Under the pieces are notes generated by a model. That model ran no database searches, was not told the DNA's origin, and saw only the letters and a list, made by a program, of their open reading frames with translations. This document shows, one piece after another, positions 1 through 64,000 of a stretch of DNA of 64,000 nucleotides (positions are counted from its first letter, which is position 1; each line of letters begins with the position of its first letter). The stretch is from positions 12,581 to 76,580 of the forward strand of contig JACPGK010000002.1 of the NCBI GenBank assembly GCA_016182495.1, read 5' to 3'. Both the position numbers and the translations under genes were made by a program. The stretch comes from Candidatus Kerfeldbacteria bacterium. Lineage in GTDB: Bacteria; Patescibacteriota; Patescibacteriia; UBA9570.

Positions 1-374
1 TTGGTAATACTTCCGAACAGTTGATGCAGTTTCTTGAAGGTCGACTGGATAACGTAGTCTATCGAGCTGGGTTAGCAGCTACTCGTCGACAAGCTCGTCA
101 ATTGGTGAGTCATGCTCATTTGTTAGTCAATGGCGTACGTTGCAATATACCATCACGTCAAATCAAAGTGGGCGATATAGTAACCATTCGTACGCAAAGT
201 AGCGCCAGTAAATATTTTACCGATCTGGCCAATACCATTAAAATGCACCAGGCCCCAGCTTGGTTGGAAGTTGATAAAACAAAATACAGCATCATTGTAC
301 AAAATTTGCCAACGGCCGCCGACGCCGAACAAAATATCGCCGTCAATTTGATCGTTGAGTATTATTCTCGATAA
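1..374 (+). CDS. rpsD: 30S ribosomal protein S4, C-terminal part (5' end lies outside the window)
   Basis: ORF 21..374 carries the S4 RNA-binding domain (LDNVVYRAGLAATRRQARQLVSHAHLLVNGVRCNIPSRQIKVGDIV); directly upstream of rpoA-rplQ as in the conserved alpha operon. Confidence 0.8.
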   Translation, partial: GNTSEQLMQFLEGRLDNVVYRAGLAATRRQARQLVSHAHLLVNGVRCNIPSRQIKVGDIVTIRTQSSASKYFTDLANTIKMHQAPAWLEVDKTKYSIIVQNLPTAADAEQNIAVNLIVEYYSR

Positions 375-392
375 GTAACTTTTTTTAATCGT

Positions 393-1094
393 ATGGAACT
401 GCAATTACCCAGTCAAATTTCAGCCGAAATGCTCGCTGACAATCGAGCATTGTTCAGCATCTCGCCGTGTTACCCGGGCTATGGCACCACCCTGGGCAAT
501 GCCTTACGCCGAGTATTGTTATCATCCTTACCGGGTGCAGCTATTACCGCTGTCAAAATTAAAGGGGCCGAACATGAATTTTCCACTATGGCTCATGTTA
601 AAGAAGACGTCGTTGATATTTTATTGAATTTAAAACAAGTCCGATTTAAAATTCATTCCGATGAAGCAGTGGAAGTGAAATTATTAGTCAATGGCAAGAA
701 AAAAATAACGGCTAAGGATTTTGAAAAAAATAATCTTGTTGAAATTGCCAATCCTGAACAGTTAATTGCTACCCTTACTAATGAAGCTGGTAAGTTTGAA
801 TTAACAACTATTGTACAAAAAGGTCGTGGTTATGTGCCAGTAGAAGCGCGTGAAAATGAAAAACTCGAAGTTGGTTATATGGCTCTGGACGCAGTGTATA
901 CTCCTATTCGAGTAGTTAATTTTAACACCGAGCATGTTCGGGTAGAGCAAATGACCAACTATGATAAATTGATGCTTGATATTACTACTGACGGCACAGT
1001 TACGCCGCAAGTGGCTTTTACTCAAGCTTGCCAAATTTTGGTCGATCACTTTAATTTACTTGGTAATGCCGTTTTGGCTGAAGCTGCTGTCTAA
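393..1094 (+). CDS. rpoA: DNA-directed RNA polymerase alpha subunit (N-terminal domain only, 233 aa)
   Basis: Alpha-NTD motifs (GYGTTLGNALRRVLLSSLPGAAITAVKIKG..EHEFST); S4-rpoA-L17 gene order; ORF ends where an alpha-CTD would normally start. Confidence 0.85.
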   Translation: MELQLPSQISAEMLADNRALFSISPCYPGYGTTLGNALRRVLLSSLPGAAITAVKIKGAEHEFSTMAHVKEDVVDILLNLKQVRFKIHSDEAVEVKLLVNGKKKITAKDFEKNNLVEIANPEQLIATLTNEAGKFELTTIVQKGRGYVPVEARENEKLEVGYMALDAVYTPIRVVNFNTEHVRVEQMTNYDKLMLDITTDGTVTPQVAFTQACQILVDHFNLLGNAVLAEAAV

Positions 1095-1111
1095 TTGGCA
1101 ACAGGGTTATT

Positions 1112-1471
1112 ATGCGTCACCGTCATTCTGTAAAATCGCTCAATCGTAACAAAGCTGGCCGCTTGGCGTTATCTCGTAGTCAGCTGATCAGTTTAATTAT
1201 GCATCAGTCAATTACGACCACTGTAACGAAAGCTAAAATTTTACGGAGTCAAATAGAGCGCTTGATCACTACAGCTAAACCGAATCGTTTAAGTGATCGT
1301 CGGCAATTATTACAGCGTTTAGGTGGTCATAGTAAAGCCACAATGGTGTTACTCACTGAACTTGGCCCTAAATATAGTAGCCGATCAGGTGGGTATACTC
1401 GGATAATCCGCTTACCAAAAAAACGAGCGGGTGATAATGCCACTATCGCTCGGTTGGAATTTATTGATTAA
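1112..1471 (+). CDS. rplQ: 50S ribosomal protein L17
   Basis: MRHRHSVKSLNRNKAGRLALSRSQLISL..TTTVTKAK is a typical L17 N-terminus; follows rpoA. Confidence 0.9.
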   Translation: MRHRHSVKSLNRNKAGRLALSRSQLISLIMHQSITTTVTKAKILRSQIERLITTAKPNRLSDRRQLLQRLGGHSKATMVLLTELGPKYSSRSGGYTRIIRLPKKRAGDNATIARLEFID

Positions 1472-1477
1472 ACTGCT

Positions 1478-1819
1478 ATGAAACGTTTAACTCATACTAT
1501 CGATGCCACTAACCAAGTTCCTGGTCGACTAGCCACCCGATTAGCCACTGTGCTGATGGGAAAGCATAAGGTTGATTATATGCCACAAGGTGATAACGGT
1601 GATTGCGTGGTAGTGGAACACGCTGCTTTAATGAAGTTTGATAAAAAGAAACTTGAACACAAGCTATATCGTTGGCATTCGGGGTACCCAGGTGGCTTAA
1701 AACAAGTCGCCCAGAAAATGGTATCACCACAAACGGTATTACGCCGAGCAGTGTTTAACATGTTGCCCAATAATCGGCTACGCGCTAAACGATTGAAACG
1801 GTTAACAATACACGCATGA
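1478..1819 (+). CDS. rplM: 50S ribosomal protein L13
   Basis: IDATNQVPGRLATRLATVLMGKHK.. L13 signature; rplM-rpsI pair with overlapping stop/start. Confidence 0.9.
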   Translation: MKRLTHTIDATNQVPGRLATRLATVLMGKHKVDYMPQGDNGDCVVVEHAALMKFDKKKLEHKLYRWHSGYPGGLKQVAQKMVSPQTVLRRAVFNMLPNNRLRAKRLKRLTIHA

Positions 1820-2211
1820 CTAATTTTATTTACACAGTCGGTCGTAGAAAAAATGCCGTAGCTAGAGTGCGGTATTACCACAAAGCTGATACGGTCGGCC
1901 TAACGGTTAATGGTCAACAACTCGATCAGTATTTTGATGTTCCTGGTCTACCAAAAATTGTCACAGCGCCGTTACAATTGATGAATGTATTGGAATCCGC
2001 CAGCATTACTTTAAAAGTGCAAGGGGGCGGTAAAATTGCTCAAGCGCAAGCGGCTCGTTTAGGAATTGCCCGAGCCTTAATGGAATTAAATCCAGAATCC
2101 CGTAGTGTCTTAAAACACGCTGGCTTTTTAAGTCGAGATCCACGGAAAAAGGAACGTAAGAAACCAGGTCTAAAACGAGCCCGTCGGGCACCACAGTGGT
2201 CTAAACGTTAG
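1816..2211 (+). CDS. rpsI: 30S ribosomal protein S9
   Basis: GRRKNAVARVRYY..GGGKIAQAQAARLGIARAL..RDPRKKERKKPGLKRARRAPQWSKR C-terminal tail typical of S9. Confidence 0.9.
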   Translation: MTNFIYTVGRRKNAVARVRYYHKADTVGLTVNGQQLDQYFDVPGLPKIVTAPLQLMNVLESASITLKVQGGGKIAQAQAARLGIARALMELNPESRSVLKHAGFLSRDPRKKERKKPGLKRARRAPQWSKR

Positions 2212-2224
2212 CTGTTCAGCTACG

Positions 2225-3679
2225 ATGGCGCTCACTCAAGCGATCGCCAAAAATACTACCTATTTATCGTTGTCATCGATTTTTCAAAAGCTCATTGCCT
2301 TTTGGTTTTTTACGCAATTGGCGCATCAGTTAGGTGATGATTTGGGGAAATATTCTTTCGCTCTAAGTTTTACGGGTATTTTTGTCATCTTGATGAATTT
2401 TGGATTAGTGCCCGTGCTCACGCGTCAAGGAGCCCGTACACCAGATAGTTTGCAACGCGATCTTAATTTTATGCTAGCTGTTAAAATCGTCTTAACAGCC
2501 ATCAGCCTTGGGTTGATGATTATAGTATTTAGTATCCTCAATTACTATAACCATCTGCCGGCCTATACAGTGTTATTAGTGTATGTAGCTGGTATTGTTA
2601 TTATTCTTGATACGTTCCGATCAATTTTTTTGGCAGTGTTACGAGCCCGACAACAAATGCAGTTTGAAGCCATTGGACAAATCATCTATCAATTAATTGT
2701 AGTGATTGGCGGCATGGCAATATTAAGTGTTGGCCATAAAGCTCTTGGCATGATTATCGTGATCATTGGCGCCAGCTTGTTTTATTTAATCTATAGCATC
2801 GTTGTAGTGATTAAAAAATTACAGTATTGGCCAAAATTTGATTGGCAAGCAGGCACTGTTAAACAGTTGCTGTTAGTGGCAGCACCGTTTGTCTTAGCGG
2901 ATGTGTTTTTTAAATTAAATGGTTCAATTGATACCGTGATGCTAGAGTATTTAGCGGGGGATCGATCAGTAGCCTGGTATTCGATAGCACTAAAATTGAC
3001 GGTGACGTTAACGGTTATTCCTGGAGCTTTTGCCACAGCTTTTTTTCCAGCCATGAGCCGGGCTTTTCAAGAATCGCTCGATACACTGCGTGATATTTTT
3101 GAGCGAGCCACCGCTTATTTACTCATTTTAAGCGTACCCATTACGGTTGGCGCTATTGCGTTAGCTGATCAAATTATTGCGTTAGCTTTTCCGAAATTTC
3201 CAGCCACTGTGCCGGCGTTACAAATTTTTATGGGCAGCGTGGTATTTTTGTTCGCCAACTACCCGGTCGGTAATTTATTAAATGCAGCTAATCGACAAGG
3301 GATTAATACCTTGAATATGGGCCTAGCATTGGCTGTGAATATTATTTTAAATATCATTTTAATTCCTCGGCATACCTACATTGGAGCAGCTATAGCAGGG
3401 GTGGTTAGCGCTGTTGTATTAGTAGCTCTAGGATTGCCTCACGTGTATCGATTAATACACTTTAATGTGATCGATTTACTAAAACGCTTTGGTCAAATTG
3501 TTTTAGCGACTAGCGTAATGACTGGTTGGATTCTAGTAACAGAATTTTGGCGCTGGCCATTTTTTATAATTTTATTAAGTGCCATGCTGCTGTATTTTGT
3601 AGCATTGTATAGTGTACGGGGTATATCTAAAAGCGAGTTACAACAATTGTATCAAGCGTTGTTGCGTCGACGGTTATGA
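2225..3679 (+). CDS. Polysaccharide biosynthesis protein, Wzx-like (MOP superfamily) flippase
   Basis: 484-aa polytopic membrane protein, about 12-14 predicted hydrophobic helices, heads a glycosyltransferase cluster; family assignment by architecture and context only. Confidence 0.55.
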   Translation: MALTQAIAKNTTYLSLSSIFQKLIAFWFFTQLAHQLGDDLGKYSFALSFTGIFVILMNFGLVPVLTRQGARTPDSLQRDLNFMLAVKIVLTAISLGLMIIVFSILNYYNHLPAYTVLLVYVAGIVIILDTFRSIFLAVLRARQQMQFEAIGQIIYQLIVVIGGMAILSVGHKALGMIIVIIGASLFYLIYSIVVVIKKLQYWPKFDWQAGTVKQLLLVAAPFVLADVFFKLNGSIDTVMLEYLAGDRSVAWYSIALKLTVTLTVIPGAFATAFFPAMSRAFQESLDTLRDIFERATAYLLILSVPITVGAIALADQIIALAFPKFPATVPALQIFMGSVVFLFANYPVGNLLNAANRQGINTLNMGLALAVNIILNIILIPRHTYIGAAIAGVVSAVVLVALGLPHVYRLIHFNVIDLLKRFGQIVLATSVMTGWILVTEFWRWPFFIILLSAMLLYFVALYSVRGISKSELQQLYQALLRRRL

Positions 3680-4740
3680 AAGGTATTGTATTGGTTACAC
3701 TAGAATATCCTCCCCAGATTGGTGGCGTCGGCCGATTTTATCATCGTCTTGTTCAACTAGCAACACCAGTACAATCTATCGACGTGCTTGATAATAACCA
3801 TGGTCAATTGCTTCATCCCTGGATAAAGGCCGGTTTGGTTCTATGGCGTACATTACGCTCGAATGATTATACTGCTTTGATTATTGGTCAAATTTTACCG
3901 CTCGGTACAGTAGCAGCTTTGCTATCGTATATTTGGCCAGGTCGTTTGATTATTTTTACTCACGGTATGGATGTGTTGGTGCCACAGCGGTATTGGCGTA
4001 AACGTTTGTTGATGCGTTGGATTGTTCAGCGAGCTGATCATATTATTGCTATTTCTCATTTTACGGCTCAAGCCATTCAACAATTAGTTCCGTCACTACC
4101 GCCCACGAAAATTTCACTACTACCCCCAGGGCCATATATTACCCCGGAAATTATAACAACTCAATTAATAGTCGATCTACCCGATCAATTTATGTTATCA
4201 GTTGGTAGATTAGTTGAACGTAAAGGATTTGATCGAGCTATTGCTGCTATGGCTAGTTTATCATCCAAACATAACTCGGTGCACTATGTTATCGCCGGTA
4301 GTGGGGTTGATCAAGCGCGCTTGGCCAGTTTAGCCAATACACTTGGAGTATCACAGCGCGTGCATATTTTGACTGAATTAACCGATCAATACATTGCCCA
4401 ACTGTATAGCCGTTGTTTATTTTTAGTCCAGCCATCACGCGCCTTGGCTAACGGTGATGTGGAAGGTTTTGGCATGGTGGTGTTGGAAGCCAACACTTTT
4501 AGCAAACCAGCTATTGTAGGCAATAGTGGCGGCATGCCTGATACGGTAGTGGCTAATCATACTGGCATTATCGTTGATGCTACGGCTGTATCAGCCATCA
4601 GCGCAGCTATGGAACAACTTCTTAACCAACCAGCCTACTGCCAACACCTAGGGCAAATGGCAGCTCGTTGGGTACAACAACAGCATGATTGGTCGGCTAA
4701 AGTTGCGACCCTACTAAAAGTGTGTCATGATAGCGACTAA
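3676..4740 (+). CDS. Glycosyltransferase family 4 (GT-B, retaining)
   Basis: C-terminal EGFGMVVLEA..KPAIVGNSGGMPD motif typical of GT1/GT4 enzymes. Confidence 0.75.
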   Translation: MKGIVLVTLEYPPQIGGVGRFYHRLVQLATPVQSIDVLDNNHGQLLHPWIKAGLVLWRTLRSNDYTALIIGQILPLGTVAALLSYIWPGRLIIFTHGMDVLVPQRYWRKRLLMRWIVQRADHIIAISHFTAQAIQQLVPSLPPTKISLLPPGPYITPEIITTQLIVDLPDQFMLSVGRLVERKGFDRAIAAMASLSSKHNSVHYVIAGSGVDQARLASLANTLGVSQRVHILTELTDQYIAQLYSRCLFLVQPSRALANGDVEGFGMVVLEANTFSKPAIVGNSGGMPDTVVANHTGIIVDATAVSAISAAMEQLLNQPAYCQHLGQMAARWVQQQHDWSAKVATLLKVCHDSD

Positions 4741-4743
4741 TCT

Positions 4744-5589
4744 ATGGATTTATCCATAATTATTGCTTCATGGAATGTTAAACAGCATTTATACGATTGT
4801 TTACAATCAATTTATCATTATACCGCCGGCATACAGTTTGAAGTAATCGTAGTTGATAACGCTTCTAGTGACGGTTCGGCTACCATGGTGGCAGAGCAAT
4901 TTCCCCAAGTACGATTAGTATGTAATGCTGTCAATCGTGGCTTTGGAGCGGCTAATAATCAAGGCATCGCCATAGCGACTGGCCAGCACATTCTTTTTTT
5001 GAATGACGATACTGCTATTACCGATAATATTTTTCCCACAGTAATGGCTCGTTTTAAAAACATCGCTGACCAATCCATTGGTTTGATTGGTTGTAGTTTA
5101 CGTAACCCAGATGGTACCATTCAAGCATCAGTGCGGCGTTTTCCCACAGTGTGGGATCAGTCAATTATTTTATTAAAATTACATCATTTTGTACCAGCGT
5201 TACTCAATCGCTATATCATGACTACGTTTAACTATCAATCTGAACAAACGGTTGATCAAGTGATGGGAGCTTTTATGTTAGTGCCAAAACTAGTGCTCGA
5301 GCGCGTTGGAATATTTGATGAACATTTTTTTAATTGGTTTGAAGAAGTAGATTTGCAACGGCGTATTCAACAGGCCGGTTGGCAGGTGCTCTATACCCCA
5401 GTAGCGCATTGTATTCATGTTCGAGGAGCTAGCTTTAAGCAGTGGCGACGACCACAGGCGCAAACAGTATTCAATCAATCAATGCGGTATTATTTTGGTA
5501 AACATCACAGCAAGTTGGCGCAGTATTATCTTACCAGCCTACAGCCTATTAGTATGTTGTTATCCTATGTCGCGCAAACTTTTTCTTAG
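4744..5589 (+). CDS. Glycosyltransferase family 2
   Basis: LSIIIASWNVKQ..EVIVVDNASSDGS N-terminal GT-A signature. Confidence 0.8.
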   Translation: MDLSIIIASWNVKQHLYDCLQSIYHYTAGIQFEVIVVDNASSDGSATMVAEQFPQVRLVCNAVNRGFGAANNQGIAIATGQHILFLNDDTAITDNIFPTVMARFKNIADQSIGLIGCSLRNPDGTIQASVRRFPTVWDQSIILLKLHHFVPALLNRYIMTTFNYQSEQTVDQVMGAFMLVPKLVLERVGIFDEHFFNWFEEVDLQRRIQQAGWQVLYTPVAHCIHVRGASFKQWRRPQAQTVFNQSMRYYFGKHHSKLAQYYLTSLQPISMLLSYVAQTFS

Positions 5590-7051
5590 TACCATTGCTG
5601 CCTTAACTACTGTTGAATTGGTATCATGGTTATCATTTGGTAATGGATTTTTGCAGCGAGCTAGTTTTGCAGTAGTGATAGTAGTTATTTTTATAGCCAG
5701 TTGTTATCGCTTGGAGTATGGCATATACGCTATTGTGGCTGAATTAGTAGTAGGATCATTTGGGTACATTCTTAGTTTTCCTATATATTCCTTCAACGTG
5801 TCGTTGCGATTAGGGTTATTTTTAGTTGTACTGGTAGCTTGGTTGATAACAGCCTGGCGCACACACCACTGGGCTTATCGTACACTGACGCTGTGGCCAT
5901 GGTATGTGGGGATATTTACTTTTTTAATTATTGGGGTAGGGCTAGGGTGGCTGAATCAGCATAATCTGAAAGACATCTTTTTTGATTGGAACGGGTACAT
6001 TTTTTTTGGAATGATTTTTCCGTTTAGCCATGTACTCAAAAGTCGTGTTACGATTGAACGATTATGTACCGTGCTGGTGGCTGGGGTAACAGTATTAGGC
6101 GTACAATCAGTTTTAGTATTATTTTTATTCTCACACCAAACTACCTTTGGGTATTATTTGCCAACCATCTATCAGTGGATTCGAGATTATCGCATTGGTG
6201 AAATTACCTTGCAAGCTCATAATTTTTACCGGGTATTTTTTCAAAGCCATCTCTATGTTATCTTTGCCTTAGTACTTAGTTTGACGCGTTTTTTTAGCAA
6301 GCCAAGCTGGTGGTGGTGGCTGGTAATGGCTGTAACGACAAACTTACTGGTGTTGAGTTATTCTCGAACGTTTTGGCTGGTTACTGTTGTAACACTGACA
6401 ATGTGGCTAGTAGCTTTATGGTACTATCGTTTAGTGACAGTGCGCCAATTGCCGGGGCGTTTGGCTTTAACCGTACTAGCCATGGGAGTTGGTTACATGG
6501 TATTGTATGGCATCGTCGTTGTACCATTGGCTGGCGATCGAGGCAGCGATATTTCAGCCACTGAATTATTAACCGATCGGGCAGATAATCCCGTTACCGA
6601 GGCAGCTGGTAGTTCGCGCTTAGCCTTACTTGGCCCACTTTGGCATAAAGTGATTGAACACCCCTTCATTGGATCCGGCTTTGGTGCAACCGTAACCTAT
6701 ACCAGTAAGGATCCTCGAGTATTAGCAACACACCCAGATGGCCGATATACTACCTACGCATTTGAATGGGGGTATTTAGATATCTGGCTGAAATTAGGAG
6801 TACCAGGGATAGTGTTATTTTTTGGTTTACTGTATAGCCTAATCCGACAAGCTCATCAAGTACTGCGTTCAACTGTCCATCAATTAGCCAATAATGATCG
6901 CACTACTATTATTACCGTCGCTCTAGGTACACTTGCGTTAGGCGGCATTCATCTGTTAACGCCCTATCTTAATCATCCGCTCGGTATTGGCTGGCTCATT
7001 ATAGCTAGTTGTGTCATGCAGTTCTATGTCAACCAAGCTGCCCAAAATTAG
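5567..7051 (+). CDS. Polytopic membrane protein, Wzy/O-antigen-ligase-like (start placed at internal ATG 5567 to avoid overlap with upstream GT2)
   Basis: About 10-12 hydrophobic segments with a large hydrophilic loop (residues about 380-440 of the ORF), embedded among GT genes; assignment by context and architecture, no motif verified. Confidence 0.45.
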   Translation: MSRKLFLSTIAALTTVELVSWLSFGNGFLQRASFAVVIVVIFIASCYRLEYGIYAIVAELVVGSFGYILSFPIYSFNVSLRLGLFLVVLVAWLITAWRTHHWAYRTLTLWPWYVGIFTFLIIGVGLGWLNQHNLKDIFFDWNGYIFFGMIFPFSHVLKSRVTIERLCTVLVAGVTVLGVQSVLVLFLFSHQTTFGYYLPTIYQWIRDYRIGEITLQAHNFYRVFFQSHLYVIFALVLSLTRFFSKPSWWWWLVMAVTTNLLVLSYSRTFWLVTVVTLTMWLVALWYYRLVTVRQLPGRLALTVLAMGVGYMVLYGIVVVPLAGDRGSDISATELLTDRADNPVTEAAGSSRLALLGPLWHKVIEHPFIGSGFGATVTYTSKDPRVLATHPDGRYTTYAFEWGYLDIWLKLGVPGIVLFFGLLYSLIRQAHQVLRSTVHQLANNDRTTIITVALGTLALGGIHLLTPYLNHPLGIGWLIIASCVMQFYVNQAAQN

Positions 7052-7997
7052 CCTGATTACTTTAAGTTACAACAGTCGAGAAAAACTGCCGCTACTTTTG
7101 GCATCATTGCGTCAACAAACGTTTCAAGATTTTGAGCTGGTGGTAGTTGATAATGCTTCAGTGGATGATAGTGTGACGTGGATACGGCAACAGCAGATTT
7201 TTCCGGTGACAACAGTACTAGAAAATCAAACAAACTTGTGGTATGCCAAAGGCAATAATCAAGCCTGGCTGCATTGTCGAGGTGAATTCATTATATTTTG
7301 TAATGATGATGTCAGGTTGAGCCCAAACTGTTTGGCTGAATTAGTACACGGCATTGAACAGGATGATCGTATCGCGATTGTTGGTGGTAAATTACTCCGA
7401 CCAGTAGTGGCTGGCGCCCAACCGATTATTGATAGTGCTGGATTAACCATTCGGCGTAATCGTCAAGTGACTAATCGGGGAGAAAATCAAATTGATACCG
7501 GACAATATAATACCGCTGGCGATGTGTTTGGAATTTCAGGCGCTTTGTTATGTGCTCGACGCAGCGCTCTTGAAGATACTCAACAATCTGGTGCAGTGTT
7601 TGATGTAGATTTTGTCGCTTATAAGGAAGACGTTGATTTAAGTTGGCGGATACATCGGGCTGGCTGGCGGGTATGTTATCTACCTAAAGCAGTGGCCTAC
7701 CACGGTAGAACTATTCAAGCCAGTCAATTACGCAACAGAAAAAATAAAAGCAAATTAATTCGCGCCATGTCGTATCGTAACCATTGGTGGACCGTTATTA
7801 AAAATGATGATCAGGTCAGTTTTTGGCGCGATGCTATCTGGATTATTCCTTATGAATGTGCTAAATTGTTATACCTGTGCTTGGCAGAATGGTCAACTTT
7901 GGCAGTGATTCCAGAATTGATTCGAGGTATTCCAGTGATGAGACGTCGACGGATACCAGGTAGGGGAGACCCCATACATCTATGGATCAAAACATAA
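7026..7997 (+). CDS. Glycosyltransferase family 2
   Basis: ISLITLSYNSREKLP..FELVVVDNASVDDS GT-A N-terminus; start ambiguous (7011 or 7026). Confidence 0.75.
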   Translation: MSTKLPKISLITLSYNSREKLPLLLASLRQQTFQDFELVVVDNASVDDSVTWIRQQQIFPVTTVLENQTNLWYAKGNNQAWLHCRGEFIIFCNDDVRLSPNCLAELVHGIEQDDRIAIVGGKLLRPVVAGAQPIIDSAGLTIRRNRQVTNRGENQIDTGQYNTAGDVFGISGALLCARRSALEDTQQSGAVFDVDFVAYKEDVDLSWRIHRAGWRVCYLPKAVAYHGRTIQASQLRNRKNKSKLIRAMSYRNHWWTVIKNDDQVSFWRDAIWIIPYECAKLLYLCLAEWSTLAVIPELIRGIPVMRRRRIPGRGDPIHLWIKT

Positions 7998-8815
7998 AAT
8001 TATCAATTGTTATTCTCAATTACAAAACTAAACACTTGTTGCGTTTGGCATTAAAAAATTTGTATGCCTTACAGATTCCATTTCCATTTGAAATTATTGT
8101 GGTGGATAACGCCTCGGGCGATGGCAGTGTTGCTATGGTCACAAAACTTTTTCCACAAACTCGATTGATTATCAACAATCATAATACCGGGCATGCCCAT
8201 GGTAATAATGTCGGTATCCGAGCAGCTACTGGGCAGTATGTTTTAATCATGAATACCGATATTATTTTTTTAAATACCGCGGATATTACTGCTATGCTTG
8301 ATTATTTCGATCAGCATCCCGAAGTTGGTTTAATTGGCCCCCGATTGTGTAATGGTGATGGTACAATCCAATATTCATGTTTTCGTCCATACAGCACCAT
8401 GACGCCAATTTATCGACGCACCCCGTTAGGTCAACTAGCCCAGGGACGGCGTGATTTAGATCGTCATCTGATGATGGATTTTGACCATAATCAGTTACGG
8501 GAAGTTGATTGGATTTTGGGAGCATGCATTATTTTACCACGAGCAGTCTTAAACCACGTCGGCTTATTTAATGAACAGTTTTTTTTATATTTCGCAGATT
8601 TTGAACTATGTGATCGTTTGCGTTACCATGGCTACAAAGTGGTATACTATCCTGATGTTACTATTGTGCACTATCATCGACGTGAATCGGCCCAAGGGTC
8701 AGTGTGGGGCGGACTTGGCAGTTTACTGAATTATGTTACTCGAGTACACTTAAAAGATTGGACTACGTATAAAAAAATTATTCAGCAAGGTTATGACACT
8801 CGTTCCAACAGTTAA
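7982..8815 (+). CDS. Glycosyltransferase family 2
   Basis: LSIVILNYKTKHLL..EIIVVDNASGDGS plus DxD-like NTDIIF. Confidence 0.8.
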   Translation: MDQNIKLSIVILNYKTKHLLRLALKNLYALQIPFPFEIIVVDNASGDGSVAMVTKLFPQTRLIINNHNTGHAHGNNVGIRAATGQYVLIMNTDIIFLNTADITAMLDYFDQHPEVGLIGPRLCNGDGTIQYSCFRPYSTMTPIYRRTPLGQLAQGRRDLDRHLMMDFDHNQLREVDWILGACIILPRAVLNHVGLFNEQFFLYFADFELCDRLRYHGYKVVYYPDVTIVHYHRRESAQGSVWGGLGSLLNYVTRVHLKDWTTYKKIIQQGYDTRSNS

Positions 8816-10736
8816 GCCTTTACCTAAACCAACTCAAGCTAAGCCAACTCCATTGCCTCTACACAAGAGGTTTAAACACCCCAAGGCATTACTGGCGATG
8901 ATTGGAGTATTAGCAGTGTTGGCTGGGTTCGGTTTTATCGCTGTTCAAGCTAAACAAATGTATCAAGCTGGGGTGTTGACTAAAAATGAAGTGTTACTAG
9001 CGCAACAAGCAGTGACCGCTAAAGATTGGCCAGCGGCTAAAGATCATTTAGTTGCCAGTCAAACAGCTTTGCAACAGGTCCAGCAGGCTTCAGGCCGTTT
9101 AGCTATTATTAAGTGGTTGCCTTGGATTAAAACCCAGTTTCAGGCCGTTGATAGTTTAACTACAGCAGGGGTGCATGGGTTAGCGGCAGCTAATGCCGGT
9201 ATTGAGTTAGCGGATGATATTTTAAGCACGCTTGATCAACCAGAGGTGTCATTTTCCAGTTTAACTGGGCAACAACGTAAACAAGTATTGCAAACGCTAA
9301 CAGATTCTCCACAAATTTTGGCCAACATCACCACTGAAATGGACGCCGCTGTTACTGCCTTAGATACTATTCCAACCCAGGGTTTAATCAAGCCTCTCGC
9401 TGTAGTCATTACGCCGATACAACAACGTCTGCCAGAGTTTCGGCGTTACGTTGATGATGTATTACCCTTTTTACAGGTGGCACCTACGGTGGTAGGGTAT
9501 CCTGATGAGCAAACCTATTTATTTTTATTGCAAAATAATACCGAACTTCGTCCAACCGGCGGGTTTATTGGTTCGTACGGTATTTTAATATTAAAAAACG
9601 GCGATATTAAAGATTTCAAAACCGATAATATCTACAATATTGACAATCCGGTTAAAAATGAATTATTCATTACCCCACCTGCACCACTACAACAGTATTT
9701 AGGTTCCAGTCAGTGGTTTATGCGCGATGCTAATTGGCATCCAGATTTTCCTACCACAGCCGAGAAAGTTGAAGAATTTTATCACCTAGAACATGGCCCA
9801 GTTGCACAGATTGATGGCGTCATTGCGGTGACACCAGATGTGATTAAAGCACTGCTCGAATTTACTGGTCCAATCACGATTGAAGGTGATGAATATAGTT
9901 CGGCTAATTTAACCGAATTGTTGCAAGAAAAAGTAGAAGTTAGTTTTCGTCAGGAGGGCAGAACTGATGCCACGCGTAAAGAAGTGATTGGGCATTTGGC
10001 CGGCGAATTAATGCAACGCTTGCAACGTGCCCCACGCTCACAATGGCCCGATTTATTAAGTACAGTATTAGAACAATTAGAACAAAAACAAATTTTACTA
10101 TTTTCTAAAAATACCGCGGTGCAAAATTTGGTAGCCCAACTTGATTGGGATGGAGCGCTCCAAACTACCACCAGTGATTATGTTCAAGTGGTTGATGCTA
10201 ACTTGGCCGCTTTAAAAACTGATCGGGTGATGGAAAAACAGTTTAGTTACGCTTTGAGTAAAGATGGCGAATCGTACAGCGCCAAACTCACCCTGCAGTA
10301 TCATAATGCTGGAGTTGGGTATACTTCCTTTACTACTCGCTATCGTAGCTATACCAGAATTTACGTACCACTCGGCAGCGAATTAATTTCTACCACTGGA
10401 TTTTTAAGTAACGATTGCAATATCGGTTGTGATCCAGTTTCTGCTAAAATAACGCAAGATGATGAGTTTGCCAGAACTATCTTTGAAGGTTTTATCGCGG
10501 TTGAGCCCCAAGATACTGCCACAGTAACACTTACCTATAAACTACCAGCCAATATTAGTGCTCAAATAGAAGATGGTACGTATCAATTATATTGGCAAAA
10601 ACAATCAGGTACAAACAATGTACAGATTGAAACCGATTATAGCGCCATTGACAAAAATAGCATTTTCGATAAAAATACACTGCACTTTAATGGACCATTA
10701 CACACCGATCAAACAATTACTTTAAATTCCCAATAA
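8793..10736 (+). CDS. Large membrane-anchored extracytoplasmic protein of unknown function (possibly DUF4012-like)
   Basis: 647 aa, single N-terminal TM (ALLAMIGVLAVLAGFGFIAV), remainder hydrophilic with conserved-looking LRPTGGFIGSYG block; sits inside the GT cluster. Confidence 0.5.
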   Translation: MTLVPTVKPLPKPTQAKPTPLPLHKRFKHPKALLAMIGVLAVLAGFGFIAVQAKQMYQAGVLTKNEVLLAQQAVTAKDWPAAKDHLVASQTALQQVQQASGRLAIIKWLPWIKTQFQAVDSLTTAGVHGLAAANAGIELADDILSTLDQPEVSFSSLTGQQRKQVLQTLTDSPQILANITTEMDAAVTALDTIPTQGLIKPLAVVITPIQQRLPEFRRYVDDVLPFLQVAPTVVGYPDEQTYLFLLQNNTELRPTGGFIGSYGILILKNGDIKDFKTDNIYNIDNPVKNELFITPPAPLQQYLGSSQWFMRDANWHPDFPTTAEKVEEFYHLEHGPVAQIDGVIAVTPDVIKALLEFTGPITIEGDEYSSANLTELLQEKVEVSFRQEGRTDATRKEVIGHLAGELMQRLQRAPRSQWPDLLSTVLEQLEQKQILLFSKNTAVQNLVAQLDWDGALQTTTSDYVQVVDANLAALKTDRVMEKQFSYALSKDGESYSAKLTLQYHNAGVGYTSFTTRYRSYTRIYVPLGSELISTTGFLSNDCNIGCDPVSAKITQDDEFARTIFEGFIAVEPQDTATVTLTYKLPANISAQIEDGTYQLYWQKQSGTNNVQIETDYSAIDKNSIFDKNTLHFNGPLHTDQTITLNSQ

Positions 10737-10748
10737 CAGCGCTGTTTC

Positions 10749-11756
10749 ATGTTTGTTAAAAAAATTGGCATTGATCTTGGTACAGTCAATACTCTCGTCT
10801 ACGTTCCACGTCGTGGCATTGCTATTAATGAACCATCGGTCGTAGCGGTGAATCAACGCGATGGGGGAGTGTTAGCCGTAGGTAGTGAAGCCCGTGAAAT
10901 GATTGGTCGTACACCCGATACCATTGTGGCTCGTCGCCCCTTAAAAGAAGGAGTGATTGCTGATTATAAAACAACCGAAAGCATGTTACGGTATTTTATT
11001 AATAAAGCTCTTGGAGGAGTACGTTTTATTAGCCCTGAAGTAATGATTGCTGTTCCGGCTGGTATTACTTCAACTGAACGCCGAGCGGTGATTGACGCTA
11101 CTTTGCAAGCTGGCGCTAAAGCGGCCTTTATTATTAAACAGCCAGTGGCCTCTGCTATTGGTGCTGGTATACCGATTGGTTCAGCTTCGGGCCATATGAT
11201 TATTGAAATTGGCGGTGGTACAAGTGAAATCGCCGTCATTTCACTTGGCGGCATTGTCGCTAATGCTTCCGTTCGAATTGGTGGTACTAAATTTGATCGA
11301 GCGATTCAAGAATATGTTCGTAAAAAATATAGTTTGGCTATTGGTGAACGTAGTGCTGAAGAATTAAAAATCAAAGTAGGATCAGCCTTACCATTGGCCG
11401 AAAAATTAGCCATGGAAATTCGCGGTCGTGATATGATTACTGGCTTGCCGCGCACTACCGAAGTGACATCAGATGATATTACTGAAGCAATCCAAGATGA
11501 ATTACAAGGGATTATTCAAGCTGTCAAAGCTGTGTTGCAAGAAACCCCACCAGAATTATCAGCCGATGTGATTGATAAAGGCATGGTGATATCCGGTGGA
11601 TCTGGTTTATTACGAAATTTGGATGAATTACTCGCCAGAGCGATTAATGTTCCAGCCTATGTCGCTGATGATCCGTTACAAAATGTCGTTAAAGGTACCG
11701 GTGTTGCTTTGGAAAATCTTGAATCCTACAAACGTTCAATTTTAGCGATGAAGTAA
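10749..11756 (+). CDS. MreB/Mbl-family actin-like protein (paralog 1)
   Basis: IGIDLGTVNTLVYV..NEPSVVAV phosphate-1 motif, GGGTSEIAVISLGG phosphate-2, 335 aa. Confidence 0.85.
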   Translation: MFVKKIGIDLGTVNTLVYVPRRGIAINEPSVVAVNQRDGGVLAVGSEAREMIGRTPDTIVARRPLKEGVIADYKTTESMLRYFINKALGGVRFISPEVMIAVPAGITSTERRAVIDATLQAGAKAAFIIKQPVASAIGAGIPIGSASGHMIIEIGGGTSEIAVISLGGIVANASVRIGGTKFDRAIQEYVRKKYSLAIGERSAEELKIKVGSALPLAEKLAMEIRGRDMITGLPRTTEVTSDDITEAIQDELQGIIQAVKAVLQETPPELSADVIDKGMVISGGSGLLRNLDELLARAINVPAYVADDPLQNVVKGTGVALENLESYKRSILAMK

Positions 11757-12931
11757 TGTTCAGCCTGGGCATAGATGCTTCACGGGCAAACTGTAGTAAC
11801 CGTACCGGTACTGAATGGTACGTGTTTAATTTAATTCAACAGTTTAAACAGTTATTGCCAGCCGATGAAGTTCAGGTAACGTTATATACTAAAGAAGCTT
11901 TAGTTGACGATTTACAACCGTTGCCAAAACATTGGCGGCATCAGATTTTGCGCTGGCCACCTGGATTATTATGGACCCAACTGCGTTTATCAGTGACCAT
12001 GCTTAATCCATGGAAACGACCAGATGTATTATTTATCCCAGCGCATACTATTCCTATTATTCATCCTCAACAAACCGTGTATACAGCTCATGATTTAGGC
12101 TTTGAACGTTGGCCGCAATTGTACGCTAATATATTAATTGGCGGTTCATGGCTGAATCGGCTGATACGTGTAATCAGTCTGGGGCGATATTCTACTAGCG
12201 AATTCGATTACCACCGCTGGTCGATGCGCTATGCTGCTCGCCATGCTCGCCACATCATTGCTATTTCACAGTTCACTGCTCATGAACTGATGGAGCTATA
12301 CCAAGTATCATCTGATCGTATTACCGTAGTTCATAATGGAGTCACAACTAAAGATTACCATCCTTTACCGGCCACTGTTATTCACCAACCAGTATATTTT
12401 TTATACACCGGTCGAATTGAACATAAAAAAAATATCCGTAATTTAATTACAGGGTTTATTTATGCTAAGCAGCACTGGGCGTTACCGCACCAACTTTGGT
12501 TAGTTGGCCAGCCTGGTTATGGGTATGAAGATATCGTTACCGTAGCCAAACAATCTGATTACCAAGCCGATATTAAATTTTTAGGATATGTACCGCAGGC
12601 TCAAATGAATTCATTGATGAATCAAGCCGCCGCTTTTATTTTTCCATCATACTACGAGGGTTTTGGTATCCCTGTGCTCGAAGCTATGTCGGCCCATACC
12701 GTAGTAGTGTGTTCAAATATACCGGCACTGCGTGAAGTGGTCGGCCAGGCAGGATTATTTTTTGAACCGAATCAATCAGCAACCATTGCTCAAGCACTGT
12801 ATCAGGTTGCTCAATTCACTGACCAACAACGGCAACGGTATGTGGCTGCTGGTATTGAACAGTTAAAAAAATTTAGCTGGCCAAGTTGTGCCGAAGAAAC
12901 TTGGCAGGTACTACGTCGGGTAGTACAATAA
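11756..12931 (+). CDS. Glycosyltransferase family 4
   Basis: EGFGIPVLEAMSAHTVVVCSNIPALREV GT-B C-terminal motif. Confidence 0.75.
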   Translation: MFSLGIDASRANCSNRTGTEWYVFNLIQQFKQLLPADEVQVTLYTKEALVDDLQPLPKHWRHQILRWPPGLLWTQLRLSVTMLNPWKRPDVLFIPAHTIPIIHPQQTVYTAHDLGFERWPQLYANILIGGSWLNRLIRVISLGRYSTSEFDYHRWSMRYAARHARHIIAISQFTAHELMELYQVSSDRITVVHNGVTTKDYHPLPATVIHQPVYFLYTGRIEHKKNIRNLITGFIYAKQHWALPHQLWLVGQPGYGYEDIVTVAKQSDYQADIKFLGYVPQAQMNSLMNQAAAFIFPSYYEGFGIPVLEAMSAHTVVVCSNIPALREVVGQAGLFFEPNQSATIAQALYQVAQFTDQQRQRYVAAGIEQLKKFSWPSCAEETWQVLRRVVQ

Positions 12932-12933
12932 CC

Positions 12934-13902
12934 AGGATGAAATTTGTCGCTAAAGTATGCGGTAACGAAGTTGGTCAAGGCTATATCCACAAAGCCGTAC
13001 TAGCCAAACAATTACCCCAAAGCCAATTATGGATCGGCCCGCAACATGTTGGTAAAACAACGTTGGCTTACAATTTAGCTTTTCAGTTACTGTGCCGTCA
13101 GGCTCCCACTATCACACCATGCTTGCGCTGTGAGCATTGTCGTATGATCAGTCGCGACATTCATCCCAATGTTCAAGTTATTTTGCCTAATCAAAATGGT
13201 AGTATTGGCATTGATCAAGTACGAGAACTGTTAGGTTCAGTGCCACAATCAAATTGGTACAAGAGTGGACGTTTAATTATTATTGAGCAGGCTGATACGT
13301 TAACACCAGAGGCAGCTACCGCCTTATTAAAAGCCATTGAAGAGCCGCGGCTAGATTGTTTTTGGCTTTTATTATCTGATCAGCCCGATAAAATTTTAGC
13401 TACGCTCCGGTCACGTTGTAGCCAATTATGGTGGCAGCGCGTTACTGACGCCACCATTGTAGCGCATTTTCCAGCAGCCAAGCCGTATGTCAGCTTGATT
13501 GCTGGTTTACCAGGACAAGTTGAGCAATATACATCAACCAGTGGCGCAACTACTTTAGCTACGATCAATCAATGGATTGCATTTTGTCTAGCCGATACCT
13601 ACTACCAGCGTTTAACGGTAGCTAAAAAATTGCTACCCAAAACGTTTAAACGATCAGATTTAATTAACCCCATTTATCAACTTACCCGAATCGCTCACGA
13701 TCTGTTATTACTGCACTACCAAGCGCCTGAACACATCCATGCGCAAACGGCTAAAAGCGCATTGATTGAGTTGCAGCAAAAAACAACTATTGCACAAACC
13801 GTATTAGCCATTGACATTTTAAAAAAAATAAGGTCTTATATACAGCGACCAGTCCAAGCTAAAATTGTATTTGATTATGTTACTATATCGCTTTATCGTT
13901 AA
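12934..13902 (+). CDS. holB: DNA polymerase III delta-prime subunit
   Basis: P-loop-like GPQHVGKTTLA, zinc-module CLRCEHCRMI, SRC motif (RSRC); internal start 12934 preferred over 12886 to avoid overlap with the upstream gene. Confidence 0.75.
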   Translation, partial: RMKFVAKVCGNEVGQGYIHKAVLAKQLPQSQLWIGPQHVGKTTLAYNLAFQLLCRQAPTITPCLRCEHCRMISRDIHPNVQVILPNQNGSIGIDQVRELLGSVPQSNWYKSGRLIIIEQADTLTPEAATALLKAIEEPRLDCFWLLLSDQPDKILATLRSRCSQLWWQRVTDATIVAHFPAAKPYVSLIAGLPGQVEQYTSTSGATTLATINQWIAFCLADTYYQRLTVAKKLLPKTFKRSDLINPIYQLTRIAHDLLLLHYQAPEHIHAQTAKSALIELQQKTTIAQTVLAIDILKKIRSYIQRPVQAKIVFDYVTISLYR

Positions 13903-13945
13903 GTTAATTCAGCCCTATTATCGAGCCATTGGTGTACTGGTGGTC

Positions 13946-15028
13946 ATGGGTAGTATGGTTGTTAGTATGGCTGGCTGTGGCAAGGCTAGTGATGGCGGAG
14001 TATTTCGATCAAGTGATGGCGGTAGTTCTTGGGAGCAAAAAACGTTTATTAGCCAGGAAGGCAGAAAAATCAAAACGATTAATGATGTCAACGTTACTAC
14101 AATCGTTACTCATCCAACCGATCATCAACTGTTGTATCTCGGCACCAAAGCCAATGGATTATATGTCAGCTTTGATAGCGGCGATCATTGGGTGACCACA
14201 GCCTTAACGACTGGCCATGTCAGTGCCATCGCCATAGATCAAACTCAACCTGACATTGTGTTTATTGCACATGATCGTACTATAAAAAAATCTACCGATG
14301 GCGGAGTCACCTGGGAAGTAATGCATACTGATCCAAAAAATGGCCGCCTGACCAGTGTTATTATTGATTACTACGATCATACCAAAATATATGCTAGTAG
14401 TACGTCTGGAACCGTTGTAAAAAGTGTCGACGAAGGCCAACGGTGGGATTTACGCTTACAACTTGATGATAGTATTCAAGAATTATTGATGGCTAATCAC
14501 GATACCAAAATTTTATATGCCTTGGATGATGATGGTCGATTGTTTAAAACTACCAACGGCGGTGAACAAGATCCATTGAATGAAGATGAAGATAAACCGG
14601 TCAATTCAGGTTGGATAGAAGTATTTGATAAGGCCTTTCGTAGTCAATTTAATGCTACCAGTGCAGCGGTTGATATAGCGCTTGATCGTAATGACTCAAC
14701 TATTCTGTACATGGCTGCTAAACGAGGCATTATGCGTGGCAGTAATAATGCTACTCAATGGGAAGATATTACTACGTTATTAGGGTATAACGATAAACGT
14801 AATGAATCGATCCGTAATTTGATTATTGTGCCAGGTAATTCTACTACGCTTTATTTTACCCTCGATAATGGAATTCAAAAATCAACCGATGCCGGCAATA
14901 GTTGGGAGATTATTGAAACTTTTCCCTCCACCAGAAGAATTTCCGCTGTACTGATCGATCCAACTACTACCACTACTCTGTATGCTGGTACCGAGTTTGT
15001 TGAAGAAAAAAAAGGCTTGATTCGCTAA
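13946..15028 (+). CDS. BNR/Asp-box repeat lipoprotein
   Basis: Lipobox MAGCGK after a hydrophobic stretch; at least five S-x-D-x-G-x-x-W Asp-box repeats (SSDGGSSWE, STDGGVTWE, SVDEGQRWD, TTNGGEQ, STDAGNSWE). Confidence 0.7.
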   Translation: MGSMVVSMAGCGKASDGGVFRSSDGGSSWEQKTFISQEGRKIKTINDVNVTTIVTHPTDHQLLYLGTKANGLYVSFDSGDHWVTTALTTGHVSAIAIDQTQPDIVFIAHDRTIKKSTDGGVTWEVMHTDPKNGRLTSVIIDYYDHTKIYASSTSGTVVKSVDEGQRWDLRLQLDDSIQELLMANHDTKILYALDDDGRLFKTTNGGEQDPLNEDEDKPVNSGWIEVFDKAFRSQFNATSAAVDIALDRNDSTILYMAAKRGIMRGSNNATQWEDITTLLGYNDKRNESIRNLIIVPGNSTTLYFTLDNGIQKSTDAGNSWEIIETFPSTRRISAVLIDPTTTTTLYAGTEFVEEKKGLIR

Positions 15029-15031
15029 CTA

Positions 15032-15571
15032 TTGTATCGTATGAATGAATTTGTTAACATTATTACCCATCTGGAAGAAGATTTAGCCGGTATTCATATT
15101 GGCCGAGCCACACCAGCGATGGTAGAAAATATTATGGTCGAAGCTTATAATACTACCTCACCATTACAACAACTAGCGGCTATTACCGCTCCAGGAGCGC
15201 AATTATTATTGATTCAACCCTGGGATCACTCAATTATTAAAGAAGTAGAAAAGGCTTTACGGACCACTGGCCGTGATTTGAACCCGGTGGTTGATGGCAC
15301 CACTCTACGTATTAACTTACCAGCTTTAACACAAGAAAAACGTCAAGAATTTGCCAAGCAGGCCAAAGCCCTAGGCGAGCAAGCTCATGTGGCTGTTAAA
15401 CGACAACGTGAAGAATTAATGCAAACATTCAAACAACAAAAGAACGATAAACAGTTATCAGAAGACGCTTTTTTTAGTGAACAAAAAAAATTACAGAGAC
15501 AGGTTGATGAATGTAACGCCCTGATCGAAAAAAAAGTGACGGCTAAAGAACAAGCCCTCCTACAGTTATGA
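15032..15571 (+). CDS. frr: Ribosome recycling factor
   Basis: 179 aa; RRF-like pattern with conserved Arg-rich helical C-terminus (HVAVKRQREE). Confidence 0.8.
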   Translation: MYRMNEFVNIITHLEEDLAGIHIGRATPAMVENIMVEAYNTTSPLQQLAAITAPGAQLLLIQPWDHSIIKEVEKALRTTGRDLNPVVDGTTLRINLPALTQEKRQEFAKQAKALGEQAHVAVKRQREELMQTFKQQKNDKQLSEDAFFSEQKKLQRQVDECNALIEKKVTAKEQALLQL

Positions 15572-16683
15572 TTGGTTGGTCAATTATTGTTTTTATTATC
15601 ATTTTAGGATTACTGGTGATTGTGCATGAGTTGGGACATTTTCTATTGGCCAAATTATTTCGAGTAGGCGTAGATGAGTTTGGCATTGGTTTTCCACCTC
15701 GTTTGACTGGTTGGAAACTAGGTCAAACGCTCTATTCGATTAATTGGATTCCCATTGGTGGCTTCGTCAAAATTAAAGGGGTAGTCGGTGGCGATCAAAT
15801 GGATAGCCCAACGCATACTGGCCATACCCAACCATCATCAGATGATTTTGCCAGCCGTCCACTATGGCAGCGGTTTTGTATTTTAGTTGGCGGAATTGTC
15901 ATGAATATTGTGTTAGCGGCTGTTTTATTTAGTAGTGGCTATATGATTGGCCTGCCCACTAGTGTAACAGCAGCACCAAGCAATGCTGTTATTACCGAGC
16001 GTAGTTTAGTGGTGGTTGATGTACCAGTCAATGTACCAGCTGCCAACGAAGGCTTACAGCCAGGCGATATTATTCGCAGCCTTAATGGTCAAACAATCTC
16101 TACTTTAGCTGACTTGCAAGCAGCCTTGGCAAAAAGCACCTTACAATCACAGTTGACTTTAGCCGTAGAACGCCAAGCTGAAACAATTACAGAATTAACC
16201 ATTACACCAACCACTCTAACAGAATCTGATACCATCGGTATCGGCGCCTACTTTGTGGAAACTGGTTTAGTTCGCTTGCCATTTTTTACGGCCATCTGGT
16301 TTGGTACTACTCAAGCCGTTCATTTAACCTGGCAAATATTGCTGGCTCTTATTCAAATGATTGCTCAACTGTTTACTGGGCAGGGTGTTAGTGGACAACT
16401 AGCCGGACCACTTGGGATTGCTTCATTAACGCATCAAGCCACGTTACTTGGGGTAGCCTATATTATTCAATTTGCAGCAGTCTTATCTATTAATTTAGCA
16501 ATTTTTAACTTGTTGCCATTTCCAGCGCTTGATGGTGGTAGAATATTATTTTTGGGAATTGAATTAGTCTTACGCCGCCCGCTGAATCAACGGGCTGAAG
16601 CAATTATTCATAATATTGGTTTCATTGTATTGTTGTTATTAATTCTCGGAGTAACTGTTAAAGATGTGTTTAACTTATTTTAA
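15568..16683 (+). CDS. rseP: RIP site-2 zinc metalloprotease RseP
   Basis: HELGHF HExxH motif in first TM, central PDZ-like region, C-terminal NLLPFPALDGG (LDG) motif. Confidence 0.85.
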   Translation: MIGWSIIVFIIILGLLVIVHELGHFLLAKLFRVGVDEFGIGFPPRLTGWKLGQTLYSINWIPIGGFVKIKGVVGGDQMDSPTHTGHTQPSSDDFASRPLWQRFCILVGGIVMNIVLAAVLFSSGYMIGLPTSVTAAPSNAVITERSLVVVDVPVNVPAANEGLQPGDIIRSLNGQTISTLADLQAALAKSTLQSQLTLAVERQAETITELTITPTTLTESDTIGIGAYFVETGLVRLPFFTAIWFGTTQAVHLTWQILLALIQMIAQLFTGQGVSGQLAGPLGIASLTHQATLLGVAYIIQFAAVLSINLAIFNLLPFPALDGGRILFLGIELVLRRPLNQRAEAIIHNIGFIVLLLLILGVTVKDVFNLF

Positions 16684-16685
16684 GT

Positions 16686-17912
16686 ATGCGCCAATCCAAA
16701 TTGTTTACAAAAACACTGAAACACTTGCCAAAAGATGAAGCCAGTAGTAATGCCCAATTATTATTGAAAGGTGGTTATATCGATAAACTCATGGCCGGGG
16801 TATATTCCATATTGCCGTTAGGGTGGGCCGTAGTCAATCGCCTAGAAGCTATTATTCGATCAGAGCTTAATTCCATTGGTGCTCAAGAAGTATTTTTGCC
16901 CGCCTTGCAGCCAAAAGAATTATGGAGCACTACCGGTCGGTGGGAAACAATGAAGGATATTTTATATACCGTGCAGCAAGCTGATCAAGAATATACCCTT
17001 GGATCAACCCACGAAGAAGTGGTGGTGCCGCTGATGCAAAAATTTGTTCATTCGTACAAAGATTTACCAGTGGCAGTATATCAGTTTCAAACAAAATTTC
17101 GTCGTGAATTGCGTCCAAAATCTGGAATTTTACGTGGCCGGGAGTTTCTCATGAAGGATCAATACTCATTTCATGTTTCGGTGGAAGATTTGAATCGTTA
17201 TTACGATATGATGAAACAAGTGTACCAAAGAATTTTTCAGCAGGTTGGCTTAGGTGACGTGACGCATCTGACATTTGCTTCGGGTGGTGCTTTTTCTAAA
17301 TATTCCCATGAATATCAAACTGTGACACCGGCCGGAGAAGATACTATTTATATTTGTCAGCAATGTCAATTAGCCATTAATCGTGAAATTAAAGCTGATA
17401 CCCCCGTTTGTCCACAGTGCCAAGGTCAAGAATTTATAGAACAGCGAGCCATTGAAGTTGGTAATATTTTTAAGCTGATGGCTAAGTTTACGGAGCCATT
17501 TAATTTTATGGTTGCTGGAGCAGATGGTAAACCACAACCTGTCATTATGGGTTGCTATGGTATAGGCATTGGCCGGATGTTAGGAACTATTGTAGAAATT
17601 CATCACGATGCCCATGGTATTATTTGGCCTGAAGCAGTTAGTCCATATACGTTTCATTTACTTAACTTGCACAACGATAGTGTTCAAGCAGACCAAGTGT
17701 ATACAACTTTACAACTGGCTGGTCATACGGTACTATTTGACGACCGTGCAGTATCTGCTGGCATAAAATTTGCCGATGCCGACTTGTTGGGACTGCCAAT
17801 TCGATTAGTGGTTAGTCCTAAAACACAAGGCAAAATTGAATATCGGCGGCGAGTAAATGATACCACGGCCTTAGTTGGTTTAGACGAACTCGTTAAGCGT
17901 CATGTTCAATAA
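16686..17912 (+). CDS. proS: Prolyl-tRNA synthetase, bacterial-type core lacking INS editing domain
   Basis: N-terminus aligns with bacterial ProRS (GVYSILPLGWAV..ELWSTTGRWE), motif 2 FRRELRPKSGILRGREFLMKDQYSFH, motif 3 GCYGIGIGR; 408 aa. Confidence 0.85.
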   Translation: MRQSKLFTKTLKHLPKDEASSNAQLLLKGGYIDKLMAGVYSILPLGWAVVNRLEAIIRSELNSIGAQEVFLPALQPKELWSTTGRWETMKDILYTVQQADQEYTLGSTHEEVVVPLMQKFVHSYKDLPVAVYQFQTKFRRELRPKSGILRGREFLMKDQYSFHVSVEDLNRYYDMMKQVYQRIFQQVGLGDVTHLTFASGGAFSKYSHEYQTVTPAGEDTIYICQQCQLAINREIKADTPVCPQCQGQEFIEQRAIEVGNIFKLMAKFTEPFNFMVAGADGKPQPVIMGCYGIGIGRMLGTIVEIHHDAHGIIWPEAVSPYTFHLLNLHNDSVQADQVYTTLQLAGHTVLFDDRAVSAGIKFADADLLGLPIRLVVSPKTQGKIEYRRRVNDTTALVGLDELVKRHVQ

Positions 17913-18951
17913 TTTATTTGGGCGAGTTTCAAAAGATATCGGTATCGATTTAGGTACGGCTAATACGTTAGTGTACGTGCGTGATCGTGGCATTGTAATT
18001 AATGAACCATCCGTAGTGGCAGTCAATGAACGCACCGGACAAATTTTGGCAGTCGGTAAAGAAGCTAAAGAAATGGTTGGTAAAACTCCGCCGCACATTA
18101 CCGCTACTCGACCATTAGCCAAAGGCGTAGTATCCGATTTTGAAGTTACTGAAAAAATGCTCAAGCATTTTATTGATAAAGTTCATCGTGAAACGTTTTC
18201 AGTGTTCCCTAAACCGCGCGTTGTTATTGCTATTCCGTTAGGAGTGACTGAAGTTGAACGCAAAGCCGTTGAAGATGCTGCTCGCCAAGCCGGTGCTCGA
18301 GAAGTTATCTTAGTAGAAGAAGCCATGGCCGCAGCTATTGGAGCTCGTTTACCGGTACGTGATTCAATGGGCACGATGATTGTTGATATTGGCGGAGGAA
18401 CCACTGAAATTGCCGTTATTTCACTTGGTGGGGTAGTGAATTGGCGATCATTGCGTACAGCGGGGGATGATCTTAATCAAGATATTATTAATTATGCCCG
18501 AGATCAGTTTAATTTATTGATTGGTGAACGCACTGCCGAACGCTTAAAAGTAAGCATTGCCACCACTATGCCAATCGACGAAGATATATTTTTGCCTATA
18601 CGAGGGCGTGATTTAGTCACTGGTCTACCGAAAGAATTACAGTTTACTAATCATAATGTGCGTGAAGCCATTGATCGTACCATTGCTTTAATCGTTGATA
18701 ATATTAAGGCCACTATTGAAAGCACTCCGCCCGAGTTATTAGCTGATATTTACGAGCGTGGAATTGTATTAAGCGGTGGTGGCGCTTTATTACCCCAACT
18801 GGATGATCGTATTCGAGGCGAAACTAATGTGCCAGTGCGAGTAGTGGACGATCCACTGACGGCCGTGGTTCGTGGCACCGGTTTAATTTTAGAAAACTTA
18901 GATGAACTACGTGATGTTATTACGGTAGGGCATACCAATTCAACAGAATAA
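17902..18951 (+). CDS. mreB: Rod shape-determining protein MreB
   Basis: IGIDLGTANTLVYV, DIGGGTTEIAVISLGG; immediately upstream of mreC-mreD-PBP2. Confidence 0.9.
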   Translation: MFNNLFGRVSKDIGIDLGTANTLVYVRDRGIVINEPSVVAVNERTGQILAVGKEAKEMVGKTPPHITATRPLAKGVVSDFEVTEKMLKHFIDKVHRETFSVFPKPRVVIAIPLGVTEVERKAVEDAARQAGAREVILVEEAMAAAIGARLPVRDSMGTMIVDIGGGTTEIAVISLGGVVNWRSLRTAGDDLNQDIINYARDQFNLLIGERTAERLKVSIATTMPIDEDIFLPIRGRDLVTGLPKELQFTNHNVREAIDRTIALIVDNIKATIESTPPELLADIYERGIVLSGGGALLPQLDDRIRGETNVPVRVVDDPLTAVVRGTGLILENLDELRDVITVGHTNSTE

Positions 18952-18954
18952 TAT

Positions 18955-19746
18955 TTGGGTATGACATTTTGGAAACACCATTGGCTAAGACTAATCATAG
19001 TAGGTGTAGTATTGTTGGGTGGTATAACGTTGTTGCGCAATACTATCAGTCGAACCATTGTTCAGCCGCTGGCTGGATTTTTTTATGAACAAGGTAATCA
19101 ATGGTGGCCGTGGCATGCCACTACCACTGATCAACTCCATACAGAAAACCAACAATTAAAAACTCAATTAGCCACAGCGGTGGGTGAAATAAGCAACTTA
19201 GAATTGCAGCTGCAACATTATCAAGAATATGAAGTGCAATTGAAATTTGCTGAACAGAATGAACTAACATTGGTACCAGCTCGTATTATTGGACGGGTTG
19301 GGCAAAGTACCACCACACAAATTTTGAATCTTAATCAAGGTAGCGAGGCTGGTATTGCTGTTGGCGATCCAGTAATTTATGCCGCTGGCATTGTGATTGG
19401 ATTGGTTCATAGTGTTGATGCTACTAGCGCAACGGTTTTACCAATTACTAGCCCATTGGTTAAGCTGCAAGCCGTTACCCAAACCAATCAGCAATCCACC
19501 GGCTTAATTAGCGGTGCTTTTGGTACTAGTTTAACCATGGATTATATCTTGAAAGATCAAACTGTGGCAATAGGTGATATTGTTATTACCAATGGTCACG
19601 ATACTGCTATCCCGCCAGGCTTATTAATTGGCACGGTAGCTAGCATTGCTACCGATACCAGTGATTTATTTACTACTGCTCAACTTAGTCCGTATTTACC
19701 CTATACCAGCGATTCAATCGTATCGGTCATAGTATCAAATCTATGA
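18955..19746 (+). CDS. mreC: Rod shape-determining protein MreC
   Basis: N-terminal TM, coiled-coil (LKTQLATAVGEISNLELQLQ), C-terminal beta domain; position between mreB and mreD. Confidence 0.75.
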   Translation: MGMTFWKHHWLRLIIVGVVLLGGITLLRNTISRTIVQPLAGFFYEQGNQWWPWHATTTDQLHTENQQLKTQLATAVGEISNLELQLQHYQEYEVQLKFAEQNELTLVPARIIGRVGQSTTTQILNLNQGSEAGIAVGDPVIYAAGIVIGLVHSVDATSATVLPITSPLVKLQAVTQTNQQSTGLISGAFGTSLTMDYILKDQTVAIGDIVITNGHDTAIPPGLLIGTVASIATDTSDLFTTAQLSPYLPYTSDSIVSVIVSNL

Positions 19747-20240
19747 AACGAGGGTTGGTGATTATTTGTGTCAGCGTTATCGTACTAGGTACCGTATTAG
19801 AATTGGCTACCTTGTGGGCGGCACCGGTCACCCCTTTGCCGATTAGTCTTATCTTGATCAATTGTATTGCTTTGGCCTTGGTGTTGCCGTTTAAGGCAGT
19901 GATTGGATTGGGCGTAGTGCAAGGCCTACTGGCCGATAGTTTTTGGTACGGATCAGGTAGTATTTATACAGTAGCTATTATCGTCAGTATAGTTTTACTG
20001 CATTGGTTGCGACGTAGTTGGTTTAAACAAACTAATTTGCCAACCCAATTTTTGTTAAGTTTGTTAGCGTATGCCACGGGATACTGTTTGCTGGTACTAG
20101 CAGCGCGTATTTTTTTTACGTTCGGTAGTAGTGTGATTGATCCATGGTTACAGCCAAACGGTAGTGTACTGTTTGGTGGCATAGTGCTGGGAGCAACCAT
20201 AAGCGTACTAGTAGCCAAAATATATGACAGATTTGTTTAA
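19743..20240 (+). CDS. mreD: Rod shape-determining protein MreD
   Basis: 165-aa, 4-5 TM protein following mreC with overlapping stop/start. Confidence 0.65.
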   Translation: MKRGLVIICVSVIVLGTVLELATLWAAPVTPLPISLILINCIALALVLPFKAVIGLGVVQGLLADSFWYGSGSIYTVAIIVSIVLLHWLRRSWFKQTNLPTQFLLSLLAYATGYCLLVLAARIFFTFGSSVIDPWLQPNGSVLFGGIVLGATISVLVAKIYDRFV

Positions 20241-22155
20241 CACATTGCCCGATCAATCAATTCGTGATAAACGAATTGCGCAGCACTACGCCCAACGAGA
20301 AGTAGTAGTTGATATTCCGTATCAAACGGCCCAGCAAGATTTTTTAAGCGCCCCGATTAGTTCGGCTAAATTACGCTTTTTTTTGTTAGGCTTGTTTACC
20401 ATTTTGGGTATGCTATTTGTACGGTTACTGTATTTGCAAATTTGGCATGGCCAAAACTATGTGGCCGTGGCCGAAGATAATCGTCTGCGGCTAGAATATT
20501 TACCAGCAGCGCGTGGTATTATTTTTGATCGTACTGGCACACCATTAGTGCATAATATTCCTAATTTTACAGTTACTATCACACCAGCTGACTTGCCAAC
20601 TGAACCAATCATCTATGATAGCATCTTACAACAAACTGCTAATGCTCTAGCCGTATCGCTGATTGGGTTACAACAACAGGTAGTCGATCACGCTGCTGCG
20701 TTTCCTCATCAACCCTTAACCTTACAAGAATTTGTACCCTATGATCAGGCCTTGCAATTAGCTGCTCAAGTTGATTCTCTTCCTGGCGTGGCTGTAACCG
20801 TACTATCAGCTCGCCAGTACAGCGACGCTTTAGCCTATGCGCATGTGTTAGGATACCTCGGCAAAATTACCCCGGATGATTTACACAACCAATTACCAGA
20901 CGATTACTTGTTAACCGATCGGATTGGCCAAACTGGAGTAGAAGCTGTCTACGAAGCTAATTTACGTGGTCATAAAGGTCAACAACGCATCGAAGTCGAC
21001 GCTCTTGGTACTACCCAGGAAGTGGTGGCCGAAGAAGCGGCTCAACCCGGTGCTAACATTGTGCTAGCTATTGATCATGATTTGCAAACCACCTTGTATC
21101 AGGCATTAGCGGATACAGCCGAACAGCAACATCTCCCTGGCGGTGCAGCCGTAGCCATTGATCCACGGGATGGTTCAGTGCGAGCCTTGGTGAGTTATCC
21201 TAGTTTTGATAGCAATGCCTTTATTCAAGGATTATCCACTGCAGCCTATGACACTTTAACCACTGATAACCGTAAACCGTTATTTAATAAAGCCATTGCT
21301 GGAGAATACCCATCAGGTTCTACGTTTAAAGTAGTCATGGCAGCAGCGGCTTTGCAGGAGCAGGTGATCACGCCGGAGTATACAATCAATAGCACTGGCG
21401 GTATTCAAATTGGCCAGGCCGTATTTCCTGATTGGAAAAGTGGTGGTCATGGCGTCACCGCTGTGCGTAAGGCTTTAGCCGATTCAGTGAATACTTTTTT
21501 TTACATTGCTGGCGGCGGGATTTATCATCTCGAGAACAGATCAATTGAAGGGGGCTTGGGTATTGATCGAATTGATACCTATGCCGCTCGATTTGGCTTA
21601 GGTACGCAACGGGGGATTGATTTGCCTACCGAAGCAACTGGTTTTGTGCCTAGCCGTCAGTGGAAAGAACAATCACTCGGAGAACAATGGTATATTGGTG
21701 ATACCTATAATGTGTCGATTGGTCAGGGACAATTGTTGGTAACACCATTACAAGTAGCAGTGTATACAGCGGCCATTGCTAACAATGGCACTATCTATCA
21801 ACCGCAATTGGCTGAATATTTTACTGATCAAACTAATCAGGTTATTGCCACTATCCAACCAAAAGTTGAGCAAACCAACATTATTAATTCTTACTATTTA
21901 CAGGTGGTGCGCGAAGGCATGCGCCAAGCCGTGCTTGATGGTTCTGCTCGCAACCTAGCGACATTACCTTTTGCGGTAGCGGGTAAAACCGGCACAGCCG
22001 AAATTGCTGGTACTGATAAAACTCATTCTTGGTTTACCGCTTTTGCACCGTACGATGATCCTAGTTTGGTGATTACGGTATTAGTAGAAGAAGGTGGCGA
22101 AGGATACGCCGCTGCCTTGCCAATAGCACGCGCCGGTTTGGAAGAATATTTTTAG
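20224..22155 (+). CDS. mrdA: Penicillin-binding protein 2 (class B transpeptidase)
   Basis: SGSTFKV (SxxK), SVN, KTGTA motifs; N-terminal TM anchor; follows mreBCD. Confidence 0.85.
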   Translation: MTDLFNTLPDQSIRDKRIAQHYAQREVVVDIPYQTAQQDFLSAPISSAKLRFFLLGLFTILGMLFVRLLYLQIWHGQNYVAVAEDNRLRLEYLPAARGIIFDRTGTPLVHNIPNFTVTITPADLPTEPIIYDSILQQTANALAVSLIGLQQQVVDHAAAFPHQPLTLQEFVPYDQALQLAAQVDSLPGVAVTVLSARQYSDALAYAHVLGYLGKITPDDLHNQLPDDYLLTDRIGQTGVEAVYEANLRGHKGQQRIEVDALGTTQEVVAEEAAQPGANIVLAIDHDLQTTLYQALADTAEQQHLPGGAAVAIDPRDGSVRALVSYPSFDSNAFIQGLSTAAYDTLTTDNRKPLFNKAIAGEYPSGSTFKVVMAAAALQEQVITPEYTINSTGGIQIGQAVFPDWKSGGHGVTAVRKALADSVNTFFYIAGGGIYHLENRSIEGGLGIDRIDTYAARFGLGTQRGIDLPTEATGFVPSRQWKEQSLGEQWYIGDTYNVSIGQGQLLVTPLQVAVYTAAIANNGTIYQPQLAEYFTDQTNQVIATIQPKVEQTNIINSYYLQVVREGMRQAVLDGSARNLATLPFAVAGKTGTAEIAGTDKTHSWFTAFAPYDDPSLVITVLVEEGGEGYAAALPIARAGLEEYF

Positions 22156-22156
22156 T

Positions 22157-22185
22157 TTGACAGTTTCTGGATTGATCCGTATACT
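22157..22185 (+). promoter_or_regulatory. Sigma-70-like promoter TTGACA-N17-TATACT upstream of greA
   Basis: Consensus -35 at 22157-22162, 17-nt spacer, -10 TATACT at 22180-22185, about 30 nt before greA ATG. Confidence 0.6.
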
Positions 22186-22216
22186 AATACGCATCATAAT
22201 TTATTGATTCATTTTC

Positions 22217-22684
22217 ATGACTGACAAAACAACCTACGTTACCGAAGAGGGCTTAGCAAAATTGAAGCAGGAACTAGATTATTTAAAAACGACTAAGCGT
22301 AAAGAAATTGCTCATCGCATTGCTAGTGCTAAAGAACTCGGTGATTTATCAGAAAACGCCGAGTATAGTGATGCCAAAGAAGAACAGGGATTGATTGAGA
22401 ATAGAATTTTAGAGCTCGAAGAAACGTTGCGTCATATTGAGGTAATTAAAAAACCAAAAAAATCAACTACCGTGGTCATTGGATCAGTAATCGAAGTGTC
22501 TAATGATACCGGCAAAAAACAACAGTTTACCATTGTTGGTTCAAAAGAAGCCGCTCCGGGCGATGGCAAAATTTCTAACGAATCACCATTAGGCAGAGCC
22601 TTTTTGGGACGAAAACTTGACGAACAAGTTACCGTTACTGTACCACGTGGTACGATGATTTATACCATTAGCAAAATAGCTTAA
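22217..22684 (+). CDS. greA: Transcription elongation factor GreA
   Basis: 155 aa, N-terminal coiled-coil with acidic tip region, C-terminal FKBP-like domain (typical GreA length and layout). Confidence 0.8.
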   Translation: MTDKTTYVTEEGLAKLKQELDYLKTTKRKEIAHRIASAKELGDLSENAEYSDAKEEQGLIENRILELEETLRHIEVIKKPKKSTTVVIGSVIEVSNDTGKKQQFTIVGSKEAAPGDGKISNESPLGRAFLGRKLDEQVTVTVPRGTMIYTISKIA

Positions 22685-22685
22685 T

Positions 22686-24719
22686 GTGTCAGAACGCGAT
22701 TACCGTTTAGAAAAACTTCAGCAGTACAACAAAAAATTTGGCACGGCCTATCCGGCGCATAGTAACCGCAGTCATAGCATTGCTGTGTTACTCCAGCAGT
22801 TTGATCGTTTAACTGATCAAACAGTGATACTGGCTGGTCGTTTACGATCCAAGCGTGAGCATGGCAAATTAACATTTGCTGTAATCGAAGATGCTTCTGG
22901 CACAGTACAATTAGCCTTAAGTCAGCAGCAATTGGGCGTTGATCTCTACCAGTCTGTAGCTAGCTGGTATGATGTGGGTGATATTGTGGAGGTGACCGGC
23001 CAACCATTTACCACCAAAGCTGGCGAGCGTTCATTGTTAGTACAGGCCATTAGATTACTGACTAAGGCGTTGCAGCCGCTGCCAGAAAAATGGCATGGCT
23101 TACAGGATGAAGAAACGCGCTACCGTAAACGCTATCTGGACTTGTTGGTAGATCAAGATCTACGAAATTTATTTGTTAAGAAAGCTAAATTTTGGAATTC
23201 AATCCGTCAATTTCTACTGACTGAAGGATTCCTTGAGGTAGAAACTCCAGTATTAGAAACTACCCCTGGTGGGGCTGATGCCGAACCTTTTACGACCCAC
23301 CATAATGCCCTTGATATTGATTTATACTTGCGTATCTCGATGGGTGAACTATGGCAAAAACGATTAATGGTGGCCGGCTATGAAAAAACTTTTGAAATTG
23401 GTCGTCAATTTCGTAATGAAGGTATTAGCCCAGAACATTTGCAGGATTATACTCAAATGGAGTTTTATTGGGCCTATGCTGATTATCAAGACACGATGAA
23501 ATTAGTTGAACGGATGTATAAACATTGCATCATGGAAACGTTTGGCACATTGCAGTTTACGATTCACAATTTTGTCGTAAATTTTGATCAGGCTTGGCCA
23601 TTACTCAATTACGTTGATACCATTCAACAGTACGCTGGCATTGATATTACCGCAGCCAGTGTCACGCAACTGCAACAACGCTGTGAGCAATTACATATTG
23701 CTATTGGTAGCGAACAAGTAAATCGCGCTCGCTTGTATGATAGTTTATGGAAATTTTGTCGTAAGCAAATTACTGGGCCAGCCTTTTTAGTTAATCACCC
23801 GGTGGAGGTATCACCCTTGGCCAAGCGGTTAGTTGATCAACCCCATTTGGTTGAACGCTATCAAGTAATTGTTGCTGGTAGCGAATTAGGTAATGGCTAC
23901 TCGGAACTGAACGATCCAATTGATCAACAACAACGATTTATTGAGCAAGCTAAGTTACGCACAGCTGGAGATGTCGAAGCGCAACGGCATGATCATGATT
24001 TTGTGGAGGCTCTAGAACTAGGCATGCCGCCAACGTCTGGATTTGGTGTCAGCGAACGATTATTTTCTTTTTTGGCTGACCGACCAATTCGCGAATGTGT
24101 TTTATTTCCGTTATTACGGCCTAAAATTAATGTAGTTGATCAAACCCTGGTTGAATTTTCAGCTGGTATTAGTCGAGCAGCCGCTCTCGATTGGATGACA
24201 ACAACCGTGACCGATGTTAACTTACAGCGACACATGTTAGCCACCGAGGCCTTAATGCGCGCCTTGGCCGAACGGTTTAAAGTTGTGGCGGTGGAAGCCT
24301 GGGGGATTGCTGGATTATTGCATGATATAGATTGGGAGAACACCACTCCAGAGACGCATAGCATGGTAGGAGCCGATTGGCTTGAGCAGCGTGGTGTGCA
24401 CCCAGCCATTGTGGCAGCTGTGCGCGAGCATAATTACCATCACAACCTGCCGCCTAGCTCATTGTTATCGAAATGTTTAATGTCGTTAGAACAACTGACC
24501 GGTTTTATTATGGCGGTAGCTTATGTACGACCAGATCGTACGCTAGCCACTGTTGAGGCGAAGAGTGTTAAAAAGAAACTCAAAGATAAAGCCTTTGCCC
24601 GCGGAGTTGACCGTGCTATGATCGAACAGTGTCAACAGCTCACTGGCTTAACCTTAGATGAAGCCATCGCTGTATGTTTAAAAGCCATGCAGGCGATTGC
24701 TAGTGATTTAGATTTATAA
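22686..24719 (+). CDS. lysS: Lysyl-tRNA synthetase (class II) fused to a C-terminal HD-domain
   Basis: N-terminal OB anticodon-binding, class II motifs (FRNEG, motif 3 GMPPTSGFGVSERL), then about 200-aa extension with H..HD..H..HxxH pattern (GLLHDIDWE, VREHNYHH). Confidence 0.85.
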   Translation: MSERDYRLEKLQQYNKKFGTAYPAHSNRSHSIAVLLQQFDRLTDQTVILAGRLRSKREHGKLTFAVIEDASGTVQLALSQQQLGVDLYQSVASWYDVGDIVEVTGQPFTTKAGERSLLVQAIRLLTKALQPLPEKWHGLQDEETRYRKRYLDLLVDQDLRNLFVKKAKFWNSIRQFLLTEGFLEVETPVLETTPGGADAEPFTTHHNALDIDLYLRISMGELWQKRLMVAGYEKTFEIGRQFRNEGISPEHLQDYTQMEFYWAYADYQDTMKLVERMYKHCIMETFGTLQFTIHNFVVNFDQAWPLLNYVDTIQQYAGIDITAASVTQLQQRCEQLHIAIGSEQVNRARLYDSLWKFCRKQITGPAFLVNHPVEVSPLAKRLVDQPHLVERYQVIVAGSELGNGYSELNDPIDQQQRFIEQAKLRTAGDVEAQRHDHDFVEALELGMPPTSGFGVSERLFSFLADRPIRECVLFPLLRPKINVVDQTLVEFSAGISRAAALDWMTTTVTDVNLQRHMLATEALMRALAERFKVVAVEAWGIAGLLHDIDWENTTPETHSMVGADWLEQRGVHPAIVAAVREHNYHHNLPPSSLLSKCLMSLEQLTGFIMAVAYVRPDRTLATVEAKSVKKKLKDKAFARGVDRAMIEQCQQLTGLTLDEAIAVCLKAMQAIASDLDL

Positions 24720-24727
24720 TTATTGCT

Positions 24728-26002
24728 ATGCTTGATATTAAATATATTCGTGAACATAGTGCTATTGTACAGCAAGCAGCCAAACATAAGGGGATTGATA
24801 TTAATATCGAGCAATTGTTGTTAGTTGATGATCAGCGGCGTAGTGTACAAAAAAAACTTGATGATTTACGGGCCGAACAAGGCAGAGCTAATCAGGCAAT
24901 TGCTCAAGCCGTGGCCGAAGATAAAGCCACTCGCATTGCCACCATGCGTACCTTGGCTGATACTATTAAAATTCTAGAACAGGAATTTCAAACTGTCGAC
25001 CAACTGTTTGAACAATTAATGTATCAAGTGCCCAATGTACCTGCTAACACAGTACCGATTGGAGCTGATGCTTCAGCCAATGTTGAATTAAGCACTGTTG
25101 GACAACCACCAGTTTTTTCCTTTACACCACTTGATCACTTGACTTTGGGAAAACAACTTAAATTGATTGATGCTGAACGCGGCGTTAAAGTGGCTGGTAG
25201 CAGAGCCTACTATTTAACTGGCCGTGGTGCTCAATTAGAACTCGCCTTAATGTGCTATGGGCTTGATTTTTTACGGGCCCGGGGGTTTACCCAACTGGCA
25301 ACGCCACTAATGGCTGCTGGAGAATTTTTTTATGGCACCGGACATTTTCCTTGGAACGAAAATGAAACCTTTAAAGCACTTGATAAGGATCGTGAATATT
25401 ATTTAATCGGGTCAGCTGAAATTACCTTGTGCGCTTATCACGCTCACGAAACATTACAGCAGGCTGAATTGCCAAAACGCTATACAGCCTGGACACCATG
25501 TTTTCGCACAGAAGTGGGTAGTTACGGTAAAGATACTAAGGGCTTATATCGGGTGCGTCAATTTAATAAGGTCGAGCAAGTGATGTTGTGTGTCAATGAT
25601 GATACCAGTGCTATGCAATTGTTTGAAGAGTTAATGCGTAATGCCGAAGATTTTTTACAGTCGTTGGAGTTACCTTATCGAGTGATGGAGCTATGTACTG
25701 GTGATATGGGCGCTGGCCAAAAATATAAGCGCGATATTGAAACCTGGATGCCATCACGACAAAGTTATGGTGAAACGCACTCCTGTTCGTGGTTGGGTGA
25801 TTTTCAAGCCCGGCGGCTTAATTTGCGTTATCGGGTTGCTGGCAAAACCAACTATTGTCAAACACTCAATAATACCTTAGTGGCTTCACCGCGCATGCTC
25901 ATTCCGTTATTAGAAAATCATCAACACGCTGATGGCTCGGTACAATTACCAGCCGTACTGCATAAATATATGAACGGCCTCACCGTACTGAAGCCAGAGT
26001 AG
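24728..26002 (+). CDS. serS: Seryl-tRNA synthetase
   Basis: MLDIKYIRE N-terminal coiled-coil arm, class II core, 424 aa. Confidence 0.85.
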   Translation: MLDIKYIREHSAIVQQAAKHKGIDINIEQLLLVDDQRRSVQKKLDDLRAEQGRANQAIAQAVAEDKATRIATMRTLADTIKILEQEFQTVDQLFEQLMYQVPNVPANTVPIGADASANVELSTVGQPPVFSFTPLDHLTLGKQLKLIDAERGVKVAGSRAYYLTGRGAQLELALMCYGLDFLRARGFTQLATPLMAAGEFFYGTGHFPWNENETFKALDKDREYYLIGSAEITLCAYHAHETLQQAELPKRYTAWTPCFRTEVGSYGKDTKGLYRVRQFNKVEQVMLCVNDDTSAMQLFEELMRNAEDFLQSLELPYRVMELCTGDMGAGQKYKRDIETWMPSRQSYGETHSCSWLGDFQARRLNLRYRVAGKTNYCQTLNNTLVASPRMLIPLLENHQHADGSVQLPAVLHKYMNGLTVLKPE

Positions 26003-26013
26003 GGGAGTGCTCA

Positions 26014-26943
26014 CTAACGCTCTAGCGCTAATTGAATTAAACGGTCTAATAACTGTGGAAACGGTATTCCAGCTACTCGAGCAGCTTCTGGTAACAAACT
26101 GGTATTGGTCATGCCGGGAATAGTATTGGCTTCTATAAAATAAAACAGTTGGGTATCACTTTCAAACATAAAATCAACCCGTAACATACCATGGGCTTTA
26201 ACGGCCTTAAATGTTCGACGAGTTAAATTTTCCAAGGTAGTGCGTAAGTCGTCGGTCAGTGGTGCCGGACACAAATGGGTTGACCCGCCATCTTCATATT
26301 TTGAAGCGTAATCATAAAAACTACCCTTTTGCGGGATAATTTCTATTGGTGGCAATACTACCGTATCAGCTAATGATCCAATCACCCCAACGGTATATTC
26401 TTTACCTTTAATAAAGCGTTCAACGATTACCGTTTGACTGTGTTCAAAGGCTACCGCCATGCCACGCTGTAAATCGGCAAATGATTCCGGAATGGTTACA
26501 CCAACACTCGAACCAGCATTACCAGGTTTAATGACGCACGGCAGTTGAATTTTTCGAAAATCAATTTGTTGATTACGATCAAATAATTCAAATTCAGGCG
26601 TTAACATGCCATGAGTCATCACTAAACGTTTAGTAGCTTCTTTATCCATGCACAAGGCCGAACAAAATACATTTGGTCCAACGTAGGGGAGAGCTAACAT
26701 TTCGCATAAGCCTTGAATGGTACCATCTTCACCAAAGCGGCCATGCAGCACTGGAAAAACCACATCAATGTTGCCGGCCAAAGCAGCCTGTAAAAAATCA
26801 GCTAATTGATCTTTTGGATCATACTGCACAACCGTATAACGATCAGTCGGAATAGCGGCAGCTACATTTTTACCTGATACCAATGAAACAGCCCGTTCAT
26901 TAGATTGCCCACCACTCAATACTGCTACAATCGGTTTACTCAT
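26014..26943 (-). CDS. ddl: D-alanine--D-alanine ligase
   Basis: VAVLSGGQSNERAVSLVSG N-terminus and ATP-grasp fold length (309 aa). Confidence 0.8.
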   Translation of the reverse strand: MSKPIVAVLSGGQSNERAVSLVSGKNVAAAIPTDRYTVVQYDPKDQLADFLQAALAGNIDVVFPVLHGRFGEDGTIQGLCEMLALPYVGPNVFCSALCMDKEATKRLVMTHGMLTPEFELFDRNQQIDFRKIQLPCVIKPGNAGSSVGVTIPESFADLQRGMAVAFEHSQTVIVERFIKGKEYTVGVIGSLADTVVLPPIEIIPQKGSFYDYASKYEDGGSTHLCPAPLTDDLRTTLENLTRRTFKAVKAHGMLRVDFMFESDTQLFYFIEANTIPGMTNTSLLPEAARVAGIPFPQLLDRLIQLALER

Positions 26944-26973
26944 GGATAGTAGTATACTATACTAGCAAGACTG

Positions 26974-28074
26974 ATGCCAATTGTTCGACTTAATCAACCG
27001 CCAAAATATCACAATCCTTACTTTCAAAAGCCAAAATACTCTCATTGGTTTTGGCAGCATGATGGTTGGGCGTATTTGGCAATCGCTATTTTATTGATTG
27101 GAGCAGGCTTGTTTTTTATGATCCAGCAACGTTGGTTGTGGATTGATCATATCACCATTAGCGGCAATGCGTATTTGACGGTTGATCAACTGACTCAACC
27201 AGTGCGGACTGTGCTGGCGAAAAAACGATGGTGGTTTTTTCCGCAACGATCATATCTATTTGTTGATACGACTGCTATTTATAATGAAATTACAGCTACT
27301 CTAGGTACTAATTTTGCTTTAGAACAACTGGTGGTAGATAAACAGTTTGCCGATACAATTCAAATTACGGTAGTTGAGCGCGTACCCGGACTAGTGTATA
27401 TCATTGGCCAAACGTACTATTACATCGATCAAGCTGGTGTAATCACTCAAGCCGTGGCCCAAGCAGAGGATCTCGACCCTCATTTTCCTCGCATTCGTGA
27501 CTTAAACACCAATCGCGGAATAACGGTTAATCAACTGGTCGTTAAACCAGAGGTGGTGGACTTCATTATTCATTTAAACGGTACGTTTACCGATCAACTC
27601 GGTTTTAATATATCTGAATATACTCTTTTGCCGGTGTCGTGTTTAGAAAAACAATTTGTCGCCGAACAATTATTAGCCGATGATATTTCAGAAACAACTG
27701 ATCCGGTGTTACAAGAAAAAAAGCGGGCCGTTTTGGAACAATTACAAAATGATACCATTAGCGTTGATGAAAGTTTGCAACAACTTGAACAATTAAAACA
27801 ACAAGGGGTGTTAGAGAATCAAAATACCGCTGGTACAAATTCAACTTTTATTCAATTGCAACCAGAGTATATTGCCACGGATTGTGATTTTACTCGTGTC
27901 ATTCGAGATGTGGCGGTGGTTACACAAGAAGGCCCCAGTGTGTATTTTGATACCACTGTGCCAATACAACAGCAATTAAATAATGTAGCAGCAGTTAAAG
28001 CCAGTACCATACCTGATTTGACTACGATTACATATATCGACGCGCGTTATCCTGATAGGGTTTATTTTGATTAA
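26974..28074 (+). CDS. Cell division protein FtsQ/DivIB-like (POTRA)
   Basis: N-terminal TM, then ITISGNAYLTVDQL POTRA-like start; adjacent to ddl as in dcw clusters. Confidence 0.6.
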   Translation: MPIVRLNQPPKYHNPYFQKPKYSHWFWQHDGWAYLAIAILLIGAGLFFMIQQRWLWIDHITISGNAYLTVDQLTQPVRTVLAKKRWWFFPQRSYLFVDTTAIYNEITATLGTNFALEQLVVDKQFADTIQITVVERVPGLVYIIGQTYYYIDQAGVITQAVAQAEDLDPHFPRIRDLNTNRGITVNQLVVKPEVVDFIIHLNGTFTDQLGFNISEYTLLPVSCLEKQFVAEQLLADDISETTDPVLQEKKRAVLEQLQNDTISVDESLQQLEQLKQQGVLENQNTAGTNSTFIQLQPEYIATDCDFTRVIRDVAVVTQEGPSVYFDTTVPIQQQLNNVAAVKASTIPDLTTITYIDARYPDRVYFD

Positions 28075-28087
28075 TGTGTCGTTTAAG

Positions 28088-28110
28088 ATATATTGTGCGA
28101 CGCAATATAT
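28088..28110. promoter_or_regulatory. Imperfect palindrome ATATATTG-N7-CAATATAT just after ftsQ-like stop
   Basis: 8-bp inverted arms at 28088-28095 and 28103-28110; possible operator, function unknown. Confidence 0.2.
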
Positions 28111-28145
28111 CTATTAAAATATAGCTCCCCTTCATACCTCTAGAA

Positions 28146-28175
28146 TTGACTTTTTTTTGTCACATATGGTATATA
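28146..28175 (+). promoter_or_regulatory. Sigma-70-like promoter TTGACT-N18-TATATA upstream of the GC-rich gene
   Basis: -35 28146-28151, -10 28170-28175, in AT-rich host-like DNA about 185 nt before ATG 28361. Confidence 0.5.
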
Positions 28176-28360
28176 GGGACGTTTTATTATCTATAAAACA
28201 TAGGCTAATAAATCAGGAGAACGTAGCTTGGCGTTGTTCTCAATTATAAGCCTAAGTATTAGGCTAGCTCTTTACCAAACCTTTCTTACCCGGGAGCAGT
28301 TCAGCTCCCAACATCCAAGTTGACTAGGTGACGCCAAACCTAGCAACTGGAAAGGGCGCC

Positions 28361-29569
28361 ATGAAGCGCTCGATCGTCCTTCTCATCACGCTGGTGACCA
28401 TGGTGGTCGCTGGCATCCCCAACAACTCCGTCGCGTGTGGGGTTACCCCCACCAGCTCGACCAACGAGAGGTTGGATGAGCATGGTGATACTTACACCAT
28501 CGACAACGACGACAACACTTACGCGTTGATCACCGACCTCTACGCCGACATCTACCCGGTGTTGCCCAACCAGAGCTACTCGGGATTCCATCTCGAGGCC
28601 TACTCCGCCTGCCTGGACAACGTCATCAACGTGAACATCGGGTACTGGGATGATGGTGTTGAGTTGTACGTCAACATCATCACCGAGGAGTTCCTGGTCA
28701 ACGATGGGGATAGCATCTCGTTTTCCTTCTCCCCTGTCGTCACTACTTCATTTCAGGTCATCATCATCGACTATAGCTGTGAGCTTGGTGTTCGTGAGAT
28801 GGCTGCGGTGGCGACGTACGAGTCCTGCAACGGCATCGACGACACCTGCGACGGTGCGGTTGACGAGGGCTACGACCTCGATGCCGATGGCTACACCTCG
28901 TGCGGCGGCGACTGTGTCGACACCGACCCCACGGTCAACCCCGGCGCCACCGAGCTGTGCGACGAGCAGGACAACGACTGCGACGGTGCCACCGACAACG
29001 ACTGCGACGGTGATGACGACACCACGCCGGTCGAGGACGACGATACGACGTCCGATGACGACACCACCGCGGACGACGACGACACGCCACCCGACGACGA
29101 CACGCCACCCGACGATGACACGACCTCGGGAGATGACGACACCACGGCCGATGACGACACCACGGCCGATGACGATACGACGGTGAACGACGATGACACG
29201 ACCTCGGGAGATGACGACACCACGGCCGATGACGACACCACTACGGTGGACGATGACGATACGACGGTGAACGACGATGACACCACGCCGCCCGAGGATG
29301 ACAACGACGGCGACGGGTACACGATGAACGACGGCGACTGCGATGACGCCGACAACGACGTCTACCCGGGCGCGGTCGAGCTGTGCGACGAGCAGGACAA
29401 CGACTGCGACGGCAACGTCGACGAGGATCCCGACGACTGCGGCGACTCCGGTCTGGACCGGGTGATCGCCTGCGGTGGGGGCTGCGACGCCTCCACCGGT
29501 GGTAGCCAGCAGGCCTGGATGGGTCTGCTGGTGGCGGTGATCCTGCTGCTGCGTCGCAGGCAGCAGTGA
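28361..29569 (+). CDS. Secreted acidic repeat protein with MopE-like putative metal-binding Cys motifs and MYXO-CTERM-like tail (GC-rich, foreign-looking)
   Basis: Signal peptide MKRSIVLLITLVTMVVAG; three CxDxDxDGxxxC..PGAxELCDEQDNDCDG modules; DDDTT(A/S/V) tandem repeats; C-terminal CGGGC..hydrophobic..RRRQQ; GAC/ACC/GCC-rich codons unlike neighbours. Start at ATG 28361 (GGAAAGGG SD) preferred over GTG 28328. Confidence 0.75.
   Translation: MKRSIVLLITLVTMVVAGIPNNSVACGVTPTSSTNERLDEHGDTYTIDNDDNTYALITDLYADIYPVLPNQSYSGFHLEAYSACLDNVINVNIGYWDDGVELYVNIITEEFLVNDGDSISFSFSPVVTTSFQVIIIDYSCELGVREMAAVATYESCNGIDDTCDGAVDEGYDLDADGYTSCGGDCVDTDPTVNPGATELCDEQDNDCDGATDNDCDGDDDTTPVEDDDTTSDDDTTADDDDTPPDDDTPPDDDTTSGDDDTTADDDTTADDDTTVNDDDTTSGDDDTTADDDTTTVDDDDTTVNDDDTTPPEDDNDGDGYTMNDGDCDDADNDVYPGAVELCDEQDNDCDGNVDEDPDDCGDSGLDRVIACGGGCDASTGGSQQAWMGLLVAVILLLRRRQQ
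29011..29295 (+). repeat. In-frame tandem repeats (18-nt GATGACGACACCACGGCC-like units nested in an approximately 84-nt higher-order repeat)
   Basis: Repeated gatgacacgacctcgggagatgacgacaccacggccgatgacgacacca block seen twice about 84 nt apart; encodes DDDTT[AS] tracts. Confidence 0.8.
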
Positions 29570-29603
29570 TCAATAGAGAAGGGTAAAGGTTCAGGAGGAA
29601 TCG

Positions 29604-29642
29604 GGGGAGGAGAGCTGTACAAAAAACACCGCTCTACTCCCC
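29604..29642. other. GC-rich hairpin between convergent genes (12-bp stem with 1 mismatch, 15-nt loop), no U-tract
   Basis: GGGGAGGAGAGC..GCTCTACTCCCC inverted repeat 35 nt after the GC-rich gene stop. Confidence 0.4.
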
Positions 29643-29690
29643 TACCCAAATAAGCCAGCTACAATTTCACAATGTACCGTAGCTAGTTTA

Positions 29691-30941
29691 TTACGGTAAA
29701 TACAACATCGGGTCAACCGGAATGCCGTTCAACAACACACTAAAATGCACATGTGAACCAGTAGAAAACGCCCCGGCTCCAGTGGTGCCGGGCAAGCCCC
29801 CAACATAAGCTACCACTTGGCCTTGGTTCACAGGTTGATCTGGTTCAATATTAGGAGCAATGCCGCTAACGTGCCCATACACCGTAGCAAAGTTATCCGC
29901 ATGCACAATCATCACATAGGCATAACTGGGTGAGCCATCAAATCGTACTACGGCCACTACCCCGCTATCAGCAGCTTTGAGGGGCGTGCCTTGGGGCGCG
30001 GCAATATCAATGGCATCGTGTTCAAAATAGCGCCGAAAAATATAATTAGGATCATGAAACGTAGTGGTGATTACTCCATTCACTGGCCAAATCGGTTGAA
30101 ACTCGGTTGGTAAGGTGAAATTAGCATTATCGTTTATGCCTGAACCAGTTTGGGCTTTAGTGAGTTGATCAAGGGTAGTGCGAGCAGATTTTTCTAAGGC
30201 AGATAATTCTGAATGAACGGCGGTTTGCTCATCTTGCAAATTTTTAACTAATTGCTGAAATTTAGCTTCATCATTTTGCACTTCGGTTAACAGGTTTTTT
30301 TTGTAATTTTTTTCACCAGCTAAAGAATCTTGCCGCACTTCTAATTCTTGTTCTTTTTCTTCGGCAGTTTGCTGACGATCGGATAAAACATCCTGATCTT
30401 CTTGCAGTTGTTGTTTTAAGGCTTGCAAATCAAGCAGGGCTTTGGTAAATTGCGTATTGACTTTTTCGGTATACTCAACCTGTTCGGAAAATTCCGACAA
30501 GGTTTGGTGAGTTAAGGCCACTTCAAGATAAGTTTGTTGTTCAAAATTATACAAATCAAGCACTAAAGCGCTGATTTGACCTTTTTTATCATCGACCTGT
30601 TCAGTTGTAGTAGCAATATCTATGGCCAGTTGATCAATTTGTAGCCCGAGCGTTTCAATTTCGTTACCGGTTTGCTCAATTTCAGTTTCATTAATAATAA
30701 TATCTTGATCAATCACTTCTAATTGACTGGTTAAATTTAATTTTTCTTGCTGTTTGGTTTTTAAGTTTTCTCGATAGGTATTAATTTTTTCTTCCAAACC
30801 ATCATTTTCCGATCGTTTTCGTTCAATATCAGCATTTAAACGATTTAATTTTTGTTGGGTAGCCGAATCATCCGCTGCTAGCGCCGGCCTAGCACACAGT
30901 ACCATCAGTAAACAAAGGCTACGAAGTGTGATCCATTTCAT
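29691..30941 (-). CDS. M23 family peptidase with N-terminal coiled-coil (EnvC/NlpD-like murein hydrolase or activator)
   Basis: Signal peptide, long heptad coiled-coil, C-terminal HDAID and HVHFSV (HxxxD, HxH) M23 motifs. Confidence 0.8.
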   Translation of the reverse strand: MKWITLRSLCLLMVLCARPALAADDSATQQKLNRLNADIERKRSENDGLEEKINTYRENLKTKQQEKLNLTSQLEVIDQDIIINETEIEQTGNEIETLGLQIDQLAIDIATTTEQVDDKKGQISALVLDLYNFEQQTYLEVALTHQTLSEFSEQVEYTEKVNTQFTKALLDLQALKQQLQEDQDVLSDRQQTAEEKEQELEVRQDSLAGEKNYKKNLLTEVQNDEAKFQQLVKNLQDEQTAVHSELSALEKSARTTLDQLTKAQTGSGINDNANFTLPTEFQPIWPVNGVITTTFHDPNYIFRRYFEHDAIDIAAPQGTPLKAADSGVVAVVRFDGSPSYAYVMIVHADNFATVYGHVSGIAPNIEPDQPVNQGQVVAYVGGLPGTTGAGAFSTGSHVHFSVLLNGIPVDPMLYLP

Positions 30942-32355
30942 AGTACGATGATAGCAAATTAATGGCTTGTTGCACACGCGCCAGAGTACGATCTTTTCCT
31001 AAAATAGCCGCTACGGCAAAGGGTGGTGGTGACGCTTTAACCCCAGTTAAGGCCACTCGCCAGGGCCACAAAATATCACCATTGTGTAACTGGTGTTGTT
31101 GAATCCAGGTAATAATGGTGTGTTCCAAATTGGTGGCTTGCCAGGTGGTGAGCTGTTGCAATTGTTCCAACAGCAGCTGTAAATAATGAGCGGTGTTTGC
31201 CGCAGTAGTTTTTTTCCACAGTAACAGGTTCGCTTCGTAGGTTAATTGATCGGTAAAGAAAAAAGTGCTGTTCGCAGTAATGTCAGAGAATTTTTTCAGA
31301 CGATCTTGTTCTAACGCTACAATCTGACTGATATAATCGATTGGGGCAGCTGGTAGATACGGCTGGCAATAGGTTATCAGTTCGGCTAAGGGCAGTTGCC
31401 GAATATATTGCCCATTAAACCAATCTAATTTTTCGGTATCAAAAATGGGGTTGGCATGGTTGATGTGTTGTAAATCAAAAGCCTGAATTAATTCAGCCAG
31501 GCTAAATATTTCTTGACTGGTTTTTGGATTCCAGCCAAGTAAAGCAATAAAGTTTACTACGGCCTGTGGCAAATAGCCTAATGATTTATATTCCAGCAAA
31601 CCAGTAGCACCTTCGCGCTTGGATAACTTACCGCCACCTTTTTTAATAAATAACGATAAATGGGCAAACACCGGCGGCGTCCAACCGCAGGCTTGGTACA
31701 GTAATACGTGTTTCGGCGTTGATGGAATCCATTCTTCCCCTCGAATTACATGAGTAATGTTACTAGCATGATCATCCACCACATTGGCTAAATGATAGGT
31801 TGGAAAACCATCCGATTTTAACAAAATTTGATCATCAAGTTCGCTACAGGCAAACTCAATTCGTCCACGCACGGCATCATCAATCGTAATCGTACCACTA
31901 TCCGGCACATTTAAACGAATAACATACGACTCATGTTGATCCAGTTTATGCTGAAGCTCTGCATTGGTTAACCGTAAGCAAGTTTTATCGTATTTAGGCG
32001 CGCGGCCTTTGGTACGTTGAATTTGACGCATTAACTCCAACCGCTCTGGCGTGCAAAAACAGTAATAAGCTGTACCACGCTTGACCAAAGTTTCAGCCTG
32101 CTGACGATATTCGTGAGTACGAGTTGATTGTTTGATGACAGGTTCTTCCCAATCAATCCCCAGCCAGCGCAAACCTTCATAAATACTAGCTTCGGCTTCA
32201 GGATGATAACGAGCTTGATCGGTATCTTCAATCCGTAATAAAAATTTACCGTGATTATGCTTGGCCCATAAATACGAATACAAAGCGGTGCGAGCGCCGC
32301 CAATGTGTAGGTGGCCGGTGGGAGATGGAGCAAATCGAGTAATTACTTGTGCCAT
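30919..32355 (-). CDS. gltX: Glutamyl-tRNA synthetase
   Basis: HIGGARTALYSYLWAKH (HIGH), GGKLSKREG (KMSKS-like); start at 32355 (MAQVITRFAPSPTG) preferred over 32397. Confidence 0.85.
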   Translation of the reverse strand: MAQVITRFAPSPTGHLHIGGARTALYSYLWAKHNHGKFLLRIEDTDQARYHPEAEASIYEGLRWLGIDWEEPVIKQSTRTHEYRQQAETLVKRGTAYYCFCTPERLELMRQIQRTKGRAPKYDKTCLRLTNAELQHKLDQHESYVIRLNVPDSGTITIDDAVRGRIEFACSELDDQILLKSDGFPTYHLANVVDDHASNITHVIRGEEWIPSTPKHVLLYQACGWTPPVFAHLSLFIKKGGGKLSKREGATGLLEYKSLGYLPQAVVNFIALLGWNPKTSQEIFSLAELIQAFDLQHINHANPIFDTEKLDWFNGQYIRQLPLAELITYCQPYLPAAPIDYISQIVALEQDRLKKFSDITANSTFFFTDQLTYEANLLLWKKTTAANTAHYLQLLLEQLQQLTTWQATNLEHTIITWIQQHQLHNGDILWPWRVALTGVKASPPPFAVAAILGKDRTLARVQQAINLLSSYYEMDHTS

Positions 32356-33044
32356 GATTGTACTACTAGCCACGGAAATACCACTACGGCTTGCCAAATA
32401 CGCTTAAAGCGGTGTGGTTGAATAATTAAACGCCACAGCCATTCTAGCTTAAGTGTACGAAATAATAAAGGCGCTCGAATTTGCTGACCAGTGAGATAAT
32501 CAATGCCGCCTCCAACCGTTAGCACTACTCGACTGTTAGCCAAATTAGCCCGGTTATGTTCTACCCACTGCTCTTGAGCTGGAGAACCTAGCGCAACAAT
32601 CACTAAGGCCGGCGCTGGCTTGGTAAATGTGGTAGTGGTTAACTCTACCTGACAGTTCGAATAGCGTTGCTGTAGAGCGGCGGCAATAGCAGAGCCACTT
32701 GATAACCCAGCCGGATTATAGCATACCCCCACAGTGAGTTGATGTTGATTGGCATAATCGAGTAAAGCAAACATGGTATCAACACCCGTCACTACTGTTT
32801 GTATTGCACCGCGACTGGCCCACACCGTACCTTGGCCATCGGGCAGTAACACATCGGCTGTATTTAACACAGTTTGAAAAGTATTATGTCGGCGAGCAGC
32901 TACTAAAATTTCTGGGTTGGGAGTAAATACAATTATTGGCCGCTCACTAGCCTCGGCGTGTAACTGCTGGATGAGGTAGTGCCATAACGGTTGCTGTGGA
33001 GTGGTGGTAATTCGTACGCCAAGAATGCTTGTTTCGGTCAGCAT
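32343..33044 (-). CDS. WecB/TagA/CpsF-family glycosyltransferase (GT26)
   Basis: ILGVRIT N-terminus and VLLPDGQGTVWASRG motif characteristic of GT26. Confidence 0.7.
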   Translation of the reverse strand: MLTETSILGVRITTTPQQPLWHYLIQQLHAEASERPIIVFTPNPEILVAARRHNTFQTVLNTADVLLPDGQGTVWASRGAIQTVVTGVDTMFALLDYANQHQLTVGVCYNPAGLSSGSAIAAALQQRYSNCQVELTTTTFTKPAPALVIVALGSPAQEQWVEHNRANLANSRVVLTVGGGIDYLTGQQIRAPLLFRTLKLEWLWRLIIQPHRFKRIWQAVVVFPWLVVQSWHK

Positions 33045-33047
33045 GCC

Positions 33048-33076
33048 TTGAAGTATAGCATAGAATTTAGTATACT
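33048..33076 (+). promoter_or_regulatory. Sigma-70-like promoter TTGAAG-N17-TATACT followed by GGAG SD
   Basis: -35 33048-33053, -10 33071-33076, GGAG 33077-33080, ATG 33083. Confidence 0.55.
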
Positions 33077-33082
33077 GGAGCT

Positions 33083-34534
33083 ATGAAATTGGGCCGTTTT
33101 GTTTGGATAATAACGATCATACTACTGCCAATTGGAGCAATGGCAGCTACCTTTAATCCTCATCGCATCATTAGTGATGACGATATGATCGACTATCACC
33201 GTATGACCTTATCGAGTGTAGCGGCTTTTTTGCTTCAGCAAGGTGGTATTTTAGGCAGTTATAGTACGATTGATGTGGATGGCACCGAACACAGTGCTGC
33301 CGAAATTATTTATAATGCTTCGCAACGCTATCGTTTAAACCCACAATTTTTGTTGGCGCAAATTCAAAAAGAATCCAGTTTGGTCACTGGCCAACGAACC
33401 GATTTATTAGATTGGGCCTTGGGTTATGGCGTGTGTGATGGCTGCAGTAAAACTCACCCTAATGTGATCAAGTATAAAGGCTTTGCTAAACAAGTAGCTG
33501 CCGCCAGTAGTAGAATTCGTGATTCGTATTTAGCCGATTTGGCTGCTCGCAATAGCACTATTTCTGGCTGGGGGGTTGGTCGTAGCAAAACTACGCTTGA
33601 TGGTATTACCATTACTCCTCAAAACCAAGCCACGGCGGCATTGTATACCTATACCCCTTGGGTTGGATATTATGGTGGTGATGTTTCGGTTGGCGGCAAC
33701 TCGTTATTCTTTGATTTGATGGAACGATTTTTTCCCAATCGCAGTTCTTATATTTTAGAATATCCAAACTTAAGCTTATTACAGGATGTGACTACTGGCA
33801 GCGTGTATAAGTTAGAAGATAATTTATTGCGGCCAATTACATCAACCACGGCCTTACTGGCTAATTATGATCCAGCTCGCATTATACCGGTTGAAACTGA
33901 AGTGATTTATCGTTACAGCGTAGGTGATCTCATTAGTTTTCCTAAATTTATTTTAGTGCAAGATCCCACTGGTGGTATTCATTTGATCGATCAGCACCAT
34001 AAGCGCCGAGCCATTACTTCGGCTGAAATATTTCAATCATTAGGCTTTAATCCAGAAATGGTTTTACCGATCAGTGCTGAAACGTTGAGTACCATTCCAC
34101 AAGCTCCACCACTAACGCAAGCTGATATTTATCCATTAGGAGCGCTGTTACAAAACCCCACCACCGGAGCGGTATCGTATTTAGATCCAGCTACTACTTT
34201 GCACCCGGTGTGGGATAAATCAATCATTACTAATCGTTTTAAAGGATACGGTATTTATCAAGCTAAACCGGAACAGTTGAACAGCTATGCTAGCGGCGAC
34301 CCGGTGCGCTTAAGTGATGGTACATTGGTAAAAATTCCTGAACGGAATACCGTGTATGTAATTGATCAAGGTAAAAAAAGAGCCATTCCATCTACTGAAG
34401 TGCTTGATCGATTAGGTGGTTTTGCGGATGTTATTACTACCTCTAAAGCAGTCTTAAAATTACACCCGGCGGGCGAACCATTACAATTGAAAAAATCCAC
34501 CGCTAAAAAAACTATTAAAAAACATAAATCATAA
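33083..34534 (+). CDS. Secreted protein with N-terminal putative cell-wall-hydrolase-like region and four C-terminal about 60-aa internal repeats
   Basis: Signal peptide; LNPQFLLAQIQKESSL resembles lytic-transglycosylase/glucosaminidase E-S catalytic region (weak); repeats of pattern [VI]Y.ID..(K/H)KR(A)I.S.EV(F/L)..LG. Confidence 0.5.
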   Translation: MKLGRFVWIITIILLPIGAMAATFNPHRIISDDDMIDYHRMTLSSVAAFLLQQGGILGSYSTIDVDGTEHSAAEIIYNASQRYRLNPQFLLAQIQKESSLVTGQRTDLLDWALGYGVCDGCSKTHPNVIKYKGFAKQVAAASSRIRDSYLADLAARNSTISGWGVGRSKTTLDGITITPQNQATAALYTYTPWVGYYGGDVSVGGNSLFFDLMERFFPNRSSYILEYPNLSLLQDVTTGSVYKLEDNLLRPITSTTALLANYDPARIIPVETEVIYRYSVGDLISFPKFILVQDPTGGIHLIDQHHKRRAITSAEIFQSLGFNPEMVLPISAETLSTIPQAPPLTQADIYPLGALLQNPTTGAVSYLDPATTLHPVWDKSIITNRFKGYGIYQAKPEQLNSYASGDPVRLSDGTLVKIPERNTVYVIDQGKKRAIPSTEVLDRLGGFADVITTSKAVLKLHPAGEPLQLKKSTAKKTIKKHKS

Positions 34535-34537
34535 GGT

Positions 34538-35314
34538 ATGTCATTAGTATTTGCTGGCATCATTCCTCACTCGCCGGTCACCTTGCCACATATTCATCCA
34601 ACCAAGCAGGCTGATATTACCCAAACTATGGGGGCTTTAAAAGAGCTTGAGGGTGAATTATACGTGATGCAACCAGATACTATCATGATTATTTCACCGC
34701 ATGCGCCGATGGCCGAAGCTGCTTTTGCTATTAATTTAGCACCACAATTTTCTGGTCATTTTCAAGAATTTGGTGATATTACCAGCAGCTATCAATGGCA
34801 TTGCGATGTTGAATTGATTAGCAAAATACGAGAATACATTGATGCTCATGGTGGAGAAAAAGTGATTGTGTTATCGCAACCACTGCTCGATTATGGTGCA
34901 ACTATTCCCCTGGTGCACGTAACTGGTCATTTACCAAAGGTTAAGATAGTGCCGCTTAGTATTTGCTTGGGTTCGATTGAACAACATTTTCGTTTTGGAC
35001 AAATACTACGCAGTGTCGTCACTGCTAGTAATAAACGCATTGCTTTATTAGCCTCCACCGATTTAGCCCAGGCTGATAATGCTGCGGCTGCCAGTTTTGA
35101 TTATACGGTTCAAAAAAGTGTCCAGCAACAAGATTATCAGGCTATGATCGCACTCCAACCAGCCTTAATTCAAGCTGCCGAAGCAGACCGAGCGCAAAAA
35201 ACGTTAGCCATTTTTTTTGGAGCTCTCAATGCGGTAGTTGCCACCAGTAAAATTTTATCCTACCAACGACCATACGGCACTGGACTATTAGTGACTCAAT
35301 TTAACTTAATTTAA
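34538..35314 (+). CDS. LigB/MEMO1-like class III extradiol dioxygenase-family protein (tentative)
   Basis: IIPHSP and ISPHAP His-containing motifs at positions expected for the family; low certainty. Confidence 0.35.
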   Translation: MSLVFAGIIPHSPVTLPHIHPTKQADITQTMGALKELEGELYVMQPDTIMIISPHAPMAEAAFAINLAPQFSGHFQEFGDITSSYQWHCDVELISKIREYIDAHGGEKVIVLSQPLLDYGATIPLVHVTGHLPKVKIVPLSICLGSIEQHFRFGQILRSVVTASNKRIALLASTDLAQADNAAAASFDYTVQKSVQQQDYQAMIALQPALIQAAEADRAQKTLAIFFGALNAVVATSKILSYQRPYGTGLLVTQFNLI

Positions 35315-35318
35315 TGTC

Positions 35319-36878
35319 ATGCAGTATGTTCAAGTGGTACCAGCCATCCGTAGTATTCGTGGTAAAGATATTTTTACCTATCATACCACTACCGCGCAAA
35401 CGGTAGTGCCTGGGCAACTGGTTGAAATTCCTTGGCGCCAAAAAACTATCAGTGGCGTAGTGTGGGCGCTAGAAACTAGCGTACCAGCTTTTGCAACAAA
35501 ACCAATTAGCAAAGCCTACCCAATTATTTTACCTGGTTGGTATCGAGATTTCATTACCTGGTTGGCGCAGTGGTATTATATCGCGCGCAGCCATGCTTTA
35601 AAAATGTGTTTACCAACTATGCCAAAACGTTGGTCAGCCAATACTGTTCCTAACACCAGCTTGAGCCAAGCTCGTACTAGTCCCCCACCAGTGGTGCAAC
35701 TGTATCAGCGCATCACAACCGTGGCCCAATGGCTAGAGCAGTGGTTACGCTCGCACCCTAATGCTGGTTTAGCTATTATTGTACCAGAAGAAAATGATCT
35801 CGAATTTTGGCGGAAACGTTTGCAATCGTTTCATCCAACTACCCTAACAGCCGGCAGCTCAATTAAAGTATTATGGCAAATTTGGTATCAAAGCTTATTT
35901 AACGACTGTCCTCGATTAGTGATTGGTACAAAAAAGTTAAGTCTATTCCCGCTTCCTAACTACAACCTGGTAGCTATTATTGATCCAGAAAATATCGCTC
36001 ATAAACAGTGGGATTTAAACCCTCGTTTTCAGGTTAATCGTTTGGTGGAGTATTGGGCTAAGCAGGCTGGCACACCGGTAGTTAAATTTAGCCAGGCACC
36101 ACGGGTAGAAGATGTCGCCACTAGTACGATTGATCAAACACTATTATCAACCACCAGCCCGCCGACTATCACGATGGTTGATATGATGACCGAACCGAAC
36201 TTGGTGGCAGAATCTGTGTTAGCAATATGCGCGCAAAAGCACTGTCCATTTTTATGGTTAAATAAAAAAGGCCGCGTTAGCTTTTTAGTATGCCGCGATT
36301 GTCAAACCGTGATCCAACAGTTAACAGTTACTCACTGTCCGCGATGTCGAGGATACAATCTCAAACGCTATGGTCAGGGCACAACTGCCATTGTTGAAAT
36401 TTTACAAAAACATTTCCCAGATCGCTTGATTATAGAATTAACTGACGATCAGGCCGCTGCACTCAAAGCTATCTCCTACGCGGCTAATCCGATTATTATT
36501 GGCACGGTGTTTGCTTGGAAAAAAATTGATTGGTCACAGGTTGATTATGTAGTAGCCTTAGCCGTTGATTGGTTATTAGCTCAACCCGATTTTCGAGCAG
36601 CTGAACACACCTTGCAAGCCTTAATTCAGTTACGTAATTTTACTAGCTCACTAGTCATTCAAACTCATGTGCCCGATCATGCTATTTTTCAGCAATTGAT
36701 GCAATGGTATCCGGCAACATGGTATCAGCACGAACTACAGCAACGGCAACGTTATCATTTTCCGCCAGCTGGTGAGTTGATTAGTGTGCGTCATAGCCGT
36801 ACCCGGGCCAGTTATCAAATCACCACCCTAGCTGATATTCCAACCGATCCGCACTGGATTATTGACAGAGAATTATAA
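35319..36878 (+). CDS. Primosomal protein N' (PriA)-like, helicase motifs degenerate
   Basis: PriA-like 3'-DNA-binding N-terminus, Cys4 zinc ribbon CRDC..CPRC, but no GSGKT Walker A and DEEH replaced by DPEN (AIIDPENIAHKQWD). Confidence 0.6.
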   Translation: MQYVQVVPAIRSIRGKDIFTYHTTTAQTVVPGQLVEIPWRQKTISGVVWALETSVPAFATKPISKAYPIILPGWYRDFITWLAQWYYIARSHALKMCLPTMPKRWSANTVPNTSLSQARTSPPPVVQLYQRITTVAQWLEQWLRSHPNAGLAIIVPEENDLEFWRKRLQSFHPTTLTAGSSIKVLWQIWYQSLFNDCPRLVIGTKKLSLFPLPNYNLVAIIDPENIAHKQWDLNPRFQVNRLVEYWAKQAGTPVVKFSQAPRVEDVATSTIDQTLLSTTSPPTITMVDMMTEPNLVAESVLAICAQKHCPFLWLNKKGRVSFLVCRDCQTVIQQLTVTHCPRCRGYNLKRYGQGTTAIVEILQKHFPDRLIIELTDDQAAALKAISYAANPIIIGTVFAWKKIDWSQVDYVVALAVDWLLAQPDFRAAEHTLQALIQLRNFTSSLVIQTHVPDHAIFQQLMQWYPATWYQHELQQRQRYHFPPAGELISVRHSRTRASYQITTLADIPTDPHWIIDREL

Positions 36879-36900
36879 ACTTGTTACGTTAGCCGATACT

Positions 36901-37362
36901 ATGAGTGTACTACCACTGGTCACGCAACCGCATAAAATTTTACGTCGTCAATCTGTGACTATTGATTTAGCCAAAGCTAACGACTATCAAATTTTGGCTA
37001 GAGATATGATTGAAACGATGCTAGCGAACAATGGTATTGGTTTAGCGGCCCCACAAGTGGGTTATAATCTTACTCTTTTTATCATCAATAAAGAGGTGGC
37101 TGATACACCAGATCATTTAGTATTATGCAATCCAACTATCACTTTTCAATCGGCTGGCCAAAACGTTATGGAAGAAGGTTGTTTATCCTGCCCCACCTTA
37201 TACGGTAACATTCGCCGACCCGAAAAAGTACGGGTGAAAGCCTATGATTTAACCGGGCGTAAACAACTATTCAAAGCCAAGGGATTATTCGCTAAAGTGT
37301 TTCAACATGAAATTGATCATCTGCGTGGCACATTGATCATTGATAAATTTATTAATGAGTAG
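36901..37362 (+). CDS. def: Peptide deformylase
   Basis: GIGLAAPQVG, EGCLS, HEIDHL motifs; def-fmt pair. Confidence 0.9.
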   Translation: MSVLPLVTQPHKILRRQSVTIDLAKANDYQILARDMIETMLANNGIGLAAPQVGYNLTLFIINKEVADTPDHLVLCNPTITFQSAGQNVMEEGCLSCPTLYGNIRRPEKVRVKAYDLTGRKQLFKAKGLFAKVFQHEIDHLRGTLIIDKFINE

Positions 37363-38239
37363 CCATCAACTAACGGCGATTGTCTTTTTTGGTACTGGGC
37401 CAGTGGCGGCGGCCTCATTAGAACAATTAGCGCATGATTTTACGATTGAGGCCGTGGTTACTAAACCATCACCACACCATTACCATGGAGTTACACCGGT
37501 GCTTACTTTAGCCGAAAATAATCATTGGCCGGTGTTTACCCCTAGCACTACAGCAGAGCTTGAACAACTGTGCGGGCATAGTCACTGGCATAGCCTATGT
37601 GCCGTAGTGGTAGATTATGGAATTCTACTGAACCAAACTATTATTCAGGCTTTTCCCCGCGGTGCTATTAATAGTCATTTTTCGTTATTACCGCAATGGC
37701 GTGGAGCTGATCCTATTACTTTTGCTATTTTAAGCGGACAAAAAACTACCGGGGTAAGTATTATGCTGATTGAGGAAACCTTAGATACTGGCCAGCTGTT
37801 AGCCCAACAAGAGTTTACCATTTCACAGCAGTGCACTGCTCCGCAGCTCACTACTGCACTAACTACCATCAGCACTACCTTACTGAAAAAAATTATCCCG
37901 CGCTATTTAGCTGGTACTATTCAACCCTATCCTCAACCAATTAATAGTGCAGTAAGTTATTCTCGTAAACTCACCAAAGCCGATGGTTTAATGGATTGGC
38001 ATAAACCGGCTGAAGTGATCGAGCGCGAAGTCCGAGCGTTTATGGGTTGGCCAAAAAGCTATGGTGTAGTGCATCATAAAAATATTATTGTCACTAAAGC
38101 TCGGGTTGTGTCACAGCCTACTGCAGCGAGCCTTACTATACAGTGTCAGCCTGGCTGGCTAGAAATAATCGAATTGATTGGGCCAAGTGGCAAAACGATG
38201 TCGGGAGCTGATTTTCTGCGTGGCTTGCGCTATACTTAA
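37355..38239 (+). CDS. fmt: Methionyl-tRNA formyltransferase
   Basis: VFFGTG N-terminus, HFSLLPQWRGADPI catalytic motif. Confidence 0.85.
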   Translation: MSSHQLTAIVFFGTGPVAAASLEQLAHDFTIEAVVTKPSPHHYHGVTPVLTLAENNHWPVFTPSTTAELEQLCGHSHWHSLCAVVVDYGILLNQTIIQAFPRGAINSHFSLLPQWRGADPITFAILSGQKTTGVSIMLIEETLDTGQLLAQQEFTISQQCTAPQLTTALTTISTTLLKKIIPRYLAGTIQPYPQPINSAVSYSRKLTKADGLMDWHKPAEVIEREVRAFMGWPKSYGVVHHKNIIVTKARVVSQPTAASLTIQCQPGWLEIIELIGPSGKTMSGADFLRGLRYT

Positions 38240-38991
38240 TGAGTATGCGTTTAAGTTTTGTTATTCCAGCTCATAACGAAGCGGCTTACCTGCCTCATTG
38301 TTTGGATTCAATTGTTGAACAGACTAAATTATTTCCATCAGCCGTTGAAATTATTGTGGTTGATAATGCTAGCACCGATGCTACTGCTGCAATCGCAAAA
38401 ACGTATCCAGCAGTTAAAGTGATCTTTGAACCAAACAAAGGCTTGGTGCAAGCTCGCCAGGCCGGCTATTTAGCTGCCAGCGGCGATTTGATTGCTAACG
38501 TTGATGCCGATACTATTCTTACGCCCGGTTGGCTACGACGAGTATTTGATGAATTTGGTCAGGATTCAAATTTAATCGCTCTCACTGGACCAGTGATTTA
38601 CTACGACCTGCCCAAACGCATTCGTTTTTTTGTACGATTATTTTTTTATGCGGCCTTTTTTACCCACATTAATAATCATTTTATTTTTCGTATTAGCGCG
38701 GTTATTCAAGGAGGAAATTTTGTATTGCGTCAATCAGCTTTAAAAGCTCTCGGTGGCTATGATACCAGGCTGACATTTTATGGTGAAGATGCCGATATCG
38801 CCCGACGTTTAACTAAGCTTGGTCGAGTTAAATTTACCTTTAAATTTCCAATGTTTGCCTCGGGCCGAAGGCTAGCGGCTGAAGGTGTTGTGACCATGGG
38901 CACACGGTATGCTTTAAATTATTTTTGGATAACTTTTTTTAAAAAACCGTTCAGTAAAACCTATCACGATATTCGATCCCTGGCAGAATGA
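38239..38991 (+). CDS. Glycosyltransferase family 2
   Basis: LSFVIPAHNEAAYLP..EIIVVDNASTDAT; DAD motif (NVDADTI). Confidence 0.8.
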   Translation: MSMRLSFVIPAHNEAAYLPHCLDSIVEQTKLFPSAVEIIVVDNASTDATAAIAKTYPAVKVIFEPNKGLVQARQAGYLAASGDLIANVDADTILTPGWLRRVFDEFGQDSNLIALTGPVIYYDLPKRIRFFVRLFFYAAFFTHINNHFIFRISAVIQGGNFVLRQSALKALGGYDTRLTFYGEDADIARRLTKLGRVKFTFKFPMFASGRRLAAEGVVTMGTRYALNYFWITFFKKPFSKTYHDIRSLAE

Positions 38992-40499
38992 CGGGTTTTT
39001 TCAGTTACATAAAATCCCAGATACCGTCCTAGTAGTAAGCGAGTTTGCGCTTCAGTAGCCGGCAGTGTGCCAAATACTACCATTGATATTGGTAATAATA
39101 ACCACTGTAACACCATTACAATATAGCGCCGTGGTCGATAGTGCGCCGGGCGTTGAGGTAAAATTAATGTGCCTAGAATAACCGATAATAATAAGCCGAT
39201 ATTCGCTATATTAAGAATGTAATATAAAACAATCGGTGCGTTTTGAGCAATCACAGTTGTGCTGGCGCTGGTGGGTTGTATTAACCATAACGGCACATAT
39301 CCAAAAACAAAAATAATCACCGAGGCCGTTGCCCAAGACCACATCCCTTCCATTTGATTGATTAAATGAAATAGCCGTTTACGCCATGGTATTTGTCGAG
39401 CTTTCCAAAAATGCCACATCATAAAGGGAATATTTTCGCTGCCCCAAGCCCAACGGCGCTGCTGTTTATACAAATTGAGTAAACTGCGCCACCAGGTGGC
39501 CGCTAGTACTGTATCCATATAAATTGGCATATACAATGGCACCACGCGATAATCACCATCGTACTGTAAAAAGCATTGTAAAAAAATTCGTGAGTCATCG
39601 GATACAATATCAGTTTGCCACCAACCAACGTCAACTAACGCTGTCAGCGGAGTGCAGTGTGATGAAAATGTAAATAAACGTTCTGGCCTGACTTGTTCAG
39701 ACATTAGCCAAAACGTTGTACCAGTGGCCGCTACTCGCATAATGGCTGGCGCATCCCAAATATTATTCGTGAACATAGGAATCGGTTGATAACTAGCTCG
39801 GGTTGGATTTGGTTCAGTGAGATACGTAACGGTCAAATAATCAAAAAATTGCGGCACAACGCAACTATCGGTATCAAGTACGGTTACTATCACTCGATCG
39901 TGCGCTAGGCCACGCTGATCAATAATATCACGTAAAGCTTGCTTACCTGCCCAAGCGATATTGGCTCCTTTTGCCGCTAATTCACCCGGCAAATTATCCG
40001 GATGCACATACATGATACATTCCGCAAAACGATCTTGGTAGCGACTAGTCATCATTTCACCCAGGCGTTGACTTTCGGGATAACGTTGCTCGGCAGCATA
40101 AATAACGAACAAGCGATCAGCTGAATAGGTGGTATTGGCTAAAGCCGCTAACGTAGCGGTTACCACAGTTTCAGTTTCGGTTGAATTTGGAATAATCACT
40201 AAATGATAAATGCCAGCACTATCAGGTATAGTCTGTAAGCGTTGCATCCAATTGATGTTCATGGTACGACGGTAGCGACGGTAGCAGAGTAATAAAAAAG
40301 TGCTTAAATAAATTACTTTCATCATCCAATAAAAATCATACATGATGATAAGATAAATCATGACTAACGGCCAGCGCCAACTTATTACTACAGCAGCTAA
40401 AAACGTCAGCCAAATCAATGACCCCGGAATCATTTCTAATAAGCGGTATTTACGATAATTGCTGACTGACCACATACAACTCGTAGACAATTCCTCCAA
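38964..40499 (-). CDS. Membrane-integrated processive family-2 glycosyltransferase (cellulose/chitin/hyaluronan-synthase-like)
   Basis: N- and C-terminal TM helices flanking a GT-A domain with DxD (VLDTDS) and QQRRWAWG (QxxRW) processivity motif. Confidence 0.7.
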   Translation of the reverse strand: MEELSTSCMWSVSNYRKYRLLEMIPGSLIWLTFLAAVVISWRWPLVMIYLIIMYDFYWMMKVIYLSTFLLLCYRRYRRTMNINWMQRLQTIPDSAGIYHLVIIPNSTETETVVTATLAALANTTYSADRLFVIYAAEQRYPESQRLGEMMTSRYQDRFAECIMYVHPDNLPGELAAKGANIAWAGKQALRDIIDQRGLAHDRVIVTVLDTDSCVVPQFFDYLTVTYLTEPNPTRASYQPIPMFTNNIWDAPAIMRVAATGTTFWLMSEQVRPERLFTFSSHCTPLTALVDVGWWQTDIVSDDSRIFLQCFLQYDGDYRVVPLYMPIYMDTVLAATWWRSLLNLYKQQRRWAWGSENIPFMMWHFWKARQIPWRKRLFHLINQMEGMWSWATASVIIFVFGYVPLWLIQPTSASTTVIAQNAPIVLYYILNIANIGLLLSVILGTLILPQRPAHYRPRRYIVMVLQWLLLPISMVVFGTLPATEAQTRLLLGRYLGFYVTEKTRHSARDRIS

Positions 40500-41616
40500 A
40501 AAAAATTAAATAGATCAACGCATGTACCCAGGGTGTTTGATTCAATTGGTATTCGGGAGTACGTTCACGGTTTTTACGTACTTGACGATGCATCCGCATA
40601 ATAATTATGCCATCTACTCCACCAATCAGTGCCCCGGTAATACCTAATAGTTGGATAAAAGACAACCAACCAAATGATACCATTACATATGGTGGCAACA
40701 TTACTATTAACCAACTTAACCATGTTGGCCAATGATAATCTATTTGCCATACTTCTCGTAATACCAGGCCAAGCGACATAAACGAAGTCGACATAGAAAA
40801 ACAACCAAATACTCCCCCGAACAGTAATGCTAAACTGCCTAGGGCAGTGCCTAGACCTACTACTGCGCTGGTGGTGGTGTTTGGCCCGGTAATACCAACC
40901 ACCATCATCACAAAAATGATATATACTGCAATAGGAACAACAGTGCCTACCATAATAGCGCGCTGAAGCTGCTGCCGTCGATGAGTTAAAATTCTTGCCA
41001 TATCAGGAATCGCTGAAGCTGCTGCCAAAGCAAATAGTACTACCCCATAGGGCAAAAAAATTTTACCGCTGGTGACGGTGAGCCAATAGGCAGGTTGCAA
41101 CTGACCAAACCCAGCTACTACTAAAATTCCAATTAACATCAATACACCAATACCTAACACTTTTTCTAATGGCGCAATGGCTCGTAAACCTAAAGCATTA
41201 GCCGCCGCCATTAGTAAAAAATACACTGTTGTATACAGCCAGGGCTCTCCGCCTAAACTTGGTTGGAGCAGCACTGTTAATAAGTGTCCAACTTCTAATA
41301 GATACGCAGTAATTGCCCCATATAAACCAATAAAGAGAGAAATCAAGGCTAATTTTTTCCAACGCGGATTAAGGTATTTTTCTACATACCCAGGAAATTG
41401 ATGCAACCGAGCTGTACTTAATACAATTTCACCATAGGCTAAATTCACGAAGATACTGACTAGACCTAATCCAATAATATAGACTAAACCGATTACTAAC
41501 CCAGCTTGGCTAACAACATACGGTAGAGCAAAAATACCGGCACCAATGGTTGTACCAGTCAGTAGTGCAACCGCACTAAAAAAATTGCTCGGTCGATGAG
41601 CCGACCGTGTGAACAT
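40450..41616 (-). CDS. Amino acid permease-family transporter
   Basis: 388-aa 11-12 TM protein with N-terminal TGTTIGAGIFALP motif typical of APC/aromatic amino acid permeases. Confidence 0.55.
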   Translation of the reverse strand: MFTRSAHRPSNFFSAVALLTGTTIGAGIFALPYVVSQAGLVIGLVYIIGLGLVSIFVNLAYGEIVLSTARLHQFPGYVEKYLNPRWKKLALISLFIGLYGAITAYLLEVGHLLTVLLQPSLGGEPWLYTTVYFLLMAAANALGLRAIAPLEKVLGIGVLMLIGILVVAGFGQLQPAYWLTVTSGKIFLPYGVVLFALAAASAIPDMARILTHRRQQLQRAIMVGTVVPIAVYIIFVMMVVGITGPNTTTSAVVGLGTALGSLALLFGGVFGCFSMSTSFMSLGLVLREVWQIDYHWPTWLSWLIVMLPPYVMVSFGWLSFIQLLGITGALIGGVDGIIIMRMHRQVRKNRERTPEYQLNQTPWVHALIYLIFFGGIVYELYVVSQQLS

Positions 41617-41618
41617 GT

Positions 41619-42122
41619 TTATTCTTCCTCTTCAAATTCAGCCAACTCTGCTTCTGTCAAAGCTCGTTCGTAGGACAATTCATATTCTACTAACTTTTGG
41701 TCTGGGTAGGCAGTTAACCACACGGTAAAAATTTCCGGATTATCGTCATTACCTTTGGTAAATTCTACATAATCAGTAGCATCTTCACTTTTAGTCCAAC
41801 CGGCAGTTTCTAATACGTTGGTATAATATGTGCGTAAATCATCTTCGGTGGCAGCAGTTTGATAGGTTACGCTCGTTGAATACTCATCACTAAAATAATA
41901 ACTACGTACTGAATTTTCGTAACGTTCAATCCAATCAAAATCTTTACCATACACATCGGTTGTCACCACGGCTAAAGCATCTTCATCGCTCACATCAGTT
42001 GTCACAGGCGTAGTGGTAGTAGTTGGACCAGTGGTAGTGGTATTGCAGCCAGTACCCATAACTACCACTAACAAAGCTACTGCGCTAGCCAAAATTCCCA
42101 ATCTTTTTTTCATAGTATGCAT
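41619..42122 (-). CDS. Lipoprotein of unknown function
   Basis: Lipobox MGTGCN followed by Thr-rich linker, acidic C-terminus. Confidence 0.55.
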   Translation of the reverse strand: MHTMKKRLGILASAVALLVVVMGTGCNTTTTGPTTTTTPVTTDVSDEDALAVVTTDVYGKDFDWIERYENSVRSYYFSDEYSTSVTYQTAATEDDLRTYYTNVLETAGWTKSEDATDYVEFTKGNDDNPEIFTVWLTAYPDQKLVEYELSYERALTEAELAEFEEEE

Positions 42123-42171
42123 ATAGATACTAATAATTAGTATAAAGTAAACAAATTATAGTATAGCATCT

Positions 42172-43266
42172 CTAATTAAAACTGACTAATCCAACGGTAT
42201 CGGGCACTATTGCTATCCAGCTATTACCAGCTACTAAATTAATTGGCTCACCATCATTGTTATACAACACAGTTCGGCTTAACCGATCTTTTTTTTGCCA
42301 CGAACCCTCAATCACTTGGCCATTATTAGCAACATACACCGTACCAGTGCCGGTTACTGAAAAATTTATACGCCCATTATCGCCAGCGGCTATGCCTGGT
42401 GGTACAATTTGTACAATAATATTACGAACCGAAATAGTCTGATTGGTCGCGGCATCAACCTGCAGCTCGCCACCATTGTACCGTTCATAGTTGTTGGCGG
42501 CGTAATTATAGCGGTAGTGTACTTGGTACAGTGGGCCGCTACCAAAATCAATATCGATGTATTTTTCTTCCACTGGAGAGGTAACAGGTTTAGCATCTTC
42601 GGTAAATTGCCAACTGTCAAATTCGGTAATGGGCGCTTGCAGTTTTTTATCGCGTAAAGCAAATTGTAATAGTTCGGCTGATGTAAATAAATTATGCGGA
42701 GCTACTCGAGCATTATCTCTAAAAAAGAATCTACTATCGCTGCCAAGAGCTGATAAATCTTTCAGTTGTAGTCCAGCAATGGCCTGCATGGCTTCGGGGC
42801 TGCCACCGGCATGGGCATACAAAGCATCGTATTCGGAAACGAATTCTAGATAGGTTGGCCGAGCACTGCGCACTGGCCCAATTTTTTCAGGCAAATCACC
42901 ACTGTACAGTGCTAAAAATCGAGTAATACCGCCTTCCACAATCACTTCATATACTACTTGAGCTGTTCCTAAACCAAATTGTGGTCTAACGCCGTCAAAA
43001 GCAGCATTTTCAATCATCACGCCAATAGGTTGATGAGCTGCTTCGCTTGATTGCACTAGCATACCATCAAGTAAACGGGCTGTTAGTGAGATAGTGGAGG
43101 TTGGTGTAATACCATCAGTAACGGTTAATGGTATAGCAACCACATCATGCTGCATCACATAGTATATGCCAAACCAAACGCCAACTGCTCCAATAAGCAA
43201 AACCACAGCTAAGGCTGCTAGTTGAGCCTGTCGATTATAACGCAGTCGACGTAACCAGTCCCCCAT
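42172..43266 (-). CDS. Membrane-anchored DUF3048 (YerB)-like protein, paralog A
   Basis: N-terminal TM; conserved block VVYEVIVEGGITRFLALY..IGPVRSARPTYLE shared with upstream paralog. Confidence 0.5.
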   Translation of the reverse strand: MGDWLRRLRYNRQAQLAALAVVLLIGAVGVWFGIYYVMQHDVVAIPLTVTDGITPTSTISLTARLLDGMLVQSSEAAHQPIGVMIENAAFDGVRPQFGLGTAQVVYEVIVEGGITRFLALYSGDLPEKIGPVRSARPTYLEFVSEYDALYAHAGGSPEAMQAIAGLQLKDLSALGSDSRFFFRDNARVAPHNLFTSAELLQFALRDKKLQAPITEFDSWQFTEDAKPVTSPVEEKYIDIDFGSGPLYQVHYRYNYAANNYERYNGGELQVDAATNQTISVRNIIVQIVPPGIAAGDNGRINFSVTGTGTVYVANNGQVIEGSWQKKDRLSRTVLYNNDGEPINLVAGNSWIAIVPDTVGLVSFN

Positions 43267-43278
43267 AATTACACTAGG

Positions 43279-44385
43279 CTAGTACGTGACAGCTGTATCA
43301 GTTGGTACAAGTTCGATCCAGGTTGTACCAGGATTAAATGATACTTCTTCAGTATCATTGATGTAAAATTTTGTTCGATCACCCCGATTAGCTTTTTTCC
43401 AACGACCAACCAGAACAGTGCCATCTTGAAATACCACTGCTTCGCCTTCACCCAGGGTAATAATATCAAGTCGGCCAGTATCTGTTTCAAGCAAAGTGGT
43501 CTCCACTCGTTGCACAACGATATTACGAGCCGATAATTGTTCGTTAGTATTGGCATCCATCTGTTCAACGCCAGCATTCCAACGTTTATATGAATTGGTG
43601 GCTTGATCGTAGCGCCATTCAACCGCATAATCATCATTTGACCAATCAATGGTTAATGGTGCTACGTTGATGGGTCGATCTTTTTTATTCAGTTGCTGTT
43701 TAAATAAGTACGGTTCATACTCCCCCACTCGTTCAATGAAACCAAGATCGCGCAGAGCAAAGGTCATCAATTCAGAAGTGGTAAATAAATTATGGGGCGC
43801 TTCAATATTTTGATCGCGATAAAAATATTGAGCATAGCTAAACTGGTTAAGATCGGTCATAAATTCATCACTCCCTAGTATGCCTAGGGCTTGCGGACTG
43901 CCTCCTACATGACCAAAGATACCGCCATATTCTTCAGCTAAGTCAACTAAATAATGCCGGGCACTGCGCACTGGCCCAATTTGTTTAATCGCCTCATTAG
44001 AAGCATACACTGCTAGAAATCGAGTAATGCCGCCTTCAGCTAATACTTCATACACCAAATTGGCTTGGCTTAAACCAGCTTGGGGCCTGACGGTTACTAA
44101 ATTTTCGATCACTAAGGCTAACGGTAAAAAATTACTTTCGTTTACTGGTACGGCCACTCCATCAATTCGGCGAGGCGCGGTATCAGATACCGTAGCGCGG
44201 TTAGCGTTGATAATTTGACTATCAAATACATCAGGGCCGCTGGGGGTTGAACGGGATTGCCAAACAATCAATCCAATTACACCGGCTAACACCAGTAACG
44301 CAATGGCTGCTGTGATAATTTGTGCTGGCCGATTATTTTTGAAAGCCCACAACCAATCTTTTAGTTTATCTTTAATAGTACTCAT
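43279..44385 (-). CDS. Membrane-anchored DUF3048 (YerB)-like protein, paralog B
   Basis: LVYEVLAEGGITRFLAVY..IGPVRSARHYLVD; start at 44385 (MSTIKDKL) abuts rplY stop. Confidence 0.5.
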   Translation of the reverse strand: MSTIKDKLKDWLWAFKNNRPAQIITAAIALLVLAGVIGLIVWQSRSTPSGPDVFDSQIINANRATVSDTAPRRIDGVAVPVNESNFLPLALVIENLVTVRPQAGLSQANLVYEVLAEGGITRFLAVYASNEAIKQIGPVRSARHYLVDLAEEYGGIFGHVGGSPQALGILGSDEFMTDLNQFSYAQYFYRDQNIEAPHNLFTTSELMTFALRDLGFIERVGEYEPYLFKQQLNKKDRPINVAPLTIDWSNDDYAVEWRYDQATNSYKRWNAGVEQMDANTNEQLSARNIVVQRVETTLLETDTGRLDIITLGEGEAVVFQDGTVLVGRWKKANRGDRTKFYINDTEEVSFNPGTTWIELVPTDTAVTY

Positions 44386-44386
44386 A

Positions 44387-45073
44387 TTAATCTTGTTTTT
44401 TGGATTCAGTTTTTTCTTCTGTTTTGACCGGTTGCTCTTTAACAACACCAGCTACTTTTGATACATCTTCTGTCACAGCCTGATCTAATTCGGCTAATTC
44501 GGCTTCGCTACGCGGTGGTGTAACTTTTACCACAATATCGTCAGGTTGTTCTAATACCGTAATTGTTTCTGGCACCACTACATCGCGCACAAAAATAGCA
44601 TCTTCAAAGGTGCGTAAAGCGCTTAAATCAACCGAGATGGTTTTTATTAAATGTTGTGGTAAACATTTAATATGCAAGGTTGATTTATTCTTGACCAAAA
44701 TTCCAGCTAACTCTTTAACGGCTGGGGCTATGCCAACAAACTCAACATCTACTTCGGTTTGAATTTGTTCGGTCATGTTCACAACGTAAAAATCAATATG
44801 TTGAATTTCGTCAGTGATAGGTTGTTTTGCCACCGCCTGGATAATCACTTTGATAACTGGTTGCTGTTCGATCACTAAATCAATTAAACTGCTTTCGCCA
44901 GCTACCGTATAAGCGGCTGCAAAATCAGTGGCTGCTACCTGTACTATAGTATTAGGAAAACGATGTCCATACACCACGGCGGGGATAAAGCCAGCCTGCC
45001 GTAATGATGTATTATGTTGTTTACTCTGTTGACGTTGAGTTACACGCAAGGTCGTAGATGGGTTTTCAGTCAT
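44387..45073 (-). CDS. rplY: 50S ribosomal protein L25 / general stress protein Ctc form
   Basis: RQAGFIPAVVYG N-terminal L25 motif plus C-terminal extension typical of Ctc-type L25. Confidence 0.8.
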   Translation of the reverse strand: MTENPSTTLRVTQRQQSKQHNTSLRQAGFIPAVVYGHRFPNTIVQVAATDFAAAYTVAGESSLIDLVIEQQPVIKVIIQAVAKQPITDEIQHIDFYVVNMTEQIQTEVDVEFVGIAPAVKELAGILVKNKSTLHIKCLPQHLIKTISVDLSALRTFEDAIFVRDVVVPETITVLEQPDDIVVKVTPPRSEAELAELDQAVTEDVSKVAGVVKEQPVKTEEKTESKKQD

Positions 45074-45109
45074 GACAACCAAACTAAATTATTAAACTTG
45101 ATATGCTAG

Positions 45110-45448
45110 CTACTGTGCGTTACCTACCAGCTGTTTACAAAAAGTAACTTGCTGTAAATGTTGGTGCAGTGTTAACACGTCATCTTCGGTAAGCGCTGCC
45201 GAACGCTGTAGTCGCGCTACATCATCTCCACTTAAATCAGTAATCAATCCAATAGAACTGATGAGCGGGCCAGTGCTGTATACTACTGCAACCAACGATC
45301 CTTGGCAAGATCCGCAGCGAATATGCAATAAATCAGCGGCTTGAGTTTGATTAACAATACTGGTAGTTAGCAACTGCCTGGGTGCGTTACACATTGGACA
45401 AGTAGCTACTAGCTTGTCTAACGCTTGCTGTTGTAAAGCTTTATTCAT
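45110..45448 (-). CDS. Small zinc-ribbon-like hypothetical protein
   Basis: Two CxxC pairs (CPMC, CGSC) in 112 aa. Confidence 0.4.
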   Translation of the reverse strand: MNKALQQQALDKLVATCPMCNAPRQLLTTSIVNQTQAADLLHIRCGSCQGSLVAVVYSTGPLISSIGLITDLSGDDVARLQRSAALTEDDVLTLHQHLQQVTFCKQLVGNAQ

Positions 45449-45481
45449 ACAGGTTTAGTATATGAAAAAATAGTTGACCTG

Positions 45482-46558
45482 TCAATTTCGAGTCTGGCTA
45501 TGCACATTTTGCACTATACCAATAGCTAATAATAACGCTAATAATGAACTGCCCCCGGCACTAACAAATGGTAATGGTAAACCAGTCACCGGCATCACTC
45601 CTATATTCATGCCGATATTGATAACACTATGTATCACAATCAGTATAATCAAGCCAAGTACGTAATAGGTACTATACGAATCAGGCTGACGTTGGGCGCA
45701 TAACCACAAACGCCAAATAATTATACCCAACAACACGATAACACTGCCAGCACCAAATAGTCCGAGTTCTTCGGCGATAACTGCAAAAATAAAATCAGTT
45801 TCTCGTTCTGGTAAAAATTCCAATTGACTTTGGGTTCCTAACCCTAGGCCTCGACCAAACCATTGTCCTGATCCAACTGCTACCACTGCTTGAGTAACAT
45901 TGTAACCAGAGCGTAATGGATCGCGACTGGAATCAATGAATGTCAATAAACGATCTTTCTGATAATCTTGTAACAACACCAGCCAGGCCAGGGCAGCACA
46001 ACCAAGCCCAACTATGACGATGACAACAATTTGCTGCCAACGAACATTGGTTAAACACAGTAATGCTAAAAAAATTACTATCAGTACAGCGGTAGAGCCT
46101 AAATCGGGTTGGAGTAAAACCAAAACCATATACCCGGCTGGTAATACTGCACTCAAGGCCACTGTTCGCCAAGCAGAAAAATTAAACGCTCGATCACTAA
46201 AAAAACGAGCCAGGGCAAATAATAATATTATTTTTACAAACTCAACTGGTTGTAAACCAAAACTGCCAATTTGAAACCAACCGGTGGTGCCTCGAATAGT
46301 TGAACCAAATAATAAAACTGCTACTAAAATAATTATGCCGGTAACGTACCAAACATACGCATAGTTGTGAAACCAGCGATAATCAAGCTGCATAATTATA
46401 AAACAAGACGCTAAGCTAATCAGGACAATAATAAGTTGTTTGATAAAACGATCGTAATTAATGCTGTACATCATCACCGTACTTAGCAACAGCAACATAC
46501 TAATGGCGCCCATTAACGGCCAATCTATTTTTTGCCAACGTAACCACCACGTGGCCAT
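45482..46558 (-). CDS. SEDS family peptidoglycan glycosyltransferase (RodA/FtsW)
   Basis: 358-aa, about 10 TM, large extracytoplasmic loop (RETDFIFAVIAEELG, PVTGLPLPFVSAGGSS motifs). Confidence 0.8.
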   Translation of the reverse strand: MATWWLRWQKIDWPLMGAISMLLLLSTVMMYSINYDRFIKQLIIVLISLASCFIIMQLDYRWFHNYAYVWYVTGIIILVAVLLFGSTIRGTTGWFQIGSFGLQPVEFVKIILLFALARFFSDRAFNFSAWRTVALSAVLPAGYMVLVLLQPDLGSTAVLIVIFLALLCLTNVRWQQIVVIVIVGLGCAALAWLVLLQDYQKDRLLTFIDSSRDPLRSGYNVTQAVVAVGSGQWFGRGLGLGTQSQLEFLPERETDFIFAVIAEELGLFGAGSVIVLLGIIIWRLWLCAQRQPDSYSTYYVLGLIILIVIHSVINIGMNIGVMPVTGLPLPFVSAGGSSLLALLLAIGIVQNVHSQTRN

Positions 46559-46564
46559 ACCAAA

Positions 46565-47404
46565 TTACTGATCGCCCGGCAAAATTAAATTATCAGTTGC
46601 CAAATAATCTGTTGTTACTACAACATCGGTGCGACTACCAAAAGCAAAGCGACGTGACCAATTAACCGTAATACTTTGTTCGGCTAGCGCGGCCAGGTTG
46701 TTGAGCGTTAGTTGACGAATCCCCAAAATGGCATCAGTGGTTTCGGCTTTGATAATAACTGTAATCAATACCTGACGAAAACCATAGGCACTGGTATTAG
46801 TTACTACGCCTTGAAATTGACTTATGGTGGTTACTAGATCACTGCCGGCAGTGCTAGCATCAGTAGTGGTTAAGCTAGTATCCTTGACCATAAAATCAAT
46901 GGCTGGTTTTTTTCCAGATAACCGCTGCCAAGCAACCGTGTCAATAGTAAATGTCGGTGTGGTATCAGCTGGGATAGTAATGTTGCCCACCATCAGCCAG
47001 GCTTGCGTAGCTGGCATGATAAAACCAGTTGTATAGTTATATACTTGCCCAGCGGCTGTAAAACTATAATTGAACCGTGCCCCATAAAACTGATTTGGAT
47101 TATCGACCAGAGCGTACATATCATAGTGCCCTTCTGTTACCGGTACTACGTCAACCGTTATACTGTTCAATGGTTGAGGCCGTTCGGTAGCGTCAAATAC
47201 CGCACTGATTTGACTAATCGATTGATAGGTAAATTGTGTAGCCCGATACCAACGAGCCCACTGGATAATATAGCCAAGCACCACTAACCAAATTCCGCTG
47301 ACTATCACAATGGTTAAACCGTAGCCTAGCCGACGCAGCAGTGAGTGATGGGTATTATACCAATACGCCCATTGTAATGTTTTACCGCGTAAGTCATCGG
47401 CCAT
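46565..47404 (-). CDS. Membrane-anchored hypothetical protein
   Basis: Single N-terminal TM then 230-aa Thr/Val-rich extracytoplasmic region; no recognised motif. Confidence 0.4.
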   Translation of the reverse strand: MADDLRGKTLQWAYWYNTHHSLLRRLGYGLTIVIVSGIWLVVLGYIIQWARWYRATQFTYQSISQISAVFDATERPQPLNSITVDVVPVTEGHYDMYALVDNPNQFYGARFNYSFTAAGQVYNYTTGFIMPATQAWLMVGNITIPADTTPTFTIDTVAWQRLSGKKPAIDFMVKDTSLTTTDASTAGSDLVTTISQFQGVVTNTSAYGFRQVLITVIIKAETTDAILGIRQLTLNNLAALAEQSITVNWSRRFAFGSRTDVVVTTDYLATDNLILPGDQ

Positions 47405-47425
47405 ACAGCTGATAGTGTACTCTAT

Positions 47426-47454
47426 TTCACAAGCAACGTAAACTATGCTATACT
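47426..47454 (+). promoter_or_regulatory. Sigma-70-like promoter TTCACA-N17-TATACT, -10 only 7 nt from ATG (leaderless transcript likely)
   Basis: -35 47426-47431, -10 47449-47454, ATG 47462, no SD possible. Confidence 0.5.
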
Positions 47455-47461
47455 ACGCTTT

Positions 47462-47749
47462 ATGTTTGAAACTAGTCAGGATATTTTATATCTCACTGTG
47501 GCTATTTGTTTAGCTGTATTTACTGGTTTTCTGTGTTGGTTACTATATTATATCGGACAAATATCTCGACAAAGTAACGAGATGATTACTGATTTTCGAG
47601 AACGCTTAGAACAGTTTGATGAATCTGTTCAAGAATTAAAAACTAAAGTGACTGCTTCAGTTGATTCAATTGCTAGTATTAGCCAGCAAGTAGGTTCAAT
47701 TATCGAGCTAGTGCGGTCGTTGGCAGGAAAAAAACGCTCCAAACGATAA
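47462..47749 (+). CDS. Small single-pass membrane protein, unknown function
   Basis: 95 aa, one TM (LTVAICLAVFTGFLCWLLYYI), C-terminal amphipathic/coiled segment and KKRSKR tail. Confidence 0.45.
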   Translation: MFETSQDILYLTVAICLAVFTGFLCWLLYYIGQISRQSNEMITDFRERLEQFDESVQELKTKVTASVDSIASISQQVGSIIELVRSLAGKKRSKR

Positions 47750-47765
47750 TTGTACAATACCTATC

Positions 47766-48230
47766 TTATTGCTGTTCAATGGCAGTAATCACTGGTGATT
47801 CAGGCCGTAAATTTTGCCAAAACACCACATGTTCCACATTAATAATCATGTGATTATAGGGTTGATGTAAGTCACTGGTTAATGGTACCAGTTTAATATC
47901 GGTCTTGGGTTCAGTTGTAGCATCGGCTGTTTGATCACTAGGGTCATTAGTTGGAGTACTGTTACTAGTTTGTAAATAGTACACATCAACTAACACATAC
48001 GTATCCACATTCAGTTTGGTGAGTTTCCCAAAAAAAGTTTGCCCATTATCAAGAGCAACGGCCTGATAGGTTGATTGATCAATAATGGTCCGTGGATAAA
48101 ACGTCAATAAACCGAGCTTGATTACTGCCAACACAGCTGCTAATACTACACAGCCATAGGTGATAATTAATAGTGTATCAGTTTTTTTTGCCGGAATTTT
48201 TGTGATCCGGGCTGAACTAGTTTGTCGCAT
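47766..48230 (-). CDS. Membrane-anchored hypothetical protein
   Basis: N-terminal TM, 154 aa, no motif. Confidence 0.4.
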   Translation of the reverse strand: MRQTSSARITKIPAKKTDTLLIITYGCVVLAAVLAVIKLGLLTFYPRTIIDQSTYQAVALDNGQTFFGKLTKLNVDTYVLVDVYYLQTSNSTPTNDPSDQTADATTEPKTDIKLVPLTSDLHQPYNHMIINVEHVVFWQNLRPESPVITAIEQQ

Positions 48231-48271
48231 TGGCGTAGAAAAAGTTATGTTGTTATACTATTGCTACTAGT

Positions 48272-51200
48272 ATGGCATTTACTCACTTACATGTCCACAG
48301 TCATTATTCATTGTTAGATGGATTACCAAAAATTGATGCGCTAGTGCAGCAAGCTCACCAACTTGGTATGACCAGTTTGGCACTGACTGACCATGGTTCT
48401 TTATATGGTGCGATTGAATTTTATCAGGCTTGTCGGCGTCGTCAGCTCAAGCCAATTATTGGGACCGAATTATATGTAGCGCAACGCTCCAGATTCGATA
48501 AACAGCCGCGGCTGGATGATCGGCCCTACCATTTAGTGGTATTAGCAGAAACTACCGAGGGCTACTATAATTTACTGCGTTTAATTAGCCAGGCGCACCT
48601 CGAAGGTTTTTATTATAAACCACGAGTTGATTTTGATTTGTTACAACAATACCATACTGGTTTGATTGCTTTAAGCGCTTGTCTCAATGGACAAGTTGCT
48701 CGCACTATTTTACAACATGATGTGGCACATGCCAAAACAGTGGTACAGCAGTATCAAACTATTTTTGGAGCCAATAATTTTTTTCTCGAGGTACAACAGC
48801 ATCCGTCGTTACCCGAACAGGAAATCGTCAACACCGCTCTACGTGCCTTGAGCGCCGATACCACTGCGTCATTAGTAGCAACGGCCGATAGTCACTATTT
48901 AACTCCAAATGATGCCGAAGCTCAAGACATTTTGGTATGTATTCAAACAAAAAAATTATTAAGTGATACCAAACGACTATCAATGCGGCAAGAAAATTAT
49001 TCCTTAGCATCAGCTGATGAAATGGCTGAACGCTTTAGGGCTTGGCCAGAGGCCTACGCCATGACCGAAACGATTGCTGCCCGTTGTTCGATTGATATAT
49101 CGCTTGGTCAAATTCATATCCCCCATTATGCTCTACCATCAGGCCAAACAGCTGACCAAGCGCTAGCTAATTTATGCCAAATCGGATTACAACAACGTTA
49201 TGCAGCTGCTATTACTACAACCATTCAAGACCGCTTAGCCTATGAATTAGATATCATTCATAAAACTGGTTACGCATCGTATTTTTTGATCGTGCAAGAT
49301 TTTGTCAATTGGGCTAAACAGAACCATATTGTGGTAGGACCCGGACGTGGTAGCGCCGCTGGTAGCATTGTGGCGTACCTTACTGGCATTACTGCAATTG
49401 ACCCAATAAAATATGATCTATTGTTTGAGCGTTTTTTAAATCCGGAACGCGTCAGTATGCCTGATATTGATTTAGACTTCGCTGATACTCGTCGAGCTGA
49501 AGTGCTTAACTATGTTGAATCAAAATATGGATCAGATCATGTTGCCCAGATTATTACGTTTGGAACAATGGCGGCGCGAGCAGCCGTGCGTGATGTTGGT
49601 CGGGTGCTGGGACTTAATTATGGATTTTGTGACATGGTGGCTAAGTTGATACCGCTGTTTACTAGTTTAGAGCAAGCCCTGAAACAGGTGCCTGAATTAC
49701 AAACCTTGTATCAATCTGACCCAGATGCGTTGCGGTTACTCGACGGGGCGATTAAATTAGAAGGCGTAGCTCGCCATACCTCAACGCATGCCTGTGGGGT
49801 AGTAATCACCAAAGAACCGCTAGATCATTATACCCCAATTCAATATTCCAGCAGTGATAACCACGATGTAGTGACGCAATACTCACTTCATGCGATTGAA
49901 GATCTTGGATTATTAAAAATGGACTTTCTTGGTTTAAAAAATTTAACCATTATTGAGCAAACCATCGAATTAATAGAAAAAACTACTGGTGAACAGATTG
50001 TGATCAATGATGTCCCGTTAGATGATAAAGCGACCTATCGTTTATTACAACGTGGTCAAACTACTGGTATTTTTCAACTGGAAAGTCAGGGTATGAAACG
50101 ATGCTTACGTGATCTTAAGCCTACTGAATTTGAAGATATTATTGCCATGGTAGCTCTCTATCGGCCTGGTCCGATGGAACGTATTCCAGAGTACATTGAT
50201 AGTAAACATGGTCGACGCCAAACATACTATTTACATCCCTTATTAAAACCAATTTTGCAAAAAACCTATGGTATTCTAGTCTATCAAGAACAAGTGATGG
50301 CCTTGGTACGTGATTTAGCCGGTTTTACCGCCGGTGAAGGGTATTTATTGATTAAAGCAGTGGCTAAAAAAATTAGCTCGTTACTCAATGAACAAAAAAA
50401 TAAATTTATTAGTGGCTGTCAACGTAATGGCATTGATCAACGCATTGCCGACCAACTCTGGGAATTTATTGAACCATTTGCCCGTTATGGTTTCAATAAA
50501 TCACATTCTACTGGTTACGCCTTAATCGCCTATCAAACCGCCTATTTAAAAGCCCACTATCCAGCTCAATTTATGGCTAGTTTGTTAACGTCAGATCAAA
50601 GTGATTCGGATCGTATTGCGATAGAAGTGCAAGAAGCTCGTGAAGTTGCTATTGCAGTACTTCCACCTGATGTCAATGAAAGTTTTTCTACTTTTACAGT
50701 GGTGAAAGAAAGTTTGCCAGGTACCCCCCGTATTCGATTTGGTTTAGCGGCTATAAAAAACGTCGGTCAAAATGTGATTAATTGTATTATCACCGAACGC
50801 AAGACCAATGGACCCTATCAAAGTATAGAAAATTTCTTAAATCGTATTCATCATAAAGATCTCAATCGAAAATCTCTGGAGAGCTTAATTAAATCGAGTG
50901 CCATGGATGTAGTAGGTGATACTGCCACTTTGCTGAATAATTTAGATCGATTATTAGAGTATAATCGATCAGCCCAACAAGAACGTTTAACTGGACAAGC
51001 TAATCTATTCAGTCATTTACCTCAACACAGTATTCCTAAATTACGGCTGGTAGCAACCCCACCATTACCGCAAGCTCAACGATTAGCTTGGGAAAAAGAT
51101 CTACTAGGTTTATATGTATCAGCCCATCCGTTGGAACAAGTTTTTAATAAATTACCGCCCGGTATAATCGCCTTGCAGCCAGCTATGCAAGCACGACATA

Positions 51201-51457
51201 ACAGTGATATTAAAGCGCTTGGTTTAGTTAACCAACTAAAACGTATCACCACGAAAAAAGGTGAGGCAATGATGTTTTTACAATTAGAGGATCCGACCGC
51301 TGCTTGTGAGGTGATTATTTTCCCATCAAGTATCAATAAAGTTAAAACTGTCCTCCATGATGGAGATAGCATCGTGGTGACCGGCAAGTTGACGAAACGC
51401 AACGGTGAGACAAAAATCATAGCGGATCAAGTGGAGGCCTTTAAGCTTTTGCAGTAA
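48272..51457 (+). CDS. dnaE: DNA polymerase III alpha subunit
   Basis: PHP domain HLHVHSHYSLLDG, polymerase core, OB fold; 1061 aa. Confidence 0.9.
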   Translation: MAFTHLHVHSHYSLLDGLPKIDALVQQAHQLGMTSLALTDHGSLYGAIEFYQACRRRQLKPIIGTELYVAQRSRFDKQPRLDDRPYHLVVLAETTEGYYNLLRLISQAHLEGFYYKPRVDFDLLQQYHTGLIALSACLNGQVARTILQHDVAHAKTVVQQYQTIFGANNFFLEVQQHPSLPEQEIVNTALRALSADTTASLVATADSHYLTPNDAEAQDILVCIQTKKLLSDTKRLSMRQENYSLASADEMAERFRAWPEAYAMTETIAARCSIDISLGQIHIPHYALPSGQTADQALANLCQIGLQQRYAAAITTTIQDRLAYELDIIHKTGYASYFLIVQDFVNWAKQNHIVVGPGRGSAAGSIVAYLTGITAIDPIKYDLLFERFLNPERVSMPDIDLDFADTRRAEVLNYVESKYGSDHVAQIITFGTMAARAAVRDVGRVLGLNYGFCDMVAKLIPLFTSLEQALKQVPELQTLYQSDPDALRLLDGAIKLEGVARHTSTHACGVVITKEPLDHYTPIQYSSSDNHDVVTQYSLHAIEDLGLLKMDFLGLKNLTIIEQTIELIEKTTGEQIVINDVPLDDKATYRLLQRGQTTGIFQLESQGMKRCLRDLKPTEFEDIIAMVALYRPGPMERIPEYIDSKHGRRQTYYLHPLLKPILQKTYGILVYQEQVMALVRDLAGFTAGEGYLLIKAVAKKISSLLNEQKNKFISGCQRNGIDQRIADQLWEFIEPFARYGFNKSHSTGYALIAYQTAYLKAHYPAQFMASLLTSDQSDSDRIAIEVQEAREVAIAVLPPDVNESFSTFTVVKESLPGTPRIRFGLAAIKNVGQNVINCIITERKTNGPYQSIENFLNRIHHKDLNRKSLESLIKSSAMDVVGDTATLLNNLDRLLEYNRSAQQERLTGQANLFSHLPQHSIPKLRLVATPPLPQAQRLAWEKDLLGLYVSAHPLEQVFNKLPPGIIALQPAMQARHNSDIKALGLVNQLKRITTKKGEAMMFLQLEDPTAACEVIIFPSSINKVKTVLHDGDSIVVTGKLTKRNGETKIIADQVEAFKLLQ

Positions 51458-51477
51458 TTTGCTATACTTTTGCCCAG

Positions 51478-52581
51478 ATGGCTAAACCTGCAAAAAGTCC
51501 CAAATTACCACCACAGCACATTCATCGGGTTTTTTCGCCAGTGATGTTAGGTTCTATGGTGCTATGTGTAGCATTAGTTGGTACCGTAGCCTATTTGGCT
51601 TTTACCAAAACTACTATTACTGTCACATTAAATCGAGTGGCTAATGATTATTCGTTTGAATTTTCAGCCGATGAACTAGATGCCGAAATTGTCAGCCGTG
51701 ATGTAACCACTACCTATGACGTTAATAATTTTTCAGAGGGTGAACGTATTCCAGAAGTAGCCACTGGTGAAGTGACGCTTTACAACACGCATACAGTTGA
51801 TCAACCCTTGGTAAAAACCACTCGGCTATTATCGCAAGACGGAGTACTGTTTCGTACTAACGAAACAGTGGTTGTGCCGGCGGGCGATTCAGTGACTGTA
51901 GCAGTATATGCCGATGCCGTGGGTGAGGCTGGCAATATTCCCCCGAGCAGTTTTACCATTGTAGCGTTGCGTGAAACTTTGCAGGAATTAATTTATGCCA
52001 AAAGTACCACCGCTATGACCGGTGGCATTGTGACAGAAGTGACTGTCACGGAAGCAACCATTAACGAAGCCATTGCCACCACTGAAAAACAACTTCGTCA
52101 GATCGCCGCTGATGTGTTACATGATCAAGCCCAAACTGATGCCATTACTATTACTCCGAATACTGTATGGTTGACTACGCCTGATTATACTACCAGTCCC
52201 GAGCTTGGTGGCGTAACGCGAGCCATTACCGTAACAGCTTCTGCTACCGCCACTGGTTTAGCCTTTGATCGCGATAAGTTGATTAATATGATTGAACAAG
52301 AGACCGGCGGCACTGTAAAAAAGAAAAATTTCTCTTTTGACGTTACTGTATCACCAGATACTACTATCATGGTGAGTGGTCGAGCAAAGGTGGTTCAAGC
52401 TGATGATGATTTAAGCTTTATTGATAAGAAAAAACTAGTCAATAAAGCAGAATCTGAAGTACGTCAATATTTAAAAAACTATAGTCAAGTTGATGATGTT
52501 GGTATTCAATTTTCTCCATTTTGGCTAAAAACTACCCCGGCCCTAGAGCGTAACATTATTATTCAAGCTCAAACTAAATAA
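51478..52581 (+). CDS. Membrane-anchored hypothetical protein
   Basis: N-terminal TM (MLGSMVLCVALVGTVAYLAF), Thr/Val-rich beta-type extracytoplasmic region. Confidence 0.4.
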   Translation: MAKPAKSPKLPPQHIHRVFSPVMLGSMVLCVALVGTVAYLAFTKTTITVTLNRVANDYSFEFSADELDAEIVSRDVTTTYDVNNFSEGERIPEVATGEVTLYNTHTVDQPLVKTTRLLSQDGVLFRTNETVVVPAGDSVTVAVYADAVGEAGNIPPSSFTIVALRETLQELIYAKSTTAMTGGIVTEVTVTEATINEAIATTEKQLRQIAADVLHDQAQTDAITITPNTVWLTTPDYTTSPELGGVTRAITVTASATATGLAFDRDKLINMIEQETGGTVKKKNFSFDVTVSPDTTIMVSGRAKVVQADDDLSFIDKKKLVNKAESEVRQYLKNYSQVDDVGIQFSPFWLKTTPALERNIIIQAQTK

Positions 52582-52592
52582 TTTGATCAGAT

Positions 52593-54347
52593 ATGTCGGA
52601 ACATCCACCCCTTTATAATGAACGGCATTCGGCGGCCCATTTATTGGCAGCCGCGGCTTTGGAATTATTTCCTGGCACTCAATTAGGTACTGGTCCGGTA
52701 ACCGCTACTGGATTTTACTATGATATGCTACTCCCCCGCCCTATTGTTGAAGCGGATTTAGGCAAGTTAGAAACGATCATGTGCCGACTGATGACTGAAG
52801 GGCATCAGTTTATGTGTCAGCCAGTCACTGCACAGGCAGCTACACAATTTTTTCATGATCAACCCTTTAAACAAGAGTTGGTTGATAAATTTGCTCAACA
52901 GCAACGTGCTTTAACTTTGTACAAAACTGGTTCATTTACCGATTTGTGTGAAGGTGGCCATGTGGTTAATACTAGCCAACTTGATCCGAAAGCTTTTCGC
53001 TTAACCAAACTGGCTGGGGCCTATTGGCAAGCTGATGAAACTCGTCCACAACTTACTCGTATTTACGGTGTACTATTTCAATCAGAGGTTGACTTAAAAA
53101 ATTATTTTGAACAGCAAGCTCAAGCCGAACTGCGGGATCATCGCAAACTAGGAAAAGAACTAGACTTGTTTATTTTTTCAGAATTAATTGGGCCGGGTTT
53201 GCCGGTATATACTCCAAAAGGGGCCAAATTGCGCCGTTTAATTCAAGAATTATCTCGTGAACAGCGTGAGTTAATTGGGTATGAAGAAGTGCACACACCT
53301 AATATCAATAAAGCGGAATTGTTTAAGATCTCTGGTCATTATGATAAATATAAAAATGACATGCTGGCAGTGCATTCAAATTATTCAACGGAAGAATATT
53401 TTTTGAAACCAATGAACTGTCCCCAACACACTCAAGTATTTGCCGCTCAATTGCGTAGTTATAAAGATTTGCCATTACGTTTAGCTGATTTCGCTAACTT
53501 GTATCGTGATGAAAAGCCGGGTGAATTATCTGGGCTTACTCGGTTGCGAGCTTTTTCACAAGATGATGCTCATTGTTTTTGTCGCGAAGATCAAATTACC
53601 GAAGAATTTTCTCGAGTATTGAAAGCGATTGAAACGGAATTGACTATTTATGGTATGGAATATTATGTCCGTTTATCAATTTGGGATCCAGCCCATAAAG
53701 AAAAATTTCTGGGTGATGAAACGGTCTGGGATAAAGCGCAAACCTTGTTACAGGGTTTATTAGATGATCGCAAATTGAATTATGTTATTGGTGAAGGTGA
53801 AGCTGCTTTTTATGGCCCTAAAATGGATTTTATTGCTAAAGACTCACTTGGTCGAGAGTGGCAAATTTCTACTATTCAGATTGATTTTAATATGCCACAG
53901 CGTTTTGGTTTAGAATATATTACCGCTGATGGTTCTAGCCAAACTCCAGTGATGATTCATAGTGCCTTAGTTGGTTCACCCGAACGGTTTTTAGCAATTT
54001 TAATTGAACACTACGGTGGTAATTTTCCAACCTGGTTAGCGCCAGTGCACGTTAGCCTACTAGCAGTTAGTGAAAAACATAATCAGTACTGTTTACAATT
54101 AGCTGAACAGTTCAAAGTAGCCGGACTGCGGGTGACAGTTAATACTGATAACGAAACGGTTGGTAATAAAATTCGTAAAGCCACGAAAGATAAAACTCCA
54201 TATCTGGTGGTGATTGGTGATAAAGAAATCGAATCTCAACAATTAGCACTACGTAAACGGGGTAGTAAGGATACTACTACGATAACGCTGGCTGATTTTA
54301 TAGGCTATGTACAAACCAAAATACAGCAGCGTGATTTGACAGTGTGA
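52593..54347 (+). CDS. thrS: Threonyl-tRNA synthetase (no N-terminal TGS domain)
   Basis: Begins in N2 editing domain (HSAAHLLAAA), class II core, C-terminal anticodon-binding domain; 584 aa. Confidence 0.85.
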   Translation: MSEHPPLYNERHSAAHLLAAAALELFPGTQLGTGPVTATGFYYDMLLPRPIVEADLGKLETIMCRLMTEGHQFMCQPVTAQAATQFFHDQPFKQELVDKFAQQQRALTLYKTGSFTDLCEGGHVVNTSQLDPKAFRLTKLAGAYWQADETRPQLTRIYGVLFQSEVDLKNYFEQQAQAELRDHRKLGKELDLFIFSELIGPGLPVYTPKGAKLRRLIQELSREQRELIGYEEVHTPNINKAELFKISGHYDKYKNDMLAVHSNYSTEEYFLKPMNCPQHTQVFAAQLRSYKDLPLRLADFANLYRDEKPGELSGLTRLRAFSQDDAHCFCREDQITEEFSRVLKAIETELTIYGMEYYVRLSIWDPAHKEKFLGDETVWDKAQTLLQGLLDDRKLNYVIGEGEAAFYGPKMDFIAKDSLGREWQISTIQIDFNMPQRFGLEYITADGSSQTPVMIHSALVGSPERFLAILIEHYGGNFPTWLAPVHVSLLAVSEKHNQYCLQLAEQFKVAGLRVTVNTDNETVGNKIRKATKDKTPYLVVIGDKEIESQQLALRKRGSKDTTTITLADFIGYVQTKIQQRDLTV

Positions 54348-54408
54348 TTTTTTTTATATATACTTTTCCCGCTTCGCGTTAAGGAAGACGCGAGCAAGCG
54401 AGGGCTCG

Positions 54409-54642
54409 ATGACGCCAATGAAGGCTCTCGAGCAGTCTATCGCCCACTACCAGTTGCGCTTCGGCTTGTCTGAAACGCTGCTGCTGTGGGAGATGCGTAA
54501 CCTGGCGTTCGCCTACCACTATGGGGATGCCAACCTGGCTACCCTGACGGGTTGGCGAGATGACCGGCTGGTTGCGAACACGCTGGAATATGCGTTGTTC
54601 AACAACTGGCTCCAGGTTCTGCTGCATCTCTGTGCGCGATAG
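54409..54642 (+). CDS. Small GC-rich ORF (77 aa) of unknown function inside a compositionally foreign insert
   Basis: GAGGG SD 5 nt upstream; CTG/GCG-rich codon usage unlike host; followed by strong terminator. Confidence 0.4.
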   Translation: MTPMKALEQSIAHYQLRFGLSETLLLWEMRNLAFAYHYGDANLATLTGWRDDRLVANTLEYALFNNWLQVLLHLCAR

Positions 54643-54648
54643 ACTCGC

Positions 54649-55668
54649 TCACTGGTAGCCGCTCGGAGTTGGAAGACTTCGGGCGGCTACCACATATTTT
54701 TGTTCGTACTGCTGTACAATAGCGGCGTTCCCGGCGATCATTGGATATTTTTGATGCAATTGGCTTGGAGTAATATCTAAAATATTACGCTGTCCATCAG
54801 TGGCATAACCGCCGGCTTGTTCTACAATAAAAGCTAATGGTTTAAGTTCGTAGTTTAAACGCAGTTTAGCCTGGCGCTTACTGGCGTTATCATAAGGCCG
54901 AAAATAGAGCCCACCTTTAAGTAAGTTACGATGAATATCCGCTACTAAGGAACCAATATGACGGGAAGTAGCCTGTGGAGTAGTACGCTTAAAATCCTCT
55001 AAAAATTTTTGTGATACAGCATCCCAGGTGTGAGCGTAAGCTTCGTTGGCAGAATACACTTGGCATTGCTGCGGAATAGTGATGCGATGATGGGATAATA
55101 ACCATTCCCCAATACTAGGATCAAGCGTAAAGCCATGCACTCCGTGACCAGTGGAATATACCAACATAGTACTGGAGCCGTATAAAATGTAACCAGCGGC
55201 TACTTGAGCATGGCCAGGTTGTAAAAAATCCGCCAATGTGCCAGGCCCGATATTTGATAGTCGGCGATGAATTGAAAAAATTGTGCCAATTGATACGTTA
55301 AAATCAATATTCGATGAGCCGTCGAGTGGATCAAAAGCAATCACATAGTTGGCTTGAGCTGACTGTGGTAGCGGTACAATGTCGGTTTCTTCTTCCGAGG
55401 CAATGGCGCAAAAATGTTGTGTTTTGGAAAGATAATTAATAAATAATTCGTTAGCCAGCACATCTAGTTTTTTTACTTGATCACCAGAAGTATTTTCTAA
55501 ACCGGCATCACCTAAAATACCAACCAAGCCGGCTTTATTGACTTCCCGTGAGATAGTTTTACCAACTACTCCTAAATCAAGCAAAATATTGGAAAACTCT
55601 CCGGTACCGCCATGTTCGGCTTCTTGCTCCAGCACAAATTGCGATAAGGTAGGATGTTCTAATTTCAT
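54649..55668 (-). CDS. fbp: Fructose-1,6-bisphosphatase class 1
   Basis: DPLDGSSNIDFNVSIGTIFSI metal-binding motif, overall FBPase I collinearity; C-terminal 12 aa encoded by GC-rich hairpin DNA. Confidence 0.85.
   Translation of the reverse strand: MKLEHPTLSQFVLEQEAEHGGTGEFSNILLDLGVVGKTISREVNKAGLVGILGDAGLENTSGDQVKKLDVLANELFINYLSKTQHFCAIASEEETDIVPLPQSAQANYVIAFDPLDGSSNIDFNVSIGTIFSIHRRLSNIGPGTLADFLQPGHAQVAAGYILYGSSTMLVYSTGHGVHGFTLDPSIGEWLLSHHRITIPQQCQVYSANEAYAHTWDAVSQKFLEDFKRTTPQATSRHIGSLVADIHRNLLKGGLYFRPYDNASKRQAKLRLNYELKPLAFIVEQAGGYATDGQRNILDITPSQLHQKYPMIAGNAAIVQQYEQKYVVAARSLPTPSGYQ
54653..54705 (+). terminator. Rho-independent terminator (about 17-bp stem incl. wobbles, 8-nt loop, then ACATATTTTTGTT)
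   Basis: TGGTAGCCGCTCGGAG..CTTCGGGCGGCTACCA hairpin 54653-54692 plus U-tract; overlaps last 12 codons of minus-strand fbp. Confidence 0.55.
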
Positions 55669-55670
55669 AC

Positions 55671-55700
55671 TTGCCTAGTATACTAGAAAGCGGCTATAAT
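55671..55700 (+). promoter_or_regulatory. Sigma-70-like promoter TTGCCT-N18-TATAAT upstream of miaB
   Basis: -35 55671-55676, -10 55695-55700, ATG 55712. Confidence 0.5.
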
Positions 55701-55711
55701 TTCAACGCTTT

Positions 55712-57001
55712 ATGAAAACTTACTATGTTTGGCCACTGGGCTGTCAAACTAATAAATCTGATGGTGAACGGGTGGCCACTGTATTAGAACGTTTAGGCTA
55801 TCACCGGGTTCATGATGAGAGTAACGCCAATGTGATTGCGGTGATTGCCTGTGCTATTCGTCAATCGGCGGTAGATCGTATTTACGGTAAATTTCGACAG
55901 TGGGAACAACGCCAACAAGCCGGTGACCTAACAACTATACTGACTGGCTGTGTGTTGCCACATGATAAACAAAAACTTACTCCCAAATTTGATCTAGTGT
56001 TTGATATTGAAGATTTACCGCGCTTACCATTATTATTGGCCCAAACCACCGTTGAAGAAACTGTTAATCTGCGGGACAAAATGGAATACTTTGATATCGA
56101 ACCATTGCATAATTCTGCCTTTCGAGCTTGGGTGCCAATTGCTAAAGGCTGTGATAAATTTTGCACCTACTGCGCCGTGCCGTACACCCGTGGGCGTGAA
56201 CGATCGCGACCATCAACTGATATTATTACTGAAGTAAAAAAATATATTGAGCGAGGTTATAAAGATATTCATTTGCTTGGTCAAAATGTGAATTCGTATG
56301 GTTTGGATAAGCCTGGTCAAGAACTACGGTTCGCTGAATTACTGACCGCCGTAGCTCAATTAGAGGGCGATTTTTGGATACGATTCCATGCGCCACATCC
56401 ACGCGATTTCACGGCTGACGTTATTGCCGCTATTGCTAACTATCCAAAACTCTGTAAACAAATTAATTTACCGGCTCAATCTGGTAACAATCAACTATTG
56501 CGCCGGATGAATCGACCGTATACTCGGGAAAAGTATCTAGCATTAATTGATGCCATTAAAGCTGGCATACCAAATGTATCGTTATCAACTGATATTATTG
56601 TTGGTTTTTGCGGAGAAACTGACGAACAATTTCAGGACAGTAAAACATTAATGGAATATGTTAAATATGATATGGCTTTTATTGCTCAATATTCAGTCCG
56701 ACCTGGTACAGTAGCAGCCCGCCGTTTTACTGATGATGTGCCAGTTGCCGAAAAAAAACAACGTGAGCAAACATTAACCGCAGTGCTCAAGCGCACCTTT
56801 CAGGAAAATCAACTGCCACGACTTGGTCAAACTCACCGCGTGCTGGTAGAAAAGTATTCTAAGGATCATTGGCTGGGCCGAAATGAGCATCAAGTGACGA
56901 TTGAATTTCAAGCGCCAGCTGATGCTCCCCTGGTTGGGACGTTCCAAAATATCAAACTTAATTCCGTTGAACCGTTTAGATTTGTAGGTATAATACAATA
57001 A
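55712..57001 (+). CDS. miaB: Radical-SAM methylthiotransferase, MiaB/RimO family
   Basis: N-terminal MTTase Cys triad (GCQTN..C..C), radical SAM CDKFCTYCAV, C-terminal TRAM. Confidence 0.75.
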   Translation: MKTYYVWPLGCQTNKSDGERVATVLERLGYHRVHDESNANVIAVIACAIRQSAVDRIYGKFRQWEQRQQAGDLTTILTGCVLPHDKQKLTPKFDLVFDIEDLPRLPLLLAQTTVEETVNLRDKMEYFDIEPLHNSAFRAWVPIAKGCDKFCTYCAVPYTRGRERSRPSTDIITEVKKYIERGYKDIHLLGQNVNSYGLDKPGQELRFAELLTAVAQLEGDFWIRFHAPHPRDFTADVIAAIANYPKLCKQINLPAQSGNNQLLRRMNRPYTREKYLALIDAIKAGIPNVSLSTDIIVGFCGETDEQFQDSKTLMEYVKYDMAFIAQYSVRPGTVAARRFTDDVPVAEKKQREQTLTAVLKRTFQENQLPRLGQTHRVLVEKYSKDHWLGRNEHQVTIEFQAPADAPLVGTFQNIKLNSVEPFRFVGIIQ

Positions 57002-57041
57002 TGTAACTTAAGAATTCCAGAACTGCTTGATTAACAGTTCT

Positions 57042-57326
57042 CTAGCGATGTTGCTGCAAAAAAGAGACCTGTAATTCAGCATTAAAAGCAGACGCAACCT
57101 TTCGTAAAAAAGCCAAAGTGGGATTATACGTACCACGTTCTAAGCGAGCGATGGCTGATTGCTGAGTACCAATCTTTTTAGCCATCTGTGCTTGCGTAAG
57201 ACCTTGCTGATTACGTTTAGTAATAATAAGCTCAATCAATTTATATTCGGGTCCCAGCTCTTGGTAGGCATTTTTTATTTGCTTATCTTTGAGTAATTGT
57301 TTTTTAAAGTCTTTATAATTTTTCAT
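57042..57326 (-). CDS. XRE-family HTH antitoxin (HigA-like)
   Basis: 94 aa, HTH LTQAQMAKKIGTQQSAIARLERG; immediately downstream of Gp49/HigB-like toxin gene. Confidence 0.7.
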   Translation of the reverse strand: MKNYKDFKKQLLKDKQIKNAYQELGPEYKLIELIITKRNQQGLTQAQMAKKIGTQQSAIARLERGTYNPTLAFLRKVASAFNAELQVSFLQQHR

Positions 57327-57380
57327 ACATTTATATTCATAGAATTATCACATATAAGTATATATAACGTATATGTTATA

Positions 57381-57686
57381 TTATGTCAAGGAGAGTATTT
57401 TACTTAGAGCTAATTTTAACTCTTTTTGAGGAGTTTTTTGACTTTTTTTGATAAAAGCATGAACAAGTAACGCTTTGCCGTGACTGAAAATATAAAAAAT
57501 ACGAACTTCTTGCCGCCCTCGAATTCTTAGTTCAAAAAAACCATCTCTCATCTTTTTACTATGAGGCATACCTAAACGGTGACCGAAGTGCTCTAACAAG
57601 TCAATTGTTCTTAAAATTTTAGCGATCGTACTACTTTCAAGTGAATGAACGAAATCTTCAACATCAGTTGTTAGTTGAATATCCAT
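57381..57686 (-). CDS. RelE/ParE-superfamily toxin, Gp49/HigB-like
   Basis: 101 aa; ELRIRGRQEVRIFYIFSHGKALLVHAFIKKSQKTPQKEL matches Gp49-like (DUF891) toxin consensus. Confidence 0.7.
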   Translation of the reverse strand: MDIQLTTDVEDFVHSLESSTIAKILRTIDLLEHFGHRLGMPHSKKMRDGFFELRIRGRQEVRIFYIFSHGKALLVHAFIKKSQKTPQKELKLALSKILSLT

Positions 57687-57695
57687 AATATACTA

Positions 57696-58454
57696 TTAAC
57701 TTTGCCGCAGATACGCTTTCCAACCAGCCTGACGGTACTGTTTAGCGGCAGCGGCCGAGTCGATGGCACCATAAATACCACGGCCAACAATAATGACATC
57801 GCTGCCGCCTTGAATGGCTTGTTCAGGACTAACATATTGTTGCTTTAAATCATCACCTTTATCAGCTAAATTTACACCCGGTGTCATGGTAATAAATTTT
57901 GGATCATCAACCAGCCTTTTCATACCAATGAACCCTATTACAAAATCACTATACTGTTCTGCCCAGCGTAACGCGGCTTGCGTATATTCACCAGTGGCTA
58001 AATTACCAGCTGAACTCATTTCACCAATCAATAATAATCCTCTGCCCTTTTCTAAACCAACCGCTCGCAAGCCTTCAATCACACCCGGACCAGGCACAAC
58101 ATGAGCATTAATGATATCTGACCAATCAACCATGTGATAGAGGCCTTGGCCGTATTGCAATTGCACAGTATTGCCAATGTCAGCAAATTTGCGGTCTTCA
58201 AAAATTAAAAATTTATGCTGTTGACTCAATTCAACCAAACTATTAATAAAATCATTACTACAGTTAGTCACCACATCGATATGTGTTTTTAATACACAAA
58301 TATCATCGCCTATGATCTGGGCTAAACGAATAATATCGTTAGCATCAGTTAAATCGGCTGCGACTGCTAGATTAGTTTCCTTCTCGGCCATGATTTCAAA
58401 TAAACGTTTGGCCGTAGCATTAGTGGTTAATTGAATACGATCTTGATAATTCAT
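57696..58454 (-). CDS. pyrF: Orotidine 5'-phosphate decarboxylase
   Basis: DRKFADIGNTV (DxKxxDIxxT) motif; in pyr operon. Confidence 0.75.
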   Translation of the reverse strand: MNYQDRIQLTTNATAKRLFEIMAEKETNLAVAADLTDANDIIRLAQIIGDDICVLKTHIDVVTNCSNDFINSLVELSQQHKFLIFEDRKFADIGNTVQLQYGQGLYHMVDWSDIINAHVVPGPGVIEGLRAVGLEKGRGLLLIGEMSSAGNLATGEYTQAALRWAEQYSDFVIGFIGMKRLVDDPKFITMTPGVNLADKGDDLKQQYVSPEQAIQGGSDVIIVGRGIYGAIDSAAAAKQYRQAGWKAYLRQS

Positions 58455-58457
58455 AGA

Positions 58458-59102
58458 TTATTTTCCTTTAGCTTCAAAAAATTTTTTACCGTGGCCGATG
58501 GTGGTATTAATTGGGATAGTATTAGCACACAGTTGACACTGATTTGGACTGTACACTTGAACGATCTTTTCAGCTAAAGCTTCAAATGGCACACCAAACA
58601 AAGCACTATTGACTACGTGAGGGTTTTTATTGACCATCACAGCCGCTACCACTACTTTACCCCCAGCGGCCTGTACAGCCTCAACCGCTTTTTTCAGTGA
58701 ACCGCCGGTGGTAGTGAGATCTTCAACCACTGCCACATTTTTTCCAGTCACAATTTTATCATAGCCACGAGTTAACTGTAAGGTGCCATCTTTTTTCTCG
58801 GCATAGACTGATAGAACGTTTTGGTTTGTCAATTTTGACAACGCTGCCGCTGTCCATTGGGATAAAATAATTCCACCTAAGGCTGGCCCAGCGACCACTG
58901 CGACATTATAGGTTTTTAACTTGTCAGCAAACATTTGGCCAACGAGAGCAACTTTATCAGTATAAGGATAAAGGGCGTCTTTGTTAATATAGGTATCAAA
59001 GTGACTGCCGGAGGTACCAACAAAATGGTCGTTGGACATAATCGCTCCAATCTGTTCCAACATGGTTAAAAGATCTTCCATAAGTAGATAATTAATATTC
59101 AA
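58458..59102 (-). CDS. pyrE: Orotate phosphoribosyltransferase
   Basis: PRPP-binding VVEDLTTTGGSL. Confidence 0.8.
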   Translation of the reverse strand: MNINYLLMEDLLTMLEQIGAIMSNDHFVGTSGSHFDTYINKDALYPYTDKVALVGQMFADKLKTYNVAVVAGPALGGIILSQWTAAALSKLTNQNVLSVYAEKKDGTLQLTRGYDKIVTGKNVAVVEDLTTTGGSLKKAVEAVQAAGGKVVVAAVMVNKNPHVVNSALFGVPFEALAEKIVQVYSPNQCQLCANTIPINTTIGHGKKFFEAKGK

Positions 59103-59889
59103 TCATTTCCCCAGCTTTATTACGATGATATTGACCAAACTCGCTTAAACGTAAAGCATGTTTACCAGAAATCACCGGGCCAACCGTACACATTGGTTCG
59201 CCGGTATCATCAACACAACACTGCCCACATATTCCAAAACCGCATTTTATATAGCGCTCAATACTAATTTGGCTTGGCAGGCCGTATTTTTTGGCCACCG
59301 TGGCAGCGGCGTATTCCATTAATTCAGGGCCACATACATAGAGTACAGTTTTTTTTCTTTGGGCTGCCGATAAAACGCTGACGCGTTGCTCTAATAAGGC
59401 TGTCACATAGCCATGGTAACCAGCTGATCCATCATCAGTAGCCAGATAGGTATGTTTTGGAAACCGAGTAGGATATAATAACAATTTTTTATGGCGTGCA
59501 CCAATCAACACTTCATAGGTACAGTGATCAACTTTAGCCGCATTTACCAAATAGGCCAGCGGCGCTGAACCATAACCACCGCCAACAGCAATAACATGAC
59601 TGCGTGGTTTCCAAGTATACGGATTACCAAATGGGCCGGTTACACCAATGTTAGCTCCTGGTTTGAGTTTAAATAGTGCCTCCGTAAAATCTTTAATCTT
59701 AAACACGGCTACAGAAAATGTTTTACCGTTATCAGCTGCGATGGAAAATGGTTTTTGATCAATGCCTGGCAACCACAACATCACAAACTGGCCTGGTTTT
59801 GAACCAAGCTGGGAATAGCGGAACATGAATGATACTACATTATCAGCTTCGGGTTTAATGTTAAGTAGAGTGGCAATGCGCGGTTTCAT
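59092..59889 (-). CDS. pyrK: Dihydroorotate dehydrogenase electron-transfer subunit
   Basis: FNR-like FAD/NAD fold, C-terminal 2Fe-2S Cys cluster CGFGICGQCC. Confidence 0.8.
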   Translation of the reverse strand: MKPRIATLLNIKPEADNVVSFMFRYSQLGSKPGQFVMLWLPGIDQKPFSIAADNGKTFSVAVFKIKDFTEALFKLKPGANIGVTGPFGNPYTWKPRSHVIAVGGGYGSAPLAYLVNAAKVDHCTYEVLIGARHKKLLLYPTRFPKHTYLATDDGSAGYHGYVTALLEQRVSVLSAAQRKKTVLYVCGPELMEYAAATVAKKYGLPSQISIERYIKCGFGICGQCCVDDTGEPMCTVGPVISGKHALRLSEFGQYHRNKAGEMIEY

Positions 59890-59894
59890 AATTA

Positions 59895-60830
59895 TTAGGC
59901 GGAACGAGATTTATGAGCCTTGCCAATAATTGATTTTACATTACGCATGTTGTGCTGCTTCATGTACTGTTTCAACTCTGCCACAATTTTGCCGAATACA
60001 TCTGGACCGCGCCAAAACACGGCTGAACCTACTCCTACTAAGGTACCGCCAGCTAACATCATTTCAGCAGCATCTTCTCCACTGGTTACCCCACCAGTAG
60101 CAATAATTGGTATACGTTTAACACTATTGTATACATCCCAAACGGCTTTCAAGGCGATTGGTTTAAGAGCTGGGCCAGATACGCCACCAACCGTATTCGA
60201 TAAAAACGGTGCTTGAAAGGCGCTATCAATCGTCATGCCAGAAGCGGTGTTAATGGCGGTAATGGCATCGGCGCCGGCTTGTTCGCAAGCAGCCGCAATA
60301 GCTCCAATATTCCAAGCGTTGGGTGATAATTTCATACTCACAGGAACCCGTTTAGCGTATTTTTTGACTACTTTGGTAATAGCCACGGCGGCCTCTACAC
60401 TGTAGGCAAACGGCGTATCAAATTCCTCACCTACGTTAGGACAAGAAATATCAATTTCTAAAATATCAATTGGAGCGCTACAAATACGCTTGGTTACAAT
60501 ACCAAACTCTGCTACGTTGCCAGCAAACACACTGCCAATTAAGGGAGCGTGACAGATTTTTTTGAATTTTTTTATCTCTTTAATTCCAGCCTCAATACCA
60601 GGATTCGATAACCCAACCGCATTAAGAAAAAAATGATCATACCCGCCCATGGTAGGATTACGATGTCCGGTTCTTGATTTCAGTGATAATGATTTAATCG
60701 TTACTCCACCAGCGCCTAAATCGATACAACGCTTGAGCGAAGCCGCCGTGACACCTAAAATGCCAGAAGCTAAGACAATTGGATTAGCAAAGCGGACTCC
60801 TAAAAAATCAATTTTCATTAGAGCTATCAT
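59895..60830 (-). CDS. pyrD: Dihydroorotate dehydrogenase 1B catalytic subunit
   Basis: TIM-barrel DHODH motifs (GVTIKSLS, EIDISCPNV, GGV..G). Confidence 0.85.
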   Translation of the reverse strand: MIALMKIDFLGVRFANPIVLASGILGVTAASLKRCIDLGAGGVTIKSLSLKSRTGHRNPTMGGYDHFFLNAVGLSNPGIEAGIKEIKKFKKICHAPLIGSVFAGNVAEFGIVTKRICSAPIDILEIDISCPNVGEEFDTPFAYSVEAAVAITKVVKKYAKRVPVSMKLSPNAWNIGAIAAACEQAGADAITAINTASGMTIDSAFQAPFLSNTVGGVSGPALKPIALKAVWDVYNSVKRIPIIATGGVTSGEDAAEMMLAGGTLVGVGSAVFWRGPDVFGKIVAELKQYMKQHNMRNVKSIIGKAHKSRSA

Positions 60831-60839
60831 AGCTGCTTT

Positions 60840-61988
60840 TTAGGCAGCCGACAAGTTGCTACGAGCAAACGTTACCTGGCCTTGTACTGGCCAGCCGTGA
60901 AAGGGAGACCAGCCAGCTTTGCTATGTAAGGTAGCTTGATCTACCACCCATTGAGTAGCTGGATTAAATACTATCACATCGTTCGCTTGGGTAGTGGGCA
61001 TGGTTTTTGTAAAACCAAAAATACGGGCCGGGTTAGTAACGCAACAACGATAAATATCATCAAGAGTGATTTTCTCTTGAGCTACGGCAGTTAATAGTAA
61101 TGGAAACAATAATTCAATGTTTGGCAAACCAGCTGGCGGATTGACTAACTGTTTTTCAGTCCAAGTATGCGGAGCATGATCAGAGGCAATGACATCAACC
61201 ACACCATCACGAACGGCTTGCCACAGCACTGTATTATCGGCCGCTGTGCGCAAGGGTGGATTGACTTTAATATGAGCTGATTGATTCAACCATAAATGAT
61301 GAGGCGTAACTTCAACATACACTGTCACGCCTCTTTTTCTAAATTGCTGTACCAATGCAATTTCTTCAGCGGTGGATACATGGCACAAGTACACTGACCG
61401 CTGATACTGGGCGGCTAATTCGAGCACTTGTTGGGTAGCGGCAATAGCTGCTTCACGGGTATGTTCACCGCCGGCGTGTTGGATAATCCGATCAACTTCG
61501 GCATGAACCATTAATAATCGTGGACAATGTTCAAATAAATTAGTTAAAGCCGCCTTATCAGTAAGTGCTAATTGACTGCTAGATGTAGTCATAAACACCT
61601 TAATACCAGCCACGGTATCATCACAGGCCAGCACTTCGGCTAGGTTAGTATTGTTGGCACCAAAAGCCAATTTATAGCTAATGTTAGCCATGGAAGTAAT
61701 AGCTGATTTTTTTTCAGCTAACAATGCTTGCGTAGTGATGGGTACTCTATTGTTGGGCATATCAACTACGCTAGTGATGCCGCCAGCTAAAGCGGCAGCT
61801 GAACCAGTTATCCAATCTTCTTTATACTCTTCGCCGGGAGTACGAAAGTGTACATGACTATCAATTAACCCCGGCCAAATATAACAACCAGTGCAGTCAA
61901 TTTCTTTACCCCCGCTCTCCTCATTGAGGTTTACATCACCGAGATTAATTGAATTTTTTAGAATGACTCGATTCATGTCTGTAACCAA
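60840..61988 (-). CDS. pyrC: Dihydroorotase
   Basis: DSHVHFRTPG metal-binding HxH, amidohydrolase fold. Confidence 0.85.
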   Translation of the reverse strand: MVTDMNRVILKNSINLGDVNLNEESGGKEIDCTGCYIWPGLIDSHVHFRTPGEEYKEDWITGSAAALAGGITSVVDMPNNRVPITTQALLAEKKSAITSMANISYKLAFGANNTNLAEVLACDDTVAGIKVFMTTSSSQLALTDKAALTNLFEHCPRLLMVHAEVDRIIQHAGGEHTREAAIAATQQVLELAAQYQRSVYLCHVSTAEEIALVQQFRKRGVTVYVEVTPHHLWLNQSAHIKVNPPLRTAADNTVLWQAVRDGVVDVIASDHAPHTWTEKQLVNPPAGLPNIELLFPLLLTAVAQEKITLDDIYRCCVTNPARIFGFTKTMPTTQANDVIVFNPATQWVVDQATLHSKAGWSPFHGWPVQGQVTFARSNLSAA

Positions 61989-62887
61989 TACTGCAGCAAA
62001 GCGGCCCGCACTGGCATACCTAAAGCGGCTTGCTTGAAATAATAGGCTTGGGGCAAACTATCAACTGTTGGGCTGATTTCATTAACGCGCGGTAAAGCGT
62101 GCATAATAATAGCACCGGGTTTCATCTGGGCGGCCACACTAGGGGTAATAATGTATTGGTCTTTGAGTCGTTGATATTCAGTGTCACTTAGCCATTCTTT
62201 TTGCATGCGAGTTTGATACACTACGTCAGCCGTTGGCAACACACTCGTTAAATTGGTAGTGACTTGGTAGTTAATCCCCTGTTGGGTGAGTTCGTCAAGA
62301 ATATCAGTTTTCATGGCTAATTCAGGAGCCGATACAAACGTCATAGTCACATTGGGATAGCGAGCCAGTAACCGTACCAATGAACGAGTCGCCCGATAAT
62401 ATTTTAGATTACCAAGGCAGACAATGTGAAAATGATCAGTGCGACCAAGTGCCTGGCGAATAGTGTATAAATCGTACAGTGATTGGGTAGGATGTTCACC
62501 AGTACCATCGCCAGCATTAATCACCGGTACTGTGCTAACAATGGCCGCCCGACTAGCCGCGCCGGCTTCTGGATATCGCAGTACAATGGCATCAACATAA
62601 CTCGAAATTACCCGAACAGTATCTTCTAAAGTTTCTCCTTTGGTGGTTGAAGTTGCCGCCGGATCAGTGACGCTAATAACCCGACCACCACTACGCAGTA
62701 TGCCTGTTTCAAACGACAACCGGGTACGAGTAGACGGTTCAAAAAATAAGGTAGCAATCACTGTATGAGCTAAGGTTGGCTGGAAACCATCATGGAGTAT
62801 TTGATCAGTACGCTGAAAAATGGCGTTGATATCGTTAGTGGTAAGATCAGTAATGCTAATAAGGTGACGCATAGTATTAGTATTCAT
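61973..62887 (-). CDS. pyrB: Aspartate carbamoyltransferase catalytic subunit
   Basis: STRTRLSFE carbamoyl-phosphate-binding motif, HALP. Confidence 0.9.
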   Translation of the reverse strand: MNTNTMRHLISITDLTTNDINAIFQRTDQILHDGFQPTLAHTVIATLFFEPSTRTRLSFETGILRSGGRVISVTDPAATSTTKGETLEDTVRVISSYVDAIVLRYPEAGAASRAAIVSTVPVINAGDGTGEHPTQSLYDLYTIRQALGRTDHFHIVCLGNLKYYRATRSLVRLLARYPNVTMTFVSAPELAMKTDILDELTQQGINYQVTTNLTSVLPTADVVYQTRMQKEWLSDTEYQRLKDQYIITPSVAAQMKPGAIIMHALPRVNEISPTVDSLPQAYYFKQAALGMPVRAALLQYWLQT

Positions 62888-64000
62888 CCCACGCTTTAAT
62901 TGTTAAATCACTTTCTTTTAAGTTTGATACCGCAATTAAAAAGGCATTGGCCAATTGGACATCGCTGATTAACGGTATGTGATAATCAACCGCTGTGCGC
63001 CGAATAGAAAAACCATGACTGATTTCTTGATGGGTATGACCATGGGGGATATTGACAATAAAATCTACTACGCGTTGGCGGATTAATTCTAACACCGGTC
63101 GCCCTTTAATAACAGTTTTAACTGATACCTGGTGCTTGCGCAAAAAAGCGGCTGTACCGGCAGTAGCATACCATTGAAAACGGTGTTGACGATGTAACTT
63201 TTCAACAATTGATAACAATTTAGCTTTATCACGATCGTGTCCGATGGATAACAAAATATTTTTTTTAGGCCAATCTAACCCAGACGCCAGCATTGATTTT
63301 AAGATCGCTTCTTGATAGCCGTCACCAAAAGCGGCTACTTCACCAGTTGATCCCATCTCGACGTACAGCACCGGATCAGCTCCTTTAATGCGGCTATAAG
63401 AAAACACGGGTGATTTAACCGTAACATAATCCAAATCAAATTTCTTAAAATCAACGCTGGCAATTTTCCCGAGCATTGCTAGGGTAGCAATTTCGGCAAA
63501 GTTAATTTTGACTGATTTTGATACAAATGGAAAACTGCGGGAAGCACGAACGTTGATTTCAATAATTTTAATATCGTTATTTTTAGCTAAAAATTGAATA
63601 TTAAAAGGCCCGGTAATGTTAAGGGCTTGCACTACATCGCGCATCCGTTGTTTAGTGCGACGAATAGTTTCGAGATACGTCTTCTGTGGCGGAAATACGG
63701 CATGAGCATCACCCGAGTGTACACCAGCCAACTCCACATGTTCGGTCATGGCATATACCTTTAGTTCACCGTGTTGGGCTACTCCGTCAAATTCAATTTC
63801 TCGAGCCTCCGTAATAAATTTAGAAATTACCACCGGGTGCTGTTTTGAAATAGTGGCCGCTACTCGTAAATACTGCTGCAATTGTTTTGGAGAAACTGCT
63901 ATATTCATGGCTGCGCCGGATAACACATAGGAAGGACGAATCAATACTGGGTAACCAACAGCCTGGGCGAATTTTTTAGCAGCAGCCAGAGTGGTTACTT
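62877..64000 (-). CDS. carB: Carbamoyl-phosphate synthase large subunit, C-terminal part (continues beyond window)
   Basis: Second ATP-grasp half and MGS-like C-terminal domain (MGSTGEVAAFGD); ORF open to window end. Confidence 0.85.
   Translation of the reverse strand, partial: VTTLAAAKKFAQAVGYPVLIRPSYVLSGAAMNIAVSPKQLQQYLRVAATISKQHPVVISKFITEAREIEFDGVAQHGELKVYAMTEHVELAGVHSGDAHAVFPPQKTYLETIRRTKQRMRDVVQALNITGPFNIQFLAKNNDIKIIEINVRASRSFPFVSKSVKINFAEIATLAMLGKIASVDFKKFDLDYVTVKSPVFSYSRIKGADPVLYVEMGSTGEVAAFGDGYQEAILKSMLASGLDWPKKNILLSIGHDRDKAKLLSIVEKLHRQHRFQWYATAGTAAFLRKHQVSVKTVIKGRPVLELIRQRVVDFIVNIPHGHTHQEISHGFSIRRTAVDYHIPLISDVQLANAFLIAVSNLKESDLTIKAWDEY

Follow-up and report, generated by a model that had tools for sequence, protein, structure and literature searches.

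Much of bacterial diversity belongs to the CPR bacteria (Patescibacteria), which are believed to live attached to a host cell. Outside Saccharibacteria, we know of almost no molecules that mediate this attachment or the choice of host. The window analysed here, a 64-kb stretch of a Candidatus Kerfeldbacteria genome (its SerRS and a Candidatus Kerfeldbacteria MAG protein share 100% identity), contains a single gene that is far richer in GC than its surroundings. This locus raises the question of whether the island is genuine, what its gene may encode, and how such a composition arose and persisted in this host.

The GC content of positions 28280-29645 is 60.8%. The island ORF contains 61.8% GC, versus 42.1% for the remaining window, and stands well outside the distribution of background 1242-nt windows (mean 42.1%, sd 1.7%, maximum 46.7%; z ~11.6). 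No second segment as GC-rich as the island was detected in the 64 kb. A GC-rich island in a low-GC genome, as proposed in a preliminary description of this DNA, was thus confirmed; the 65-70% GC given there applies to positions 28800-29600 but not to the 5' third, where GC is 50-57%. A change-point fit placed the 5' edge of the island at 28289. The 3' edge, near ~29640, is less sharp, since GC also reaches ~50% at the end of the M23 gene. The island measures 1.3 kb.

The codon usage of the island is foreign to the host. GC3 of the island ORF is 0.828, outside the range of the 51 other ORFs (0.343 +/- 0.029, maximum 0.412), and every sub-segment of the coding sequence has a GC3 of 0.77-0.94. 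Codon fractions in the island and the host are, respectively, 74% and 13% for GAC, 100% and 19% for GAG, 100% and 17% for ATC, 52% and 11% for CTG, and 0% and 44% for TTA. A native gene might reach a high GC merely through an unusual share of certain amino acids (Asp, Thr, Gly, Cys, Pro). Indeed, Asp makes up 23.6% of the protein and Thr 11.9%, and GC1 is somewhat elevated (0.61). However, GC2 is normal (0.416) and the excess lies at synonymous sites: recoding the protein with host codon usage gave a GC3 of only 0.315 and a total GC of 0.438, against observed values of 0.83 and 0.62. The amino-acid explanation is therefore refuted, its remaining probability being negligible, and the codon-usage switch noted in the preliminary description is borne out.

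An abrupt compositional step could also result from an assembly chimera, in which a fragment of a high-GC organism is misjoined into a CPR contig. The gene contains exact 36- and 54-nt repeats, which break short-read assemblies. The junctions were compared with per-run assemblies (k=31 contigs) obtained with a different assembler from three other sequencing runs. In two runs, the contigs L001 (SRR12113422) and L002 (SRR12113385) cross the 5' junction and match the window up to position 28980 at 99.98% and 100%, respectively. In the third run, L004 (SRR12113419) crosses the 3' junction and matches positions 32861-29383 at 100%. These contigs end at 28980 and 29383, exactly 30 nt (k-1) into each copy of the 36-nt repeat. 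The breaks inside the gene are thus due to this internal repeat, and they do not coincide with the compositional junctions; the repeat number within 28981-29382 comes from the present assembly alone. Moreover, a chimera would need two false joins, and four further genomes, sequenced in unrelated projects, have this architecture too. The island is real genomic DNA and is not mis-assembled; the chimeric contig considered in the preliminary description is extremely unlikely. An exact look-up of the island protein with both possible starts returned no record, because the independent assemblies break inside the gene. One candidate for an island-free allele, L003, was rejected, as its tail is a Nextera adapter.

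The island contains exactly one real gene, preceded by an SD-like GGAAAGGG; the minus-strand ORFs are shadow ORFs. The intact genes described on either side were also recovered: an ftsQ-like gene on the left (POTRA_1, 22.5 bits against a cutoff of 23, with synteny backing the assignment) and an M23 peptidase gene on the right (71.8 bits). The features of the locus are listed in the following table.

Table. Features of the island and its borders, with positions counted from the first letter of the window.
Feature	Positions	Strand	Remarks
Conserved quasi-palindromic element	28076-28101	+	directly 3' of the ftsQ-like stop
Candidate sigma-70-type promoter	28146-28175	+	sequence reading: TTGACT (28146-28151), 18 nt, (TGn)TATATA (28170-28175)
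5' leader, ~180 nt	28176-28360	+	AT-rich to 28288, GC-rich from 28289
Leader hairpin GGGAGC-AGTTCA-GCTCCC	28292-28309	+	-12.1 kcal/mol, z = -5.0
SD-like GGAAAGGG	28349-28356	+	coordinates verified
Island coding sequence	28361-29569	+	402 aa from ATG 28361; 413 aa from alternative GTG 28328
Predicted N-terminal signal peptide, aa 1-26 (...NNSVA/C)	28361-28438	+	only strong Kyte-Doolittle peak, 19-residue window
Orphan N-terminal domain, aa 27-150	28439-28810	+	divergent F5/8-type-C (discoidin)-like beta-sandwich, predicted
MopE-type Cys-rich motifs, first block, aa 151-215	28811-29005	+	PF11617; instance 28901-28987
Acidic Asp/Thr spacer, aa 216-312	29006-29296	+	97 residues (45 D, 27 T, 7 P); low complexity
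Third MopE-type motif block, aa 313-360	29297-29440	+	PF11617; instance 29339-29413
36-nt exact direct repeat encoding ELCDEQDNDCDG	28951-28986 and 29377-29412	+	direct reading
C-terminal tripartite tail	29441-29569	+	Cys motif ACGGGCD, TM helix WMGLLVAVILLL, Arg cluster RRRQQ, stop
Hairpin GGGGAGGAGAGC...GCTCTACTCCCC	29604-29642		between the convergent island and M23 genes, near the right island edge

The encoded protein contains 16 Cys and has a net charge of about -104. Cleavage of the predicted signal peptide would leave a Cys as the first mature residue. The domain that follows is presumed to form a ligand-binding head. A word-index search with this domain found no homologs, and an exhaustive HMMER search gave 2 hits in all. 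One of the two hits is P0242, where residues 79-148 of the island protein match each of the two PF00754 domains (library-wide E = 8e-7); BLASTP against these two domains gave E-values of 2e-9 and 5e-7. A Pfam scan of the island protein returned no direct PF00754 match at E <= 0.1; the N-domain of the corresponding protein in a related genome, L079, gave a weak match to this family. A search of PDB sequences with the island protein gave no hit. A single-sequence AlphaFold2 model of residues 25-215 was all-beta but unusable (pLDDT 35).

For PF11617, 3 stretches of the protein matched, with a score of 64.8 bits (cutoff 27; E = 7.9e-18). The acidic spacer is encoded by degenerate 18/21-nt tandem repeats, whose number is known from this assembly alone, and includes a 54-nt exact repeat (29110-29163 and 29188-29241). 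The tail, ending with ...VIACGGGCDASTGGSQQAWMGLLVAVILLLRRRQQ at the extreme C-terminus, runs from a Cys motif through a TM helix to an Arg-rich end. It missed the cutoff of the MYXO-CTERM model TIGR03901 by 0.9 bit (19.1 against 20, E = 0.0013), and the analogous L079 tail gave no hit at E <= 0.1. In all the CPR sequence examined, such Cys-TM-Arg tails were present on GC-rich genes only. No CPBP/myxosortase (PF02517) was detected among the window proteins scanned, nor by a motif regex, and the +/-10 kb around the related islands gave no call either.

From the kinds of domains present, we infer that the product is a secreted surface adhesin or host-attachment receptor anchored at its C-terminus. 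It would be exported by the Sec route through its signal peptide, and its tail would hold it in the membrane, serving as a plain type I anchor or being first cleaved and lipidated. The MopE-type Cys repeats, stabilised by disulfides or metal, may form a stalk together with the very acidic, extended spacer. This stalk would display the divergent discoidin-like beta-sandwich as a ligand-binding, probably glycan-binding, head.

We read this arrangement as a stalked adhesin whose design follows the logic of TraA, a polymorphic receptor that serves outer-membrane exchange in Myxococcus xanthus (PMC3325183; PMC11980579). The parts would follow each other in the same order: a type I signal peptide, a lectin-like beta-sandwich head, a stalk of Cys-rich repeats and a Cys-TM-Arg tail. 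As in TraA, relatives differ most in the head (L079 and L197: 78% versus 88% identity). The components themselves differ. The head of TraA is PA14 and its repeats are TIGR04201, whereas the island protein has a predicted discoidin-like head and PF11617 repeats, with no hit to PF07691 (PA14) or TIGR04201; its 97-residue Asp/Thr spacer is extra. The traB (OmpA-like) partner is absent, the neighbours being the ftsQ-like and M23 peptidase genes. A MYXO-CTERM tail comprises a motif with Cys, then a TM helix, then an Arg-rich end (PMC11980579); for TraA, tail processing has been assayed in E. coli with and without MrtX (PMC11980579). The tail of the island protein falls just under the cutoff, with no myxosortase seen, and its host is a CPR bacterium and not a member of the Myxococcota, whose genomes encode many proteins with this tag. 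CPR bacteria have, to our knowledge, neither an outer membrane nor the T2SS route used by TraA.

The PF11617 family is named after MopE, a copper-binding surface protein of Methylococcus capsulatus. The three motif copies of the island protein, well above threshold, follow the pattern C..D...PGA.E.CDG.DNDCDG in tandem modules, and the protein is predicted to be secreted, like the motif proteins of Myxococcota and other phyla. It differs from these in that the repeats are combined with the orphan, putatively discoidin-like head and the spacer, and no relative matches it over its full length. The best whole-protein hits reach 41% identity, align to the repeats only and extend over at most 64% of the protein. 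The gene also lies in a CPR genome of opposite codon usage, and metal binding is putative.

The protein had been described as of Myxococcota type. The kinds of domains support this, since PF11617 repeats and MYXO-CTERM-like tails are commonest in Myxococcota, and 9 of the 16 named top hits belong to Myxococcota or Deltaproteobacteria. The description is weakened by the missed MYXO-CTERM cutoff and by equally GC-rich MopE-motif proteins in another CPR lineage. Searches of 5.8 billion clusters and of 1.84 billion representatives gave neither a donor nor a close homolog of the N-domain. A PHROGs search gave no hit, and therefore nothing points to a phage origin.

The quasi-palindromic element that follows the ftsQ-like gene belongs to the host backbone. 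It forms the left border of a slot between this gene and the M23 peptidase gene, which are convergent. The element is also present 3' of ftsQ in four related genomes (L079, L082, L085 and L195) and in 108 metagenome stretches. These metagenome loci were obtained by a DNA-anchor search with the element, used in place of an FtsQ-based scan of JGI metagenomes, which returned nothing; a Ddl-based scan of 185k species genomes gave no close relative (best match 42% identical). In L079, L085 and L197, whose SerRS are 65-67% identical to that of the window, ftsQ is followed by a GC-rich MopE gene, with a GC3 of 0.72-0.81 against 0.19-0.34 for the host. The slot is empty in L082, and in L195 an IS30-like fragment lies at the same spot. 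A MopE gene was present at 0 of the 80 metagenome loci sharing the anchor element; where M23 was detected, it mostly lay within a few hundred nt of the anchor. In other CPR, GC3-outlier genes at this locus are not a general feature.

The number of genes held in the slot varies (1, 2, or at least 1). Common descent of three of the occupants is putative, because their N-domains are not demonstrably homologous (profile comparisons were weak, E = 0.015 and probability 3%, or null) and their leaders have no significant similarity. NJ trees of host proteins placed the empty-site genome in conflicting positions, and the SerRS tree nested it among the occupied ones; the host tree is thus ambiguous between one gain and several. 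Outside this slot, the Uhrbacteria locus L198 contains four tandem GC-rich genes (GC3 0.88-0.96), each with its own promoter. Two of them match PF11617 strongly above threshold and one matches below threshold. The L198 block includes a 120-nt palindromic spacer repeat, and no integrase was seen.

The GC-richness of slot genes over time was assessed in one sister pair, L079 and L197, compared without an outgroup. Fourfold-site divergence was 0.69 for the MopE gene and 1.26 for gene 2, versus 1.7-4.6 for 7 flanking genes, whose synonymous sites are saturated. GC3 is 0.805 in both MopE copies and is therefore not decaying in this pair. Exchanges between C and G made up 49% of the fourfold differences in the MopE gene and 46% in gene 2, compared to ~4-8% in the flanks. 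Between the two genomes, the AT-rich leader and spacers keep the same order, at 75-97% identity, and collinearity extends to the second gene and the 3' region. For this block, vertical descent fits better than two independent captures. The lower synonymous divergence of the island could mean that it is younger than the host split.

The segment has two features of a horizontally acquired genomic island, a deviant composition and codon usage and a patchy presence at an otherwise conserved locus. No mobility genes adjoining it, no flanking direct repeats and no tRNA genes in the window were found. An integron gene cassette was considered and rejected, with no intI nearby and no attC-like boundary common to the three Kerfeldbacteria-type islands. 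The preliminary description favoured acquired DNA domesticated under a host promoter, and one may suppose that this genome recently took up a single Myxococcota gene, which settled behind a pre-existing host promoter and has not ameliorated. The extreme GC3 and inverted codon usage are typical of a donor of 60-65% GC, MopE repeats and MYXO-CTERM-like tails are commonest in Myxococcota, and both the empty slot of L082 and the metagenome loci agree with such an event. This claim nevertheless fails on the related genomes: with equally GC-rich MopE genes in the same slot of L079, L085 and L197, the island is not the product of a simple one-off recent transfer. The GC-richness shared by the sister pair outlasts a host divergence saturated at synonymous sites. 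The searches yielded no donor and left the N-domain an orphan, and the island has no integrase, tRNA gene or flanking direct repeats. We thus consider a recent single acquisition distinctly unlikely. The explanation that we favour, and hold to be probable, is a genuine Kerfeldbacteria island with a gene for an anchored surface protein of Myxococcota-like, high-GC type, in a recurrent slot and with persistent GC-richness. The slot holds equally GC-rich MopE genes in relatives and no such gene in most CPR. Persistence would most likely come from a constraint on synonymous sites or nucleic-acid composition; repeated replacement out of high-GC sources is less likely.

Taken as the main cause, replacement would make the slot an insertion hotspot, in which high-GC surface-protein genes are captured independently or residents are repeatedly overwritten, so that the copies are always young. 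The sources would be high-GC donors, possibly including the bacterial host of the CPR cell, or other CPR; Patescibacteria have been reported to receive most of their HGT from other Patescibacteria (PMC12455944). The barely related or non-homologous N-domains and differing gene numbers of the occupants are consistent with this, as are the IS30-like fragment in L195 and the nesting of the empty-site genome in the SerRS tree. Synonymous divergence is also lower in the island than in the flanks, and its substitutions are G/C-stationary, as if accrued in high-GC genomes. Against this, collinearity between L079 and L197 covers the AT-rich leader, the spacer, the second gene and the 3' region, very large databases contain no donor sequence, and there is no recombinase or att-like repeat; we regard a hotspot as rather unlikely. 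A more speculative proposal, which we find very unlikely, is that Kerfeldbacteria and Uhrbacteria keep dedicated myxobacteria-style receptors, with a lectin-like head, Cys-repeat stalk and MYXO-CTERM-like anchor, whose donor-like, GC-rich coding is actively upheld by synonymous-site selection or by continual refreshment from the host pool. With such receptors, the cells would recognise high-GC bacterial hosts and dock onto them. Mimicry of homotypic receptors of the host might let them tap the contact-dependent membrane or lipid exchange needed by lipid-auxotrophic CPR, and the slot between ftsQ and M23 would be a host-specificity locus.

Under the favoured explanation of a recurrent slot with persistent GC-richness, the locus offers a testable candidate attachment protein, stalked and lectin-headed, with the head as its most variable part and with a defined slot whose content is not the same in all related genomes. 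A further point is an evolutionary puzzle, as genes with a GC3 of ~0.8-0.95 persist in genomes with a GC3 of 0.2-0.5, in at least two CPR classes, without the amelioration that theory predicts. If synonymous-site selection or recurrent replacement is the cause, compositional outliers in CPR genomes could not be read as recent HGT or contamination, and decontamination pipelines that trim them would remove exactly the host-interaction genes. A surface-protein locus far higher in GC than its AT-rich genome over evolutionary time is found in Borrelia, at vls. The present locus is similar in keeping a high GC, but the window has no silent cassette array, strong GC skew or sign of gene-conversion templates. 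The genomic islands described in Patescibacteria (PMC12455944) are likewise deviant segments with accessory envelope-related genes in streamlined CPR genomes. Here, by contrast, a single gene of Myxococcota-like type, with no mobility genes, occupies one conserved intergenic slot across deeply diverged genomes and its composition does not ameliorate. The text of that HGT survey mentions Myxococcota 0 times (PMC12455944).

Transcription of the gene would start at a host-type promoter in the AT-rich leader. The preliminary description had placed its -35/-10 in host-like DNA. The upstream region is indeed AT-rich and host-like, a design shared by every related case, with TTGACA-type promoters of comparable kind upstream of the GC-rich genes in L079, L085 and L198; the proposed -35/-10 itself was not reported by a formal consensus scan. 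A leader RNA or motif CTTTACCAAA common to three slot genes was dismissed, as it occurs at chance level (E ~0.08) and the leaders do not align. No 3'-flank similarity shared between the islands was found. Rfam and tRNA scans of the 64-kb window gave nothing, and the conserved element at the left edge of the slot matched no Rfam family; it folds with -11.9 kcal/mol (z = -2.8). The hairpin near the right edge of the island has no T-run and was not called as an intrinsic terminator. Its folding energies are -21.2 kcal/mol on the plus strand (z = -4.4) and -21.5 kcal/mol on the minus strand (z = -3.1).

Base composition changes sharply over a single gene of the window. In 200-nt windows, GC climbs from 0.34-0.40 to 0.49-0.69 between ~28200 and 29700, then drops again; the ORF at 28328/28361-29569 has 61.8% GC, against 42.1% in the remainder of the 64-kb window. 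Equal-length background windows (sd 1.7%, maximum 46.7% GC) place the island ~11.6 sd away, and no second segment of such GC was found within the 64 kb. A two-change-point likelihood fit gave 28289 as the 5' edge; the 3' edge is less sharp, since the M23 gene has ~50% GC in its own conserved 3' end. The GC excess is located at synonymous sites: GC3 is 0.828 in the island ORF versus 0.343 ± 0.029 in 51 other ORFs (maximum 0.412), and GC2 is ordinary (0.416). Codon choice is inverted between island and host (GAC 74% vs 13%, AAC 100% vs 28%, GAG 100% vs 19%, ATC 100% vs 17%, CTG 52% vs 11%, TTA 0% vs 44%). Recoding the protein with host codons gave a GC3 of 0.315 and a total GC of 0.438; together with the synonymous-site excess, this excludes an odd amino-acid composition as the cause. 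Thus the GC-rich island and the switch to foreign-type codon usage, first noticed from the sequence alone, were confirmed by formal calculation, the island lying outside the host range.

The window is of typical CPR content. Its seryl-tRNA synthetase is 100% identical to a "MAG: Candidatus Kerfeldbacteria bacterium" protein on a 114-kb NCBI contig, and its genes form a housekeeping and envelope set (MreBCD, PBP2, GreA, several aminoacyl-tRNA synthetases, Ddl, and further DnaE, RodA/FtsW, PriA and others). No tRNA genes or Rfam matches were detected across the window. An aspartyl/lysyl-type tRNA synthetase (677 aa, 22686-24719) has an extra C-terminal HD-domain match; this fusion is also found in the related-genome loci L079, L085 and L195 and is absent from L082 and L196. 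On the minus strand, 42172-44448 encodes two adjoining DUF3048 paralogs in tandem, of 364 and 389 aa.

The preliminary description had left open a chimeric contig. Contigs assembled independently, run by run, with a different pipeline were retrieved by exact-protein look-up of both flanking genes. L001 (SRR12113422, a 41-kb contig) matches window 16974-28980 at 99.98% identity and L002 (SRR12113385) matches 23995-28980 at 100%, both extending ~690 nt beyond the 5' compositional junction; L004 (SRR12113419) matches 32861-29383 at 100% and spans the 3' junction. The island is not an assembly chimera. The contig ends at 28980 and 29383 lie exactly 30 nt (k-1, k=31) into the copies of a 36-nt exact repeat, indicating that the breaks are induced by the repeat and not by the junctions. 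Independent support covers the island except the central Asp/Thr repeat stretch, 28981-29382. The tail of a further per-run contig, L003, was considered as an alternative allele and proved uninformative: positions 3659-3680 are Nextera transposase adapter (CTGTCTCTTATACACATCT), a read-through in a public assembly that can be mistaken for an allele.

Features of the island, its gene product (residues counted from ATG 28361), its surroundings and related loci
Feature	Location	Strand or orientation	Remarks
ftsQ-like gene	26974-28074	convergent with M23 gene	left neighbour of island
Quasi-palindrome, 26 nt	28076-28101		GTGTCGNNTAASATATATTGTRCGAC; directly 3' of ftsQ-like stop
Exact repeat, 36 nt, two copies	28951-28986 and 29377-29412		encodes ELCDEQDNDCDG
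M23 peptidase gene	29691-30941	convergent with ftsQ-like gene	right neighbour of island
Hydrophobic signal peptide	residues 1-26		ends ...SVA/C
Orphan N-terminal domain	residues 27-150
MopE-type Cys motifs	residues 151-215 and 313-360		PF11617, 64.8 bits (cutoff 27), three stretches
Spacer	residues 216-312		45 Asp, 27 Thr; degenerate 18/21-nt repeats in DNA
Tail	residues 361-402		ACGGGCD...WMGLLVAVILLLRRRQQ; TIGR03901 MYXO-CTERM, 19.1 bits (cutoff 20)
Gene 2	L079 19121-20821; L197 12195-13556	+	3' of MopE gene; GC3 0.85
Four tandem GC-rich genes	L198 4861-12112	+	7-kb block, includes the gene for P0079

The island protein contains 23.6% Asp and 16 Cys, with a net charge of ~-104. A word-index search among 5.8 billion clusters returned no homologs of the N-domain, and HMMER, run exhaustively against 1.84 billion representatives, only two weak relatives. 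One of these is a Paenibacillaceae glycoside-hydrolase-like protein, matched within both its PF00754 (F5/8 type C, discoidin) domains (...IGYWDDGVELY...FSFSPVVTTSFQVII vs ...LQYWDDGVWQD...FQFAPVITTKFRLLV; BLASTP E-values 2e-9 and 5e-7). The single-sequence AlphaFold2 model (residues 25-215) was unusable (pLDDT 35) and hinted at beta strands only. Sequence search of the PDB and of PHROGs gave no relatives, and no myxosortase was seen in the window. The succession of signal peptide, lectin-like head, Cys-rich stalk and a tripartite tail (Cys motif, TM helix, Arg cluster) is the design reported for the myxobacterial receptor TraA (PMC3325183; PMC11980579). Unlike TraA, the island protein has neither a PA14 domain nor the TIGR04201 repeat, and its gene has no traB neighbour. 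Being built from different domain families, it would resemble TraA in its working and not as a member of the TraA family. From its sequence, we read the product as a putatively stalked, Myxococcota-like protein that would act as a surface adhesin or as a receptor in host attachment.

The relatives compared are serS neighbourhoods from genomes with SerRS 58-78% identical mutually and to that of the window. L079 (GCA_040960375.1) has the order ddl, ftsQ, a 617-aa PF11617 (MopE) protein, a second secreted protein (gene 2) and M23; in L085 (GCA_030698395.1) ftsQ is followed by a PF11617 protein cut by the contig end, and in L082 ftsQ adjoins M23 directly, with a 96-nt spacer. The MopE genes have a GC3 of 0.81 (L079) and 0.72 (L085) and gene 2 of 0.85, against 0.19-0.34 in the hosts. 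The L079 MopE protein likewise terminates GGGGCGCNSG...LLMLFMSRRR, and across all CPR sequence examined this Cys-TM-Arg tail is confined to GC-rich genes. The window and L079 N-domains match weakly, in the discoidin-like segment (E = 0.015, hhalign probability 3%), L079 also matching PF00754 weakly; the L085 N-domain matched none of the other occupants' N-domains. Homology among these domains is not demonstrable. The three islands shared no significant similarity in their leaders or their 3' flanks. We conclude that the island gene sits in a lineage-specific slot between ftsQ and M23. NJ trees of host proteins conflict, placing the empty-site genome inside or outside the occupied group, so that one ancient gain with loss is not separable from several gains.

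The quasi-palindrome following ftsQ is conserved in deeply diverged CPR genomes (L079, L082, L085, L195 and the metagenome loci L087-L166). Used as a DNA anchor, it was found in 108 metagenome stretches, and both orientations are seen between the convergent genes. The element has a folding energy of -11.9 kcal/mol (z = -2.8) and matches no Rfam family; a role as terminator, operator or promoter -10 region is conceivable. M23 lies a few hundred nt or less from the anchor in most metagenome loci where it was detected; the 80 loci examined all lacked a MopE gene in that position and rarely had GC3 outliers. In L195, right after the anchor and at the contig end, 16727-16852 (minus strand) resembles by eye an IS30-family transposase C-terminus (...LNNRPRKGLNYLTPNEV...); this putative transposase fragment hints that the slot attracts insertions. 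In L196, a ~130-nt GC-rich structured stretch between inverted repeats GAATCTATAAATTCG and CGAATTTATAGATTC (14399-14660) occupies the position of ddl in other relatives.

L197 (SRR22387842), from a sister genome of L079, has the identical block order ftsQ, MopE, gene 2, M23, gltX. Fourfold-site identity between the two is 28-42% for seven flanking genes (saturation-corrected divergence 1.7-4.6, pooled ~2), 68% for the MopE gene (0.69) and 55% for gene 2 (1.26). MopE amino-acid identity is only 84%, with a minimum of 78% in the head domain, and the two copies have the same GC3 (0.805). Among fourfold differences, C<->G transversions account for 49% in the MopE gene and 46% in gene 2, versus ~4-8% in the flanks. 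Neutral decay at the flank rate could not have left a GC3 near 0.8, and host-type mutation would not yield the C<->G predominance. The coding parts might be younger than the host split and have diverged in a GC-rich regime. We favour instead that selection or biased conversion kept the synonymous sites of these genes G/C-ending within the CPR lineage: the AT-rich leader, the inter-gene spacer and the non-coding 3' parts are collinear, with 75-97% identity, a shared framework that speaks for such maintenance over younger coding parts. Thus, from one genome pair without an outgroup, the GC-rich coding appears to be maintained and not decaying. The gene 2 product (566 aa in L079) has a signal peptide, identity between its L079 and L197 copies, which differ by a large indel, is 66%, and it belongs to no family in Pfam, NCBIfam or PHROGs; public gene calls contain spurious opposite-strand ORFs in this region. 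A 31-45-nt palindromic mini-repeat (TCGAACGGCTTAGCGAAGCGTCTAAGTGAGA) lies on either side of the L079 MopE gene (16550-16594 and 18956-19000); both copies fall in indels relative to L197, which gives the element a MITE-like look and suggests recent insertion.

The island had been interpreted as acquired DNA under a host promoter. Foreign-type coding and putative host-type expression signals hold, but a simple single acquisition in the window genome does not, since GC-rich MopE genes share the slot in L079, L085 and L197 and, in the one pair compared, GC3 persists. A large survey of HGT in Patescibacteria describes many islands mostly exchanged among Patescibacteria, and the sections considered here contain no description of MopE-type or non-ameliorating genes; its text makes no mention of Myxococcota (PMC12455944). 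The design recurs in CPR, as indicated by L198, a Candidatus Uhrbacteria locus (GCA_002793515.1) encoding the MopE protein P0079. The four genes of its block have a GC3 of 0.88-0.96, versus 0.40-0.51 for the genome, and all carry signal or lipoprotein peptides; PF11617 is strongly above threshold in two and sub-threshold in a third (19.7 bits, cutoff 27). Their spacers contain a ~120-nt palindromic repeat (copies 96% identical) followed by a consensus promoter, TTGACA...TATAAT.

Follow-up and report, generated by a model that had tools for sequence, protein, structure and literature searches.

Gene organization and assembly support

The analysed stretch of 64,000 nucleotides (the window) carries at 28361-29569, on the forward strand, an intact open reading frame with an ATG start that encodes 402 amino acids, or 413 from an alternative GTG start at 28328. 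The gene stands between FtsQ-like and M23 neighbours, and the locus contains the following features.

28075..28112, + strand: native AT-rich element just 3' of the FtsQ-like stop codon (…GTCGTTTAAGATATATTGTGCGACGCAATATAT…), aligned with and conserved in the relative L006
28145..28176, + strand: promoter-like TTGACT-N18-TATATA, read by eye, within AT-rich native DNA and ~185 nt ahead of the ATG
28282..29650, no strand: high-GC island comprising a ~80 nt leader, the CDS and a ~80 nt 3' flank
28361..29569, + strand: CDS, 402 aa, predicted secreted and C-terminally anchored MopE-repeat protein
28361..28435, + strand: predicted signal peptide, MKR, hydrophobic core and PNNSVA/C (from the sequence and an AF2 helix at residues 2-17)
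28478..28810, + strand: putative divergent discoidin / F5_F8 type C-like (galactose-binding-like) domain, ~aa 40-150 (phmmer, hhalign)
28817..28999, + strand: half MopE unit (aa 153-170) and full unit 1 (aa 171-213; DLDADGY … CDEQDNDCDG) (Pfam, direct reading, AF2)
29000..29299, + strand: Asp/Thr-rich spacer, aa 214-313, 47% D and 27% T, an imperfect 18-21-nt tandem array
29300..29428, + strand: MopE unit 2 (aa 314-356; DNDGDGY … CDEQDNDCDG) (Pfam, direct reading, AF2)
29456..29566, + strand: MYXO-CTERM-type tail with ACGGGC (Cys371, Cys375), Gly/Ser-rich segment, TM helix and RRRQQ
29581..29647, + strand: structured 3' element directly after the stop codon, a small hairpin and a long GGGGAG…CUCCCC hairpin

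Independent contigs match the window over 16974-28980 and 29383-32861 with 99.98-100% identity, and both junctions of the island were found with 100% identity in contigs of three other sequencing runs; the intervening 28980-29383, the Asp/Thr-rich repeat at the gene centre, is known from the window's own assembly alone. The organism is present in the runs SRR12113385, SRR12113390, SRR12113419 and SRR12113422. Exact look-ups of the 402- and 413-aa forms of the protein returned no match, because the public contigs break inside the gene. These breaks, the single source of the middle repeat and the sharp GC jump could all point to an assembly chimera, a contamination or a functionless dead relic, but the breaks fall at a 35-nt internal repeat, the reading frame is unbroken and codes for signal peptide, domains and tail alike, and the same layout recurs in relatives from other studies, which makes this explanation very improbable. 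The GC island is no assembly artefact, as both junctions were independently recovered. A 22-nt unmatched tail of contig L003, considered as an empty-site junction, was dropped, since it is presumably a Nextera adapter.

On the 5' side, the element at 28075..28112 marks, by its alignment with L006, native intergenic DNA that is homologous between the genomes. The site at 28145..28176 may act as a promoter, and comparable sites lie upstream in L006 (TTGACT…TATTGT) and in a second relative, L009 (TTGACA…TACAAT), as read rather than aligned in register. A consensus scan omitted 28145..28176, since its rule demands T at position 6 of the -10 hexamer. On the 3' side, L006 and L009 have comparable elements behind their MopE genes, and the 3' elements have folding z-scores of -2.6, -3.6 and -5.3. 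A closing stem encloses the hairpins in the window and in L006, which also have AGGAGGAATCGG, TGTA and CCCAAAT[AG]AG in common, and the L009 element shares just the long hairpin. Rfam searches of the window and of the 5' leader gave no match, and the window contains no tRNA.

Domain architecture of the encoded protein

The signal peptide looks like one with a signal peptidase I-like site at its predicted point of cleavage. A lipoprotein reading through Cys26 was judged unlikely, given the atypical lipobox, with Ser at -3, and the plain signal peptidase I sites in the L006 and L009 homologues.

The original prediction had found no recognisable motif in the N-terminal domain. This holds for family models, as neither Pfam nor NCBIfam matched it: the Pfam search of aa 1-150 gave nothing at E<=1, so that a direct PF00754 match at gathering score is missing. 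The domain by itself likewise found no match in a word-indexed search of 5.8 billion proteins. More sensitive comparisons, however, do connect it to discoidin. An exhaustive phmmer search among 1.84 billion representatives yielded three weak matches, phmmer aligned it at E 1.1e-6 with the protein P0122 through both of its PF00754/PF22633 domains, and hhalign against discoidin gave 95% probability and E 3e-8 over 82 columns, which take in just the C-terminal ~60% of the domain. The N-terminal domain is thus detectably, if divergently, discoidin-like, by remote homology. The structure prediction proposed for this domain was carried out and gave no confident structure. AlphaFold from the single sequence was unusable (pLDDT 33), the MSA-based AF2 model was confident in the MopE units and terminal helices but gave the N-terminal domain no confident fold, and Foldseek against the PDB returned nothing.

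The predicted MopE-type motifs were borne out by Pfam, with PF11617 (Cu-binding_MopE) scoring 65.1 bits against a gathering cutoff of 27 over three stretches, which direct reading resolves into full units at aa 171-213 and aa 314-356, each with DxDxDGY and CDEQDNDCDG, and a half unit at aa 153-170. The AF2 block-mean pLDDT is 78-95 across ~aa 151-210 and at least 94 for aa 171-210. The two full units form a 136-nt direct repeat of 74% identity, and the spacer between them is predicted by AF2 to be disordered, its repeat number coming from one assembly. The Pfam family name would suggest a copper-handling protein like MopE/CorA of methanotrophs, but such a role is highly improbable, as the target shares just the short repeat motif with these proteins and no similarity beyond it, PDB sequences, MopE included, gave no match at E<=1, no MopE-specific domain was detected, and the window offers no copper- or methane-related genes as context. 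Moreover, DxDxDG acidic loops with paired Cys are typical of Ca2+-stabilised extracellular repeats.

A compositionally foreign gene and its likely source

The flanking genes are closest to the Kerfeldbacteria lineage of the Patescibacteria, with GltX showing 69% identity to Candidatus Kerfeldbacteria MAGs, in agreement with the reduced-genome host suspected at the outset. In this genome the target stands apart. Its GC3 is 0.84, against 0.343±0.028 in the 55 other ORFs of the window, and lies at 0.57-0.97 in each 30-codon window of the CDS, whereas neither FtsQ nor M23 next to it rises above 0.50. A-ending codons make up 1% in the target and 29% in host genes, and TTA serves for none of its 21 Leu codons as compared with 362 of 798 in host genes. 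The RSCU values of the target correlate at +0.83 with those of non-MopE genes of high-GC genomes and at -0.32 with those of host genes. The island has 55-69% GC inside a window of 41% GC, and the parts coding for the signal peptide, the N-terminal domain and the tail are GC-rich as well. The gene is therefore compositionally foreign, and its codon choice is that of a high-GC bacterium.

The island holds this single gene and no mobility genes, and a Pfam search of 56 window ORFs found neither an integrase nor a tyrosine recombinase. An integron-type cassette was rejected, as the window has no integron integrase and the 3' hairpin resembles attC merely in being a hairpin; a diversity-generating retroelement was rejected in view of the A-rich coding strand and the lack of a reverse transcriptase nearby. 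Horizontally acquired islands of Patescibacteria (PMC12455944) are likewise compositionally deviant segments in streamlined CPR genomes, but the present one is a single gene without mobility genes in one slot that recurs across species, and a donor of its high-GC, Myxococcota-like type is absent from those reported there.

Proteins with PF11617 number in the thousands, 34 of the best 120 have a Cys/TM/Arg tail, and the named matches are mostly from Myxococcota or Deltaproteobacteria. On the high-GC contigs L092-L095, genes for such MopE proteins with tails equal their neighbours in GC3. By these comparisons, the combination of MopE units with a Cys/TM/Arg tail is common and native in high-GC, Myxococcota-type genomes. 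Myxococcota-type MopE/MYXO-CTERM proteins (for example P0012, P0039, P0080 and P0120) resemble the target in signal peptide, tandem DxDxDG…CDGxDNDCDG units and Cys(x)C + TM + RRR tail, and have the same codon usage. In contrast to them, the target belongs to a low-GC CPR host, has 2.5 units, a poly-Asp/Thr spacer and an orphan discoidin-like head, and comes without a myxosortase in the window. A close donor was not found, since the best whole-protein match reaches 41% identity over 55% of the query and single MopE units at most 75%; at the DNA level the units are 70-85% identical to unrelated high-GC genes.

Related cassettes in the same slot of other genomes

A high-GC island in the slot between the M23 gene and the FtsQ side was also present in three relatives (L006, L009 and L010), in the same orientation. 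The slot was thus seen in four genomes, with the far FtsQ flank in the window and L006 alone and the M23 flank only in L009 and L010. The islands of L006 and L009 each encode a protein with signal peptide, MopE repeats and a Cys-TM-RRRR tail, and cassette GC3 is ~0.8 in every genome, as against 0.3-0.4 for the host genomes. The cassettes of L006, L009 and L010 also encode a second secreted orphan protein, ORF2, which is absent from this window. Its three copies are weakly related to one another, they contain no OmpA domain or any detectable family, and neither ORF2 among 5.8 billion proteins nor its C-terminal profile found a homologue. With a similar high-GC cassette in the same slot of relatives, the cassette is a feature of the lineage, not a one-off. 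The same MopE/high-GC pattern was observed in Uhrbacteria.

The history of these cassettes is less simple. Between these genomes, GltX has reached saturation at its four-fold sites (p = 0.68-0.79). A cassette passed down from the common ancestor ought by now to have taken on host composition, yet all the cassettes have a GC3 of ~0.8, so that a simple old transfer with neutral decay since then does not fit. Three separate recent arrivals of one orphan two-gene cassette in a single slot would also fit poorly. Ordinary gene transfer and subsequent decay would thus not easily explain the recurring high-GC cassette. A comparison of unit identities, 65-75% to database proteins as against 51-55% to L006/L009 units, was discarded as evidence of separate origins, since a best match picked out of thousands will be biased upward.

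This raises the alternative that the cassette is a long-term resident, hypervariable surface locus specific to the lineage, rather than a decaying import. Its GC-rich codons would be actively maintained, for instance through GC-biased gene conversion at a hotspot of recombination, or because patches are repeatedly converted by foreign MopE genes that enter the cell as DNA. The persistence of GC3 beside saturated flanking sites would agree with it, as would the shared slot, orientation, native promoter-like site and comparable 3' elements, the weakly related and otherwise orphan ORF2, and the identity of MopE units to high-GC genes, which could provide recombination anchors. Five related assemblies end 35-50 nt past M23, and a metagenome scan with an M23 profile yielded just four loci, each ending at M23. 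Such breaks would be expected of a strain-variable locus, but could equally be a coverage effect of the GC jump. An FtsQ query against species-representative genomes retrieved no relative, and the argument for a hypervariable locus is limited by the four genomes with the slot, two of them with the FtsQ flank. Moreover, the signal peptide, N-terminal domain and tail are GC-rich though they have no repeat anchors, and we know of no GC maintenance mechanism of such strength documented in bacteria. We consider such an actively maintained resident locus, by whichever of these routes, unlikely.

The C-terminal tail and the search for a sorting partner

The tail of the target, DRVIACGGGCDASTGGSQQAWMGLLVAVILLLRRRQQ, contains Cys371 and Cys375, a hydrophobic helix and RRRQQ, so that the final 37 aa (ACGGGC…AWMGLLVAVILLL RRRQQ) show the tripartite layout at the extreme C-terminus. 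MYXO-CTERM signals have an invariant Cys, frequently a second Cys nearby, and a TM segment without charge or Pro (bioRxiv 10.1101/2023.06.07.544157), and the target has both Cys (CGGGC) and a helix (AF2, 383-401) whose TM segment lacks D, E, K, R and P. The TIGR03901.2 MYXO-CTERM model, with a cutoff of 20, scored the full protein at 19.1 bits and the 60-aa tail by itself at 23.4 bits (E 5.6e-5), as compared with 28-34 bits for the tails of P0012, P0039, P0080 and P0120-type proteins; TIGR03382 gave 13.1 bits against a cutoff of 15.85, and weak matches linked the tail to the C-termini of MXAN MYXO-CTERM families. Both halves of the original prediction concerning the tail, a MYXO-CTERM-like layout and no visible sorting partner, thus stand: the model score is at threshold, and the Pfam search, run on the 56 ORFs of 120 aa or more in the 64-kb window, detected no CPBP/Rce1-like, rhomboid or sortase protein. 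Neither a complete lack of model matches nor an outright generic TM anchor was found.

The tail could be a working Cys-type sorting signal, if genes beyond the window supply a CPBP-family, myxosortase-like protease and an enzyme for lipidation; the product would be a lipid-anchored surface protein. CPBP proteases are widespread, the search covered ~64 kb of the genome, and the tail alone reaches the TIGR03901.2 cutoff. In addition, the tails of three CPR slot proteins retain one or two Cys before a TM helix and Arg cluster in spite of great divergence otherwise, which hints at a role beyond simple anchoring. Single-substrate Cys-tail systems also exist, such as JDVT-CTERM/MrtJ (PMC11980579), and together with Synerg-CTERM and CGP-CTERM they resemble the target in a tripartite tail with an invariant Cys and a single substrate per locus. 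However, JDVT-CTERM/MrtJ-type substrates adjoin their CPBP protease, and the target has no such neighbour; NCBIfam models of Synerg-CTERM, CGP-CTERM and JDVT-CTERM-type signals did not match its tail, nor did the L006 and L009 tails match MYXO-CTERM at E<=10. Of all window ORFs with 60 aa or more, the target alone has a Cys/TM/Arg tail, whereas MYXO-CTERM genomes encode 3-73 substrates each (bioRxiv 10.1101/2023.06.07.544157), and the host, by its flanking genes, falls outside the Myxococcota/Bradymonadales range of MYXO-CTERM proteins. The known pathway, moreover, has type II secretion across an outer membrane as its last step, and CPR bacteria are not known to possess such a membrane. A working signal is therefore a minority reading, somewhat better placed than active maintenance of the GC-rich codons. 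As the architecture is common and native in high-GC Myxococcota-type genomes, the tail would most simply be an inheritance from the sorting system of the donor, not a sign of a myxosortase system in this organism, and is best read as working at least as a C-terminal membrane anchor.

The layout also has a parallel in TraA/TraB of Myxococcus xanthus (PMC3325183, PMC11980579), with a type I signal sequence, a lectin-like head, a Cys-rich stalk and a MYXO-CTERM-type tail, and in L006 and L009 ORF2 lies directly downstream of the MopE gene, as traB does after traA. The head of the target is discoidin-like as opposed to PA14 in TraA, and its repeats are PF11617 as opposed to TIGR04201. Searches for PA14, TIGR04201 and OmpA gave no match in the target or in the ORF2 proteins of the relatives, and no sequence homology to TraA was detected, so that the resemblance is limited to layout.

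Proposed function and significance

Taken together, we favour, with a probability of roughly 0.55, a horizontally derived, high-GC Myxococcota-type cell-surface binding protein, or adhesin, in a Kerfeldbacteria-like CPR genome, with the tail serving as an anchor. The gene would be transcribed from the promoter-like site that lies past ftsQ in AT-rich native DNA, and the protein exported by the Sec route through its cleavable N-terminal signal peptide. The discoidin-like domain would form a distal lectin or ligand-binding head, the disulfide-rich DxDxDG MopE modules would act as rigid spacers that probably bind Ca2+ or another divalent metal, and the ~100-aa poly-Asp/Thr acidic stalk would complete the ectodomain. 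The C-terminal helix and RRRQQ would then halt translocation and keep the protein anchored in the cytoplasmic membrane. To our knowledge CPR bacteria have no outer membrane, and membrane anchoring may thus already amount to surface display. The Cys tail would stem from a donor lineage in which a CPBP-family myxosortase cuts and the tails are lipidated (bioRxiv 10.1101/2023.06.07.544157; PMC11980579), with no partner needed here for anchoring. The gene itself would be part of the cassette in the M23/FtsQ-side slot that in relatives includes ORF2.

A bolder and quite doubtful extension is that Kerfeldbacteria-like CPR bacteria hold a fast-evolving receptor cassette at a fixed division-gene slot for attachment to a high-GC host. 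It would consist of a head resembling a lectin, a MopE stalk rich in Cys and a sorting tail of the Cys type, and a secreted partner might or might not accompany it. Conversion from host or foreign DNA, or else biased gene conversion, would continuously renew or maintain its high-GC codons. If true, this would mean a compositional equilibrium confined to one locus, of a kind not yet described for bacteria, and also a Cys-type C-terminal sorting signal at work in cells that lack an outer membrane.

CPR bacteria are believed to spend their lives attached to other cells, though little is known of their attachment proteins or host ranges. The protein described here, with its Myxococcota-type codons, native-looking promoter site and recurrence in one slot of several species, is a concrete candidate for the interaction of CPR bacteria with their hosts, and might point to the lineage of the host. 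The persistence of a GC3 near 0.8 in genomes of GC3 0.3-0.4, despite saturated synonymous sites in the flanks, poses an evolutionary puzzle, and the tail offers a case in which to ask if Cys-type (myxosortase-class) sorting signals function beyond the phyla they come from.

Domain architecture of the MopE-repeat protein

The gene at 28361-29569 (+) opens with ATG and encodes a protein of 402 aa, to which an alternative GTG at 28328 would add 11 residues. As had been claimed from the sequence alone, the protein carries MopE-type motifs: PF11617 (Cu-binding_MopE, "putative metal-binding motif") matched three stretches with 65.1 bits against a cutoff of 27, and direct reading gave the following units.

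aa 153-170, half MopE unit
aa 171-213, full MopE unit, DxDxDGY loop at its start and CDEQDNDCDG at its end
aa 314-356, full MopE unit, with the same start and end

The two full units form a 136-nt direct repeat (74% identity), and an imperfect tandem array with a period of 18-21 nt encodes the 100-residue spacer between them (47% Asp, 27% Thr). The whole protein contains 16 Cys and 23.6% Asp, and we take the DxDxDG loops and paired cysteines to suggest Ca2+-stabilised, disulfide-bonded extracellular modules. Despite the name of the family, copper handling in the manner of MopE would be a far-fetched role.

The N-terminus (MKR, a hydrophobic core and PNNSVA/C) has the sequence features of a signal peptide and, since the lipobox is atypical, is more likely cut by signal peptidase I. 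The following head (~110 residues) had no Pfam match, a word-indexed protein search found nothing for it, and just three matches were obtained among 1.84 billion representatives. The database protein P0122 (E 1.1e-6) aligns to the head via both of its F5/8 type C / NedA-like galactose-binding domains. A small profile of the head and its counterpart in the related contig L009 also aligned with these domains (hhalign, 95% probability, E 3e-8, 82 columns), and we interpret the head as a binding domain of discoidin-like type that has diverged. A second top match, to an RTX-repeat protein, is probably compositional. AlphaFold, run with a 74-sequence alignment, modelled the MopE units at block-mean pLDDT 78-95 and predicted helices at the signal peptide and C-terminus, leaving the head and spacer unmodelled; no solved structure matched the protein by sequence or by fold.

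The final 37 residues are DRVIACGGGCDASTGGSQQAWMGLLVAVILLLRRRQQ. The assignment of this tail to the MYXO-CTERM type is supported at about the threshold of the model: TIGR03901.2 (MYXO-CTERM, NCBIfam; cutoff 20) gave 19.1 bits with the full protein and 23.4 bits (E 5.6e-5) with the 60-residue tail alone. Several MXAN MYXO-CTERM families were also matched weakly at their C-termini, and no other window ORF of at least 60 aa has such a Cys/TM/Arg tail.

Host and gene content of the window

A Pfam scan of all 56 window ORFs of at least 120 aa revealed housekeeping genes, encoding RpoA, S9, glycosyltransferases, two MreB, MreC, PBP2, FtsW/RodA, an RseP-like M50 protease, several aminoacyl-tRNA synthetases, Ddl, an FtsQ-like POTRA protein, an EnvC-like M23 peptidase, GltX, DnaE and a pyrimidine biosynthesis cluster. 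GltX shares 69% identity with those of Candidatus Kerfeldbacteria MAGs and 62-68% with those of four further MAGs, which together with synteny indicates a Kerfeldbacteria-like member of Patescibacteria/CPR as the host. Three of these four (contigs L006, L008 and L010) bear the title 'uncultured Gammaproteobacteria', yet their gene order matches that of the window and of Kerfeldbacteria contigs, and these labels look wrong. Other features of the window are as follows.

10749-11756 (+) and 17902-18951 (+), two full-length MreB paralogues separated by ~6 kb; after the second come MreC, a small protein with 6 TM segments (19743-20240, MreD-like by position) and PBP2
13865-15028 (+), BNR/sortilin-Vps10-like repeat protein
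22686-24719 (+), class II (Asp/Lys/Asn-type) aminoacyl-tRNA synthetase extended at its C-terminus by an HD domain (Pfam, 32.8 bits, aa 515-598)
38964-40499 (-), 511-aa predicted membrane protein with ~5 hydrophobic segments and no Pfam family; with the MreD-like protein, one of two multi-TM window ORFs lacking a family match
42172-43266 (-) and 43279-44448 (-), tandem DUF3048 paralogues
51478-52581 (+), ORF after DnaE with a weak Baseplate_J-like match (E 1.6e-5, 24.8 bits, cutoff 21.1) and no other phage genes near it
54649-55668 and 57696-63944 (-), FBPase and what looks like the complete gene set for de novo pyrimidine synthesis (part of carbamoyl-phosphate synthase at the edge of the window, PyrB, dihydroorotase-like, PyrD and Fe-S subunit, PyrE-like, PyrF)

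FBPase and a seemingly full pyrimidine cluster amount to more biosynthesis than CPR genomes are usually expected to have.

Foreign composition of the gene and its assembly support

The MopE-repeat gene is compositionally foreign to its genome. GC is 40-45% throughout the window except at 28-30 kb, with 200-nt values of 50-69% inside 28300-29600. GC3 is 0.84 in the gene versus 0.343±0.028 (range 0.29-0.41) in the other 55 ORFs; it remains at 0.57-0.97 across all 30-codon windows, signal peptide and tail included, and does not exceed 0.50 in those of the adjoining FtsQ-like and M23 genes. Codon usage (RSCU) correlates at -0.32 with host genes and at +0.83 with non-MopE housekeeping genes of high-GC contigs. 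A-ending codons make up 1% versus 29% in host genes, TTA accounts for 0 of 21 Leu codons versus 362 of 798, and GAC:GAT is 70:25 versus 43:346. The original prediction, sound on the motifs, the tail type and the missing partner, had overlooked both this composition and the cassette in the same slot of related genomes.

Contigs from other sequencing runs cover 16974-28980 (L001, L002) and 29383-32861 (L004) at 99.98-100% identity; both island junctions were thus independently assembled, and the gene is not an assembly artefact. The Asp/Thr array at 28980-29383 comes from the window's own assembly alone. L001, L002 and L004 end at a 35-nt repeat common to the two MopE units, where short-k assemblies are expected to stop, and the 22-nt non-matching end of a further matching contig, L003, is presumably Nextera adapter. 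We regard an artefact or a dead relic as very improbable. In other frames, the high-GC island gives rise to several long spurious ORFs on both strands of 28340-29649 (e.g. 28650-29186 +, 28891-29355 -, 29241-29573 -), and another, 28340-28591 (-), is annotated as a gene in public Logan contigs.

A high-GC cassette in the same slot of related genomes

Contigs of related genomes carry a similar high-GC cassette at the M23 / FtsQ-side position; it is listed here together with the 3' elements and with MopE islands from a second lineage.

L006 (158-kb contig): M23, ORF2 (485 aa), MopE protein (680 aa, 13 PF11617 stretches), FtsQ
L009: M23, ORF2 (589 aa), MopE protein (754 aa, 11 PF11617 stretches), contig end
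L010: ~1.1 kb past M23, running into a high-GC ORF2-like gene
L006:10746-12203(-), L009:10877-12646(-) and L010:about 2640-3681(-): ORF2, high-GC, between the MopE gene and M23
window 29581-29647, L006 about 12310-12410 and L009 about 12790-12880: structured element directly 3' of the MopE stop
L089:4813-10112 and L091:397-7148: MopE-motif high-GC islands of Candidatus Uhrbacteria

The relatives' islands have 60-65% GC versus 38-46% in their flanks (GC3 0.77-0.82 versus 0.28-0.43). The MopE proteins of L006 and L009 have signal peptides and Cys/TM/RRRR tails (…GTGCGCNNRLGFASSGSWVAILLLSLRRRRP and …GSGCMSARADI…GWVLLVLCLVLPRRRRR, respectively), which the MYXO-CTERM model did not match at E<=10, and a discoidin-like head is present in the L009 protein too (pairwise E 6e-6 to that of the window protein). 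ORF2, absent from the window, encodes secreted orphans with a signal peptide, no detectable family and no homologue in a 5.8-billion protein set. The three versions share weak similarity confined to the last ~130 residues, with a conserved Cys pair, and those of L006 and L009 have aromatic residues at the C-terminal end.

The 3' element consists of a small hairpin and a long GGGGAG…CUCCCC hairpin, enclosed in the window and L006 by a closing stem. The three folding z-scores are -2.6, -3.6 and -5.3, and the stems vary in sequence among genomes with pairing kept. Sequence blocks in the element are common to the window and L006, as is a 35-nt element after ftsQ; a gathering-threshold Rfam scan of the window did not report the 3' element. 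Upstream, in AT-rich native DNA of the window, L006 and L009, we read a putative sigma-70-like TTGAC(T/A) promoter site, which in the window was not listed by the promoter scan. Five more related contigs (L005, L007, L008, L085 and L086) end 35-50 nt past the M23 stop, coinciding with the island start in genomes assembled through it; this could reflect variation between strains or a loss of coverage where GC rises sharply.

In the two Uhrbacteria contigs, MopE genes at GC3 0.82-0.96 stand beside genes at 0.40-0.51; they encode signal peptides of the lipoprotein type and lack a Cys-TM-Arg tail. The high-GC MopE pattern is therefore not limited to the Kerfeldbacteria-like clade. Genomic islands as such have been described from Patescibacteria (PMC12455944); our literature search found neither this gene family nor this slot described.

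Native context of the architecture and fate of the tail

A full-length search gave 3310 matches, and all of the best 120 contain PF11617. The named proteins among these 120 are mainly from Myxococcota or Deltaproteobacteria, and 34 of the 120 have a Cys(x)C / TM / RRR tail, several scoring 22-34 bits on TIGR03901.2. In four high-GC contigs with close matches (L092-L095; 62-70% GC; Ser/Thr kinases, MutS and similar genes), the GC3 of the MopE genes equals that of their neighbours, indicating that they are native there. Since the architecture is thus native and common in high-GC genomes, the window protein is an ordinary member in an unusual host.

MYXO-CTERM is confined to Myxococcia, Polyangia and Bradymonadales, where each genome has 3-73 copies and the processing enzymes are myxosortases of the CPBP family (Haft, bioRxiv 10.1101/2023.06.07.544157). 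Cleavage by MrtX has been demonstrated by experiment, and later surface display needs type II secretion (PMC11980579). In accordance with the predicted lack of a nearby sorting partner, no CPBP/Rce1-like protease, rhomboid, sortase, exosortase, integrase or transposase was detected by Pfam among the 56 window ORFs. The best argument for true processing, by a CPBP-type enzyme outside the window, is that the Cys is conserved in all three CPR tails; we consider such processing doubtful.

We favour, with a probability of about 0.55, an adhesin or receptor of horizontal origin that is displayed on the surface by a C-terminal membrane anchor. Such a protein would be exported by Sec, its lectin-like head would sit on an acidic, Cys-rich stalk stabilised by metal, and the C-terminal helix and Arg cluster would hold it in the cytoplasmic membrane. 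Its MYXO-CTERM-type signature would have been left over from the sorting system of the donor, and in a cell without an outer membrane, which CPR bacteria are not known to possess, anchoring alone would give surface display. The layout parallels TraA/TraB of Myxococcus (PMC3325183), with its signal sequence, lectin-like head, Cys-rich stalk, MYXO-CTERM and downstream partner gene, but it is built from other domains, and no homology to TraA was found.

Persistence of the high-GC cassette

Four-fold degenerate sites of GltX are saturated among the window, L006 and L009 (p = 0.68-0.79), and a cassette neutrally inherited from their common ancestor should therefore have acquired host-like composition by now. 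Common descent is nevertheless favoured over three independent imports by the shared slot and orientation, by the gene order that L006 and L009 have in common, by the comparable 3' elements and by an ORF2 without outside relatives. A long-resident hypervariable locus whose GC-richness is maintained, compatible with either fate of the tail, seems to us rather improbable. It is possible that exchange or renewal of the cassettes is more frequent than protein divergence suggests; the 70-85% DNA identity of MopE units to unrelated high-GC genes could seed conversion from imported DNA. Alternatively, GC is possibly kept high by some force, for instance by gene conversion that is biased and acts at a hotspot of recombination. 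This lasting high-GC cassette in CPR genomes is the aspect most worth pursuing.

Follow-up and report, generated by a model that had tools for sequence, protein, structure and literature searches.

Rickettsia palindromic elements are palindromic insertions that extend the open reading frames (ORFs) of their host. Other kinds of system also come close to the locus described here. One is the phage moron, a concept of Hendrix and Juhala that is used here as defined in PMC4378225. Another comprises the mRNAs of type I toxins (hok, aapA1 and others; PMC8594479, PMC5416894, PMC6733600), for which the descriptors of T1TAdb (PMC8594479) are an mRNA of 150-400 nt and a product that has 20-60 aa and as a rule is hydrophobic and membrane-bound. 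The present locus is chromosomal and comes from a groundwater CPR organism, a member of Candidatus Kerfeldbacteria; it occupies the spacer that separates the convergent genes thrS and fbp, within a 64-kb stretch of DNA that was analysed as a whole and is called the window throughout. The spacer carries a GC-rich patch with a single small gene, and its parts are listed below by window position.

52593..54347, plus strand: thrS (ThrRS); stop codon at 54345-54347, native 3' end intact
54336..54364, plus strand: sigma-70-type promoter-like site, near-consensus, with 11 of 12 matches the best of the region (consensus match)
54348..54648, no strand: DNA between the thrS and fbp stops, 301 nt; the foreign segment runs on through the hairpin to about 54693
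54371..54395, plus strand: 5' stem-loop GCUUCGCGU-UAAGGA-AGACGCGAGC, where the transcript is predicted to begin
54400..54404, plus strand: Shine-Dalgarno sequence GAGGG, about 4-5 nt before the ATG
54409..54642, plus strand: 77-aa ORF (MTPMKALEQS...), protein-coding gene; stop codon TAG at 54640-54642
54430..54443, plus strand: 5' arm of the closing stem, GAGCAGUCUAUCGC, in codons 8-12
54634..54650, plus strand: 3' arm of the closing stem, GCGCGAUAGACUCGCUC, including the TAG stop codon; P(unpaired) 0.00
54649..54693, minus strand: fbp stop and 14 codons (VVAARSLPTPSGYQ), antisense of the cassette terminator; a tail present in no orthologue
54649..55668, minus strand: fbp (class 1 fructose-1,6-bisphosphatase), 339 aa; stop codon at 54649-54651
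54653..54702, plus strand: intrinsic terminator with an 18-bp stem and a GGAA loop, followed by CAUAUUUUUG

The patch (54348-54702) has a GC content of 0.585 against a window mean of 0.424 (sd 0.042; z = 3.9), and 150-nt windows over 54350-54750 lie at 0.53-0.59, with flanks at 0.38-0.42 and adjacent genes at 0.40-0.43. The GC3 of the 77-aa ORF is 0.76 versus about 0.30 (0.29-0.34) in host genes. A preliminary description of this DNA had spoken of a GC-rich insert, which is borne out by these values; it had also placed the thrS stop at 54347 and recognised a complete small ORF with a GAGGG Shine-Dalgarno sequence just upstream, as well as a hairpin with a roughly 17-bp stem and a U-tract, all of which were found again, the stem having 18 pairs. 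Its 'enterobacterial-style' codons are indeed GC3-rich, but an enterobacterial source was not upheld, as blastn against 5,426 E. coli genomes gave no match. The sole other long stretch above 0.52 GC in the window lies at 28.2-30 kb. This second GC-rich patch (28.3-29.6 kb) encodes a surface protein of 413 aa, and no sequence similarity was found between it and the cassette. The earlier mention of a second foreign patch therefore stands as regards the presence of another GC-rich region but not as regards its kind, the gene type being different and the sequence unrelated.

Beyond the parts recognised before, a promoter-like site belongs to the cassette; it consists of a -35 hexamer TTGACA (54336-54341), a 17-nt spacer and a -10 hexamer TATACT (54359-54364). 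Transcription is predicted to start at about 54370-54372, and the predicted transcript (54371-54702) is about 330 nt long; both promoter and terminator were called by consensus match alone. Because the -35 hexamer falls within the last Leu-Thr codons of thrS, whose 3' end (...LTV*) is the same as in an empty-site relative (L056), the cassette promoter may be partly host-derived. The terminator hairpin (54653-54692) has 18 pairs, 10 of them G-C, around a loop of 4 nt, and CATATTTTTG comes after it. A comparable arrangement was seen at the locus of the only homologue (L036): TTGATT-17-(TGg)TATACA occupies the corresponding stretch, the 5' stem-loop recurs in the same position but with another sequence, and there is an equivalent strong hairpin followed by U7. 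The mean P(unpaired) of the Shine-Dalgarno sequence is 0.35 here and 0.05 in L036, with different pairing partners and on a transcription start that is only predicted.

The coding status of the ORF was assessed by several lines of evidence. Codon periodicity is strong (GC1/2/3 =.59/.37/.76; p < 5e-5), and an exhaustive phmmer search of 1.84 billion representatives returned one true match, P0002, which is 44% identical to the 77-aa protein, gapless over 68 residues with the start codons aligned, and of about the same length (family members, 74-77 aa). Two further phmmer hits, P0003 and P0004, were rejected as spurious low-complexity repeat proteins. The P0002 gene, at L036, occupies an unrelated locus in another organism and shows the same codon periodicity; the two genes are 56% identical in nucleotides, with a dN/dS of 0.39, and have the same GC3, the GC3 of their hosts being 0.30 and 0.57. 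Their nucleotide alignment runs for 204 nt without a gap before a 9-nt indel. Frame +0 alone is open in both homologues, with ATG and Shine-Dalgarno sequence aligned, and the BLOSUM62 sum is 150 in this frame against at most 84 in the other five (z = 5.5; 0/2000 shuffles). AlphaFold (AF2) gave a pLDDT of 92.7 and a pTM of 0.81 for the sense ORF versus 56.9 and 0.21 for the antisense ORF control, the model of the acidic 77-aa product being that of a soluble four-helix protein, and neither family member is membrane-like (GRAVY 0.03-0.18; maximum KD(19) 0.91-1.11). Strain SNPs within the ORF comprise V70I, L72M and one synonymous change. Judged by these signals and by the model, the ORF is a real protein gene, and its product is predicted to be a soluble acidic four-helix protein from a two-member orphan family.

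Searches for further relatives left the family at this size. The protein matched no profile in Pfam, NCBIfam, PHROGs or PADLOC and had no significant fold match in the PDB or BFVD; word-index searches with the ORF and with the two-sequence profile recovered the two family members only, and a peptide-pattern scan of JGI metagenomes revealed no further member. The DNA pattern CTGGTTGN{17,23}TGTTCAACAACTGG hit 14 metagenome loci, with similarity confined to the pattern, and 0 viral loci, while the pattern CAGTCTATCGN{180,210}TAGA proved too permissive on viral contigs (120 chance loci, no relative). Tryptic peptides of the 77-aa product include ALEQSIAHYQLR and DDRLVANTLEYALFNNWLQVLLHLCAR.

The gene order miaB-like/fbp/thrS/Baseplate_J-like/dnaE is kept in eight relatives, whose spacers were reached through contigs encoding Fbp orthologues, and no trace of the cassette ORF was found in any of the eight. 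The thrS and fbp stops are only 15, 36 and 89 nt apart in three of them (L056, L058 and L059), as against 301 nt here, and in L053, L054, L055 and L057 the spacer is occupied by ORFs that are unrelated to the cassette and to one another and stand in either orientation. The inserts of L053 and L054 reach a GC3 of 0.72 and 0.76, where the host value is 0.37. Synteny based on ThrRS in GTDB representatives (best match 56% identical) gave no instance of the element, and all database contigs that carry the ORF represent this same thrS/fbp locus. Three independent Logan assemblies from other runs (L051, L060 and L061; SRR12113385, SRR12113428 and SRR12113432) are colinear with the segment, without gaps and at 99.75-99.78% identity, L060 and L061 crossing both junctions and L051 the fbp side, and they share a consistent 3-SNP strain variant, so that the junctions posited earlier are supported by assemblies of separate origin. 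On the strength of these comparisons the segment is a genuine insertion, and the thrS-fbp spacer is a recurrent landing site, that is, a chromosomal hotspot.

The insertion also rewrote the 3' end of fbp. The 26 Fbp orthologues compared (62-78% identity) have 322-336 aa and end 0-10 residues past a conserved ...YEx (3-10 past 'YEQ'), homology to solved FBPases stops at residue 323-325, and the 14-aa tail encoded by the hairpin is unique to this Fbp among 27 aligned sequences. The preliminary description had proposed that the insertion replaced the native 3' end of fbp, and this agrees both with the want of the tail in every orthologue, homology stopping before it, and with the spacing of 15-89 nt between the stops in relatives. 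It had counted the last 12 codons and the stop of fbp as hairpin DNA; the overlap is real, but the codons number 14 (54652-54693) and the stop codon lies 2 nt outside the stem. The fbp frame runs these 14 codons over the antisense of the terminator because the cassette, it appears, landed a few codons inside the fbp 3' end. The conserved FBPase fold needs nothing beyond about residue 325 and is thus left untouched, so that the 14-aa tail is probably neutral.

Composition and the pattern of presence and absence point to horizontal transfer. The earlier view of a compact imported cassette is strengthened by its foreign composition, its single ORF with terminator, the homologue at an unrelated locus and the other inserts in siblings. 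The searches made disclosed no donor lineage, mobility gene or target-site duplication, and no integrase was called beside the spacer, in the window or in the relatives. The segment had no nucleotide match by blastn (word 11) among the 5,426 E. coli genomes, PLSDB plasmids and INPHARED phages, and an enterobacterial, plasmid or phage origin was rejected on this ground. A MITE or other repetitive palindromic element was rejected because the 64-kb window holds no second copy of the cassette. An integron cassette was likewise rejected, since no GTTRRRY/RYYYAAC core was seen at the hairpin ends when read by eye.

A feature that had gone unnoticed before is the structure of the mRNA beyond its terminator. 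The fold z-score is -7.6 for the whole unit and -5.9 with the terminator left out, against -0.75 +/- 1.3 for window controls, and it is -7.4 for the L036 mRNA. Permutation of synonymous codons gave z = -3.3 (<=1/300) and -5.9 (0/300), with controls from +1.5 to -2.1. Codons 8-12 pair with the region of the stop codon in a long-range stem, which thereby encloses the ORF in full. This closing stem is kept in L036 with 2 compensatory changes, 1-2 one-sided changes and no broken pair; 82 of the 88 MFE pairs find a counterpart no more than 2 columns away in the homologue, the longest stretches of conserved nucleotides are mutually paired, and the RNAalifold z is -3.3. The mRNA is thus exceptionally folded and its closing stem is conserved. 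Upkeep of the internal helices in exact register (36%) was not above that of slid-partner controls (30-66%), and the RNA claim was therefore limited to the closing stem and the overall architecture. Covariation is weak because the family has two members only, and the three strain SNPs break predicted pairs, which counts against the structure reading.

It is therefore considered probable that the locus is a horizontally acquired, self-contained small-gene cassette of moron-like type, with a structure-selected mRNA, residing in a chromosomal hotspot. Given the anatomy, insertion and coding status established above, the unit would consist of promoter, 5' stem-loop, Shine-Dalgarno sequence, 77-aa ORF and intrinsic terminator, producing a transcript of about 330 nt; on landing inside the fbp 3' end it would have extended the fbp frame until the next stop. 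In both family members the mRNA would be under a second constraint, on folding, beyond protein sequence and codon usage. Such a message may be compact, nuclease-resistant, translationally restrained and independent of host context; promoter activity, mRNA stability and translation gating are inferred, as are the donor and the means of transfer. Its terminator would shield fbp against convergent read-through. As fbp is without a minus-strand terminator of its own, its transcription would have to run antisense across the cassette.

A bolder form of this account, judged unlikely, is that the cassette stands for a class, so far undescribed, of very small mobile genes in CPR/groundwater bacteria that are self-sufficient and have an 'armoured' message, with protein and RNA co-selected. 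The armour would comprise the 5' hairpin, the ORF closed by a stem between start-proximal and stop-codon regions, and the strong terminator. Such a module could be a dual-function or addiction module, type I-like but with a soluble four-helix protein of a new kind as its effector, such as an inhibitor acting on the host, a phage or a neighbouring cell, and it would persist and spread through permissive spacers beside essential genes. Both known copies adjoin an aminoacyl-tRNA synthetase gene.

Readings as a type I toxin-like system or as a pure RNA are less likely than a moron-like cassette. In the former, which is judged unlikely, the locus would be an addictive module akin to type I toxin-antitoxin systems, in which a folded mRNA, held inert by an occluded Shine-Dalgarno sequence and a long-distance stem, is activated by processing or unfolding to yield a harmful small protein, and fbp read-through takes the part of the antisense RNA check. 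Its structure does fit the descriptors that T1TAdb (PMC8594479) gives for type I toxin mRNAs: the message measures about 330 nt, has a 5' stem-loop and a terminator, keeps a long-distance stem in both homologues, and has a Shine-Dalgarno sequence for which partial occlusion is predicted. The unit is also an orphan that stands alone and occurs patchily, and antisense transcription is likely given a convergent fbp that has no minus-strand terminator before the cassette. The protein, however, has 74-77 aa rather than the 20-60 aa of type I toxins, is not hydrophobic and is predicted to form a soluble four-helix bundle, and it matches no toxin family in PADLOC or elsewhere. Moreover, neither homologue has a minus-strand promoter of >=9/12 matches at a conserved position in or abutting the cassette; here there is none at all, and the sole candidate on the minus strand of L036 is a weak site around the start of asnS. 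The long-range stem runs from codons 8-12 to the stop-codon region instead of from 5' to 3' end, and the partner that occludes the Shine-Dalgarno sequence differs between the homologues.

That the gene is instead an old resident, ancestral at this site and lost or replaced in the relatives, with its high GC kept purely by selection on mRNA structure, is judged quite improbable. The synonymous sites are demonstrably shaped by structure, GC3 is the same in the two homologues despite their 56% nucleotide identity, and high GC3 could reflect selection for RNA stability instead of recent import. The closest Fbp relatives (L054 and L055, 77-78% identical) have occupied spacers and the empty sites occur at 74-75% identity, which leaves the direction of change unproven; on the relatives compared, gain is not formally separable from multiple losses. 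Against this, none of the eight syntenic relatives retains a trace of the ORF and the sole homologue sits at a different locus. At the sibling hotspots the occupants are mutually unrelated and the two GC3-rich ones lack strong folding, the fold z of GC-rich ORFs there being just -0.1 to -2.2. Lastly, the unique Fbp tail derived from the terminator antisense is what a disruptive insertion predicts.

A structured non-coding RNA gene in which the open frame is incidental, or a dual-function RNA with the RNA as main actor, is very improbable. The extreme fold z-scores in two diverged sequences exceed the synonymous-permutation null, conserved blocks pair mutually, promoter-like site and terminator bracket about 330 nt, and in AT-rich genomes RNA genes typically stand out as GC-rich islands. 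No Rfam 15 model reached its gathering score in the 64 kb (at E <= 10, a single chance match with E = 1.9 was obtained in 54200-54850), and ARAGORN called no tRNA or tmRNA; on these empty searches the known RNA genes (RNase P, tmRNA, SRP, 6S and large ncRNAs) were rejected, and the coding signals spoke further against a pure RNA gene. Three-base periodicity in both homologues, with frame +0 alone open and a gapless 204 nt, frame-specific conservation (z = 5.5) and a confident AF2 fold for the sense frame only all speak for a protein, and the strain SNPs break pairs yet are conservative in the protein. The cassette RNA may nonetheless play a dual role. That the MAG is chimeric here or contains contaminating DNA, as an abrupt change of composition around an orphan ORF might suggest, is refuted by the three independent Logan contigs that cross the junctions gaplessly, which leaves this reading next to no probability.

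If the moron-like reading is right, the locus offers a bounded case of the uptake of a single foreign gene by a reduced CPR genome, complete with empty sites, alternative occupants and independent assemblies, in which a spacer between convergent housekeeping genes serves as a recurrent landing pad and an insertion rewrites the tail of a central metabolic enzyme with its fold unharmed. Autonomous accessory genes as such are already familiar. What is new is a protein family of two members, whose small four-helix fold is predicted with confidence, and an arrangement of synonymous sites by which RNA structure encloses an entire ORF, seen in two lineages at 56% nucleotide identity. Should this RNA architecture gate or stabilise expression, it would amount to a portable 'expression capsule' for horizontally moving genes, which would bear on type I toxin mRNA biology and on the design of insulated synthetic cassettes.

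Among known systems, integration hotspots (genomic islets, regions of genome plasticity) resemble the thrS-fbp spacer in being either empty or filled with unrelated accessory genes, several of foreign composition, but here the inserts are very small and single-gene (0.3-0.7 kb), the genomes are reduced CPR genomes, and no integrase, tRNA or recognisable repeat marks a boundary. As in Rickettsia palindromic elements, inserted hairpin DNA is read in frame into a host protein, whereas the cassette is single-copy in the 64-kb window, carries its own gene and hit only the non-conserved Fbp tail. With type I toxin mRNAs it has in common a short, stand-alone message bearing a 5' stem-loop, a terminator, a conserved long-distance stem around a small ORF and perhaps an occluded Shine-Dalgarno sequence, and synonymous sites shaped by RNA folding; it departs from them in a product of 74-77 aa modelled as a soluble acidic four-helix protein and in a stem that is not end-to-end, and from type I systems as a whole in that no dedicated antisense RNA gene was found at the cassette. 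The phage moron differs in its setting, the cassette being flanked by thrS and fbp within core synteny shared with eight CPR relatives and having no phage DNA or PHROG match. The cassette further extends into a host gene and has altered its last codons, and the exceptional structure of the cassette mRNA is not part of the moron concept. It is nevertheless like a moron in being a single ORF with its own promoter-like site and factor-independent terminator (consensus matches here), inserted between genes that are adjacent in relatives and unlike its neighbours in composition.

The 77-aa ORF between thrS and fbp (MBI2415132.1, locus tag HYV33_00525, from a MAG contig of Candidatus Kerfeldbacteria, CPR/Patescibacteria) lies in an inserted unit of foreign composition, comprising a promoter-like site, the ORF and a terminator, whose insertion rewrote the tail of Fbp. 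The GC content between the two stop codons was 0.53-0.59 versus 0.38-0.42 in the flanks (150-nt windows), and that of the 330-nt cassette was 0.585 (window mean 0.424, sd 0.042). The preliminary description of a GC-rich segment with a small ORF, a GAGGG Shine-Dalgarno sequence (SD) and a strong hairpin plus U-tract was confirmed. The features of the locus are as follows.

54336-54364: promoter-like site, sigma-70, near-consensus (TTGACA-17-TATACT, 11/12 matches), exactly at the thrS stop
54345-54347: thrS stop codon
54371-54395: 5' stem-loop
54409-54642, + strand: 77-aa ORF with GAGGG upstream
54649-54651: fbp stop codon, convergent with thrS
54653-54692: terminator hairpin of 18 pairs with a GGAA loop, then CATATTTTTG

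The start predicted from the promoter-like site, ~7 nt 3' of it, would fall at the base of the 5' stem-loop and, together with the terminator, defines a transcript of ~330 nt.

An assembly artefact was ruled out by three independently assembled Logan contigs from three other sequencing runs, which were colinear with window positions 54506-55686 (L051), 54069-55673 (L060) and 53904-55294 (L061) at 99.75-99.78% identity without gaps, so that both cassette junctions were covered. A strain variant consistent across the three contigs differed from the MAG by 4 SNPs over ~1.8 kb. Three of these (54616, 54621 and 54622, giving V70I, a synonymous change at L71, and L72M) clustered within 7 nt in the cassette's last helix-coding region, which could reflect hypervariability of this stretch or recombination over a short patch; the fourth was at 54814, with 0 differences in thrS and 1 in fbp.

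Fbp orthologues of 62-78% identity are 322-336 aa long and end 0-10 residues past a conserved '...V.xYEx', versus 339 aa for the window Fbp, which alone continues ...YEQKY-VVAARSLPTPSGYQ; solved FBPases align to it only as far as residue 323-325. The earlier proposal that the insertion had replaced the native fbp 3' end was thus upheld. The end of fbp is indeed read across the hairpin DNA, over 14 codons (VVAARSLPTPSGYQ) rather than the 12 originally counted, with the stop codon 2 nt beyond the stem rather than within the hairpin. As the conserved FBPase fold is complete without it and the tails of FBPases vary, the new tail is probably neutral. The ThrRS C-terminus '...LTV', directly before the stop, is common to the window and to L056, a relative with an empty site, which marks the 3' end of thrS as native.

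Genomic context was fetched for eight Fbp orthologues. The gene order miaB-like / fbp / thrS / Baseplate_J-like / dnaE was kept, and the fbp-thrS spacer was variable, as listed here by locus.

L056: spacer 15 nt, empty
L058: spacer 36 nt, empty
L059: spacer 89 nt, empty
L053, 4979-5672: spacer 694 nt, 130-aa ORF, GC-rich
L054, 2364-2907: spacer 544 nt, 96-aa ORF, GC-rich
L055, 2115-2842: spacer 728 nt, 205-aa ORF, host-like GC
L057, 4470-5046: spacer 577 nt, 191-aa ORF, AT-rich

Variable spacer content within a conserved gene order, together with an Fbp tail absent from orthologues, indicates that the cassette is an insertion into a recurrent hotspot, which entered fbp a few codons short of its 3' end. 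None of the spacer occupants of relatives resembled the cassette. The L053 and L054 ORFs had GC3 values of 0.72 and 0.76 (host value 0.37) and shared a 20-nt motif toward the thrS side, GACTGTGGTCGAG(A/G)GGTGA (95% identity / 20 nt); the L053 ORF showed weak receiver-domain likeness (Response_reg, E = 0.055). The L055 and L057 ORFs had no Pfam match and were unrelated to each other. No integrase or repeat boundary was found, nor a second cassette copy within the 64-kb window. Between dnaE and thrS, a 367-aa gene (51478-52581, +) gave a weak Baseplate_J-like match (E = 1.6e-5); as it occupies the same place in all syntenic relatives, it is a core-neighbourhood gene conserved in CPR rather than the remnant of a prophage.

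A structured RNA gene was suspected first, since in AT-rich genomes such genes typically stand out as islands of high GC between convergent genes; Rfam and ARAGORN, however, gave no match for the cassette region, and the coding signals of the ORF were strong. Across the entire 64-kb window, no Rfam family reached its gathering score, and neither a tRNA nor a tmRNA was present. The ORF had GC1/2/3 of 0.59/0.37/0.76 (permutation test p < 5e-5), with positions 1 and 2 host-like (about 0.55 and 0.38) and the shift confined to position 3. In an exhaustive phmmer search of 1.84 billion representatives, the only true relative was P0002 (74 aa, 44% identity, 68 residues gapless, start codons aligned), encoded at locus L036 in another organism (about 50% GC; contig of 1.6 kb), 5' of an Asn/Asp-tRNA synthetase gene and with the same periodicity (0.59/0.44/0.80). 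Frame 0 was the only frame open in both sequences (dN/dS about 0.39), and its BLOSUM62 sum of 150 (z = 5.5; reached by 0/2000 column shuffles) compared with <= 84 in the other five. AlphaFold2 on the two-sequence alignment returned a confident four-helix protein (pLDDT 92.7, pTM 0.81), versus pLDDT 56.9 and pTM 0.21 for an 82-aa antisense ORF control from the same DNA. The cassette therefore encodes a real small protein, which with P0002 forms a new orphan family, acidic (pI 5.0-6.2) and not membrane-like; Pfam, NCBIfam, PHROG and PADLOC searches gave no match, nor did PDB and BFVD give a significant one by sequence or fold. Both copies adjoin a class II aminoacyl-tRNA synthetase gene, the window copy 3' of thrS (52593-54347) and the L036 copy 5' of the Asn/Asp-RS-like gene (670-1590; tRNA-synt_2, E = 4e-38), which may be coincidence (n=2).

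The structure of the cassette mRNA lay beyond every null applied. Fold z was -7.6 for the plus strand, -7.3 for the minus strand, -5.9 for the unit without its terminator (window controls -0.75 +/- 1.3) and -7.4 for the homologous L036 unit. GC-rich foreign ORFs from the sibling hotspots reached only -0.1 to -2.2, so strong folding is not generic to GC-rich inserts. With protein and codon usage held constant, synonymous-codon permutation gave z = -3.3 (<= 1/300) for the cassette and -5.9 (0/300) for L036, versus +1.5 to -2.1 for control genes. The two structures, predicted independently, were nearly superimposable (82/88 pairs matched within 2 columns), and RNAalifold gave z = -3.3. The longest identical nucleotide blocks pair mutually: GCUGGUUG with CAACAACUGGC, and CAGUCUAUCG (codons 9-12) with CGRUAGA-CUG. 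The last of these includes the TAG stop codon, and the closing stem that it forms encloses the entire ORF. This stem showed 2 compensatory changes, 1-2 one-sided changes and 0 broken pairs, two sequences being too few for covariation statistics, and P(unpaired) of the stop codon was 0.00 in both. SD occlusion was predicted in both with differing pairing partners, exact-register conservation of internal helices was not above slid-partner controls, a reciprocal one-position shift being seen instead, and the strain SNPs disrupt three predicted pairs. The cassette mRNA is itself under selection. The 5' hairpin and closed ORF would yield a stable, translation-restrained message independent of host context, and the terminator would block transcription from entering fbp antisense. 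fbp itself lacks an intrinsic terminator, since on the minus strand (54649-54400) no U-tract comes after the hairpin; its transcription would therefore read antisense over the entire cassette and into thrS.

The first patch of foreign composition, implied in the preliminary description and corresponding to the GC-rich region 28200-30000, is a single 413-aa gene (28328-29569, +) encoding a signal/anchor at the N-terminus, Cys/Asp 'DNDCDG'-type motifs and D/T-rich units from 12 tandem 18/21-nt repeats. Its hydrophobic, RRRQQ-bearing C-terminus is similar to the MYXO-CTERM sorting signal (TIGR03901, E = 0.0013; 19.1 bits, just below the 20-bit cutoff), which suggests a donor outside CPR. Folding was unusually strong in its segments 28300-28540 and 29500-29740 (z = -4.7 and -6.0), and the gene and the cassette are not similar in sequence. 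Two pairs of direct repeats at 42858-42991 / 43956-44092, separated by ~1.1 kb (30 nt with 93% identity, 87 nt with 74%), suggest tandem paralogous genes.

Among known systems, the cassette mRNA shares structural descriptors with type I toxin mRNAs (PMC8594479); the protein, however, is too long and lacks hydrophobic character, and no gene for an antisense RNA was detected, so that membership of a type I toxin-antitoxin system fails on these features. That the mRNA works like a type I toxin mRNA is conceivable but unlikely. The definition of phage 'morons' includes one ORF that has its promoter and terminator, lies between genes adjacent in relatives and is of deviant composition (PMC4378225). 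The cassette shows these three of the four defining traits but resides in the core chromosome rather than a prophage, and is therefore moron-like without being classed as a moron. The imported-cassette interpretation was supported and can be extended: this is an autonomous accessory gene cassette, a known kind, that carries the orphan protein family and an unusual mRNA architecture conserved in its only known homologue.
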